Below, piece after piece: positions 1-35,310 of a DNA stretch of 35,310 nucleotides (positions are counted from its first letter, which is position 1; the number at the start of each line of letters is the position of its first letter). The stretch is taken from positions 1 through 35,310 of the IMG/VR virus record IMGVR_UViG_3300048550_000320; one strand, 5' to 3'. Both the position numbers and the translations under genes were made by a program. Origin of the DNA: a virus. Lineage: Duplodnaviria; Caudoviricetes. Below the pieces are notes generated by a model that saw only the letters and a list, made by a program, of their open reading frames with translations, was not told the DNA's origin and did no database searches.

Positions 1-2
1 CA

Positions 3-701
3 AAAATAAGTTTACCAAATCCAGAAGAATATGGTTCTTCATCAGCGCCAAAAATAATCACAGTTAAGGTTGCTTCTAAAACGGCAGCTCATCCTTATTC
101 AGGTCAAGGATCTTCAAGCGCATATTACTTTGATGGATTAGAATCACCAGCAATTACATTTTCAGGTGCTGATTCATCTTACAAATATTACTATAGATTT
201 GATCAATCAGATTCTACAAACAGCGGTCACCCATTAAGATTTTATTTAGACGCTGCTAAAAATACAGCTTACACTACAGGTGTAACTACAAACGGAACTC
301 CAGGAAATGCTGGGGCATATACTCAAATAGCAGTTGATGCAAACACACCTAATATTGTTTACTACCAATGTTCAAGTCACTCATTAATGGGTAACTTTGC
401 AAACGTAATATCTAATTATATAAATGGTGATTTAACTGTAGGCTCATTATTTAAAATGCCTGACAATACAGCTGCTAAAATATTAGTTGCAGATGGTACA
501 AGTTATCAAGAATCAGCAGTATCAGGTGATGCAACAATCGCATCTGGCGGAGCATTAACACTAGCTAACTCTGGAGTATCAGCAGCTAGTTATACAAATT
601 CATCAATTACAGTAGATGCAAAAGGAAGAATAACATCAGCATCAAGCGGAACTGCAGGAGCAACAGCGGGTTTTGCCGTTGCAATGGCTATCGCCTTGTA
701 G
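3..701 (+). CDS. C-terminal part of a tail fibre/virion protein (5' truncated by window) with a cupredoxin-like motif
   Basis: Frame is open from nt 3 (KISLPNPEEYG...YRFDQSDSTNSGHPLRF...YYQCSSHSLMG) and continues into the track ORF 387..701. It has a fibre-type repeat (ITVDAKGRITSASSG) and ends in AGFAVAMAIAL. Confidence 0.75.
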   Translation, partial: KISLPNPEEYGSSSAPKIITVKVASKTAAHPYSGQGSSSAYYFDGLESPAITFSGADSSYKYYYRFDQSDSTNSGHPLRFYLDAAKNTAYTTGVTTNGTPGNAGAYTQIAVDANTPNIVYYQCSSHSLMGNFANVISNYINGDLTVGSLFKMPDNTAAKILVADGTSYQESAVSGDATIASGGALTLANSGVSAASYTNSSITVDAKGRITSASSGTAGATAGFAVAMAIAL

Positions 702-716
702 TATAAGGAATAAATT

Positions 717-1055
717 ATGGCACAAGATTTTAAAAGATTCGGAGACCAAGACGTAGGAACATCAGCAGTCACTATTCATACTAGTAATTCTAACGATGCT
801 ATAATTTCTATTCGTCTTGCAAACATAACAACATCAACAATAAATGCAGATGTATTTATAACATCTTCAGTAACAGGTGGTTCTCAAAACCACTACATAA
901 TCAAAAATGCGCCAATCGTTGCGGGTGGATCGCTCGAGCTTATAGATGGTGGAAGTAAATTAGTAATGCAAAGCGGAGATGTGGTAAAGGCACAATCAGA
1001 TACTGCAAGTTCATTGAGTGTTTGGATGTCTACAGTTGATGCAATAAGTTCATAG
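717..1055 (+). CDS. Small all-beta virion protein (putative fibre adaptor), paralogous to 12492..12836
   Basis: AAGGA RBS; beta-rich 112 aa; shares pattern with 12492 ORF (AIISIRLAN/AIIKSILVC; KLVMQSGDVV/PLIMQESETL; SLSVWMS/RLHIVAS). Confidence 0.6.
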   Translation: MAQDFKRFGDQDVGTSAVTIHTSNSNDAIISIRLANITTSTINADVFITSSVTGGSQNHYIIKNAPIVAGGSLELIDGGSKLVMQSGDVVKAQSDTASSLSVWMSTVDAISS

Positions 1056-1063
1056 GAGTAATC

Positions 1064-1507
1064 ATGGCGTACGTAGGAAATGCACCGAAACAAAATTTAA
1101 ACACCATGAACTCTCAACAGTTCAACGGTGATAATTCAGAAACAGATTTTACACTTTCACAGAGTGTAGCCAACACAGCAGAAGTAGAAGTCTATGTTGG
1201 AAACGTTAGACAAGATCCGTTTTCAGCTTACTCAATATCTGGTGGTACAACTTTAGCTTTTACAGCGGCCCCTCCAACAGGAACTGGAAATATCTATGTA
1301 GTGTTCCAAGGTAAATCAGTCGGTAATGTTGAACCAGGAGCAAACAGTATTCAAGCAGGAATGATTTCTGCAATCAATGGTGGTTATAAAAATTTAGCAA
1401 CAGTTTCAGAAACAATTACAGTTCCTGCAACGGACAACATGATGTTATGTGGTCCAGTATCTTTTACAGCAACAGTCACAGTAAACGGGACATTAACGGT
1501 AGTATAA
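1064..1507 (+). CDS. Tail fibre anchor/adaptor protein, cassette 1
   Basis: AGGAG RBS; FNGDNSETDFTL...VYVGNVRQDP..AYSISGGTTLAFTAAP phage fibre-base domain; beta-rich C-terminus GPVSFTATVTVNGTLTVV; paralog of 4781..5236. Confidence 0.65.
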   Translation: MAYVGNAPKQNLNTMNSQQFNGDNSETDFTLSQSVANTAEVEVYVGNVRQDPFSAYSISGGTTLAFTAAPPTGTGNIYVVFQGKSVGNVEPGANSIQAGMISAINGGYKNLATVSETITVPATDNMMLCGPVSFTATVTVNGTLTVV

Positions 1508-1508
1508 T

Positions 1509-2072
1509 ATGGCAACATTATTTGTAGATAAAATAGACCCACAATCAGGAACAAGTTTAACAATAGGTTCTTCAGGAGATACTGTTGCTTTAACTTCAGG
1601 TGTTGTGCAAAGTAATTTAATGAATCCAGCTTTTCATGCAACTTTATCTTCTAATCAAAGTTTAACAAATAACACTGGAACGATAGCTATTTTTAATGCA
1701 GAAACTTTTGATACAGATAATGCTTATGATACTTCTACAGGAAAATTTCAACCACAAGTATCAGGAAAATATTTTATTTATGCAAGTACTTATCTAGAAA
1801 TGGGTGCTAGTTCTAACTTAAATAGAGTTCTCGGTTACATACAAAAAAATGGGACTAACGTTCTTTTTAATTATAATGATGCAAGAGCAAATCCAACTAG
1901 AGCATTTTCATTAAATCCAAGTGGGGTTATTGAACTTAATGGTAGTTCAGATTATGTGCAATCATATGTTCAAGTAATTGCTCAAACAACAGCTAGTGGT
2001 TTATATATAGGTGGGGGTACAGGTGGAGATGCCTCATTTTCATACTTCGGTGCATACAGGATAGGAACATAA
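1509..2072 (+). CDS. Receptor-binding protein with C1q/TNF-like head (position A, cassette 1)
   Basis: gC1q signature PAFHA...FNAETFDTDNAYDTSTGKFQPQVSGKYFIYA...KNG...IELNGSSDYV...YFGAYRI. Confidence 0.75.
   Translation: MATLFVDKIDPQSGTSLTIGSSGDTVALTSGVVQSNLMNPAFHATLSSNQSLTNNTGTIAIFNAETFDTDNAYDTSTGKFQPQVSGKYFIYASTYLEMGASSNLNRVLGYIQKNGTNVLFNYNDARANPTRAFSLNPSGVIELNGSSDYVQSYVQVIAQTTASGLYIGGGTGGDASFSYFGAYRIGT
2046..2067 (+). repeat. 22-nt direct repeat TTCGGTGCATACAGGATAGGAA (2046-2067, 3141-3162; degenerate copy 2599-2620) at C1q gene 3' ends
   Basis: Direct sequence comparison. Confidence 0.9.
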
Positions 2073-2076
2073 TATT

Positions 2077-2625
2077 ATGGGAACAATTAAAACAACAAAT
2101 ATAGAACCAATCGCGGACAACGGCACAGTAACCCTGGGTAGTTCTGGGGATCAATTTACTTTGGCTACAGGTGCAAAGTCTAGTTTTCTATATCCAGCTT
2201 TTGAAGCATATCTTTCATCAAGCCAAACTGTTACTGATGATGTTAATACTAAAATTCAAATAAACACTGAAGTTTTTGATACAGACAACTGTTATGACAA
2301 TTCAACTAACTACAGGTTTACTCCAACAGTTGCTGGAAAATATTTTGTTTATGGCGGAGTAAGAGCAAGTAATACTGCAGCCTCTAAAATAAGGGACGTT
2401 ACTTTGCGTATTTATAAAAATGGAAGTTCTTATAGAATGTCTGATTGGAGATTTGCAGATAATGATATACAGAGAGCAGGCTTATCTGTTAATGCAATAA
2501 TAGATTTTAATGGTTCATCAGATTATGTCGAATTATTTTTAAATATAAATGATTTAGGCGGAACATCATCAGCAAATTCAGATGAAAAAGCGACATTTTT
2601 TGGTGCATACAGGTTAGGATCATAA
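2077..2625 (+). CDS. Receptor-binding protein with C1q/TNF-like head (position B, cassette 1)
   Basis: PAFEA...EVFDTDNCYDNSTNYRFTPTVAGKYFVY...YKNGS...FNGSSDYVEL...FFGAYRL. Confidence 0.75.
   Translation: MGTIKTTNIEPIADNGTVTLGSSGDQFTLATGAKSSFLYPAFEAYLSSSQTVTDDVNTKIQINTEVFDTDNCYDNSTNYRFTPTVAGKYFVYGGVRASNTAASKIRDVTLRIYKNGSSYRMSDWRFADNDIQRAGLSVNAIIDFNGSSDYVELFLNINDLGGTSSANSDEKATFFGAYRLGS
2191..2207 (+). repeat. 17-nt direct repeat TATCCAGCTTTTGAAGC (copies 2191-2207, 2727-2743; 11-nt core at 1624-1634) at plug/C1q-head junctions
   Basis: Direct sequence comparison. Confidence 0.9.
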
Positions 2626-2627
2626 TC

Positions 2628-3167
2628 ATGGCATCAATTATAAAAGCAAATCAACTACAGGACTTTGGCGGTAACAGCATTATCACATCTGATGGTGCGG
2701 GTAATCTTACTACGCAGAAGATTAACTATCCAGCTTTTGAAGCTACACTTTCTGCTAATCAAACTGTAAGTGATTCTGCTGATGTCAAAGTTCAATTTAA
2801 CACAGAAACTTTTGATACAGATAATTGTTATGATAATTCTACTAATTATAGATTTACTCCAACAACTGCTGGTAAATATTATGTTTATGCAAGATTACAA
2901 TGTGATTCAAATGCAGCCAATAATCTTCAACAAGGTTTTGCTAAAATATATAAGAATGGTAGTAGAGTTGCTCAAACACAAATGAATATGAATGGTAATT
3001 TTCCAGAAAACATTGGAGTTAATGTTTTTAATATAATCGATATGAATGGTTCTAGTGATTATTTAGAAATATATGTAAATATTGATGATACATCTGGAGA
3101 TGGTGCAGTTAGAGGAACTTCAAGTTTTGCTTGGACTTCTTTCGGTGCATACAGGATAGGAAGTTAA
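2628..3167 (+). CDS. Receptor-binding protein with C1q/TNF-like head (position C, cassette 1)
   Basis: PAFEA...FNTETFDTDNCYDNSTNYRFTPTTAGKYYVY...YKNGS...MNGSSDYLEI...SFGAYRI. Confidence 0.75.
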   Translation: MASIIKANQLQDFGGNSIITSDGAGNLTTQKINYPAFEATLSANQTVSDSADVKVQFNTETFDTDNCYDNSTNYRFTPTTAGKYYVYARLQCDSNAANNLQQGFAKIYKNGSRVAQTQMNMNGNFPENIGVNVFNIIDMNGSSDYLEIYVNIDDTSGDGAVRGTSSFAWTSFGAYRIGS

Positions 3168-3169
3168 TT

Positions 3170-4186
3170 ATGGCATTAAGTAAAATAGATTCAGCAAACA
3201 TGATCGAGGATGTGCCTCAATCGAAAATTGATAATAATATTAACTTCAGAAATCTGATAATTAATGGAGATCAATCTATTGCACAAAGAGGAACTTCACA
3301 AGCTAGTATTACTGCCGCTGGATATTATACTATTGATAGATGGAGAACTGATGTTGTTACTGCTGGTACTTGGACACAAACACAATCAACAGATGTTCCA
3401 ACTGCTCAAGGTTTTCAAAAATCAACTAAATTAGATTGTACTACTGCAGATGGTTCTTTAGCTGCTGGAGATAGAGTATTTTATGGTCAAAGAATAGAAG
3501 ATCAAAATTGTACTTATTTAAAAAAAGGAACTTCATCTGCTGAAAGCACAACAGTTTCATTCTGGGTTAAATCAAATAAAACAGGAACTTATATTTGTGA
3601 ACTTTTTGATAGCCACAATTCAAGGTCAATTTCAAAATCTTATACAATCAATTCAGCTAATACTTGGGAAAAGAAAACAATTACTTTTGCTGGAGATACA
3701 TCAGGTGCATTTGCTAATGATACTGGCATTGGTTTAATGTTGCAATTTTGGTTAGCTGCTGGAAGTACCTATACATCTGGTTCTTTACAAACTTCTTGGG
3801 ATGCAAACACATCTGCAAACAGAGCAGTAGGTCAAGTTAATCTTGCAGATAGCACATCAAACGAATGGTATGTTACAGGAGTTCAGCTTGAGGCAGGCTC
3901 GGTAGCCAGCGACTTTGAATTTTTACCTGTTGATGTGAATTTAGGAAGATGTCAGAGGTATTTTACTAAACTTCATGGAACTATTTATGGTGGTTATTAT
4001 ACTTCTACTACTTCATTTACTGGTGGTATTTTACCAGTTGAGATGAGAACTAATCCAACAGCATCATACGATGGCGTAAGAACAACAACTGGCTTAAATG
4101 CTTATCTTACAAAAACAAATGCTCAATATATTATGACACACTTACAAGGTTTTGTTACTGGGTTTACATTAAATGCGGAGTTATAA
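3170..4186 (+). CDS. Tail fibre/spike protein with carbohydrate-binding-like domain (position D, cassette 1)
   Basis: Start reassigned to ATG 3170 (MALSKID), just after the upstream stop. NFRNLIINGD..IAQRGT...DRW...SFWVKS...TGVQLEAG..ASDFE...RCQRY is a marine phage tail-fibre pattern; close paralog of 7616..8719. Confidence 0.7.
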   Translation: MALSKIDSANMIEDVPQSKIDNNINFRNLIINGDQSIAQRGTSQASITAAGYYTIDRWRTDVVTAGTWTQTQSTDVPTAQGFQKSTKLDCTTADGSLAAGDRVFYGQRIEDQNCTYLKKGTSSAESTTVSFWVKSNKTGTYICELFDSHNSRSISKSYTINSANTWEKKTITFAGDTSGAFANDTGIGLMLQFWLAAGSTYTSGSLQTSWDANTSANRAVGQVNLADSTSNEWYVTGVQLEAGSVASDFEFLPVDVNLGRCQRYFTKLHGTIYGGYYTSTTSFTGGILPVEMRTNPTASYDGVRTTTGLNAYLTKTNAQYIMTHLQGFVTGFTLNAEL

Positions 4187-4198
4187 TTATGATTAATA
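4173..4198 (+). repeat. 26-nt direct repeat ATGCGGAGTTATAATTATGATTAATA (4173-4198, 8706-8731) spanning D-gene stop and chaperone start
   Basis: Direct sequence comparison. Confidence 0.9.
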
Positions 4199-4389
4199 AA
4201 AAAAATATAAATTCAGTAACTTTAATGTATGACACAATATTAGAACCTGGAAAGAAACATTCATATAAAGTTATTTTTAATACAGACAAAATTTGTTTTG
4301 TACCACTAGACGAAGCAAACACAGATTACCAAGCAATACAGGAGTGGATTTCAGAAGGAAACACAGTTATTGATAACCCACCAGAATAA
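4189..4389 (+). CDS. Small tail fibre assembly chaperone-like protein
   Basis: Directly follows D gene; VPLDEANTDYQAIQEW motif; paralog of 8722..8901. Confidence 0.6.
   Translation: MINKKNINSVTLMYDTILEPGKKHSYKVIFNTDKICFVPLDEANTDYQAIQEWISEGNTVIDNPPE
4299..4337 (+). repeat. 39-nt identical repeat TGTACCACTAGACGAAGCAAACACAGATTACCAAGCAAT (4299-4337, 8811-8849)
   Basis: Direct sequence comparison. Confidence 0.95.
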
Positions 4390-4417
4390 TATATAAGTAT
4401 AACAAAGGAGAAAAACT

Positions 4418-4768
4418 ATGGCATCACTATCAAGCAAAATTAAACAGTACGCATCAGACAATGGTGTAGCTTCTGTTGACTTTATGGCTGACGTTTTGCT
4501 TCAGGACGACTCAAACGGTCAGGGACCCTACATCAAGGAATGGAATATCTCAAATGTAGCGAAACCTACTGATGAGCAACTGAACGCTGTAGATTCTGCT
4601 GCAGATCTCGAAGAGAGACAAAATGCAGTAAGAGCTACAAGAAGAAACGCATACGGTGATCTTGGTTCACAGTTAGACATGCAGTACCACGACAATGTTG
4701 ATGGTACAACTACATGGAAAGACCATGTGGCTGCTGTTAAGACTGCAAACCCGATCCCAACTGAATAA
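4418..4768 (+). CDS. XkdW-like tail fibre chaperone
   Basis: Strong AAGGAG RBS; LLQDDSNGQGPYIKEWN...KPTDEQL resembles XkdW; C-terminal RRNAY..LGSQLDMQYHD...WKDHVAAVK. Confidence 0.55.
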   Translation: MASLSSKIKQYASDNGVASVDFMADVLLQDDSNGQGPYIKEWNISNVAKPTDEQLNAVDSAADLEERQNAVRATRRNAYGDLGSQLDMQYHDNVDGTTTWKDHVAAVKTANPIPTE

Positions 4769-4780
4769 GGAGAAAACAAA

Positions 4781-5236
4781 TTGGCTTACGTTGGAAAAGC
4801 TCCTCAAACAGGAGCGTATCAAATACTGGATGACATCGCATCGTCATTCACCGGATCAACACCAGGACCGTTTAACTTAACGGTGAACGGCACAGCTGTG
4901 TCTCCTGGAAACGAAGCTAATTGTATAATATCTATTTCAGGTGTAGTGCAAGATCCAGCAGCCTTTACAATAACAGGTTCACAGATTTCTTTTAGTTCAA
5001 ACCCAGCATCATCAGATACTTTTTTCGGAACAGTATTAGGTGATGTGTTTGATATTGGAACTCCAACAGATTCAACAGTGACCGCAGGAAGTTTAGCATC
5101 AACATTTTTTATGAAAAACAGTCAAACGTTTACAAGTATATCAATGGCAGGTTCAAACAACGGAGCACTCGTTGGACCCGTTACAGTTAGTGGTACAGTG
5201 ACTATACCATCAGGGAGTACATTCGTAATTTTATAA
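4781..5236 (+). CDS. Tail fibre anchor/adaptor protein, cassette 2 (TTG start)
   Basis: AAGGAG RBS before TTG; MAYVGKAP matches MAYVGNAP of 1064; ISGVVQDPAAFTITGSQISFSSNP; C-terminus GPVTVSGTVTIPSGSTFVIL. Confidence 0.65.
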   Translation: MAYVGKAPQTGAYQILDDIASSFTGSTPGPFNLTVNGTAVSPGNEANCIISISGVVQDPAAFTITGSQISFSSNPASSDTFFGTVLGDVFDIGTPTDSTVTAGSLASTFFMKNSQTFTSISMAGSNNGALVGPVTVSGTVTIPSGSTFVIL

Positions 5237-5781
5237 TGAGTAAGTTAGAGACAAATACAATTGATACAATATCAGGAAGTAATACACTTACTTTAGGTTC
5301 AAGTAATTTATCTACTATTAATATGGCAAGTGGTGTTAGTCCTGGAACAGGGATGGGTAAAGTTTTACAAGTTGTTCAAGGTGTAAAAACTGCAGCTGTT
5401 ACTACAAGTTCAACTTCTTTTTCTGCAACAGGAGTTAAAGCAACAATAACTCCATCATCAACAAGTTCTAAAATTTTAGTTTTAGTCACTCTAAATGGAG
5501 TAGCTGGAAGTGGTAGCACTACTAGAAATGCAAGTTTTAAACTATATAAAGGTGGTTCATTTTTAGATTGGATAGTAGATGGTTATGGATATGGAACTGG
5601 TATTCTTATAGGAAATGTATCTTATAATAAACTTGTTTCTCCATCAACTACATCTGCAACAGAATTTGAGGTATTTTTTGCTGAACAAGGTGGCTCTGGT
5701 AGTCCAATCTACATTAATAATTATCCTGCTTCAGATAACACATCAACCTCAACAATCACACTAATGGAGATATCAGCATAA
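5236..5781 (+). CDS. Receptor-binding protein, probable jelly-roll head (position A, cassette 2)
   Basis: TAATG coupling; N-terminus like 1509; head GKVLQVVQ...ITPSSTSSKILV...STITLMEI. Confidence 0.6.
   Translation: MSKLETNTIDTISGSNTLTLGSSNLSTINMASGVSPGTGMGKVLQVVQGVKTAAVTTSSTSFSATGVKATITPSSTSSKILVLVTLNGVAGSGSTTRNASFKLYKGGSFLDWIVDGYGYGTGILIGNVSYNKLVSPSTTSATEFEVFFAEQGGSGSPIYINNYPASDNTSTSTITLMEISA
5342..5360 (+). repeat. 19-nt direct repeat CTGGAACAGGGATGGGTAA (5342-5360, 6874-6892) encoding the GTGMG linker at plug/head junctions
   Basis: Direct sequence comparison. Confidence 0.9.
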
Positions 5782-6038
5782 TGATTATAGAAACAATTTT
5801 AAAAATAAATCCTAGTGCAGAAGTAACTGTTACAGGTAAAGATATAAATACTTGTGAAATAACTTGGTTAAATAGCACAACACCTATTTCTAAAGCAGAT
5901 ATTGAAGCAATGATGCCTATTGTTGAACAAGAAATTAAAGACGCAGAAACTAAAAAAATTAACGACAAAGCAACTGCTAAATCTAAATTAAAAGCATTAG
6001 GATTAACTGATGCTGAAGTGGAAGCATTACAAGGATAA
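5781..6038 (+). CDS. Chaperone-like partner of 5236 gene
   Basis: TAATG coupling; MIIETILKINP...W..TTPISK...KLKALGLTDAE; paralog of 7356..7616. Confidence 0.55.
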   Translation: MIIETILKINPSAEVTVTGKDINTCEITWLNSTTPISKADIEAMMPIVEQEIKDAETKKINDKATAKSKLKALGLTDAEVEALQG

Positions 6039-6040
6039 TT

Positions 6041-6622
6041 ATGGCAGACGGAACTTTAAAAGTAGGGACAATAACAACGAGCTCTGGATCAGGGACAATT
6101 ACTATTGGTCAATCTGGGGAGACTTTAAATGTAGGTACAGGAGTAGTCTCAAGACTTGGAAAATTTGAATCACAACTACTTCATGTAAGAGATGAAAAAG
6201 CAAGTGGTACTGAAGGTGGTGCTACTTCATCAGGAGACAATACATGTGTTTTAAACACAATTAAAACAAACGAAATTACTGGTGCTAGTTTATCTTCTAA
6301 TCAAATTACTTTACCTTCAGGAACTTATTATATAGATGCATCTGTACCTGGATTTTTTGTAGATAGATTAAGAGGTTTTTTAAGAAATATTACAGACAGT
6401 TCCGATACTATTCTTGGTCAAGCAGGTTATGCAGTAGCAACATCACCTGCTTCTCAAAATGTTTCAAAAGTATGTGGTAGATTTACAATAGCTTCACAAA
6501 AGGTATTTGAGATAAAACTTTATTGCCAAACTGCAAGAGTTACTAATGGTTTCGGTGTTAATACAGGTGATAGTAGAACAAATGTTTATACTGATGTTCA
6601 AATATGGAGAACAGGTGAATGA
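6041..6622 (+). CDS. Receptor-binding protein, probable TNF/C1q-like head (position B, cassette 2)
   Basis: N-terminus like 2077; head HVRDEKASGTEGG...QITLPSGTYYIDAS...VYTDVQIWR. Confidence 0.6.
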   Translation: MADGTLKVGTITTSSGSGTITIGQSGETLNVGTGVVSRLGKFESQLLHVRDEKASGTEGGATSSGDNTCVLNTIKTNEITGASLSSNQITLPSGTYYIDASVPGFFVDRLRGFLRNITDSSDTILGQAGYAVATSPASQNVSKVCGRFTIASQKVFEIKLYCQTARVTNGFGVNTGDSRTNVYTDVQIWRTGE

Positions 6623-6789
6623 AATACGCATTAATAGAAAACAATGTAGTCAAAGTAATATCTTACGAACCAACAGAAGGTTTTGTTGAAGTATCAGACA
6701 ATGTATTTGCTGACATGGTTAAAAAAGAAGATGGAACATTTGATTACACAGATGAATTTAAAGCCGAACACACAGGAGATATTGAGTAA
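6619..6789 (+). CDS. 56-aa tail-fibre-assembly-like protein (not in ORF track)
   Basis: ATGA overlap with upstream stop, TAATG overlap downstream; MKYALIENNVVKVISYEPTEGFVEVSDNVFADMVKKEDGTFDYTDEFKAEHTGDIE. Confidence 0.65.
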   Translation: MKYALIENNVVKVISYEPTEGFVEVSDNVFADMVKKEDGTFDYTDEFKAEHTGDIE

Positions 6790-7352
6790 TGAGTAGCATT
6801 TTAAAAGTAGACCAGCTTAAAGATTCAGGAGGCAATGCAATTATTACTTCTGATGGAAGTGGTAACATTACTACTGGAACAGGGATGGGTAACTATGTTG
6901 TAGAAAAAATTTCTTCTTATATTAATCCAACAAATGTTTCAACGACATCTCAATTAGATTATTTTGATATAGCAGGTGACAATACTATTAATTTTACACC
7001 AACCTCTACAAATGACATCATAATATTATCAGGTGCTAGTGTTATAAGAAATGGTACAACAGAAGCTAATGGTATTGGTTTAGGAATAATGCAAGGTACA
7101 TCTTCATCATTAAGTTCAAGTGATACTGTTGTAATGGCAAATGGAAGATTTGGTAATATGTTTGGCTCATTTTATACTAAAGGAACTATCCAAGCTGATG
7201 TAACTGGTTTAAGTGCAAATACTACTTATTATTTTGAAATGTATGGAATGACTTATACAACAAATTTACATTATTTTAATTATGGTACTACTAATGCTAC
7301 TGACAACGGAAGACATAAATTAATCGGAGTACATTATAAATACACAGGATAA
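6789..7352 (+). CDS. Receptor-binding protein, probable jelly-roll head (position C, cassette 2)
   Basis: N-terminus closely matches 2628 (QLKDSGGNAIITSDGSGNITT vs QLQDFGGNSIITSDGAGNLTT); head with INFTPTSTNDIIIL. Confidence 0.6.
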   Translation: MSSILKVDQLKDSGGNAIITSDGSGNITTGTGMGNYVVEKISSYINPTNVSTTSQLDYFDIAGDNTINFTPTSTNDIIILSGASVIRNGTTEANGIGLGIMQGTSSSLSSSDTVVMANGRFGNMFGSFYTKGTIQADVTGLSANTTYYFEMYGMTYTTNLHYFNYGTTNATDNGRHKLIGVHYKYTG

Positions 7353-7355
7353 CAA

Positions 7356-7616
7356 ATGATTATAGAAACAATATTAAAAATAAATCCAAATGCAAAAGTT
7401 ACTGTTATAGGTGATGACATTGATAACTGCGAAATTGAATGGTTAGAAAATACAACACCAATATCAAAAGAAGATATTGAAGCTATGATACCAGTTGTTG
7501 AACAAGAATTAAAAGACGCTGAACAAACAGCAATAGATAAAAAAGCCTCTGGTAAACAGAAGCTAAAAGATTTAGGATTGGACGACGCAGAAATTAAAGC
7601 GTTGATAGGAGCATAA
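7356..7616 (+). CDS. Chaperone-like partner of 6789 gene
   Basis: Paralog of 5781..6038; first 32 nt are 31/32 identical. Confidence 0.55.
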   Translation: MIIETILKINPNAKVTVIGDDIDNCEIEWLENTTPISKEDIEAMIPVVEQELKDAEQTAIDKKASGKQKLKDLGLDDAEIKALIGA

Positions 7617-8719
7617 TGGCGATAACTAGAATAGGTAACCCAGCAATCGCAGATCAAAGAGGCGTTAATTTTAGGAATATAATAATTAATGGCGGAATGG
7701 ATTTAGCACAAAGAGGAACTTCCTTTACAGGGATTACAAGTGGAAGTAATTATTGTTTAGATAGATTTACAACTGTGCCTGTAACTGCTGGAACTTGGAC
7801 ACAAACACAATCAACTGATGTACCAACTGGTCAAGGCTTTGCAAATTCTGCAAAATTAGATTGCACTACTGCAAATGGTTCTTTAAGTGCTAATAGTTTG
7901 TTGTACTTTCAACAAAGAGTAGAAGGTCAAAATTTACAGTATTTAAAAAAAGGCACATCAAGTGCTGAAAGTGTTACAATGTCATTTTGGGTTAAATCAA
8001 ACAAGACAGGAACTTATATTGTAGAGTTATTTGATGGAGATAATACAAGACAAATATCAAAATCATATACTATCAATTCTGCTAATACTTGGGAAAAGAA
8101 AACTATTACTTATTCAGGTGATACAACAGGAGCATTTAATAATGATAATGCTTTAAGTTTATATTGTTTTTTTTGGTTAGCAGGTGGAACTGATTATACT
8201 TCAGGAACTTTATCAACAACTTGGACAGCAAACACAAATGCAAATAGAGCAGTAGGTCAAGTCAACCTTGCAGATAACACAGCTAACGAATGGTACATTA
8301 CAGGCGTACAATTAGAAGCTAAAGAAGTAGCATCTGATTTTGAGTTCTTGCCACATGATATGAATTTAGAAAGATGTTTAAGATATTACTATCTTGTTGC
8401 TGAAGGAGATCAACAAAGTATGGGAACGGGTCTTTACTATAGCAGTGCTTATCTTTTACAAGCAGCTTCCTATCCCGTTAGAATGAGAGCAACACCATCT
8501 TTACACCAAACGTCAGGTTCAGCATATTATGGACTTTTTAGAAGTGCTGCTGAAGATACTTTTAACGAATTTATTATAAATGTATCAGGTTCATTAAGGT
8601 CAAATGATAAATATTATGAAATATACAATGCCAGTAATGCTAGTGGAACTGCTGGACAAACAGGTTTTTTAAGAACTAGCAATGCAAGTGCTTTTATAGC
8701 ATTTGATGCGGAGTTATAA
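7616..8719 (+). CDS. Tail fibre/spike protein with carbohydrate-binding-like domain (position D, cassette 2)
   Basis: Highly similar to 3170..4186 up to RCLRY, then a divergent and longer tip; both end in AEL. Confidence 0.7.
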   Translation: MAITRIGNPAIADQRGVNFRNIIINGGMDLAQRGTSFTGITSGSNYCLDRFTTVPVTAGTWTQTQSTDVPTGQGFANSAKLDCTTANGSLSANSLLYFQQRVEGQNLQYLKKGTSSAESVTMSFWVKSNKTGTYIVELFDGDNTRQISKSYTINSANTWEKKTITYSGDTTGAFNNDNALSLYCFFWLAGGTDYTSGTLSTTWTANTNANRAVGQVNLADNTANEWYITGVQLEAKEVASDFEFLPHDMNLERCLRYYYLVAEGDQQSMGTGLYYSSAYLLQAASYPVRMRATPSLHQTSGSAYYGLFRSAAEDTFNEFIINVSGSLRSNDKYYEIYNASNASGTAGQTGFLRTSNASAFIAFDAEL

Positions 8720-8721
8720 TT

Positions 8722-8901
8722 ATGATTAATACAGTAACAAAAAACTATAATTTTGAAAACGAATTTTGCAGTTATCAAGTAACTTATGTAAATTCTAATA
8801 AAGTTAAATCTGTACCACTAGACGAAGCAAACACAGATTACCAAGCAATCCAAGAATGGGCCAAGATAGAAGGCAATAACATCACTGACAACGGAGCGTA
8901 G
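8722..8901 (+). CDS. 59-aa tail fibre chaperone-like protein (not in ORF track)
   Basis: MINTVTKNYNFENEFCSYQVTYVNSNKVKSVPLDEANTDYQAIQEWAKIEGNNITDNGA; paralog of 4189..4389. Confidence 0.7.
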   Translation: MINTVTKNYNFENEFCSYQVTYVNSNKVKSVPLDEANTDYQAIQEWAKIEGNNITDNGA

Positions 8902-8904
8902 ACC

Positions 8905-9348
8905 ATGCTCGGACTAACTACTTTATCTGGTGCTCCAATATCGACATCGTTCTTTAACCCTAATGTAATTGTTAATGTAACCGGTAATGCACTATCTATT
9001 AGTATTGGAACTTCTACAGCTACTACGAATGCTGACGCTTTTCCTACTGGTTCACAGGTAACTCTTGGGTCAGGAACAGTAACGATTACAGGAACAGCTG
9101 TTGTTAGTCCAACAGGTTCACAAGTATCATTAGGTCTTGGAACTGTTATAATTTCAGCAGATGCTAACACATCTGTTACTGGAAATTCATTGACCTTATC
9201 AACAGGAAGTGTTACAGTAACAGGTACTGCGAATGTACTTCCGACAGGTTCTAGTTTAACTGTAAATAGTGGAGAACCGGGAGTTATTACGTGGAATGAT
9301 ATAATACCGGGAGCAACAATGGTTTGGAAACCAATAAAACCTTATTAA
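8905..9348 (+). CDS. Virion fibre-like protein with 22-aa tandem repeats
   Basis: Repeats VTGNALSISIGTSTATTNADAF / PTGSQVTLGSGTVTITGTAVVS / PTGSQVSLGLGTVIISADANTS / VTGNSLTLSTGSVTVTGTANVL / PTGSSLTVNSG. Confidence 0.6.
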   Translation: MLGLTTLSGAPISTSFFNPNVIVNVTGNALSISIGTSTATTNADAFPTGSQVTLGSGTVTITGTAVVSPTGSQVSLGLGTVIISADANTSVTGNSLTLSTGSVTVTGTANVLPTGSSLTVNSGEPGVITWNDIIPGATMVWKPIKPY

Positions 9349-9349
9349 T

Positions 9350-10117
9350 ATGGCATCAAATTATTCAACAGATTTATCATTAGAACTAGTCACCACCGGT
9401 GAAAAAGCTGGTCTATGGGGCACAATTACTAATACTAATTTACAATTATTACAAACCGCAGCGTCAGGATATGTAGAAGTATCTTTAAGTTCTGGCACAA
9501 CTACATTAAGTTTGGCCGACGGATCGGCGACCGCGAATGGTAAGAATATATACATTAAACTTACGGGAACTTTATCTGGTAATGCTAGTTTAGCAATGCC
9601 TGCTTCTACAACAGGTGGAAATGCAAACAGAGTATTTTTTGTAGAAGATGGAACTACTAGAGGTTTAGCTTCAGATAGTTTTACAGTAACACTATTAACA
9701 ACTGGTCAAGCTGGAGCTACTCAAGTACCTCTTCCAGAAGGTGCAACAGTTTTAGTTTATTCTAGAGGTATTGTTCCAGCTACTACATTAGGTATGATGC
9801 AAAAAGGGATAACTTCAGTTACTGCAGCAAGTAAAACTACTTATACAGCAGTCGCTGGTGATCAAATTGTAGTAGATACAGTTGCTAACCCAGTAACAAT
9901 TACATTACCAAGTTCACCTGCAGTCGGTGATGAAGTAACAATTATGGATGGTTCGGCGTCAAATGGTTTTGCAACAAACAATTGTACTATTGATAGAAAT
10001 GGTTCTAATATAGAAGGAGCTGCTTCTAATGATACTCTTGCTACTAATAATCAAAGTGTAACTCTAATCTATGTTAATTCCACAAAAGGGTGGTTATATA
10101 AATCAACCAATCAATAG
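9350..10117 (+). CDS. Tail fibre/baseplate-like structural protein
   Basis: N-terminal GEKAGLWGTITNTNL fibre-attachment-type motif; C-terminal TAVAGDQIVVDT..PVTITLPSSPAVGDEVTIMD...IDRNGSNIEG...LIYVNSTKGW resembles a T4 gp9/gp10-type domain. Confidence 0.55.
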   Translation: MASNYSTDLSLELVTTGEKAGLWGTITNTNLQLLQTAASGYVEVSLSSGTTTLSLADGSATANGKNIYIKLTGTLSGNASLAMPASTTGGNANRVFFVEDGTTRGLASDSFTVTLLTTGQAGATQVPLPEGATVLVYSRGIVPATTLGMMQKGITSVTAASKTTYTAVAGDQIVVDTVANPVTITLPSSPAVGDEVTIMDGSASNGFATNNCTIDRNGSNIEGAASNDTLATNNQSVTLIYVNSTKGWLYKSTNQ

Positions 10118-10126
10118 GGGTAATTA

Positions 10127-12325
10127 ATGCTTACTAAAATTAAGTTTGCTCCAGGAATAGACAAACAAGATACCGCTGTTGGAGCAGAAGGTCGTTGGGT
10201 TGATTCAGATAATGTTAGATTTAGATATGGTCTTCCAGAAAAAGTAGGAGGCTGGCAGTCTCTACTTAATGATTCTATTGTAGGTGTTGCTAGAAAACAA
10301 CATGCATTTGTTGATAAAGAAGGAAATAGATACGTTGCAATAGGTACTGATAAATTTTTACTTATATATTTTGAAGGAAAACTTCATGATATTACTCCAA
10401 TTAAATCTGCAATATCAAGTGTTGTAATGTCTTCTTTAAGTGGATCACAAGAAGTTACATTAACTTTTTCAGCTGACCATGATTTAGAGTCAGGTGATAT
10501 TATTTTATTAGATAGTGTAAACGTTCCTAGTGGTGTAAATTTAACTAACGCTGCTTTTGAAGATAAACTATTTCAAGTTACAAAAGTAAGCTCTGCTAAA
10601 ATTGTAGTTGTAACTGGAACAGAAACTGCAGACGGAGCAGGTAACGGATCTTGTAGTGTTATACCTTATGAAAAAGTTGGTCCTGCTGCACAATCTTATG
10701 GTTATGGTTTCGGTATTGGTCAATATGGTGGAACTGTATCAGGTACACAATTAACAACTTTAAACGGTGCTTTACTTGCAGACACTGCAGGTACCGGTGG
10801 ATTGGGGACTACAATTAATGTTGTATCAAATGCAGGGTTTCCAACAGCAGGAACTATATTAGTAGGAGATGAATTAATTAGTTATACTGGTAAAGGTACA
10901 AATACTTTAACAGGTATTACTAGAGGAGCTTTTGGAACCGCAACTACTGGAACTTCAAATGGTCAAGCTCATTCAAATGGTGACTTGGTTACAGATGCTT
11001 CAAACTTTTCTGGTTATGGTGATGCAGTAGATGCAGGAACTATTACTCTTGAACCAGGACTTTGGTCTTTAAGTAATTTTGGAGATGTGTTGGTTGCGAC
11101 TATTGCAAATAGTAAAACTTTTACATGGAACTCTGATATTACCGCAAGATTAAGTACACGCGCTTCAACAACTACATCTGGTTTTTCTACAACAAATAAT
11201 CCAACAGCAACAAGAACAACTTTAATTTCACCAACAACTAGACACTTAATTCATTTAGGTACAGAAACTACAATTGGGAATGCATCCACTCAAGATGATA
11301 TGTTTATAAGATTTTCCGAAGATGAAAATATTAATGGCTACACGCCTCAAGCAACTAACACAGCAGGTACTCAAAGAATACAAGATGGTACAAAAATCAT
11401 GGGAGCTTTAGTTGCAAAAGAAAATATTTTAATCTGGACTGATAACGCACTGTATACAATGAAATTTGTAGGTGCACCTTTTACTTTTGGTTTTGAGCAA
11501 GTTGGTACTAACTGTGGATTAATAGGTAAAAATGCAGCAATTGAAATTGATGGTGTTGCTTATTGGATGGGTAATAATGGTTTTTTCTCTTTTGACGGTA
11601 CAGTTAATACTTTGCCTTGTAGTGTTGAAGACTACATTTATGATGATATTGACACGACTAAAGGACAACAAATAAATGCTGGTATTAATAATTTGTTTAC
11701 CGAAGTTGTTTGGTGGTACCCAACACAAGGATCTGATTTTAATAATAGATATGTAGTTTATAATTATGGACAAAATAATGCACGATTACCTATGGGTAAT
11801 TGGTATACAGGAACCAATACTAATTCTATTAGAACTACTTGGGTTGATTCATTAGTATATCCAAAACCTTATGCTACTGCATATAATAGTTCCAATGATG
11901 GAAGTTTTCCTGAAGTTATAGGTCAAGATGGTTTAGGACAAAGTGTATTTTTTGAACACGAAACGGGGACTGATCAAGTTAATCCAGATGGTAGTGTAAC
12001 TACTTTAACTTCTTTTATTCAATCATTTAGTTTTTCTCTACAGCCAGATCAAACAGAAGTTTTTTTAGCTATGAGAAGATTTTTACCCAACTTTAAAGTA
12101 TTAACAGGTAATAACCAAATTACTCTATCTATTAAAGACTATCCTTCTCAAGATGATATTCAAACTTCATTAAGTCCCTTTACAATTGACTCATCAACTT
12201 TAAAAGTTGACACTAGAGCAAGAGGTAGATATGCAAATATAAAAATAGAAAATATTAATGTAGGTGAGTCTTGGAGATTTGGTACATTTCAAGTTGATAT
12301 ACAACCAGATGGAAGGAGAGGTTAA
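10127..12325 (+). CDS. Podovirus tail hub/nozzle (P22 gp10 / T7 gp12-like stabilisation protein)
   Basis: 732 aa; WVDSDNVRF N-terminus; propeller-like repeats (IRFSEDE, ILIWTDNALYTM, GCGLIG-like NCGLIG, AYWMGNNGFFSFDG, EVVWWYP, YVVYNY); TRARGR...DGRRG end; located upstream of ejection genes. Confidence 0.6.
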   Translation: MLTKIKFAPGIDKQDTAVGAEGRWVDSDNVRFRYGLPEKVGGWQSLLNDSIVGVARKQHAFVDKEGNRYVAIGTDKFLLIYFEGKLHDITPIKSAISSVVMSSLSGSQEVTLTFSADHDLESGDIILLDSVNVPSGVNLTNAAFEDKLFQVTKVSSAKIVVVTGTETADGAGNGSCSVIPYEKVGPAAQSYGYGFGIGQYGGTVSGTQLTTLNGALLADTAGTGGLGTTINVVSNAGFPTAGTILVGDELISYTGKGTNTLTGITRGAFGTATTGTSNGQAHSNGDLVTDASNFSGYGDAVDAGTITLEPGLWSLSNFGDVLVATIANSKTFTWNSDITARLSTRASTTTSGFSTTNNPTATRTTLISPTTRHLIHLGTETTIGNASTQDDMFIRFSEDENINGYTPQATNTAGTQRIQDGTKIMGALVAKENILIWTDNALYTMKFVGAPFTFGFEQVGTNCGLIGKNAAIEIDGVAYWMGNNGFFSFDGTVNTLPCSVEDYIYDDIDTTKGQQINAGINNLFTEVVWWYPTQGSDFNNRYVVYNYGQNNARLPMGNWYTGTNTNSIRTTWVDSLVYPKPYATAYNSSNDGSFPEVIGQDGLGQSVFFEHETGTDQVNPDGSVTTLTSFIQSFSFSLQPDQTEVFLAMRRFLPNFKVLTGNNQITLSIKDYPSQDDIQTSLSPFTIDSSTLKVDTRARGRYANIKIENINVGESWRFGTFQVDIQPDGRRG

Positions 12326-12492
12326 TGACAAAAATATCAGTAAGATTACCAGAACCTAAAAAAGAATATACAGAAGATAACCAAAGACAAATTAACAGAG
12401 CGCTAACTAATATTATTGAACAGTTAAACTCTACATACTTAACACAATTAAAAGAGGATCAAGAACGATATACTTGGTTAGGATTAGGTTAA
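12325..12492 (+). CDS. 55-aa virion-associated protein (not in ORF track)
   Basis: TAATG coupling at both ends; MTKISVRLPEPKKEYTEDNQRQINRALTNIIEQLNSTYLTQLKEDQERYTWLGLG. Confidence 0.7.
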   Translation: MTKISVRLPEPKKEYTEDNQRQINRALTNIIEQLNSTYLTQLKEDQERYTWLGLG

Positions 12493-12836
12493 TGGCAAAT
12501 ATATATAAAAACGAAAAAAAAGATTTAACAACTAATACAGTTACAACTTTATATAGTGTACCATCAAACTCTAGAGCTATTATAAAATCTATTTTAGTTT
12601 GTGATGACACTAATAATGGGAGTTCTATAACAGTCACTTTATTTCCTGGGGCACCTTCCGCAGGAAATGGAATTGTTATATTTAAAAGTGCTGCAGTTGC
12701 AGGTAATGCCACGGTACAATTATTAACCGAACCTTTAATTATGCAAGAAAGTGAAACATTAGAAGTAGTCGCTGCAGATGCAAATAGATTGCATATTGTA
12801 GCATCAATATTAGAAATCAACAGAGAGGATAGATAA
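12492..12836 (+). CDS. Small all-beta virion protein, paralog of 717..1055
   Basis: Start reassigned to ATG 12492 (MANIYKN) by TAATG coupling; same sequence pattern as 717 ORF. Confidence 0.6.
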   Translation: MANIYKNEKKDLTTNTVTTLYSVPSNSRAIIKSILVCDDTNNGSSITVTLFPGAPSAGNGIVIFKSAAVAGNATVQLLTEPLIMQESETLEVVAADANRLHIVASILEINREDR

Positions 12837-13087
12837 TGCCGTTTATAGAGACAGAAGCTTCCGTTAGATATGAAATAATTAATGGTAAAAGGGTACCAAT
12901 AATTACACCTAAATGTGAAGTAACATTAACTAACACAGAAACAGGTAAAGAATACATGTCTGATGCAGAGGCTTTAGCAGATGTACAAGATGTTAATACA
13001 GATACAAAAGCAGAGCATATACGAAGAGATGTAAATGTTACTGTAGAAGAGATAAATATAGGTGCTGGTTTAAATATCAGCGATTGA
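12836..13087 (+). CDS. Hypothetical protein
   Basis: TAATG coupling, GAGG RBS, typical codon usage. Confidence 0.6.
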   Translation: MPFIETEASVRYEIINGKRVPIITPKCEVTLTNTETGKEYMSDAEALADVQDVNTDTKAEHIRRDVNVTVEEINIGAGLNISD

Positions 13088-13112
13088 CGAATGAATAAAA
13101 ACCTTGTAAATT
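13084..13112 (+). promoter_or_regulatory. Sigma70-like promoter upstream of ejection-protein operon
   Basis: TTGACG-17 nt-TAAATT in one of the few intergenic gaps. Confidence 0.5.
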
Positions 13113-13177
13113 GTGATATACTCGCCTATTTACAAGCTTTGCGAACTTGCAGTCAACAAGCATTATAAAGAAAAACT

Positions 13178-14905
13178 ATGGGATTTTTAAAAAGAATAAC
13201 TAGACCTATTTCAAGAGCACTAGATAAACTAGTACCTAATGAAATCAAACCTGCATTACCATTTTTAGCTGCAGCCGCACCTTTTATGGCTCCAGGTATT
13301 ATGGGTGCATTTGGTAATAGTATGTTGTCTAGAGGATTAATATCTGGTGGTTTAAACCTTGGATCTCAATTAGCTCAAGAAGGAAGTGAAGGAGACTTTA
13401 GTGGATTATCATTAGCTATGGCTTCTGGTATTGGTGCATTGTCTGCACCGGGAACATCTTCTACTATAGGGCCTGCAGGTCCTCCGGGATCAGAATTAAT
13501 AACTACGCCGGGTCAACCAAGTGCCGCACAATTTTTTGAAACCAAGGGAGCTAGTATGCAACCTGGATTTGCTAAAAGTGGTTTAGGTGCATTAGAAGGT
13601 ACTTCAAATTATTTAGCAGGTGTTGGTGATACTTTACAAAACAATTTATTTAGTAAAGAAGGATTAAAAGCAGCAATGTTACCAGTGGGTCAAGGTATAA
13701 CAGATTTAGCTATAGCTCAAAATAGAAGAGACATAAAAGATTATGAAAGAGATATGGCTGATTATGAAGAAAGTATGGGCGATGATTCTGATAATGCAAA
13801 TAGAGCATTTGCTATTAGACAATCTATGGAGGCTTATGGATTTAGTGAACAAGAAATTTTAGATGCAATTTCAGCAGCAGGATATAGAGCTGGTGGTAGA
13901 GTAGGATTAAGAAAAGGAGGCACTTCAGAAGTCGCTGGAATTGAAGCAGCACTTACTTTAGGTGATGACGTAACAACTTATTCCAATAGACCAACAAAAG
14001 AAGTAAACGAACTAGACGAAAAAGGAATTTTAAAAAAAACAGGTGACTATCTTTTTGATAGAGGCCCTTTTGGTTATACAACAAAATCAATTGGTGCAGC
14101 TTTTGAAGAAATGCCTGAAGGATCAAAATTTGGAGATAGAAGATTTTTAATATACAATGCATTACTTTCACCAGCAATAGATGCTCTTGCAGGTTTAGGT
14201 TTTGGAATAGATATAGCAACAGATATTATTGGATCAGCAGTAAGTGGTGGAGCTGAAACTGTAAGTGATATCGTAAAATTTGCATCTCGTGCCATGCCAG
14301 GAGATCAAACAGCAGAACGAGAAGCGAAAAGAAAACAGCCAGTTACAGATATGTTAGCAGCATTAGAAGCAGAAAAAAAATCTAAAGGTGGTAGAGTAGG
14401 ATTTGAATTTGGTGGTATAACAGATGCAGTAGAAGCTGTAGAAGAAACACCGAAAGAATTTTTAGTAGATAAATTAAAAGTAACAGTACAACCAGGTCAA
14501 TCCGAAGAGATGGGTATTTTAAATGCAATGTTTAATGATACAGATGGTGTAATGTCTGATGATAGAAAAATGGAATTTTATAAATTATATTTACCTCAAT
14601 TATATGAAAGAGGCGAAATAACAAAAGAACAATATGAAGGTATGAAACAAGATATATTTGATGAAGATATACCTAAAATGGCCGAAGGTGGTTTAATGAA
14701 TTTAGGTGGAAGAGAAATGGATATGAGAGGTGGAGGATTCATACCTATTGGTAAAAAAGAAAGAGCAGACGACGTTCCTGCAAGATTATCAAAGAATGAA
14801 TTTGTAATGACTGCAGATGCTGTGAGAGCAGCAGGTGGTGGAAGTGTAAGTGAAGGAGCAAAACGAATGTATGAAACAATGAATAGATTAGAGGCAAAAG
14901 TATAA
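13178..14905 (+). CDS. Putative internal virion/DNA ejection protein with GG-motif repeats
   Basis: Amphipathic, Gly/Ala-rich N-terminus; two GGRVG motifs; C-terminal GGGFIPIG..RADDVPARLSKNEFVMTADAVR motif. Confidence 0.55.
   Translation: MGFLKRITRPISRALDKLVPNEIKPALPFLAAAAPFMAPGIMGAFGNSMLSRGLISGGLNLGSQLAQEGSEGDFSGLSLAMASGIGALSAPGTSSTIGPAGPPGSELITTPGQPSAAQFFETKGASMQPGFAKSGLGALEGTSNYLAGVGDTLQNNLFSKEGLKAAMLPVGQGITDLAIAQNRRDIKDYERDMADYEESMGDDSDNANRAFAIRQSMEAYGFSEQEILDAISAAGYRAGGRVGLRKGGTSEVAGIEAALTLGDDVTTYSNRPTKEVNELDEKGILKKTGDYLFDRGPFGYTTKSIGAAFEEMPEGSKFGDRRFLIYNALLSPAIDALAGLGFGIDIATDIIGSAVSGGAETVSDIVKFASRAMPGDQTAEREAKRKQPVTDMLAALEAEKKSKGGRVGFEFGGITDAVEAVEETPKEFLVDKLKVTVQPGQSEEMGILNAMFNDTDGVMSDDRKMEFYKLYLPQLYERGEITKEQYEGMKQDIFDEDIPKMAEGGLMNLGGREMDMRGGGFIPIGKKERADDVPARLSKNEFVMTADAVRAAGGGSVSEGAKRMYETMNRLEAKV
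13892..13908 (+). repeat. 17-nt direct repeat GGTGGTAGAGTAGGATT (13892-13908, 14387-14403; partial copy at 15762)
   Basis: Direct sequence comparison; copies are 495 nt apart, in frame. Confidence 0.85.
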
Positions 14906-15672
14906 TGGCTACAAACACAACAATAACAAGACCCGCACCAATTATAGAAGGTTCACTTACCGCCTTTTTAAAATCAATTGATAAACTAGGGGCAGGTGCA
15001 ATACCTGCTGGAGGTTTTAAAGGAATAGATCCGTCTAAATATGCACCAACGATTGCAGCAGAATCACAACTACAAAAAGATGCGAGAACCGCGGCCGGTG
15101 GATTAGGTTCACTTACAGGACCACAAGCTTATCAACAATTTATGTCACCTTATCAACAAGAGGTGATTGATACAACTTTATCAGAATTCGACAGACAACA
15201 ATCTATCGCAGATACCGCAAGACGTGATCAAGCTATTTCAGCTGGTGCTTATGGTGGTGGACGTGAAGGTGTACTTGCAGCAGAAGCGGCAAGAGGTAGT
15301 CAAATGAATAGAGCAAACTTACAAGCTAATTTATTAGCACAAGGATTTCAACAAGCACAACAAGCAGCATCTCAAGATTTAGCTAATCAACAAGGACTTG
15401 GACAATACCAACAATCGCTTGGTCAAGCAGGTCAAGCACAACAACAAGCTATAATAGATGCGGCAGCCGCAGGCGAAAGAGAACAACAGTTCCAACCATT
15501 CACACAACTAGGATTGATTGGTCAACAACTAGCACAAATTCAACCAGGCGCATTCCCTACACAAACAGTAGGTTATGCACCACCAGCAGCTCCAGCTAGT
15601 CCATTAGCAACGGCTCTCGGTGTTGGAACAGGTGTTGCTAGTATCGGTTCTAAATTAGGATTATTTGGATAA
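14905..15672 (+). CDS. Putative DNA pilot/ejection protein
   Basis: Q/A-rich coiled coil (FMSPYQQEVID...AGAYGGGR), Gly-rich hydrophobic C-terminus; TAATG coupling. Confidence 0.55.
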   Translation: MATNTTITRPAPIIEGSLTAFLKSIDKLGAGAIPAGGFKGIDPSKYAPTIAAESQLQKDARTAAGGLGSLTGPQAYQQFMSPYQQEVIDTTLSEFDRQQSIADTARRDQAISAGAYGGGREGVLAAEAARGSQMNRANLQANLLAQGFQQAQQAASQDLANQQGLGQYQQSLGQAGQAQQQAIIDAAAAGEREQQFQPFTQLGLIGQQLAQIQPGAFPTQTVGYAPPAAPASPLATALGVGTGVASIGSKLGLFG

Positions 15673-16835
15673 TGAGTAGAATTTTAAGACGACCTATGTT
15701 TAGAGGTGGCCCAGTCGATAGTCGCGGATCGGGGATAACTGCTAATCTTGGATATAACAATGGTGGTAGAGTTGGTTATAACAGAGGTATGTTAGTTCAA
15801 CCTCCAGGGGCTAGTGGTTTGTTTAACATTCAAGATGTTTTAAAACAAACAGGTGCACCTATGACGGGCAAACAAATATTTGATTATGCAGCAGAAAAAG
15901 GAATGAATTTAGGAAATAGAAATCTTAATTTAAAAAGTAAATATATTCCAGAAACTGTTGAAGTGGAATCAGGTGAAGATATAATTGAAAGACCTTTTAG
16001 TGAAATACTAATGAGTGAGGGTTTCCAAACTTACAAAGATCCAAACGAAGAATATTTAGGTAAAGGGGATACTCAAGGAGAGATTGGTGATACTAATTTA
16101 GGAGAAGGTAGAACTTTTAGTGAAGATTTTGGAACTACTGAACAAATTAAAAAGAATTTAGAAAAGAAAATTGATGACACAACTAAAGTAGAAGAAGTTT
16201 CATTTAGCGCAGATGCAGATGGTGATGTAACAACAGTAGATGAAAATGATTTAGATTCATTAATAGATAGATATTACAAACAATTAGGTGGTGATAAAGC
16301 TGCAAGAAGATATGGTGAAGATGTTTTATCTACAGTTTCTGCTTCATTACTAGAAGGTAAGGGATTTAAAGGTGCATTAGCAGATGCAGTAAAAGTTAGA
16401 AGTGATGCTCCTAAAATTAAACAAGCTGCAGCTATGCTTGGTATTAAAGGTGAGCAAGCTCAAAAACTTTATAATACTAAATTAAAAAATCAAAGTGGAC
16501 AATTACAAAAATCAGTAGAATATATTAAATCTATTAATCCAGAAATGAGTAATAAAGAAGCTTTAGCAACTTATCAACGAAGACCTGCATCTCTTTCTGA
16601 AACAGTAGGTAAATATAAAAAACAAGATGGAGTTATTATGCCTTCGGGTATAACTTTAGCAGCGGGTGAGTGGTTCTCGGATGATTATAAAGGTGAATTA
16701 CCAACGGATGGTAATATTAAACAAGGAGACAAAGCTGTAGGAAAAGAGGATGGAGCATATACAGACAAAGCAAAAGGATTAATTTTTGTAATCGAAAAAG
16801 AAGTGGTTACAAACGTAAGTAAATTTGAAAATTAA
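15672..16835 (+). CDS. Putative internal virion/ejection protein
   Basis: MSRILRRPMFRGG...GITANLGYNNGGRVGY N-terminus; position between pilot and large ejection protein. Confidence 0.5.
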   Translation: MSRILRRPMFRGGPVDSRGSGITANLGYNNGGRVGYNRGMLVQPPGASGLFNIQDVLKQTGAPMTGKQIFDYAAEKGMNLGNRNLNLKSKYIPETVEVESGEDIIERPFSEILMSEGFQTYKDPNEEYLGKGDTQGEIGDTNLGEGRTFSEDFGTTEQIKKNLEKKIDDTTKVEEVSFSADADGDVTTVDENDLDSLIDRYYKQLGGDKAARRYGEDVLSTVSASLLEGKGFKGALADAVKVRSDAPKIKQAAAMLGIKGEQAQKLYNTKLKNQSGQLQKSVEYIKSINPEMSNKEALATYQRRPASLSETVGKYKKQDGVIMPSGITLAAGEWFSDDYKGELPTDGNIKQGDKAVGKEDGAYTDKAKGLIFVIEKEVVTNVSKFEN

Positions 16836-16847
16836 ACGGGGTAGCTA

Positions 16848-19800
16848 ATGGCTTTTTTAGAGGACCTACAAAACACAACCACTGCAACTACTGATACAGT
16901 TTCCGAAGATAATGAAGTAGGAACATTTCAATCTATTATGGCAGGAATAGGTTCTGGTTTATTTAAAATACCAGAAGGTTTATTTTCTTTAGGCGCAACA
17001 CTTATTGATCTAGGTGCTGATACTAATAAGGCTGCTGAAGTAGAAGAATACTTTGCAAAAATAAATCCATTTGATGAAATGGCAGAAGCAACAACTGCTG
17101 GTAAAATTACAGAACTTGTAACTAATTTAGCTATACCTGGTGGGGTTGCTTTTAAATTAGCAAACACTGCAGTTAAAGCTTCTAAAGGTGGTAACTATTT
17201 AAATATGACAGGTAATGCTGGAAAAAATATAAATAATGGAATTAAAAAAACTTTAAATAAAAAAAATAAAATAAAAGCATTTGATGAGTCTGCTTCTAGA
17301 ATAGAAAAGGCATCAGCTTTTGCAGCAGGGGCCGGAGCGGGTGGAGTTGCTGAAGGTATCTTTGTTGGAGATGTACAAGATGCTGGAACTTTTGGAGATT
17401 TAATTGGTGGTCCTACAGCATTAGAAAGAGAATTAGAGGGAGATGTTTATGATCCTGCTAAAGAAATATTAAATAGAATTAAATTTGGAACTGAAGGAGC
17501 TTTATTTACTGGAGCTTTAGGTGGTGCAGGTGCTGTAATTAAAAAATTAAGAAATACAACTAATGCAGGTAAGGCAGCAGATAGAAGTTTTTTAGAATAC
17601 ATTGCTAAAAATTTAAGACCAAGAGGTGAATTAACAGAAGCTGCTTTCCCAATAACAAAAAAAATAGAAGGTGCTGCAGCTGGAGATATTAATGCCGCTG
17701 AAACAATTGTTCAAGATTTAGATGGTTTAATCAGTGGATTGTTTCCATATTTTAAAAGACTTAAAGGTGACAAAGTTGTAGACGCAGAACGTAAAAAAAT
17801 ATTAGCAAAGATGAATCGGTTAATTACATCTGGAGAAAGTAAACTTAAAAAACCTACTAAATTTCAAGGCGAAACTGTCGAGCAATTTCAATTAAGATTA
17901 GATGAATATCAAAATATTAAACCTGATATTACTACAAAATATTTAGATCAATTAACTTTTAAAGGTAACCAAGCATTTAAAAAAAGATACCAACAAATAG
18001 AAAATACAGAAATAAATAAAATATTAAAAGACCAAGGTATTAAACTAGATGAAAAATTTTCTAAAAAAATTGGTCAAATAGATACTTATAGTTTACCTAA
18101 AGTTCAAGGAGAAGCTGTTAGAAATGCTAAAAAAATAGTTAGAGAAAGATTTGAAAAAAATCCTCCTATAAACAAATCTACTTTTGTTGATGAATTAAAA
18201 AATAGTAAAACAAAAGAAGGTAAGCCTGATATTAAAAAATTAAATCTATTAGAAGAAGAATTAACTAATGTAAGTCTAGGTTCAATGAACAAACAATTAG
18301 TTAAAGAATTTAAAGATGACATTTTAAAACTTCAACCTAAAGGTATTTTAAAAAATAAAAAAACTAAAGAAGTATTAGAAAAAGATATTGAAGAAATGTT
18401 AATTAATATGAACTTAATGAGAACAAAATTTAGTTCGTTATTTGGAATTATTGGTAAAAGATTAGATACAGATGGTGTTAGAAATTTTAAAGAACTTTTT
18501 GAAAAAAAAGTAAGTACTTGGTTAGATAGAAGCTATGATATATTTAAAGGAAGAAATAGTCGTTTATTAGATAATTATAAAATTAGTGCTGAAGCAATGG
18601 CAAAAGGTAAAATAGGATTACAAAAATTATATCAACTTGCTAATGGAGGAAAAGAAGTTACTTTAAAAAATGGTGAAACAATTGTTGAAGGTGGAAAAAA
18701 ATTAACCGATTCACAGTTAGAACAAAATATTAAATCAATAATTAATCCTAAAAATATTAGTTTTGACAGAGGTTTTAATTTAGCAAACAAAGGAGATCCT
18801 TCTTTTAAAGTTCCTGATTTTTTTGTAGGACAATCTTCTGCTGATGAAGTTTTTGATTTAAATACTCCAGTTCGTTTGTCTGAATTAACTGGTATTCAAA
18901 AACAAGTAATGGAAGATTTAATGGGTAAAAATAAAGACGCTCTTCAAACAATTATTGAAGCTACTCAATCATTATCAACTTTTGCTAGAGGCAATCAATT
19001 AAAAGATGAATTATTAAAAACAGATCAATTTTTAAAAAGTGCTGGGAAAACTGGTATTTTTGCAAACAGTCCTCAAGAAGCAATACAACAATTTTCTAAA
19101 CCAGGACAAACTTTAACCCAAGGGCTTGATTATGGTCAAGTAGGTCAAGGAGTTAAAAGAACAGAAAGAGGATTGCAAGGTACCGAAACTATGAGAGGAC
19201 CTAGAGCGGACCCTTTACAAACTTTACGACCTATAGGAGATGAAGCTCAACCTTACTTTAAAGGAAAACCTTCTCCAATTATTGATCCGATTGCGGAAAA
19301 ATATACTCTTCAAGGTAATATAGATGGTATATTTAAACCTCTTGATGAAATGGCTAACAGTAAAAGTTTAAGATCTAGTTTATATAGTAATTTAATTTTA
19401 TACCCTAAAGCTACATCACAAATGGCTAAAACAATTTTATCACCATTTACTCACGCACGTAACTTTATTAGTGCAGGAGCTTTTGCAGCAGCCAATGGTA
19501 TGATTCCCTTCGCAGACAAGGAAGCGGTTCGAAGAGCTTTTAATGCTTTACAAACACCTTTAATAGGAACGAGAAAAAGAATTGATGCTGGTACTAATAT
19601 TAAAAGACTAGCCAATGAAACGGATAAAGAATTTAAATTAAGAAAAGCAAACTATTTAGAAGGTAATGAGTTTTATCAAAAACTTTTAAAGCTAGGTGTT
19701 GTTAACTCTCAAGTTCAAATAGGAGATTTATCTAATCTTTTAAGAGATGTTAAGTTTGGTGGACTTACGGGTAGAGTTGCTGAAGGACTAGATAATTATG

Positions 19801-21563
19801 GTTTAAATAGAATACTTAAAGTTCTAGGTAAAGCTAAAAAATATTCTGAAGATTTTTATACTGCCGAAGATGATTTTTGGAAAATCTTTTCTTTTATAGG
19901 AGAAGGTAATAGATTAAGAAGTTCCTATAGATCTGCAGGTTTAAGTGGAGCTCAAGAGTTTCACGATTTAGCAGGAGCCAGAAGAATTAAAGATTTAATT
20001 GATGATGGAATGTCGAGAAAAGATGCTGAAGCGTTGGTACCTAAAGTTAGACTTGATGAAGATTTTTTAGATAACGAAGCAGCAAGTATTGTTAGAAATA
20101 ATATTCCTAACTATGCTTATGTTGGAAATGCTGTTAAAGGTTTAAGAAAATTACCAGTAGGTAACTTTGTATCTTTTCCTGCAGAAATAATTAGAACAGG
20201 TGTTAACATAGTTGAAAGAGCATTAGATGAAATTTTTTATACTACAAGAATTAATGGTATATTAGTTAATCCTTTAAGAACAGTTGGATTAAGAAGATTA
20301 TCTGGTATGGCTTTTACTTCGACAGCAGTTCCTGCAGGAGTTGTAGCTGGCTTCTCTGCGTTATATGATGTGACTGAAGAAGAAAGAATGGCACTTAAAA
20401 ACTATGTAGCCGACTGGTCTAAAAATTCTACACTAGTTCCTATTCGTGATATGAAAACAGGTAAATTAAAAGTAATAGATTTTAGTCACAGTAATGCTTA
20501 TGATACTTTAAGTAGACCTATTCAAACAATTTTAAATAAAGTGGCTGCAGGTGAAGGAGATAAAGATGGTATGCTTGATGATTTTTATGCAGGAATGATT
20601 GAGGCTACTAAAGAACTAGGTATGCCTTTTGTTACAGAATCTATTTGGACTGAAGCTTTAGCTGATATTTATATGAGAGGTGGAGAAACAAGAGAGGGTT
20701 TTGATGTATGGGAATCAAAAGATAAATTAGGAACTAAATTTCAAAAAGGTCTTTATCATTTAATGATGTCTCAAGCACCACTTAATTGGAAACAATTAGA
20801 AAGATTAAACTTATCTATTAAACCTATAGATGATTTAGGAAGACTAGATGAAAGAGGTAAACAATATGAATTGGGCAATGAAGCTTTGGGCATAGTAGGA
20901 TTTAGAGCGCAAGAGATAGATCCTAATAAATCTATTAAATATAAAATAGCTCAATACAACAGAGATGCTAGAGAATCAAAATCTTTATTTACACAAGAAG
21001 TTTTAAAAGGTGGTATAACTACTCCTAAACAAATTATAGATGCATATATAAATGCTAACCGTGCATTATTTGAAACAGAAAAAGTTTTATACAAAGATAT
21101 TGAAGATGCTATAACTTTAAATGCTAATGAAACAGAATTAGCACAATCTTTAATAAAAGGGGTTGGTAAAAAAACTTATGGAAAAGTTTCTAATGGAATA
21201 TTTACTCCAGTTAATATTTCTAAAAATGTTATTAAAGGTTTTCAACAAATAACAGATGAAATAAGAGAAGTAGACCCTACTTTTAAAAATCCTTTATATG
21301 ATTCTTTTGGAACTATTGCTAACATAAGAGGACAATTATTTAATGTGGGATTAGAAGAAGATGAATTTCTACCAGAAATAGATAATCCATTTGATACTCC
21401 CCCTATACCAGATGTTATACAAGGAGTGCTGGGACAATTACCTCCAGTAGTTTCAGGAGCAACTCCTTCAGTAGTAAATGCTAATGCTAGATTTGGTAGT
21501 ATACCTACAATTGTAGGTGAGACAGAACTAGAGGAATTTAACAAAGTATTTCCCAACGGATAA
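16848..21563 (+). CDS. Large internal virion/DNA ejection protein (1571 aa)
   Basis: Size and position; Gly/Ala hydrophobic N-terminal segments; C-terminal NNIPNY...LRKLPVGNFVSFPAEIIRT region typical of large podovirus ejection proteins. Confidence 0.6.
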   Translation: MAFLEDLQNTTTATTDTVSEDNEVGTFQSIMAGIGSGLFKIPEGLFSLGATLIDLGADTNKAAEVEEYFAKINPFDEMAEATTAGKITELVTNLAIPGGVAFKLANTAVKASKGGNYLNMTGNAGKNINNGIKKTLNKKNKIKAFDESASRIEKASAFAAGAGAGGVAEGIFVGDVQDAGTFGDLIGGPTALERELEGDVYDPAKEILNRIKFGTEGALFTGALGGAGAVIKKLRNTTNAGKAADRSFLEYIAKNLRPRGELTEAAFPITKKIEGAAAGDINAAETIVQDLDGLISGLFPYFKRLKGDKVVDAERKKILAKMNRLITSGESKLKKPTKFQGETVEQFQLRLDEYQNIKPDITTKYLDQLTFKGNQAFKKRYQQIENTEINKILKDQGIKLDEKFSKKIGQIDTYSLPKVQGEAVRNAKKIVRERFEKNPPINKSTFVDELKNSKTKEGKPDIKKLNLLEEELTNVSLGSMNKQLVKEFKDDILKLQPKGILKNKKTKEVLEKDIEEMLINMNLMRTKFSSLFGIIGKRLDTDGVRNFKELFEKKVSTWLDRSYDIFKGRNSRLLDNYKISAEAMAKGKIGLQKLYQLANGGKEVTLKNGETIVEGGKKLTDSQLEQNIKSIINPKNISFDRGFNLANKGDPSFKVPDFFVGQSSADEVFDLNTPVRLSELTGIQKQVMEDLMGKNKDALQTIIEATQSLSTFARGNQLKDELLKTDQFLKSAGKTGIFANSPQEAIQQFSKPGQTLTQGLDYGQVGQGVKRTERGLQGTETMRGPRADPLQTLRPIGDEAQPYFKGKPSPIIDPIAEKYTLQGNIDGIFKPLDEMANSKSLRSSLYSNLILYPKATSQMAKTILSPFTHARNFISAGAFAAANGMIPFADKEAVRRAFNALQTPLIGTRKRIDAGTNIKRLANETDKEFKLRKANYLEGNEFYQKLLKLGVVNSQVQIGDLSNLLRDVKFGGLTGRVAEGLDNYGLNRILKVLGKAKKYSEDFYTAEDDFWKIFSFIGEGNRLRSSYRSAGLSGAQEFHDLAGARRIKDLIDDGMSRKDAEALVPKVRLDEDFLDNEAASIVRNNIPNYAYVGNAVKGLRKLPVGNFVSFPAEIIRTGVNIVERALDEIFYTTRINGILVNPLRTVGLRRLSGMAFTSTAVPAGVVAGFSALYDVTEEERMALKNYVADWSKNSTLVPIRDMKTGKLKVIDFSHSNAYDTLSRPIQTILNKVAAGEGDKDGMLDDFYAGMIEATKELGMPFVTESIWTEALADIYMRGGETREGFDVWESKDKLGTKFQKGLYHLMMSQAPLNWKQLERLNLSIKPIDDLGRLDERGKQYELGNEALGIVGFRAQEIDPNKSIKYKIAQYNRDARESKSLFTQEVLKGGITTPKQIIDAYINANRALFETEKVLYKDIEDAITLNANETELAQSLIKGVGKKTYGKVSNGIFTPVNISKNVIKGFQQITDEIREVDPTFKNPLYDSFGTIANIRGQLFNVGLEEDEFLPEIDNPFDTPPIPDVIQGVLGQLPPVVSGATPSVVNANARFGSIPTIVGETELEEFNKVFPNG

Positions 21564-21566
21564 TCA

Positions 21567-21761
21567 ATGGCACTAGAACCCAAAACAACCAGAGAACATA
21601 TTTTATCTTTATATGGACACATTTCAGGTGTTAAGAAAAATTTAAAACACGTACACGAGGATGTAGAAAAATTGGGCGGTAAGATAGATAAAGTCTATTG
21701 GGTTCTTTTAGCAGCAGCGGGAACTGCTGCACTCTTCGCCATAGAAAAAATCATTAACTAG
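21567..21761 (+). CDS. Holin-like/XhlA-like small membrane protein
   Basis: Coiled coil plus C-terminal TM segment (VYWVLLAAAGTAALFAI), immediately upstream of the endolysin. Confidence 0.45.
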   Translation: MALEPKTTREHILSLYGHISGVKKNLKHVHEDVEKLGGKIDKVYWVLLAAAGTAALFAIEKIIN

Positions 21762-21771
21762 GAGAAAAATT

Positions 21772-22257
21772 ATGCAGTTGAGTAAGCACTTTACTTTAAA
21801 AGAGATGACTAAAAGTATGACAGCCACACGTAAGGGTATAGACAATACACCAGGGGCTGGTGAAATTAAAAATTTAGGAGACTTATGTTATGAAGTTCTT
21901 GAACCACTACGGGCCCATTTTGACAAGCCAGTTACAATCACCAGCGGATACCGGAGCGAGGCGTTGTGTGAAGCAATCGGCAGCAAAAAGACGTCACAAC
22001 ATGCGAAAGGCCAGGCGGTCGACCTAGAAATATTTTCTGTTCCCAACATTAAGGTAGCCTACTGGCTACAAAATAACGTTGACTTTGATCAATTGATCAT
22101 GGAATTTTTTGATCCCGAAGATCCTGCAGGGGGATGGATACATATTAGTTATCATGAATCTGGTGCAAACAGAAAACAAGTATTGACCTTTGACGGTAAA
22201 AAATATAGTGAAGGCTTACCCGATATGAAATGGGAAGGCGGCAAAGTCGTAGGTTAA
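21772..22257 (+). CDS. Peptidase M15A (Zn peptidase), probable endolysin
   Basis: LSKHFTLKEM, SGYRS, SQHAKGQAVD, DQLI.E and WIHISY motifs; AGGAG RBS. Confidence 0.85.
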   Translation: MQLSKHFTLKEMTKSMTATRKGIDNTPGAGEIKNLGDLCYEVLEPLRAHFDKPVTITSGYRSEALCEAIGSKKTSQHAKGQAVDLEIFSVPNIKVAYWLQNNVDFDQLIMEFFDPEDPAGGWIHISYHESGANRKQVLTFDGKKYSEGLPDMKWEGGKVVG

Positions 22258-22261
22258 TTTT

Positions 22262-22639
22262 ATGAAAAATAGTTTGTTAGTGCATCAGCACTTAATTATT
22301 CGTGCTGAAGCTATCAAACCACCAGTCGATGAAGAACAATTAACAGAGTGGATGAGAGACTTTGTTGAGTTTATAAATATGAAAATATTTATGGGTCCTT
22401 ATGTTAAGTATTGTTCAATGCCTGGTAACAGAGGTATTACTGCTGTTGCAATTATTGAGACTTCACACATAGCTATGCACGTTTGGGATGAGCCATCACC
22501 TGCATTGATGCAGTTTGATGTCTATTCGTGTGCCAACTTTGATGTAGAAAAGATTTGTGAAAAAATTAAAAAAGATTTTAATATACAAAAGATTGAATAT
22601 AAATTCTTGAATCGCGAAACGGGATTACAAGATATTTAA
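22262..22639 (+). CDS. speD: Pyruvoyl-dependent decarboxylase proenzyme, AdoMetDC/SpeD family (possibly Arg/Orn decarboxylase)
   Basis: HQHLII...GITAVAIIETSHIAMHVWDE...QFDVYSC matches the class 1 SpeD fold motifs. Confidence 0.8.
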   Translation: MKNSLLVHQHLIIRAEAIKPPVDEEQLTEWMRDFVEFINMKIFMGPYVKYCSMPGNRGITAVAIIETSHIAMHVWDEPSPALMQFDVYSCANFDVEKICEKIKKDFNIQKIEYKFLNRETGLQDI

Positions 22640-22830
22640 TTACAAATACATCCAAAGAAAAAACGACCGTCTTTTAATACATATCTATTTATTTCTTGAT
22701 CATACAATGTAAGTTTTTGTCTTACAATATTACATAGATCAAAACAATCCGTCCAAGTTTCACCTGCAATTAATTGCGGAGTTATATTAACTAATTGATA
22801 CATTCCTTCATGTAAAAGTATTAAATCCAA
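22636..22830 (-). CDS. Hypothetical Cys-containing protein
   Basis: Overlaps SNF2 stop; GAGGA RBS on minus strand; convergent stop overlap with speD. Confidence 0.6.
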   Translation of the reverse strand: MDLILLHEGMYQLVNITPQLIAGETWTDCFDLCNIVRQKLTLYDQEINRYVLKDGRFFFGCICN

Positions 22831-24254
22831 TCTCTTAATTCCTCACCCATTACTTGAGTTGCTATATTTATTTTTTTTCTTAATGCTTTACGTATTTTTT
22901 CATCTACAGTTTTTGGTGCAATAAGATCAACATATGTTACAGATTTTTTCTGTCCTATTCTATGAGCTCTATCTTCTGATTGCAATCTTTTTTCTAAATC
23001 ATAACCATTAGAATAATAGATAACATTATTAGCAGCTGTTAAAGTAATACCGTAACCACCGGTTTGTGGATTACCTATAAAGAATCGCACAGGAGAATTT
23101 GGATCTTGAAATTTTTTAATGTTCTCTTGTCTTTTTTCAGAATCCACTGCTCCATAATATTGAACAATAGAGTCTTCTCCATACTCATCACTGATGGTAT
23201 TAACAATTTGTTTGATATCATAAACATAGTTAGCCCAGATAATAACTTTACCTTCTACTTCATCAAGTACTTCTAGTAGTGCTTTTATTCTATTACTTTT
23301 TACTTCCGTAATACTACCATCATCATTCTTTAAATGACCACAAGTTATCTGATGCAAACGCATCAATTGTGTCAATACGTGAGGCGCGGTTGCCATCTTA
23401 CCTTTTAGAGAAGCGAGGGCCGCGGATTTCATTGTAGCATAAGCTTTAGTTTGTTCTTCGGTCAACTCTACTTGTCTCTCTATGTATGTCTTTGGAGGTA
23501 AATCTAAACAATCTTCTTTTAAAACTCTATCCGAAAACTTTTTTAATATTTCCGATAACTCATCAAGTCTTTGATAACCTGTGGGTATTTGTACTCTACG
23601 TCCTCCAAAATTTCTATCTACCATAACTGCATATCTATTTCTAAAAGAATAAAAAGAACCAAATCCCAATAACTCTTCATCAAGAAAACCACATTGTGTA
23701 TATAGATCTAATGGACTTTTTGTCACAGGAGAACCTGTAAGTATTCTCCTATATTTAGCATGCTTACCTAGACTACAAATAGACTTTGTTCTTTTTGCAG
23801 TAGGTGTTTTAATAGTTGTAGACTCATCAACTGCCATTAAAGTTTTGTGACAGTTCATAAATTTTGCGGCAAACTCAAGGCCTTTTTTTGTCGAAAATGC
23901 TTCTACATTCATTACAAGGATGTGAAGGTCATAATCAGATTTAAACAATTGTTGGTACTCTTTATCCTTTGTTTTAGATGTAGCCGCAGTCCATAATACT
24001 GTTTTATGATCTATATGACTAGCTAAATGAATAGGAATTTCTTGTGAGTACCAGTTTCGGTATACACCTTTTGGTGCTATAATTAACGCCCCGTTTATTT
24101 TACCTTTGTCATACAACATTGCCATATTGTCGACTAATACTTTTGATTTACCTGTACCCATCTCCATAAAGTATGCGTACTCTTTTTTATCCCACGATTT
24201 TTCCAATGCACTTAATTGATGAGCATAGGGTTTAGTTTTAAATTTATATTTCAT
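22821..24254 (-). CDS. SNF2-family (SF2) helicase
   Basis: EMGTGKS, VDES, LTGSP, GGYGITL and QSEDRAHRIGQ motifs; start reassigned to ATG 24254 (MKYKFKTKPY). Confidence 0.9.
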   Translation of the reverse strand: MKYKFKTKPYAHQLSALEKSWDKKEYAYFMEMGTGKSKVLVDNMAMLYDKGKINGALIIAPKGVYRNWYSQEIPIHLASHIDHKTVLWTAATSKTKDKEYQQLFKSDYDLHILVMNVEAFSTKKGLEFAAKFMNCHKTLMAVDESTTIKTPTAKRTKSICSLGKHAKYRRILTGSPVTKSPLDLYTQCGFLDEELLGFGSFYSFRNRYAVMVDRNFGGRRVQIPTGYQRLDELSEILKKFSDRVLKEDCLDLPPKTYIERQVELTEEQTKAYATMKSAALASLKGKMATAPHVLTQLMRLHQITCGHLKNDDGSITEVKSNRIKALLEVLDEVEGKVIIWANYVYDIKQIVNTISDEYGEDSIVQYYGAVDSEKRQENIKKFQDPNSPVRFFIGNPQTGGYGITLTAANNVIYYSNGYDLEKRLQSEDRAHRIGQKKSVTYVDLIAPKTVDEKIRKALRKKINIATQVMGEELRDWI

Positions 24255-24274
24255 AATTTTTTTCTTCTTTCTAG

Positions 24275-24311
24275 TTGACAAGTATATAAAGCCTATGGTA
24301 AAGGTTGTCAA
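24275..24311. promoter_or_regulatory. Overlapping divergent sigma70-like promoters
   Basis: TTGACAA at 24275-24281 (+) and its inverse TTGTCAA at 24305-24311 (-), between divergent genes; the -10 boxes are imperfect. Confidence 0.55.
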
Positions 24312-24321
24312 GAAATAAGAA

Positions 24322-24720
24322 ATGAAAAATAAAATATTTGAGTTGTATAAGCCAGATTCTTTAGCAAGCTTTTTAGAATTTTATAAAAGCAATCCTAAAG
24401 AAAAATTTGTTTATGTAATTCAACAACCACCACCTAATATAAATATATTAAGTGCATCCGATTATGGATACCTTGTAATATGTTTGCCTAATAGAGATCA
24501 GGCAATATTTTCTACCGCACCTTATGTGCAGAAGATGAGAAAAAATTTACAAGACTTTCGTAAAGAAGATTATTTACTTGCTGTAGGGGATCCTGTAATT
24601 ATAGGTATCTCAACTTGGTTAGTAGGTGAAACTACAAACGGACAATTTAATATGTTGAAATGGGATAAACGTGAATATAGATACTATCCATTAGAAGTGG
24701 ACGGCTATCAGAAAGGATAA
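24322..24720 (+). CDS. Hypothetical protein, first gene of replication operon
   Basis: Long ORF with normal codon usage; alpha/beta pattern DYLLAVGDP...LKWDK. Confidence 0.7.
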   Translation: MKNKIFELYKPDSLASFLEFYKSNPKEKFVYVIQQPPPNINILSASDYGYLVICLPNRDQAIFSTAPYVQKMRKNLQDFRKEDYLLAVGDPVIIGISTWLVGETTNGQFNMLKWDKREYRYYPLEVDGYQKG

Positions 24721-24723
24721 GTT

Positions 24724-25284
24724 ATGAGTGAAGTAAGAAGTATGATGTTAGAAGATTCTAAAGATCTTTTAGACAATGTAGAGGTTACAACTGTTGCAGA
24801 AGAATGTGTAAAGTTGAAAAAAAAAGAAGATGAAATAGCAGCACTAGAGGAGCAACTCAAAAGTAAAAAACTAGAGGCTGATGATATCAGTTCTCGAGTA
24901 ATACCAGAGTTGTTAGCGGAACAAGGACTCTCTGAAATAAAATTATCAGATGGTTCTAAAGTAGCTGTTAAAAAAGAATTTAGATGCACTCTTCCTAAAG
25001 ATGAGGATAAAAGAGCGCAATGCTATAAATGGCTTCGTGATCAAGGGTTGGGGGACATTATTAAAAACAATGTCTTTGTAACTTTTGGTAAGGGAGAAGA
25101 TAACAAGGCGGAGCAATTGCTCAACCTTGCGGCGGAAAATGGTTTTCAACCACAACAGAAATCTGATGTGGCTTGGATGACATTGACTGCCCTATTTAGG
25201 GAGCGTATCGAGTCCGGGCTCGATATGCCTTCCGATGTTTTTAGTACTTGGATTAAAGACAAAACTAAAATTACCCGGAAATAA
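24724..25284 (+). CDS. Conserved phage replication-module protein (coiled-coil N-terminus)
   Basis: AAGGA RBS; IPELLAEQGLSEIKLSDGSKV...WLRDQGLGDIIKN pattern. Confidence 0.65.
   Translation: MSEVRSMMLEDSKDLLDNVEVTTVAEECVKLKKKEDEIAALEEQLKSKKLEADDISSRVIPELLAEQGLSEIKLSDGSKVAVKKEFRCTLPKDEDKRAQCYKWLRDQGLGDIIKNNVFVTFGKGEDNKAEQLLNLAAENGFQPQQKSDVAWMTLTALFRERIESGLDMPSDVFSTWIKDKTKITRK
25203..25279 (+). promoter_or_regulatory. Candidate structured mRNA element (two hairpins plus loop pseudoknot) upstream of putative SSB
   Basis: Stem 25203-25212/25219-25228; loop UCCGGG complementary to CCCGGA 25274-25279; second stem 25237-25245/25252-25260. Confidence 0.5.
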
Positions 25285-25301
25285 CTAATGGAGAATGTAT
25301 A

Positions 25302-26072
25302 ATGGCTAATGAAATAAAAGCTAAACAAGACACATCACTTGCTTTATTTGGCGATGATGTATCCAAAGGTTTTGAAAACATGACGCAAGAAGATATGGCG
25401 TTACCGTTTGTCAGAATCTTGGGACAACTATCACCACAAGTAACAGAAGGCGATGCAAAGTATATAGATGGTGCCAAACCAGGCATGGTCTACAATACTG
25501 TTACCAGCGAGTTATATGATGGTAAAAAAGGTATCAAGGTTATTCCTTGCTATTACAAAAAAGATTATCCAGAATGGTCGGATAGAGGGGATGGACCAGG
25601 TGCTCCGGTTGCAGTTCACCTTCCGAACAGTCCGGTAATCTCAACAGGTAAGAGAGATGGCTCAAAGATTAGATTACCAAATGGTAATTATTTAGAAGAG
25701 ACAGCATCTTACTATGTAATGATTGAGACAAAAACTGGAGGTTTTACTCCGGCTTTGATTACTATGAAATCAACTCAATTAAATGTCAGTAAAAAATGGA
25801 ATTCTATGATGAAAACCATACAAATTGCTGATGGTAATGGTGGATTTGCTATCCCACCTATGCACGGAGTTGTGTATAATCTAGCGTCTGTACTACAAAA
25901 GAACGATAAAGGTTCATGGTATGGATGGTCGGTTACACAAGACAGAATTTTAGGTCAACCAGACAAAGCTTTGTACTTAAGTGCAAAAGATTTTGCCGGT
26001 AATGTATCTAAAGGGACCGTTCAAACAAAAGCTGATGTAGAAGAGAAAGTACAGGATTCAACTCCTTACTAA
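25302..26072 (+). CDS. Putative single-stranded DNA-binding protein
   Basis: GGAG RBS; position upstream of primase; aromatic-rich beta core (NDKGSWYGW); acidic tail ending in an aromatic residue (EEKVQDSTPY). Confidence 0.5.
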   Translation: MANEIKAKQDTSLALFGDDVSKGFENMTQEDMALPFVRILGQLSPQVTEGDAKYIDGAKPGMVYNTVTSELYDGKKGIKVIPCYYKKDYPEWSDRGDGPGAPVAVHLPNSPVISTGKRDGSKIRLPNGNYLEETASYYVMIETKTGGFTPALITMKSTQLNVSKKWNSMMKTIQIADGNGGFAIPPMHGVVYNLASVLQKNDKGSWYGWSVTQDRILGQPDKALYLSAKDFAGNVSKGTVQTKADVEEKVQDSTPY

Positions 26073-26080
26073 ATAAAAAT

Positions 26081-26104
26081 AAGGGGGAAGACAACTTCCC
26101 CTTT
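26081..26104 (+). terminator. Intrinsic terminator-like hairpin after putative SSB
   Basis: AAGGGGGAAG-ACAA-CTTCCCCTTT; short U-tract suggests partial read-through. Confidence 0.65.
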
Positions 26105-26119
26105 ACAAAGAAATGAGAA

Positions 26120-27646
26120 ATGATAATGAAAAAAGATAAATTCAAAAATATATTTAGTGGACTAACTATAGCATATGGACAATATCAACCGGGAGAACGT
26201 GGAGAAAATGGAAAGCAACAAGGAAAAGCTTTTATTGTACGTGGTACCGTCACCGAAGAACTCTGGACAAATCATCTTGAAGGAAAAGGCGCAGCCCTTG
26301 GAATCATCCCTATTACACAAAATAATGATTGTAGGTGGGGGTGCATTGATATTGACGAATATAACTTTGATCACATTGGCCTCATTAAAAGTATTAGGGA
26401 TCATAATTTACCCTTAATAGTTTGCCGTAGTAAATCAGGCGGCGCACACGTATTTTTATTTACACGAGAAAATATTCCCGCATCATTGATGCAATCAAAA
26501 TTAAAACAAATGGCAGTCATACTTGGTTATGAAGGGTCAGAAATATTTCCAAAACAAACAGAAATACTAGTGGATCGTGGGGACACTGGTAATTTTTTAA
26601 ATTTACCCTACTACAATGACATGAAAGGATTGCGTTATGCTATCAACGATAATGGCACCGGTTGTACACTTGAGGAATTTTATCAGCTCTATGATGTTTA
26701 CAGTTGTACGAAAGAAAAAGTCGAAGCAATCAAAACAGAAGAAAAAAAAATAGAAGAAGCATTTCCTGGTGGCCCTCCTTGCTTAAATAAGTTAGCTTCA
26801 ATTGGTTTCGGGGAGGGCTCTAGGAATAATGCATTATTTAATATTGCAGTTTATTACAAACAATCTGCACCAGATGAATGGGAAGATAAAATTGTAGGAG
26901 CAAATTTAAAATATATGGAACCACCATTAAGTAATAGTGAGGTCCAACAATTAATTAAATCAGTAAACAGAAAAGGTTATGACAAGTATAGGTGTAAAGA
27001 TGCACCTATTAATGCAGTATGTCAATCTGGTTTATGTAGAACTAAAAGATTTGGTGTAGGGTATGGGGAAGAAGAGATGCCTGTACTTGGAAGTTTAACA
27101 AAATATTCATCTACACCACCGGAATGGTTTTTGGATGTAGATAAAAAAAGAATACAATTAAAATCGGAACAACTTTATAATCCAGGTATGTTTGCATTAG
27201 CATGTTTAGATCAAGCTAACCTAGTAGTGCCTGTACCAAAACCAAAAGATTGGAAACAACATTTTTTAAAACCAATGATGACAGGATTACAAGAAGTAGA
27301 GCCATTAGAATCTTTAAATCCTGTTAATGAATTAACTGGGTTACTTCAAGATTGGACAACCAATAGACAATCAGCAAGAGTTATAGATGATGTATTTAAT
27401 AAACTACCTTTTACTGAAGAAGGTTTTACATATTTTAGAATGGAAGATTTTTATAATTTTTGTAAAAGAAATCATTGGGAAAAAGATAAAACTCAAACAG
27501 GTAATTTATTAAAACAATTAGACGTATTTGTAGAAGAGGAGAGAGTAAGAGTTAAGAAACAACAACCAAGACTAATTAAAATTAAAACAATGAAACAGAC
27601 AGAGGCGTCAGTTTCTAAAACAACATACCAGGAGGAACATTTTTAA
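26120..27646 (+). CDS. AEP-superfamily primase (PrimPol-like) with PriCT-like domain
   Basis: CIDID (motif I), RSKSGGAHVFLF (motif II), GNFLNLPY; PPCL...GEGSRNNALF; no Walker A. Confidence 0.75.
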   Translation: MIMKKDKFKNIFSGLTIAYGQYQPGERGENGKQQGKAFIVRGTVTEELWTNHLEGKGAALGIIPITQNNDCRWGCIDIDEYNFDHIGLIKSIRDHNLPLIVCRSKSGGAHVFLFTRENIPASLMQSKLKQMAVILGYEGSEIFPKQTEILVDRGDTGNFLNLPYYNDMKGLRYAINDNGTGCTLEEFYQLYDVYSCTKEKVEAIKTEEKKIEEAFPGGPPCLNKLASIGFGEGSRNNALFNIAVYYKQSAPDEWEDKIVGANLKYMEPPLSNSEVQQLIKSVNRKGYDKYRCKDAPINAVCQSGLCRTKRFGVGYGEEEMPVLGSLTKYSSTPPEWFLDVDKKRIQLKSEQLYNPGMFALACLDQANLVVPVPKPKDWKQHFLKPMMTGLQEVEPLESLNPVNELTGLLQDWTTNRQSARVIDDVFNKLPFTEEGFTYFRMEDFYNFCKRNHWEKDKTQTGNLLKQLDVFVEEERVRVKKQQPRLIKIKTMKQTEASVSKTTYQEEHF

Positions 27647-27864
27647 TGAAAAAGTTTAACTTAACTAAAAAACAATTAGAACTTTTTAATTTTATTAAAA
27701 AATATATTGATAAAAATAATATGGCACCTTCTTATGAAGAGATGAAAGCAGGTACAGGAGTATCCAGTAAGTGTTTAATTTTTTCAAAAGTTAATCAATT
27801 ACAAGAAAGAGGGTGGATAGAAAAATTGCCCGGAAAAAATAGGAGTATAATAATAAAAATATGA
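27646..27864 (+). CDS. Stand-alone LexA-like winged-HTH DNA-binding domain
   Basis: LTKKQLELFNFI...APSYEEMK..TGVSSK...LQERGWIEKLPGKNRSI aligns with the LexA N-domain; no peptidase domain. Confidence 0.8.
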   Translation: MKKFNLTKKQLELFNFIKKYIDKNNMAPSYEEMKAGTGVSSKCLIFSKVNQLQERGWIEKLPGKNRSIIIKI

Positions 27865-29369
27865 AAACAATAATATTAGGACCACCTGGAACAGGCAAGA
27901 CAACAACACTGTTAAATCTGGTAGATGAATTTATACAAGACGGTGTAAGACCTAAACAAATTGGGTACTTTTCGTTTACTAAAAAAGCCGCAACAGAGGC
28001 TGCAACTAGAGCCGCAGATAAATTTAGTTTAGATATAGAAAATGATTTAAGTAATTTTAGAACACTACATTCTTATGCGTTTAATCAATTAGGAATGACT
28101 AAAGAAAAAATGATGGGTAAGGAAGACTATAGAGAATTTGGTGAAAAATGTGGCATACCTATTAAGGTTGCAAAATTTTCAGAAGGAGATGGTACTTTCA
28201 ATTCAGATAATGAATATCTAACAATCATAAATACAGCTGCAGTTAAAAGAATAGATCTACTAGAATACTATGATTCAAGACAAAACATTTTAGACATAGA
28301 AAGAAATACTTTATTTTTATTGGCAGAAGAACTTGATAGATTTAAAAAAGAAAAAGGTCTGAAAGATTTTAATGATCTATTAGAAGATTATATTAAAAAA
28401 GAATCTACCAATAGTTTTAAAGTATTGTTTATAGATGAAGCACAAGACTTATCTTTGCTACAATGGGAGATGGTTAGAAAACTTTGGGCTAATGCAGAAA
28501 AAACTTACATTGCAGGAGATGATGATCAAGCAATATTTAAATGGGCCGGAGCAGATGTTGATCATTTTATAACCCTTAAAGAAGAGGTTAATGATATAAA
28601 AATATTAGATCAGTCTTACCGTATACCTGGTGGGCCTATTCACGAACTATCACAAAACATTATAAATAAAGTACAAAATAGATTTGATAAAAATTATAAA
28701 CCAAGAACGGAGCAAGGATTATTACGTAGATACTCTGATATCACACAAGTAGATATGAGTGAGGGTAACTGGTTAGTGTTATCTTCTGCTAATTACTTTT
28801 TAGATGATGCTAAAGACTTATGTGAAATTCAAGGATGGTATTATAAATATAAAGGACGTAATTCTATACCGTTAAAATTATTATTGGCATTAAATAATTG
28901 GGAGCACTGGCGTAAGGGTGAACTTTTAAATCATTTAGAAATTAAAAATATATATGAATATCTTGGATCAAATGTATTACCTGGATTTCAAAAAGGTAAG
29001 ACTCTACATTCTGATGAAAAGTATACACTGCAAGACTGTAAAGATAAACATGGTTTAGTAATAGATAAAGTTTGGTACGAATCTTTTGAAGGACTCGATA
29101 CTATTACTGAAAACTACATTCGTAACATGAGGGCGAATGGTGAAACATTAAATAAAAATCCTCGTATAACAATGTCAACTATACACGGAGCGAAAGGAGG
29201 AGAAGCTGATAAAGTTTTATTGATGCAAGACATAACAGGCGCTGCACTCGAAACATTTAGTTATGATCCAGATGAACTACATAGATTATTTTATACTGGA
29301 GCGACGAGAGCGAAGCGTGAATTGCATGTCTTGGACCCAAAAGATTTTGATCGGGCTTATATACTATGA
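27861..29369 (+). CDS. UvrD/Rep-like SF1 helicase
   Basis: GPPGTGKT, SFTKKAA, RTLHS, IDEAQD, GDDDQAIF, QSYR, STIHGAKGGE and YTGATRAK motifs. Confidence 0.9.
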   Translation: MKTIILGPPGTGKTTTLLNLVDEFIQDGVRPKQIGYFSFTKKAATEAATRAADKFSLDIENDLSNFRTLHSYAFNQLGMTKEKMMGKEDYREFGEKCGIPIKVAKFSEGDGTFNSDNEYLTIINTAAVKRIDLLEYYDSRQNILDIERNTLFLLAEELDRFKKEKGLKDFNDLLEDYIKKESTNSFKVLFIDEAQDLSLLQWEMVRKLWANAEKTYIAGDDDQAIFKWAGADVDHFITLKEEVNDIKILDQSYRIPGGPIHELSQNIINKVQNRFDKNYKPRTEQGLLRRYSDITQVDMSEGNWLVLSSANYFLDDAKDLCEIQGWYYKYKGRNSIPLKLLLALNNWEHWRKGELLNHLEIKNIYEYLGSNVLPGFQKGKTLHSDEKYTLQDCKDKHGLVIDKVWYESFEGLDTITENYIRNMRANGETLNKNPRITMSTIHGAKGGEADKVLLMQDITGAALETFSYDPDELHRLFYTGATRAKRELHVLDPKDFDRAYIL

Positions 29370-29677
29370 AATTACCAAAACAAAAGAAAACAAATACTCG
29401 AGAAGAAAAAGAAGTGCTTCAAAATTATTTTATAAAATGTCGTAATTTTTTTTTAGATTCCTATGAAAAAGATACTAAAATAATTGAAGATAATTTTCCT
29501 CTTTATGCAGTAGATAAAACTCAAGTACCTTGTTTATTAACTATGGACATAATTACACATTCAAAATTTACTATGAATGAAAAAGAATTTTTATCTTATA
29601 AAGCTTTTGTTCAAGACGTATTAGATGGTTGGAGACCTCCTCTTGGATTAGAAGTTATTGAAGGAGGAAAAAAATGA
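29366..29677 (+). CDS. Hypothetical protein
   Basis: ATGA overlaps at both ends. Confidence 0.6.
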   Translation: MKLPKQKKTNTREEKEVLQNYFIKCRNFFLDSYEKDTKIIEDNFPLYAVDKTQVPCLLTMDIITHSKFTMNEKEFLSYKAFVQDVLDGWRPPLGLEVIEGGKK

Positions 29678-29865
29678 ACTGCTGGCACTGCAACACTGAA
29701 CTAATTTGGGGTGGAGATCACGACATCGAAGACAATGAAGACTATGATATTATAAGTAATTTATCTTGTCCAAACTGTCATTCAGCTGTGGATGTTTATC
29801 ATCCATCAGAAAAATTAATAAAAGAATATAAAGATTATGAGGAGAAACAAAATGACAAACAGTGA
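29674..29865 (+). CDS. Small Zn-ribbon protein
   Basis: CWHC...CPNC; AGGAGG RBS. Confidence 0.7.
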   Translation: MNCWHCNTELIWGGDHDIEDNEDYDIISNLSCPNCHSAVDVYHPSEKLIKEYKDYEEKQNDKQ

Positions 29866-30091
29866 AATATTTAAAAAAGCTGCATACGACTCACTAGATA
29901 AACAGGTTGGTGGAAAACACTACAAAAACATGAAAATTCAACCCGCTGAATTTATAAACGAAAATAAGTTGCTTTTTGCAGAGGGCAACGCTATAAAATA
30001 TATCTGTAGACACCAGTCAAAGGGAAAAGAAGAGGACGTGAAGAAGGCAATACATTATTTAGAAATGATACTTGAAAGGGATTACTCATGA
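29852..30091 (+). CDS. DUF3310 (T7 gp1.7-like nucleotide kinase family) protein
   Basis: QVGGKHY...IQPAEFI...FAEGNAIKYICR...EDVKKAIHYLE; start at ATG 29852 after GAGGAG. Confidence 0.75.
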   Translation: MTNSEIFKKAAYDSLDKQVGGKHYKNMKIQPAEFINENKLLFAEGNAIKYICRHQSKGKEEDVKKAIHYLEMILERDYS

Positions 30092-31950
30092 GGAGTACTC
30101 AAATTCCTTTGTTTACACCACAAACGGAATGGGTAATGCCTGATGAACTTAAAGATTTAAAAGGTCATAAAGAAATATCAATTGATTTAGAAACAAATGA
30201 TCCATATTTAATGACACTAGGGTCAGGTAATGTCACCGGTAGAGGTCACATTGCGGGCGTTGCAGTGGCTGTAGAGGGTTGGTCCGGATATTTTCCTATT
30301 CAACATGAATCTGGTGGGAACATGGATAGAAAATTAGTTTTATCATGGTTACAAGATGTTTGTAATCAACCAGATACTACCTTTATATTTCATAATGCAA
30401 TGTATGATGTTTGTTGGTTAAGGGCAGCAGGTGTTAATGTTAAAGGTAAAATTGTAGATACAATGATTGCAGCGTCTTTGATAGATGAAAACAGAATGTC
30501 TTATGCATTAAATACATTAGCTAAATTTTATGTAGGTATTGGTAAGGACGAAAGTATTTTACAAGCTGCAGCAAAAGAATATGGACTTGATCCTAAAAAA
30601 GATATGTGGAGATTACCCGCGCTTTTTGTTGGACAGTACGCGGAGCGTGATGCGGAGGCTACACTTAAACTTTGGCAAAGATTAAAAATAGAATTATATA
30701 ATCAAGAACTAATGGATGTCTTTACATTAGAGACAAAACTATTTCCTTGTTTAGTTGATATGAGATTCAAAGGAGTAAGAGTTGATTTAGAGAAAGCAGC
30801 TAAAATTAAAAAAAATCTTATGCAACGTGAAGCTAAAATTGTTAGTAAAATCAAAGAGTTGACAGGAGTTAATGTAGAAATACACGCAGCTCGAAGTATT
30901 GCAAAAGCGTTTGATAATTTAAAACTACCTTATGATAGAACAGAAAAAAGTAAGGAACCAAGTTTTACAAAAAACTTTTTACAAAACCATCCACATGAAC
31001 TACCTAAACTAATTGCAGATGCAAGAGAGATAAACAAAGCTCACACTACATTTATAGATTCAATTACTAAACACGCAGTTGATGGTAGAATACACGCAGA
31101 CATAAATCAAATACGATCAGATGCAGGTGGGACCGTGACTGGTAGATTCTCTATGAGCAATCCAAACTTACAGCAGATTCCAGCGAGGCACCCGGAACTC
31201 GGACCGATGATTAGATCTATATTTATTCCAGAAGAAAAAACTGTTTGGGGATCGTTTGACTACTCACAACAAGAACCTAGAATTTTAGTGCATTATGCAA
31301 AGTTACAAAACTTAATGGGTGTAGATGAAATTGTAGATGCATACAATGCAGGTGACGCAGACTTTCACCAGGTTGTAGCAGACATGGCGGGTATTGAACG
31401 TAAGCAAGCCAAAACAATTAATTTAGGATTAATGTATGGTATGGGTAAAAATAAATTAATGGCAGAACTAGGTTTAATGAAAGAATCTGCTGAAAAATTA
31501 ATTAAACAATATCATACAAAGGCCCCCTTCGTTAAACAACTAATGGATAATGTATCTCGTAAGGCAAATGATCGTGGTAAAATTAGAACATTGGGTGGTA
31601 GAGCCTGTCATTTTGATCTATGGCAACCAACACAGTTTGGTATATTTAAACCATTACCTTTAGAACAGGCTAGAAAAGAGTATGATGAACCATTAAAACG
31701 TGCATTTACTTACAAAGCATTAAACAAATTAATACAAGGTAGTGCTGCAGATATGACAAAAAAATCTATGGTAGCTTTGTATGAAAATGGTATAATACCT
31801 CACATTCAAATTCATGATGAGGTAGATATCTCTGTTGAGTCTGATGCAAAGGCAGAGAAAATTATTGAGATAATGGAATCTGCTGTGGAACTACAGGTTC
31901 CAAACAAAGTCGATTATGAGAAGGGAGAAAACTGGGGTGAAATTAAATAA
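30088..31950 (+). CDS. polA: Family A DNA polymerase with 3'-5' exonuclease
   Basis: Exo IDLET, FHNAMYD, YAERD; TGRFSMSNPNLQQIP; motif A DYSQQEPR; motif B RKQAKTINLGLMYG; motif C IHDEV. Confidence 0.95.
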   Translation: MRSTQIPLFTPQTEWVMPDELKDLKGHKEISIDLETNDPYLMTLGSGNVTGRGHIAGVAVAVEGWSGYFPIQHESGGNMDRKLVLSWLQDVCNQPDTTFIFHNAMYDVCWLRAAGVNVKGKIVDTMIAASLIDENRMSYALNTLAKFYVGIGKDESILQAAAKEYGLDPKKDMWRLPALFVGQYAERDAEATLKLWQRLKIELYNQELMDVFTLETKLFPCLVDMRFKGVRVDLEKAAKIKKNLMQREAKIVSKIKELTGVNVEIHAARSIAKAFDNLKLPYDRTEKSKEPSFTKNFLQNHPHELPKLIADAREINKAHTTFIDSITKHAVDGRIHADINQIRSDAGGTVTGRFSMSNPNLQQIPARHPELGPMIRSIFIPEEKTVWGSFDYSQQEPRILVHYAKLQNLMGVDEIVDAYNAGDADFHQVVADMAGIERKQAKTINLGLMYGMGKNKLMAELGLMKESAEKLIKQYHTKAPFVKQLMDNVSRKANDRGKIRTLGGRACHFDLWQPTQFGIFKPLPLEQARKEYDEPLKRAFTYKALNKLIQGSAADMTKKSMVALYENGIIPHIQIHDEVDISVESDAKAEKIIEIMESAVELQVPNKVDYEKGENWGEIK

Positions 31951-32600
31951 TGGCATACTTAAACGCAAACATACCAACTGTATACGCACAAATAAGAAAA
32001 GAATATTTATATGATCTTAAAAAAGGCCATGGAGAAGTTGAAGAGTGTATTATCTTTGGCATTACTAGTATGGGGGGCCGTGCTATATTATTTCACGCTC
32101 TTATGGGCAACGGTGCAATATTTTATCGCCTACCAATTAGCGCGTTTATTCAAAAGGGATTTGACCCATCCGGAGTGCCCACAAGACGACTTGATGAATT
32201 GGAGCTTTGGAATTGTTTTTCTTACTATCCTACTGTCACTCATTGGTCTATTTTAAGCGCAGCTTCTGGTTATTATTTTGGTAAAGATAAAAAGAAACAC
32301 TACGGTTCTTATTTATTTACTGTTGACTGGGGACATCCAGATGCTAATATTATAGATACCGATCATTCGGAAATACCGCAAGAACATAAATGCGCACACA
32401 TAATTGCATTAGATGATGGCAATTTTGCAGCACAACCAAACAATAGATGTATTTGGGATCTACCTTCCTTTACCGTAAAAGATAACATTCCGGATTGGAA
32501 AGTACAAACTAATGAATGGAACGTAGAAGATTCTGGTAAATGGAGAACTTCCGATACTGATGATTTCTTTTACGAAATTGAGGAGCAAAAAAATGATTAA
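31950..32600 (+). CDS. Conserved hypothetical phage protein
   Basis: TAATG coupling; YLFTVDW...EHKCAH...GNFAAQPNNR pattern; function unknown. Confidence 0.75.
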   Translation: MAYLNANIPTVYAQIRKEYLYDLKKGHGEVEECIIFGITSMGGRAILFHALMGNGAIFYRLPISAFIQKGFDPSGVPTRRLDELELWNCFSYYPTVTHWSILSAASGYYFGKDKKKHYGSYLFTVDWGHPDANIIDTDHSEIPQEHKCAHIIALDDGNFAAQPNNRCIWDLPSFTVKDNIPDWKVQTNEWNVEDSGKWRTSDTDDFFYEIEEQKND

Positions 32601-32694
32601 TAAAATTAAAAGCATGACTAACAAGTGTTGGTGCAATCACAAAATATGTGTAATTATAATTGCAGTTCTTGTTGTAGCTTACATAGTGAAATAG
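32593..32694 (+). CDS. 33-aa membrane peptide (not in ORF track)
   Basis: GAGGAG RBS; MINKIKSMTNKCWCNHKICVIIIAVLVVAYIVK. Confidence 0.55.
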   Translation: MINKIKSMTNKCWCNHKICVIIIAVLVVAYIVK

Positions 32695-32713
32695 AATTAT
32701 GGAGATAGCCAGG

Positions 32714-32791
32714 ATGAATTATTATTTTACAGGCTTACTAATTGTAATGTTAGTTGTCCTGGCTTTCTGTGGAGGACCGCATGCCCAATAA
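32714..32791 (+). CDS. 25-aa membrane peptide (not in ORF track)
   Basis: GGAG upstream; MNYYFTGLLIVMLVVLAFCGGPHAQ (alternative start 32699). Confidence 0.45.
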   Translation: MNYYFTGLLIVMLVVLAFCGGPHAQ

Positions 32792-33161
32792 ACCATTGGA
32801 TATCGGAGAAGAGGCTAGAGTACAGATGCCAATGAAGACGGTTGCTAGCCTGATCGTTCTCGTAGCGATGGGCGTGTTCGCATATACGGAGCTGACGGCG
32901 AGGTTGGTATCGTTGGAGACATCACGTGAGTTGTTTGAGAATGATTTGTTAAAGAAAAGTGAACAAGTGCCCACGGACCAGGAGCAACATTTTTTAATCG
33001 AAGATTTGTACAAGTCCGTTGAGAAAATGGAACAGACTCAAGAAATGAACATGACTAACAAAGTCAACATAGAATTTTTAAGAGAACAATTAGATAAAGC
33101 GTTAACTGATATAGAAGTGTTAAAAGATAAGGTAAGACAAAATGGCAACGGGACGCATTAG
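32781..33161 (+). CDS. Single-TM coiled-coil protein
   Basis: GGAGG RBS before ATG 32781; TM VASLIVLVAMGVFAY followed by coiled coil. Confidence 0.65.
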   Translation: MPNKPLDIGEEARVQMPMKTVASLIVLVAMGVFAYTELTARLVSLETSRELFENDLLKKSEQVPTDQEQHFLIEDLYKSVEKMEQTQEMNMTNKVNIEFLREQLDKALTDIEVLKDKVRQNGNGTH

Positions 33162-33312
33162 TAGAAAAGTTTTAGATCATATCGCACAGATAAACAAAGA
33201 AAACAAAGCTATGAGTTTATCAAAAAATTTAAAAAAAGAAGTAGAAACCGGCAAGCATGGTACACAAAAGTATGTAATCAAGCAAGGTGAAAACAAAGGT
33301 AAAATTTTATGA
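33142..33312 (+). CDS. 56-aa basic hypothetical protein (not in ORF track)
   Basis: AAGG RBS; MATGRISRKVLDHIAQINKENKAMSLSKNLKKEVETGKHGTQKYVIKQGENKGKIL; fills the gap with ATGA overlap. Confidence 0.6.
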   Translation: MATGRISRKVLDHIAQINKENKAMSLSKNLKKEVETGKHGTQKYVIKQGENKGKIL

Positions 33313-33521
33313 CAGAATTAGTTATAGCTTTACTCATGATTGTACACGGAGAGATTAAGGAAGCACGTATTCAACCCTCAATGTCTGAATGTTTGAAGGG
33401 TAAAAGAGTCGCGAAACGTGAAGCTAAATCTCACATAAAGTACCAGTGCCTAAAACAAATGGCCGAGCTTGAAAAAAATATAGATGGATCTTTGTCGATA
33501 AAAAAGCTAATACTAGAATAA
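33309..33521 (+). CDS. Small protein with hydrophobic N-terminus and Cys pair
   Basis: LVIALLMIV...SECLKG...YQCL. Confidence 0.6.
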   Translation: MTELVIALLMIVHGEIKEARIQPSMSECLKGKRVAKREAKSHIKYQCLKQMAELEKNIDGSLSIKKLILE

Positions 33522-33757
33522 TGACAAAGAAAAGATTAAGATTTCAAACGGAAGTTGTTGATGGTAAATGCCCAACATGTGATCAATTCACTGTATTAGT
33601 TAGCATTGACCGAGATTTTTTTAGGTGTATGAGTTGTGGATCAGATTTAGAACAACATGTAAATGGTAAGATAACTTATCTACCAGTTATAACAGCACCG
33701 AAGGATGCAAAACCATTTGTTAAAGAATGGTTAGACGACGATGGCGAAAAAGTTTAA
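33521..33757 (+). CDS. Zn-ribbon protein
   Basis: CPTC...CMSC; TAATG coupling. Confidence 0.65.
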   Translation: MTKKRLRFQTEVVDGKCPTCDQFTVLVSIDRDFFRCMSCGSDLEQHVNGKITYLPVITAPKDAKPFVKEWLDDDGEKV

Positions 33758-33878
33758 AGATTTTGTAGGACACGAAGCTACATTTCATAAGACATCAATT
33801 GGACGTACTCCAAGTAAATGTAAAATGAATAAATCAAAACGTCGTTCGTGGAAAAAATATCGAGGCCAAGGAAAATAA
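33741..33878 (+). CDS. 45-aa highly basic protein ending KKYRGQGK (not in ORF track)
   Basis: MAKKFKDFVGHEATFHKTSIGRTPSKCKMNKSKRRSWKKYRGQGK; I recall similar YRGQG-ending micro-proteins from marine phages. Confidence 0.7.
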   Translation: MAKKFKDFVGHEATFHKTSIGRTPSKCKMNKSKRRSWKKYRGQGK

Positions 33879-33879
33879 T

Positions 33880-34119
33880 ATGAAATGGATGTTAGTAGTT
33901 TATATATGCTCTGCAATGGAGGGCGAATGTAGAACTCCGCCGGAGTATCCATCTATTAAAAACACATACTATGAATGTGTCCAAGATGGGTTGGGTGATG
34001 CATATGAAATATTATTTGGGTCTAATAGTATATTCACTCCAGAAATAATACTCAACTCACAGTTGTATCCACAATACAAATGTACTCCCGTAAGAGACGA
34101 AGATAAAATAGCTACTTAA
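33880..34119 (+). CDS. Small Cys-rich protein with hydrophobic N-terminus
   Basis: MKWMLVVYICSAMEGEC...YYECVQDG...YKC. Confidence 0.65.
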   Translation: MKWMLVVYICSAMEGECRTPPEYPSIKNTYYECVQDGLGDAYEILFGSNSIFTPEIILNSQLYPQYKCTPVRDEDKIAT

Positions 34120-34134
34120 GAATTATTCTAAACT

Positions 34135-34166
34135 GTCTGTCCGTCCCAAGAAAGGGACGAACAAAC
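34135..34166 (-). other. 13-bp RNA hairpin (fully paired only on minus strand)
   Basis: Minus strand GUUUGUUCGUCCC-UUUCUU-GGGACGGACAGAC, with two G-U pairs that become C-A mismatches on the plus strand. Confidence 0.6.
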
Positions 34167-34211
34167 AAAAGGTGTGAGAAGAGACTTTCTTTTTATATTA
34201 AAAAAAATTGT

Positions 34212-34241
34212 TTGACAAGCATTCATTTATTGGTATAGATT
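34212..34241 (+). promoter_or_regulatory. Sigma70-like promoter
   Basis: A-tract UP-like element, perfect TTGACA at 34212, TGGTATAGATT -10 region. Confidence 0.6.
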
Positions 34242-34270
34242 CCCATATATTATTAACAAAGAAAGGAAAT

Positions 34271-34465
34271 ATGAGAAATTTTCATTACGAAGTAAAAATA
34301 GATTTTGCATATTCTACAGGTGGTGGAGTAGGTAAACCAAAGACTGAAAAAGAAATACAAGCAGAGGCTTTGTCTTTGATGCAACATATTTTAGAAACAA
34401 GAAAAACTCAACCAAAATGGTTTAAAGTAAAAAAGGAGTATATAAAAAATGGCAGATCCAAATAA
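34271..34465 (+). CDS. Hypothetical protein
   Basis: Start reassigned to ATG 34271 after AAAGGA RBS (MRNFHYEVK...). Confidence 0.6.
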   Translation: MRNFHYEVKIDFAYSTGGGVGKPKTEKEIQAEALSLMQHILETRKTQPKWFKVKKEYIKNGRSK

Positions 34466-34628
34466 ATTCAAATCAGTATCTGTGCCAATAGATACTTATA
34501 AGAAATTAAATTTTTTAGCTGATGGTAAGTTTTTAGATGCGCAACTTACAATTAGTAAAACCATTGAAGCACTAGCTAGTCGTGCAGCAAAGAAGTTAGG
34601 ATATAAAAATGGCAAAACAAAAGATTAA
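34449..34628 (+). CDS. 59-aa ribbon-helix-helix-like DNA-binding protein (not in ORF track)
   Basis: AAGGAG RBS; FKSVSVPIDTYKKLNFLA...TISKTIEALA strand-helix-helix pattern. Confidence 0.6.
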   Translation: MADPNKFKSVSVPIDTYKKLNFLADGKFLDAQLTISKTIEALASRAAKKLGYKNGKTKD

Positions 34629-34836
34629 AGTTATATGTGACCATTGTAAAGGCAATGGTTACTTAAGAGAGAGTAATGGTTCTTATACCGAAGTACATCA
34701 ATGTCCTACTTGTAATTCACAAGGCGAAGTAATGGCTGAAATATATGAACAATTACTTAATACTATTCCCGAAGGAGCAACCGGGAAAGAAATTGCTGAA
34801 ATATTAGAAGGCGATAAGAAAGTCACGCTTCAATGA
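34609..34836 (+). CDS. DnaJ-type Zn-finger protein
   Basis: CDHCKGNG...CPTCNSQG (CxxCxGxG-like pair). Confidence 0.65.
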   Translation: MAKQKIKVICDHCKGNGYLRESNGSYTEVHQCPTCNSQGEVMAEIYEQLLNTIPEGATGKEIAEILEGDKKVTLQ

Positions 34837-35273
34837 ATGATGTAGATATTGCCTATATAGCAGGGCTTTTTGATGGTGAGGGAAGTATTAATATAAGACG
34901 TGCATTTGAGAAGAAAAAAAAGCATAAAAATAAACCAGGATATCGAATGTCTAATTCAATGAGAATATCTATGGAGATTACTATGACTGATCGTAGTGTT
35001 TTAATTTGGTTACATGAAGTTTTAGGAGTCGGGACCTTACGACCTAAAAAAGTAAAAGGTAAAAGAACAGATGGCACTCCTTATCTTAAACAATATAAAT
35101 GGAGATGTGTATTTAGAGATGCGTTTAAAGTTTGTTGTCTATTGTTTCCTTATGCTCACACAAAGCTTGGAAAAATTACACAAGTAATTGAACACTACAC
35201 TAGTATTCCTGAAAATGTTGTAAGAGATAATGTAGTAAATTTTGAACATTACAAGATGTGGATTAAACAATGA
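34833..35273 (+). CDS. Single-motif LAGLIDADG homing endonuclease-like protein
   Basis: IAYIAGLFDGEGSI, ITMTD..VL.WL, G.G, YKW, LFPY...K pattern. Confidence 0.8.
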   Translation: MNDVDIAYIAGLFDGEGSINIRRAFEKKKKHKNKPGYRMSNSMRISMEITMTDRSVLIWLHEVLGVGTLRPKKVKGKRTDGTPYLKQYKWRCVFRDAFKVCCLLFPYAHTKLGKITQVIEHYTSIPENVVRDNVVNFEHYKMWIKQ

Positions 35274-35310
35274 TTAATATAGAAATAAATAATGATGACA
35301 GACAAAAAGC
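35270..35310 (+). CDS. Start of next ORF (3' truncated)
   Basis: ATGA overlap; MINIEINNDDRQK... Confidence 0.4.
   Translation, partial: MINIEINNDDRQK

Follow-up and report, generated by a model that had tools for sequence, protein, structure and literature searches.

The window (the whole 35,310-nucleotide stretch of DNA that was analysed) derives from an HTVC023P-type pelagiphage, judging from its sequence. Its DNA polymerase shows 91% identity to that of 023Pt_psg01 and 53-56% to those of HTVC023P/027P, and the order of the flanking genes matches HTVC023P-type phages (clade gene layout). HTVC023P and HTVC027P are podoviruses with SAR11 hosts (10.1101/2019.12.14.876532), suggesting that SAR11 is likely the host of the window phage as well. 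We detected two gene sets, each running anchor, A, B, C, D, in which A, B and C carry an N-terminal leader (the plug) in front of a head and the anchor ends in a C-terminal domain (the socket). An earlier note had reported two blocks with a repeated gene order, and its genes, their order and the quoted N-termini were all found in place. The features are:

3..701, + strand: tail fibre, 3' part, cut off by the window edge (PHROG tail fibre, E 4.5e-42)
717..1055, +: adaptor-like protein, 112 aa, without family, directly upstream of the first anchor
1064..1507, +: anchor 1 (MAY.G leader, beta-sandwich, linker, C-terminal socket)
1509..2072, +: A1, plug and C1q head (Pfam C1q, E 2.6e-7); homotrimer capped by the socket in the model
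2077..2625, +: B1, plug and C1q/TNF-like head
2628..3167, +: C1, plug and C1q-like head
3170..4186, +: D1 (ATG start at 3170), leader unrelated to the A/B/C plugs and fibre head (PHROG 4492, E 7e-63), of a family annotated as carbohydrate-binding in cyanophages
4189..4389, +: small helper gene accompanying the D head family (41/42)
4418..4768, +: XkdW-family protein, after cassette 1 (Pfam XkdW, E 1e-12)
4781..5236, +: anchor 2 (TTG start at 4781), socket at the end, 29% identity to anchor 1
5236..5781, +: A2, plug and 'GKVLQV' head, homologous to P-SSP7 gp37-39 (38% to gp38, E 3e-21)
5781..6038, +: helper gene of the A2 head family
6041..6622, +: B2, plug and head (PHROG 24210, tail fibre)
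6619..6789, +: helper gene of the B2 head family; the same head/helper pair stands in slot A2 of L113/L122
6789..7352, +: C2, plug and head; weak HMM match to the A2 head family (E 0.004), of which it is probably a diverged member
7356..7616, +: helper gene of C2, 69% identity to the A2 helper
7616..8719, +: D2, leader and head of the D1 family, 61% to D1
8722..8901, +: helper gene of D2, 63% to the D1 helper

The product of 3..701 ends in a hydrophobic GFAVAMAIAL-type tail, and related loci have the same tail type upstream of the adaptor (L-numbers, e.g. L046 and L007, denote the related loci compared with the window); this fibre is likely the stalk carrying the adaptor. The adaptor gene lies immediately 5' of the first anchor in 99 of the 105 cases with type-1 or fused anchors and is present too in HMO-2011, Lederberg, psg01 and Melnitz. 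The adaptor likely joins the stalk to both anchors, which would probably hang from it on the upstream fibre. Among the small genes of the window only 4418..4768 matched Pfam XkdW; its counterparts follow 25/25 type-1, 23/26 fused and 1/51 type-2 cassettes, and the protein is probably a common helper of C1q heads. A small gene lies downstream of 41/42, 49/60 and 35/50 members of three head families, versus 1/258 C1q heads. This tie between a small downstream gene and tip type resembles tail fibre and cognate chaperone pairs (Tfa/XkdW type), the chaperone role being putative here.

Anchor 1 consists of a beta-sandwich (residues ~16-85) and the socket (residues ~105-147), with modelled contacts at residues 120, 122 and 130-147. 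The anchor N-domain matched residues 582-675 of the P-SCSP1u fibre (E 6e-13) and the N-domain of K1 depolymerase (E 1e-4), with weak fold matches to T7 gp17 and CBA120 TSP4 (E 0.017-0.03). The model of the full-length anchor is mediocre (pLDDT 67.5); the socket, which forms the C-terminal ~45 residues, reached pLDDT 92-94 over its last 30 residues when modelled alone. It is predicted to be a short beta-solenoid that folds alone and presents three strands in its last turn. The socket profile matched 1,868 clusters at 50% identity (E<=0.001), and 142 of the top 150 profile matches had the domain at their C-terminus. Pfam, Foldseek, VIA-align and PDB sequence and fold searches with the socket returned nothing significant (weak beta-helix matches at E of at least 5), and BFVD gave best E values of at least 0.018, all to uncharacterised or fibre phage proteins. 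The socket family has neither a family name nor a solved structure.

Modelling of three A1 copies with one socket gave ipSAE 0.72 (runs 0.72/0.78/0.65) and 0.00 for the best of three controls, the mark applied being reached by 116/157 solved complexes and 2/215 mismatched pairs and only roughly applicable here. At least 94% of the contacts agreed between runs, with partner pLDDT of at least 87; the model covers A x3 and one cassette-1 socket, and close paralogues often pass tests of this kind. In the model, the first 13 plug residues pair with the C-terminal socket of one anchor chain and the three socket strands each lie on a different A copy; each strand of the last turn is predicted to pair with residues 1-7 of one plug-trimer chain. 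Both the binding of plugs to the anchor and the branched multi-chain fibre, proposed in the earlier note, find support, the binding in this model.

We favour, as reasonably probable, the reading that each socket caps one head homotrimer and that an anchor, likely trimeric, bears three branches (A3, B3, C3), likely for host recognition. A trimeric anchor with three identical sockets would account for the three genes that follow it. The plug differences would most likely make each chain trimerise only with itself, and plug side contacts would favour one each of A, B and C per fibre. D would dock elsewhere, probably on the anchor N-terminal beta-sandwich, because D also occurs with socket-less anchors. 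The resulting tree would be small, with at most eight tips. It is unlikely that one socket instead caps an A:B:C heterotrimer (compare complement C1q), with one strand per plug class and either one mixed head or re-sorting between sockets. The three socket strands are indeed not equivalent in the model, which would suit three plug classes in a single heterotrimer equally well, but A x3 alone folds (pLDDT 88-91) and is capped.

According to the sequence comparisons, plugs follow the slot. In related loci, the nearest neighbour of a plug was in the same slot for 407/423 proteins (chance 0.12), and the FastTree plug tree of 96 C1q-family proteins required 8 slot changes versus 61.7 under the null. 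The match of N-termini by position, claimed earlier from the window, is firm for C (69% over 29 aa between the C1 and C2 plugs, E 6e-10) and for D (61% over 304 aa), but A and B could not be told apart from the window, where the assignment ABCD scored 252 and BACD 251. Across loci, the nearest plug to A2 was A1 in 30/59 and B1 in 29/59 cases, with profile scores of 69 for A1~A2, 63 for B1~B2 and 59-61 for A1~B1. The A, B and C plugs are, by these profiles, paralogues of each other with one N-terminal strand pattern in common; the D leader and the anchor tail scored at most 26 against them and are unrelated to the plugs. The NFRN.IING motif, taken earlier for a D plug, belongs to a head family, and behind this one D leader the heads differ between D genes. 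Plugs inside one cassette are never alike (at most 8/16 residues identical, 108 sets), as expected of a heterotrimer.

In multi-step branched tailspike systems, receptor-binding proteins dock in series. By comparison, A, B, C and D could each own a site, for example one class on the socket and the rest one after another on its plug, consistent with class-specific invariant plug residues located outside the modelled socket contact and with A being the class modelled on the socket. We consider this improbable, given that the A/B/C plugs are paralogous with a shared strand pattern, that in L007 plugs of the B2 and C2 classes function behind socket 1, and that sets exist without a C-type plug (L023, L146) or a B-type plug (L145). 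The related claim that each plug is a distinct scaffold address lacks support as worded, and plugs are probably not such addresses as far as the model tells: an anchor trimer has three identical sockets, plugs cross between cassettes in 4/111 sets, and the gene order permutes (24 a-c-b, 1 a-b-c and 1 b-a-c among 26). The plug set proposed earlier is kept in relatives, its order not strictly.

Returning to homotrimers on identical sockets, we counted plug genes per socket. In relatives, three intact plug genes follow 104/105 socket-ended anchors read through to D, the remaining one having a frameshifted third; fused anchors lack both socket and plug genes (26/26). Three plug genes were likewise found in 31/31 HMO-2011-type sets (24 recognised by a pattern and 7 by eye) and 26/26 psg01-type sets. 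Among 162 read-through cassettes of three lineages no complete set had just one or two plug genes; the counts are not independent because the loci are close relatives and include reads that overlap on a single contig. The rule is not universal, since four candidate plug genes accompany one detected socket in HTVC023P, P-SSP7, P-RSM4 and P-SSM4, and six in ACG-2014a, the plug label of the cyanophage leaders being given largely by eye with weak scores against the pooled plug profile (P-SSP7 3.1, 4.2, 5.5 and 9.5 bits; non-plug genes up to 3.0).

These four to six candidates, seen in several cultured phages, also speak against a distinct address per plug, and they would suit random occupancy, in which any trimer fills three identical sockets, the classes only prevent mis-trimerisation or recombination of tandem paralogues, and three is a historical or economical number. 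The modelled socket has no means to choose among plug classes, as such occupancy would have it, but the lack of complete sets with one or two plug genes makes it an improbable account, on a par with separate docking sites. A heterotrimer would need no added assumptions to explain why the conserved classes are distinct and number three; a beta-sandwich heterotrimer is known from a mycobacteriophage baseplate (PMC13252515), and most A/B/C heads are C1q-related (head families 0, 1 and 3).

The behaviour of the heads argues for homotrimers. The head tree of the same 96 proteins (FastTree) required 58 slot changes versus a null of 62.8, and 34 head pairs at least 70% identical stand in different slots. 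The separate trees proposed in the earlier note thus bear out its conserved plug set with exchanged heads and the decoupling of head identity from slot. The window A1 head is 98.6% identical over 142 aa to the B1 head of L046, a move from A to B that speaks against a heterotrimer; DNA identity rises from 34/60 and 47/60 to 58-60/60 past the plug. Near-identical heads in different slots show that recombination just behind the plug exchanges the head together with its helper gene. The classes of head found in slots A, B and C are independent of each other by statistics, without co-variation, again unlike the heterotrimer expectation. The within-cassette match of heads noted earlier does not hold as a rule: all three heads are of one class in 38/51 cassette-1 sets (shuffled 37.2) and 9/51 cassette-2 sets (8.7). 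S74 chaperone domains lay above the Pfam cut-off in 6/8 long plug-bearing chains scanned (L081, L160, L177, L182); the S74-ended fibres (547-725 aa) adjoin partners of other length and head, which also argues for homotrimers.

Of the three C1q heads assigned earlier to cassette 1, A1 alone passed the Pfam cut-off; B1 and C1 are weak Pfam matches but are 37-45% identical to A1 or each other. Eight head genes on two anchors were confirmed, but not eight unrelated heads, because both D heads are of one family. D genes and fused anchors share the same head families with plug-bearing chains, a further argument for homotrimers. In profile comparison families 0, 1 and 3 joined and families 2, 4, 8, 18, J, 16 and 6 were not linked to C1q, so that a common fold for all heads lacks support. 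No enzyme families were found among the window heads by Pfam, PHROG and PDB searches, the D head had no PDB match by sequence, and in the ESM Atlas A2 matched only unnamed viral clusters. Gly_rich_2 heads are present in psg01-type relatives.

The arrangement would work, by analogy, like the branched receptor-binding proteins of Klebsiella phages, though the domain used differs and lacks a solved structure. According to the accessible part of the report, podophages KP32/K11 combine an anchor, a T4gp10-like branching domain and an N-terminal conserved peptide of ~35 aa, which docks a separately encoded receptor-binding protein on the branching domain, with heads exchanged behind it (PMC13579863). 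The slot-specific ~30-aa leaders described here are its analogues. The peptide receiver is the T4gp10-like domain in KP32/K11, and here a C-terminal ~45-aa beta-solenoid (modelled with the A plug); the heads there are depolymerase domains, as far as that text goes, and here C1q-like or other non-depolymerase domains. One chain is predicted here to bind one trimer, giving three branches per anchor, and the socket-type system, unlike that of Klebsiella KP32/K11, was found in marine podo- and myoviruses.

A single chain joins a trimer end in the T2/S16 gp37-gp38 tip, the T4 gp35 hinge and VgrG-PAAR or T4 gp5-gp5.4. In these the polarity is reversed or the role differs: T-even gp38 is a monomeric adhesin on the gp37 trimer tip, whereas in our model a monomeric socket of the scaffold caps a trimeric adhesin head. 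No window gene matched the gp38 family in Pfam or PHROG, and the socket had no PAAR match by Pfam, Foldseek or VIA-align. The published phi92 and phiKZ 'heterotrimers' concern baseplate wedges and have no bearing here.

In metaviromic islands of pelagiphages, C1q, carbohydrate-binding and XkdW genes lie next to tail fibres and are described as variable genes of host recognition, a description that, in its accessible part, does not include a docking architecture (PMC3909814). Such variable islands, made up of small genes that are C1q-like or hypothetical, have so far been without assembly logic, and our model would offer one that bears on how the most abundant ocean phages recognise SAR11, SAR116 and Prochlorococcus hosts. 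Receptor-binding repertoires would become readable from genomes slot by slot, and plug-and-socket exchange likely lets these phages reshuffle host recognition. We tentatively extend this, with rather less confidence than the homotrimer reading, to marine phages of pelagiphage, SAR116, cyanophage and OM43 groups, which may build dendrimer-like adhesin trees from a so far undescribed three-way joint, in which a monomeric beta-solenoid socket caps any plug-strand trimer, a plug code enforces one trimer each of A, B and C per fibre tip, and proteins with a plug-like start and a socket end branch further. If true, this would amount to an all-purpose, programmable connector by which one fibre presents several unrelated receptor-binding trimers.

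P-SSP7 gp17 is a trimer (10.64898/2026.08.19.745834), and we found that it ends in a socket (E 2.8e-9). The gp37/38/39 genes were described as three paralogues grouped in one cassette, and gp37 and gp38, encoded behind gp17, are virion proteins with resistance-breaking/host-range mutations at residues 126-166 (PMC5520035, as far as its accessible text goes), which fall in the head. The same text gives their location and structure as unknown and mentions no socket, plug or branching (PMC5520035), and our model would place these host-range proteins. P-SSP7 differs from the window in its diverged leaders and a fourth paralogue, gp41, and the window helper 5781-6038 gave no alignment with gp40.

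HMO-2011 has the same twin-cassette layout as the window: gp41-gp35 and gp33-gp28 (GenBank GU557055) comprise the adaptor and two anchors, each with a socket, three plug genes and D, with helper genes as well. This phage belongs to another group, with a SAR116 host and other heads, and its genes are annotated as putative tail fibres only.

The cassettes of the window are real and widespread, and probably build a branched receptor-binding system whose joint appears undescribed. We found the gene set, the gene order and the quoted N-termini of both cassettes as an earlier note had described them:

1064-4389: cassette 1, an anchor followed by genes A1, B1, C1 and D1
4418-4768: gene with a Pfam XkdW match
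4781-8901: cassette 2, an anchor followed by genes A2, B2, C2 and D2

A1 matches Pfam C1q above cut-off, B1 and C1 give weak C1q/TNF matches, and the anchors, D and B2 match PHROG tail-fibre families. By profile comparison the leaders of A, B and C (plugs) are paralogues, and the D leader is unrelated to them. Their proposed match by position across cassettes is firm for C and D, but not for A versus B (best assignment in the window 252, A/B swap 251).

The heads, the remainder behind the plugs, are independent of position, as had been proposed. For 96 C1q-family proteins (16 from each slot, or cassette position), separate FastTree trees gave 8 slot-label changes for plugs (null 61.7) and 58 for heads (null 62.8). 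The nearest neighbour came from the same slot for 407/423 plugs and 138/423 heads (chance 0.12). The 475 proteins form about 25 head clusters, the large ones occurring in all four positions A to D as well as on fused anchors, and 34 head pairs of at least 70% identity occupy different slots. The window A1 head shares 98.6% identity over 142 aa with the B1 head of the related locus L046, the DNA identity rising abruptly to 58-60 of 60 right behind the plug. The suggestion that heads match within a cassette did not survive shuffling: three same-class heads were observed 38 times versus 37.2 shuffled (cassette 1) and 9 versus 8.7 (cassette 2), head classes inside one cassette being statistically independent. 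Small genes behind the heads track head family rather than slot, which fits a putative role as fibre-tip chaperones.

Two IMG/VR scans with the anchors detected 152 related loci with 180 distinct cassette readings; 131 reach D, and the 49 incomplete ones were excluded from the plug-gene count. By our parsing, 104 of 105 short anchors ending in the socket (the last ~45 residues, predicted to receive plugs) have three intact plug genes ahead of D; the 104 include L006, whose B is frameshifted. As the loci are closely related and some of the reads overlap, these counts are not independent observations. In the remaining locus, L101, the third gene is frameshifted, its plug being present. None of the 26 long anchors that run straight into a head has a socket or plug genes, and all 26 retain D. 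The frameshifts that leave the plug intact (L101, 2044-2506; L006, 14502-15057; L212) may reflect assembly error or an inactivated branch.

The HMO-2011-type and psg01-type lineages agree with the pattern of three plug genes. HMO-2011 has the same twin layout as the window, and related loci reaching D carry three plug genes in 31/31 cases (24 by pattern, 7 by eye). In most of these loci (L239-L318) the third plug gene of cassette 1 has the same two genes behind it, of ~157 and ~123 aa, probably shared helpers of that head family. The anchor of psg01 is 58 aa, little beyond a socket; among 72 distinct psg01-related cassettes, the 26 read to their end all carry one plug from each of three classes, ordered a-c-b (24), a-b-c (1) or b-a-c (1). 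Four candidate plug genes per detected socket in HTVC023P, P-SSP7, P-RSM4 and P-SSM4, and six in ACG-2014a, count against a strict rule of three; cyanophage leaders match the pooled plug profile weakly. T4-like cyanophages (L319, L322, L326, L327) share a conserved 138-aa socket protein opening with a D-like leader; behind it, three of these phages have four candidate plug genes in a set order, and ACG-2014a has six. A gene with a Rossmann-type start, putatively tryptophan halogenase-like, lies within or next to the cassette region in L136 (471 aa, after the D helper), L170 and L224, and 2OG-Fe(II) oxygenase-like genes accompany it in psg01-type loci.

The socket motif recurs across 1,868 clusters (50% identity) and is C-terminal in 142 of the best 150 matches; a loose threshold (E<=5) brings up 176 phage records in GenBank. 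Carriers include T4-like cyanophages, SS120-1, Melnitz, MEP401 and the end of P-SSP7 gp17. Alone, it is predicted to fold into a compact beta-solenoid, its last 30 residues at pLDDT 92-94, with no significant match in the PDB; for the anchor N-domain, a domain inside the P-SCSP1u fibre is a match (E 6e-13). Three socket-ended proteins (P0184, P0197, P0250) open with a plug-like leader resembling, by eye, the starts of P-SSP7 gp37 and MEP401 gp53, and such a combination could allow recursive branching.

The earlier note read the plugs as scaffold addresses, which is improbable because the sockets of one anchor would be identical and could not provide them. Plugs within one set have at most 8/16 residues in common, and among 111 sets a few mix cassettes: A1-B2-C2 (L007), A1-B1-B2 (L023, L146) and A2-C2-C1 (L145). 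The likeliest plug role would be self-only trimerisation, with side contacts favouring one of each. One A:B:C heterotrimer per socket is improbable: plug genes of some cassettes encode long fibres of unequal lengths, with an S74 chaperone end in 6/8 such chains scanned, and S74 domains are described as working in homotrimers (PMC12143355, PMC4690869), although the three unequal socket strands in our model would suit mixed chains as well. Since these chains weaken the heterotrimer, we modelled three A1 copies with one socket. The ipSAE was 0.72 (runs 0.72, 0.78, 0.65; best of three controls 0.00), with at least 94% of contacts shared between runs and partner pLDDT of at least 87; the ipSAE mark is reached by 116/157 solved complexes and 2/215 mismatched pairs, a benchmark only roughly valid for this job. 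In the model, the socket strands at anchor residues about 131-134, 137-140 and 143-146 contact three different A copies, each strand pairing with residues 1-7 of its own copy. The model supports, and does not show, A1-socket binding by homotrimeric plugs. P-SSP7 gp17 is reported as a trimer with its distal part unresolved (10.64898/2026.08.19.745834); if the anchor is likewise trimeric, three sockets and thus three branches would result.

A 112-aa gene and a fibre with a hydrophobic tail lie upstream of the first anchor in 99/105 cases, and two-anchor loci combine types 1+2 (22) or fused+2 (24). This gene order suggests a putative stalk, adaptor, two anchors and up to eight tips. The window cassettes work like the Klebsiella anchor/branching-domain/conserved-peptide systems (PMC13579863), but both branching domain and heads differ, placing the cassettes outside that group. 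No description of the socket, three-way branching or twin layout was found in open-licence full texts.

P-SSP7 genes 37-39, behind the fibre, were described as three paralogous genes in one cassette (PMC5520035). That paper lists gp37 and gp38 as present in virions, citing Lindell 2007, and reports resistance-breaking mutations at their residues 126-166; it gives their virion location as unknown. These positions fall within the head, and window A2 is 38% identical to gp38. An earlier study of pelagiphages had already marked C1q, carbohydrate-binding and XkdW genes as variable genes of host recognition (PMC3909814).

The window record is 35.3 kb, linear and 58% complete. The DNA polymerase shares 91% identity with that of 023Pt_psg01 and 53-56% with those of HTVC023P and HTVC027P, described as SAR11 podoviruses (10.1101/2019.12.14.876532), and from these relatives the window phage would be a SAR11 podovirus. 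In 023Pt_psg01 (L153), the closest named relative, one 58-aa socket protein with three glycine-rich plug genes of ~460 aa (22296-26679) takes the place of the twin cassettes: the entire module is swapped within the clade. Other window genes were:

21772-22257: peptidase M15 endolysin
22262-22639: adjoining S-adenosylmethionine decarboxylase (Pfam E 8e-17), possibly a polyamine-related auxiliary gene
31950-32600: PHROG match labelled 'ferredoxin' (E 1e-74) with no Pfam match, directly after the DNA polymerase
34833-35273: LAGLIDADG endonuclease at the window end (Pfam E 3e-6)

Follow-up and report, generated by a model that had tools for sequence, protein, structure and literature searches.

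The array at 1509–8901 of the window (the whole 35,310-nucleotide stretch of viral DNA analysed here) comprises eight ordered 'plug + linker + head' genes, all on the + strand, and comparison with relatives suggests that it is probably a set of fixed, slot-specific plugs with interchangeable heads, in which short DNA motifs at the head borders are the seams of homology-guided recombination. In these relatives plug order is fixed, heads are unlinked to slot, and near-identical heads occur on different plugs; seams fall at the motifs, and motif codons are unlike those of head bodies. The heads likely recognise host surfaces, as their C1q and PHROG tail-fibre matches and an earlier study (PMC3909814) suggest. 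Since relatives join near-identical heads to different front ends at these motifs, recombination there likely reshuffles host recognition.

The window resembles a fragment of an HTVC023P-type pelagiphage, a group reported to be the most abundant marine phages known (10.1101/2019.12.14.876532). Its DNA polymerase A is 91% identical to that of 023Pt_psg01, 56% to HTVC027P and 53% to HTVC023P, and the completeness of its own record is 58%. Pelagibacter phages make up 16 of the 28 records matching positions 1–8000, and these relatives point to SAR11 bacteria as the likely host; 023Pt_psg01 and HTVC023P have no match to positions 1–8000 and carry genes of other annotation in this region. The arrangement is not that of a lone assembly, since the relative L081 is 100% identical to the window across 8,977 nt and contigs from runs X2 and X4 cover the slot 1–4 junctions with 0–1 differences. 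Runs X1, X2, X4, X5 and X7 were compared as assembled contigs, and the relatives' seams are those of single assembled contigs.

Layout of the eight-slot array

All coordinates below are on the + strand. A tail-fibre-like adaptor gene (MAYVGNAP.., 1064..1507; PHROG 18673 tail fiber, E 2e-11) lies upstream of slot 1 (1509..2072), in which plug MATLFVDK and a linker precede a C1q head bearing the 5′ motif core ATCCAGCTTTT (N-P-A-F, 1624..1634) and the 3′ motif TTCGGTGCATACAGGATAGGAA (F-G-A-Y-R-I-G, 2046..2067), the latter overlapping the likely slot-2 ribosome-binding site. Slot 2 (2077..2625; plug MGTIKTTN, linker and C1q/TNF-like head) has the 5′ motif TATCCAGCTTTTGAAGC at 2191..2207 and a degenerate 3′ motif at 2599..2617, and slot 3 (2628..3167; plug MASIIKAN and C1q-like head) has second copies of TATCCAGCTTTTGAAGC (2727..2743) and TTCGGTGCATACAGGATAGGAA (3141..3162). 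More generally, where a gene follows, the 3′ motif overlaps what is likely that gene's ribosome-binding site. Slot 4 (3170..4186; plug MALSK and a PHROG 4492 tail-fibre-type head) is followed by a small, putatively chaperone-like gene (4189..4389) with a 39-nt exact repeat (4299/8811); a further 26-nt exact repeat, missed by the sequence-only reading, covers the head end and chaperone start (4173..4198; other copy 8706).

An XkdW-family gene (4418..4768; Pfam PF09636) and a second adaptor gene (MAYVGKAP..-like, 4781..5236; PHROG 18673, E 1e-52) precede slot 5 (5236..5781), where plug MSKLETN meets a GKVLQV-type head, matching no named family in Pfam, PHROG or Atlas, at the 19-nt motif CTGGAACAGGGATGGGTAA (x-G-T-G-M-G-K, 5342..5360). 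The slot 5 chaperone-like gene (5781..6038; PHROG 9114) moves together with the head in L356/L360. Slot 6 (6041..6622) joins plug MADGTLK to a PHROG 24210 tail-fibre-type head, and slot 7 (6789..7352) joins plug MSSILKVD to a GNYVVEK head with the second copy of CTGGAACAGGGATGGGTAA (6874..6892) and its own chaperone-like gene (7356..7616; PHROG 9114). Slot 8 (7616..8719; plug MAITRIG and a PHROG 4492 head) is followed by a small gene (8722..8901) paralogous to that at 4189–4389.

The motifs lie where the sequence-only reading had placed them (2191/2727, 1624, 2046/3141 and 5342/6874, with the degenerate copy GGTGCATACAGG at 2602), and they do encode first or last head codons (YPAF.., FGAYRIG, GTGMG). 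That reading had described these as C1q heads. Of the three, only the 1509 head (31.3 bits) passes the Pfam cut-off for C1q (PF00386, 23.7 bits), the 2628 head scoring 16.9 and the 2077 head giving only a weak TNF match in Pfam. PDB sequence searches returned no match, the head at 2628–3167 included.

Fixed plugs and mobile heads

Plug order is preserved in 344 of 354 adjacencies of relatives, with slot skipping in 6. In 1,653 pairs that have the same plug but unrelated heads, identity at four-fold sites was 0.84 in plugs and 0.47 in heads, compared with 0.46 across slots. The same-slot share of head pairs below 60% amino acid identity was 0.15–0.16, equal to that of the least related pairs, and at 68% or above 11 of 38 pairs were cross-slot; kinship of heads was handled by dereplication and per-slot counts only, and heads with a scaffold in common cannot count as independent. 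There are 22 head clusters (at least 85% nucleotide identity) found on different N-termini, and 217 C1q-like heads less than 65% identical to one another are drawn into the fixed slots. In 14 pairs the shared stretch covers just a portion of the head. The genes thus combine a conserved N-terminal anchor with an exchangeable C-terminal domain, the pattern of anchor/receptor-binding-domain swapping.

The window's slot-1 head is found in slot 2 of L087 (96% nucleotide identity) and L088, and this combination is also present as joints in runs X5 and X7. The window's slot 4 gene matches slot 8 of L292 at 87.7% over 725 nt, and run X5 has a contig joint from 7705 to 3281. For slot 7, a 52% relative in L380 has an unrelated N-terminus. 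Chimeras arise at short homologies and the relatives are metagenome contigs, so cross-slot combinations might be artefacts of assembly or amplification at short repeats. We consider this highly improbable, given the recurrence of the slot-1 head in L087/L088 together with the X5 and X7 joints, the 1–15% point differences in swapped heads, the slot-specific last codons described below, and the cultured HTVC115P, which has the slot 5-6-7 plugs carrying PAF-type heads.

Of 44 metagenome matches to the exact 19-mer CTGGAACAGGGATGGGTAA, 25 are in slot-5 or slot-7 plugs, and 24 full-length heads (the window's two counted) fell into 13 clusters; in L356/L360 the head is common from the first base of the motif. 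Among the matches listed, a loose end in run X1 past 6892 continues into a GKIL-type head. Scanning viral contigs with a degenerate GTGMGKV pattern returned 49 matches, most of them unrelated; among the loci collected initially it contributed, besides copies of the window, L166, L177, L191 and L193. The 19-mer marks only 1 of 9 GKV-type head swaps.

Seams and codons at the junction motifs

Located by change-point fit, the start of identity falls between −12 and +15 nt relative to the head-start motif for 18 of the 22 clusters, where 10.7 would be expected (P about 7e-4) under a crude null of our own, uniform over the linker, with a filter that left out seams deeper in the head. For C1q clusters, 10 of 13 seams fall within −6 to +3 nt. 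The other 4 of the 22 seams lie upstream, at −14 to −68, the window's own slot-1 head being at −68. In anchored profiles, values of 0.85–0.97 give way to the cross-slot baseline once the PAF codons are reached (242 pairs), and the terminal Y is where they climb above it (350 pairs). For example, L100 is identical to the window up to the end of the motif at 2191..2207 and divergent beyond, L090 and L115 match at 96% from the 2599 motif to 2738, and L089/L090 have a common head and diverge directly past AGGATAGGA in the 3′ motif at 3141..3162. The codon after AGGATAGGA tracks the downstream plug and switches with slot in several swapped pairs: RIG is followed by A where the next plug is that of slot 6 (18/18) or slot 7 (15/15), by S where it is that of slot 3 (12/15) or slot 4 (8/9), and by T where it is that of slot 2 (12/19). 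A contig joint in run X7, from 2061 to 2615, falls within the 3′ motif; contig loose ends at 2191, 2193 and 2729, among the matches listed, may be motif-only matches. DNA is thus conserved on both sides of the swapped domain, with the seams located there, and many seams share fewer than 10 nt. The clusters, the slot-following last codon and the X7 joint bear out the prediction that breakpoints in relatives are enriched at the motifs.

These seams could instead be scars: heads would move by rare homology-independent joining, only joins at domain borders would survive, and motif DNA would be alike through being passed on along with conserved plugs and with the ribosome-binding site that serves the following gene. 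Seams do coincide with domain starts, the remaining 8 of 9 GKV-type swaps have theirs at the GK codons with about 5 shared bases, the window's slot-7 head is joined at GG.AA, and plugs are richer in AAC (0.51) and GAC (0.42) than heads (0.15 and 0.14). Because viability requires whole heads and an intact next start, selection by itself pins the 3′ seams, and these positions are also favoured by selection to keep domains entire and the following ribosome site in place. AGG and GGA are readable as ribosome-binding sequence 10–15 nt ahead of the next ATG. We nevertheless regard the scar account as unlikely. Although the linkers offer a median of about 15 codons in which a seam could fall, seams cluster at the motif; fusions that skip slots and have identical downstream DNA (L336/L355, L338/L378, L355/L376) break at PAF; and AAC, ACT, GCT, GCA and TAC, none of them ribosome-site bases, recur across unrelated plugs.

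Synonymous sites had been described as identical at the motifs with diverged flanks. Motif identity was confirmed, but equally long exact runs, which that description left out, occur inside heads (23 nt at 1699/2803, 3368/7793 and 3656/8081). With the amino acids fixed and codons drawn at the window's usage, codons would coincide with a probability of 0.059 for YPAFE, 0.009 for FGAYRIG and 0.026 for GTGMG, so the window alone is no more than suggestive. In relatives, motif codons differ from context-matched controls, with rare codons in excess (TAC 112/159 vs. 45/307; likewise AGG 79/101 vs. 2/110, GCA 102/109 vs. 102/322 and AAC 97/136 vs. 114/476), and TAC holds the majority in 6 of the 7 slot groups that have at least 9 heads; CCA at the motif showed no excess over controls (135/169 vs. 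30/38). Pooled cross-slot synonymous identity was raised modestly (5′ 0.733 vs. 0.649; 3′ 0.697 vs. 0.620), and an internal KNG block was raised equally (0.670 vs. 0.591).

The chaperone starts at 5781 and 7356 had also been taken as crossover points, on the strength of 31 of 32 identical nucleotides. The identity is real, but comparison of 92 unique chaperones, selected through a pattern that already fixed many of the compared bases, shows the same level in 65 of 1,831 comparable pairs (3.5%), and so it is mostly a population-wide consensus start; identity in L356/L360 continues through it, and its role as a crossover point is not supported.

If paralogues simply evolved in place, amino acid conservation and codon bias would produce the motif identity. 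The weaker window-only probabilities (0.059 and 0.026), the equally long repeats inside heads and the near-consensus chaperone match are in keeping with this, but heads 85–100% identical on unrelated plugs, the synonymous contrast between plugs and heads and the context-matched codon tests already contradict it, unless the cross-slot contigs are artefacts, and we give it almost no credence. With motif codons differing from amino acid- and context-matched controls, and with breakpoints enriched at the motifs, the proposal that whole heads can be exchanged between positions or genomes by short-homology recombination is supported on both counts.

Proposed routes of exchange and known systems

Under homology-guided recombination, same-slot replacement would use the flanking plugs as ordinary homology arms. 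These 80–140 nt plugs are 88–96% identical between genomes, so same-slot swaps appear independent of micro-homology, a correction to the sequence-only reading. Cross-slot moves would share only 10–20 nt at the first (N-[TY]-P-A-F or G-K-V) and last (G-A-Y-R-I-G) head codons, probably in two rounds, in which plug i is first fused to head j by a slot-skipping crossover and the 3′ motif then serves for another with an intact array. Repeated exchange would keep motif DNA, rare codons too, alike across unrelated plugs. Exchange also occurs within head bodies and where plug meets linker.

Diversity-generating retroelements and invertase-driven tail-fibre switches diversify host-binding tips. The array differs in replacing whole domains on one strand, and the proposed independence from reverse transcriptase and invertase agrees with the relatives: reverse transcriptase (PF00078) and serine (PF00239) and tyrosine (PF00589) recombinases were found in none of five, one of them 100% complete and the complete MW574966 among them. 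As regards template/variable repeats differing at adenines, the repeat list of the window holds only paralogue pairs at 72–83% identity. Inverted sites or heads on both strands were not found in the window, where the motifs are direct repeats. The enzyme would be a general one, either host RecA or a phage SSB-like protein with an exonuclease, rather than a site-specific recombinase or reverse transcriptase. A candidate annealing factor, judged by its modelled fold, is encoded at 25302..26072 (+): a Pam3 gp34-like protein (Pfam PF23977) with a predicted OB-fold for single-strand DNA binding (model pLDDT 91; single-sequence fold pLDDT 31). The best match of the model is 9teh_I, a phiC31 integrase-RDF fusion chain (Z 8.5, rmsd 4.0, 156 aligned); T4 gp32 gave Z 5.3, and Foldseek found no match at E<=0.001. 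That best match and the sharp C1q seams would fit a dedicated, unrecognised recombinase or nuclease using the motifs as sites. We hold this to be very unlikely, as the motifs are not all alike and admit substitutions (CCA/CCT; RIG, KII and KLIG endings; GKV), the five relatives lack serine and tyrosine recombinases, and the fold match is middling and among SSBs.

Head swapping is known in kind. In coliphage tailspikes, conserved DNA motifs flanking receptor-binding domains are proposed as recombination hotspots, with motifs of 44, 95 and 20 nt at 63–81% identity, one of them non-coding, and with no correlation with recombination events in that account (PMC10408124). Like the array, these tailspikes have a fixed N-terminal anchor, an exchangeable binding domain and conserved DNA before and after it; unlike theirs, the array motifs are 10–22 nt, coding, and repeated in one genome over eight slots with seams mapped there. 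For T-even gp37/gp38 adhesins, exchanges in or near conserved motifs are described as experimentally shown (PMC3157838, citing Tetart 1998). These also pair an N-terminal attachment part with a variable specificity part, but at one locus with glycine-rich motifs inside one adhesin, whereas the array has distinct plugs trading heads between positions. C1q genes, putatively receptor-binding, lie in pelagiphage metaviromic islands (PMC3909814), and cryoconite phages have flexible C1q variants (PMC7468147). As in the array, their N-termini recruit reads better than the heads and alleles form pools; however, the main text of PMC3909814 does not contain the word 'recombination', and the variants described in PMC7468147 are same-locus, with no seams and no movement between slots. 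Relaxed homologous recombination by phage recombinases, with pairing minima of 23–34 bp (PMC3945230), resembles the array in homology-driven mosaicism tolerating divergence, but no Rad52-like recombinase was identified here and many seams share less than the 23–27 bp minimum given there. In the literature searched, mostly open-access, we found no description of the array and its seams, nor the multi-slot form of head swapping.

A bolder reading, possible but speculative, is that the motifs are standard connectors whose DNA is kept alike by exchange or by selection for exchange, through which an ocean-wide library of hundreds of heads could enter any of eight slots, across pelagiphage groups, by phage SSB-driven annealing with 5–20 shared bases, as a recombinase-free host-range cassette system in a virus group that ranks among the most abundant. 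Host-recognition islands of HTVC023P-type phages have been known mainly as coverage gaps, for which there is now a parts list with base-resolution seams. With the array, an old question becomes testable, namely whether conserved DNA at module boundaries is a cause of exchange or only outlasts it, and the seams predict long-read break points and suggest how head exchange could map SAR11 receptors.

Layout of the array and its relatives

The window record (35,310 nt; CheckV completeness 58%) encodes a polymerase A 91% identical to that of phage 023Pt_psg01 and 53-56% identical to those of HTVC023P and HTVC027P, and Pelagibacter phages make up 16 of the 28 phage records matching window 1-8000; we infer SAR11 to be the host. 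Eight genes of 179-367 aa occupy window 1509-8901, each pairing a short, distinctive N-terminus ("plug," a term of the earlier sequence-only reading) with a C-terminal head. Small genes lie downstream of some of them; slot numbers S1-S8 are our own labels. Three heads are C1q/TNF-like (only one passes the Pfam cut-off), three match PHROG tail-fibre families, and two gave no named family in Pfam/PHROG searches. Locus L081 equals the window over 8,977 nt at 100% identity, and in runs X1, X2, and X4, contigs spanning all or part of the array hardly differ from it. Elsewhere, an S-adenosylmethionine decarboxylase gene (22262-22639, PF02675) adjoins an M15 peptidase, and the ORF at 34833-35273 presumably resembles a LAGLIDADG-type homing endonuclease, given its YIAGLFDGEG motif.

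Relatives comprised 625 array genes from 187 loci (417 unique), copies of the window's own genotype left out. In a set enlarged with later loci, plug order was canonical in 344/354 adjacencies; six others skip slots and four represent another arrangement. L091 and L134 arrange the array differently, with S5-like plugs first, S1-like plugs next, and MSTLKV last, but with head types unchanged. Among C1q-like genes, 252 of 274 were anchorable and 217 were <65% identical to one another. The sequence-only reading had proposed comparing synonymous divergence between paralogs. Among 1,653 pairs that share a plug but have unrelated heads, identity at four-fold sites was 0.84 in the plug vs. 0.47 in the head, the same level as across slots (0.46). 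Slot left no trace in head similarity below 60%, and of the 38 pairs at 68% or more, 11 spanned different slots. Plugs and heads therefore have separate histories.

HTVC115P, a cultured phage from a different pelagiphage group, has the plugs of S5, S6, and S7 in that order, joined to PAF-type heads (L461:5046-6634); L460 and L462 likewise place the same plugs or head types in cultured pelagiphages outside the window's group. Two phages of the window's polymerase group, MW574966 (L334:27702-31909) and HTVC023P (L463:6242-11938), carry 2OG-Fe(II) oxygenases and a tandem row of three or four genes of 440-490 aa at the array region, a difference in content which suggests that the island type is replaceable as a whole.

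Seams at the head boundaries

The head-start motifs encode N-[TY]-P-A-F (PAF) or G-K-V, and the head-end motif encodes F-G-A-Y-R-I-G (RIG). The motifs that the sequence-only reading regarded as crossover points for whole-head swaps are all present at the stated positions, where a head begins or ends. Eight different-slot gene pairs share 85-98.6% DNA identity over 429-725 nt; for six of the seven C1q pairs, the alignments show identity setting in at the PAF codons, while in the seventh the window slot-1 head sits in slot 2 of L087, with a seam near a shared GSSGDT at the plug end. The GSSGD motif (window about 1566-1585 and 2134-2152) marks another class of seam, where plug meets linker: a given linker can follow more than one plug (S1 and S2; S5 and S6 in L367/L378). 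In a larger set of 411 unique heads, 84 pairs were at least 85% identical, 37 of them (22 clusters) with different N-termini. Seam offsets from the head-start motif, taken from the first pair per cluster, were -68, -23, -17, -6, -6, -3, -3, -3, -3, -1, 0, 0, and +3 nt for C1q heads and -14, -5, -1, -1, 0, 0, 0, 0, and +7 nt for GKV-type heads. Breakpoints in relatives thus gather at this motif, 18 of 22 falling within -12 to +15 vs. 10.7 expected (P about 7e-4) under a crude uniform-over-linker null and with a filter that removed seams deeper inside the head. In 14 pairs, the common stretch does cover just part of the head.

The final residue of the head, at its 3′ end, tracks the downstream plug: A before S6 (18/18) and S7 (15/15), S before S3 (12/15) and S4 (8/9), and T before S2 (12/19). 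Heads of L098/L288, L256/L314, L298/window, and L306/L314 are near-identical as far as the RIG codons, then carry the slot's own last codon, and L089 and L090 have a common head and diverge directly after AGGATAGGA. Chimeric joints, which the sequence-only reading had expected at the motifs, agree with these seams: 2061-to-2615 (X7) and 2164-to-1595 and 7705-to-3281 (X5) among the joints listed, and a loose end after 6892 (X1) among the ends listed; contigs give no joint frequencies. Exact repeats of 26 nt (4173-4198/8706-8731, slot 4/slot 8 head ends) and 39 nt (4299-4337/8811-8849, within the small genes downstream) exceed the earlier motifs in length and are likely seams for this head type.

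Codon usage and the 19-mer junction

Synonymous identity at the motifs, uncommon codons included, was also claimed. Taken by itself, the window makes a weak case: where residues agree, codons would agree by chance with probabilities of 0.059, 0.009, and 0.026 at the three motifs, and its heads contain exact runs of 23 nt as well. Across relatives, however, motif codons exceeded head-body controls matched for residue and next-residue context, both at the 3′ end (TAC 112/159 vs. 45/307, AGG 79/101 vs. 2/110, GCA 102/109 vs. 102/322, TTC 35/109 vs. 6/84) and at the 5′ end (AAC 97/136 vs. 114/476, ACT 89/116 vs. 73/166, GCT 149/169 vs. 67/117), with heads on one scaffold being non-independent in these counts; TAC was the majority in 6/7 slot groups having at least nine heads. 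Internal columns of equal conservation (D of FDTD, G of GKY, D of DY) were mostly at background, although a few were skewed. The excess did not extend to CCA under context-matched controls, and pooled synonymous identity was just 0.08 over expectation at each end, equalled by the KNG block. AGG and GGA sit 10-15 nt ahead of the next ATG and may be the ribosome site of the next gene, and plugs are likewise rich in AAC and GAC. The main rival to motif-guided recombination, in which the motifs would be scars of selection, seems unlikely to us.

End styles of C1q heads in relatives are linked (YPAF starts with RIG ends, 74/78; TPAF starts with KII/KLIG ends, 104/129) and more uniform within a locus than when shuffled (90/212 pairs vs. 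56); they may represent two compatibility classes or two lineages.

The 19-mer (x-G-T-G-M-G-K; 5342 in S5, 6874 in S7) was said to join two plugs to divergent heads. Of 44 metagenome matches, 25 carried S5 (5) or S7 (20) plugs and 19 were unrelated; full-length heads behind it numbered 24 in 13 clusters, the window's two counted. L356 (S5) and L360/L368 (S7) have a 92% identical head in common from the first base of the 19-mer, and the chaperone moves with it. The other eight GKV-type seams start at the GK codons, so the 19-mer most plausibly records a single S5/S7 exchange that later spread. The metagenome scan chose sequences by motif and is uninformative on GGG frequency; outside it, the glycine codon was GGA in 5, GGG in 4, and GGT in 4. 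Behind an unrelated N-terminus stands a relative (52%) of the window S7 head, with a seam sharing only GG.AA. Chaperone starts (5781 and 7356) did not hold up as crossover points: 3.5% of comparable pairs match as well as their 31/32 nt, which does not count as evidence of a seam.

Routes of head exchange

Heads are truly shuffled, and the seams lie at the motifs; we regard motif-guided recombination as the best and a fairly probable explanation. Comparable swapping at conserved motifs is described for T-even adhesins (PMC3157838) and proposed for coliphage tailspikes (PMC10408124). Also on record are pelagiphage C1q islands whose N-termini recruit better (PMC3909814) and C1q allele pools (PMC7468147); passages of PMC10504331 and PMC12379486 name hypervariable regions without seams. 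In the literature searched, which included few subscription papers, neither the eight-slot array nor its seams were described.

Same-slot head replacement could use plugs as homology, since between genomes these keep 88-96% identity along about 80-140 nt, while in cross-slot moves the motifs would be the sole shared DNA. In L336/L355, L338/L378, and L355/L376 the plug differs, the head is the same, and downstream DNA is identical, the pattern expected if one crossover at PAF had jumped over slots; another at the 3′ motif would then give back the full array. Many seams have fewer common bases than the pairing minima of 23-34 bp quoted in PMC3945230. Cross-slot events may therefore be infrequent, with selection enriching them.

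As the sequence-only reading proposed, neither reverse transcriptase nor invertase appears to be involved: reverse transcriptase, resolvase, and tyrosine-integrase families were absent from 5/5 relatives, with controls working. Relative 023Pt_psg01 has an exonuclease. The window 25302-26072 protein is a candidate annealing factor, its model (pLDDT 91) showing likeness to OB-fold DNA-binding proteins (9teh_I, Z 8.5; T4 gp32, Z 5.3) and zero Foldseek matches at E<=0.001. It belongs to the Pam3 gp34-like family. The structure closest to its SSB-like model is a chain from a phiC31 integrase-RDF fusion, and the predicted fold may give this family a function.
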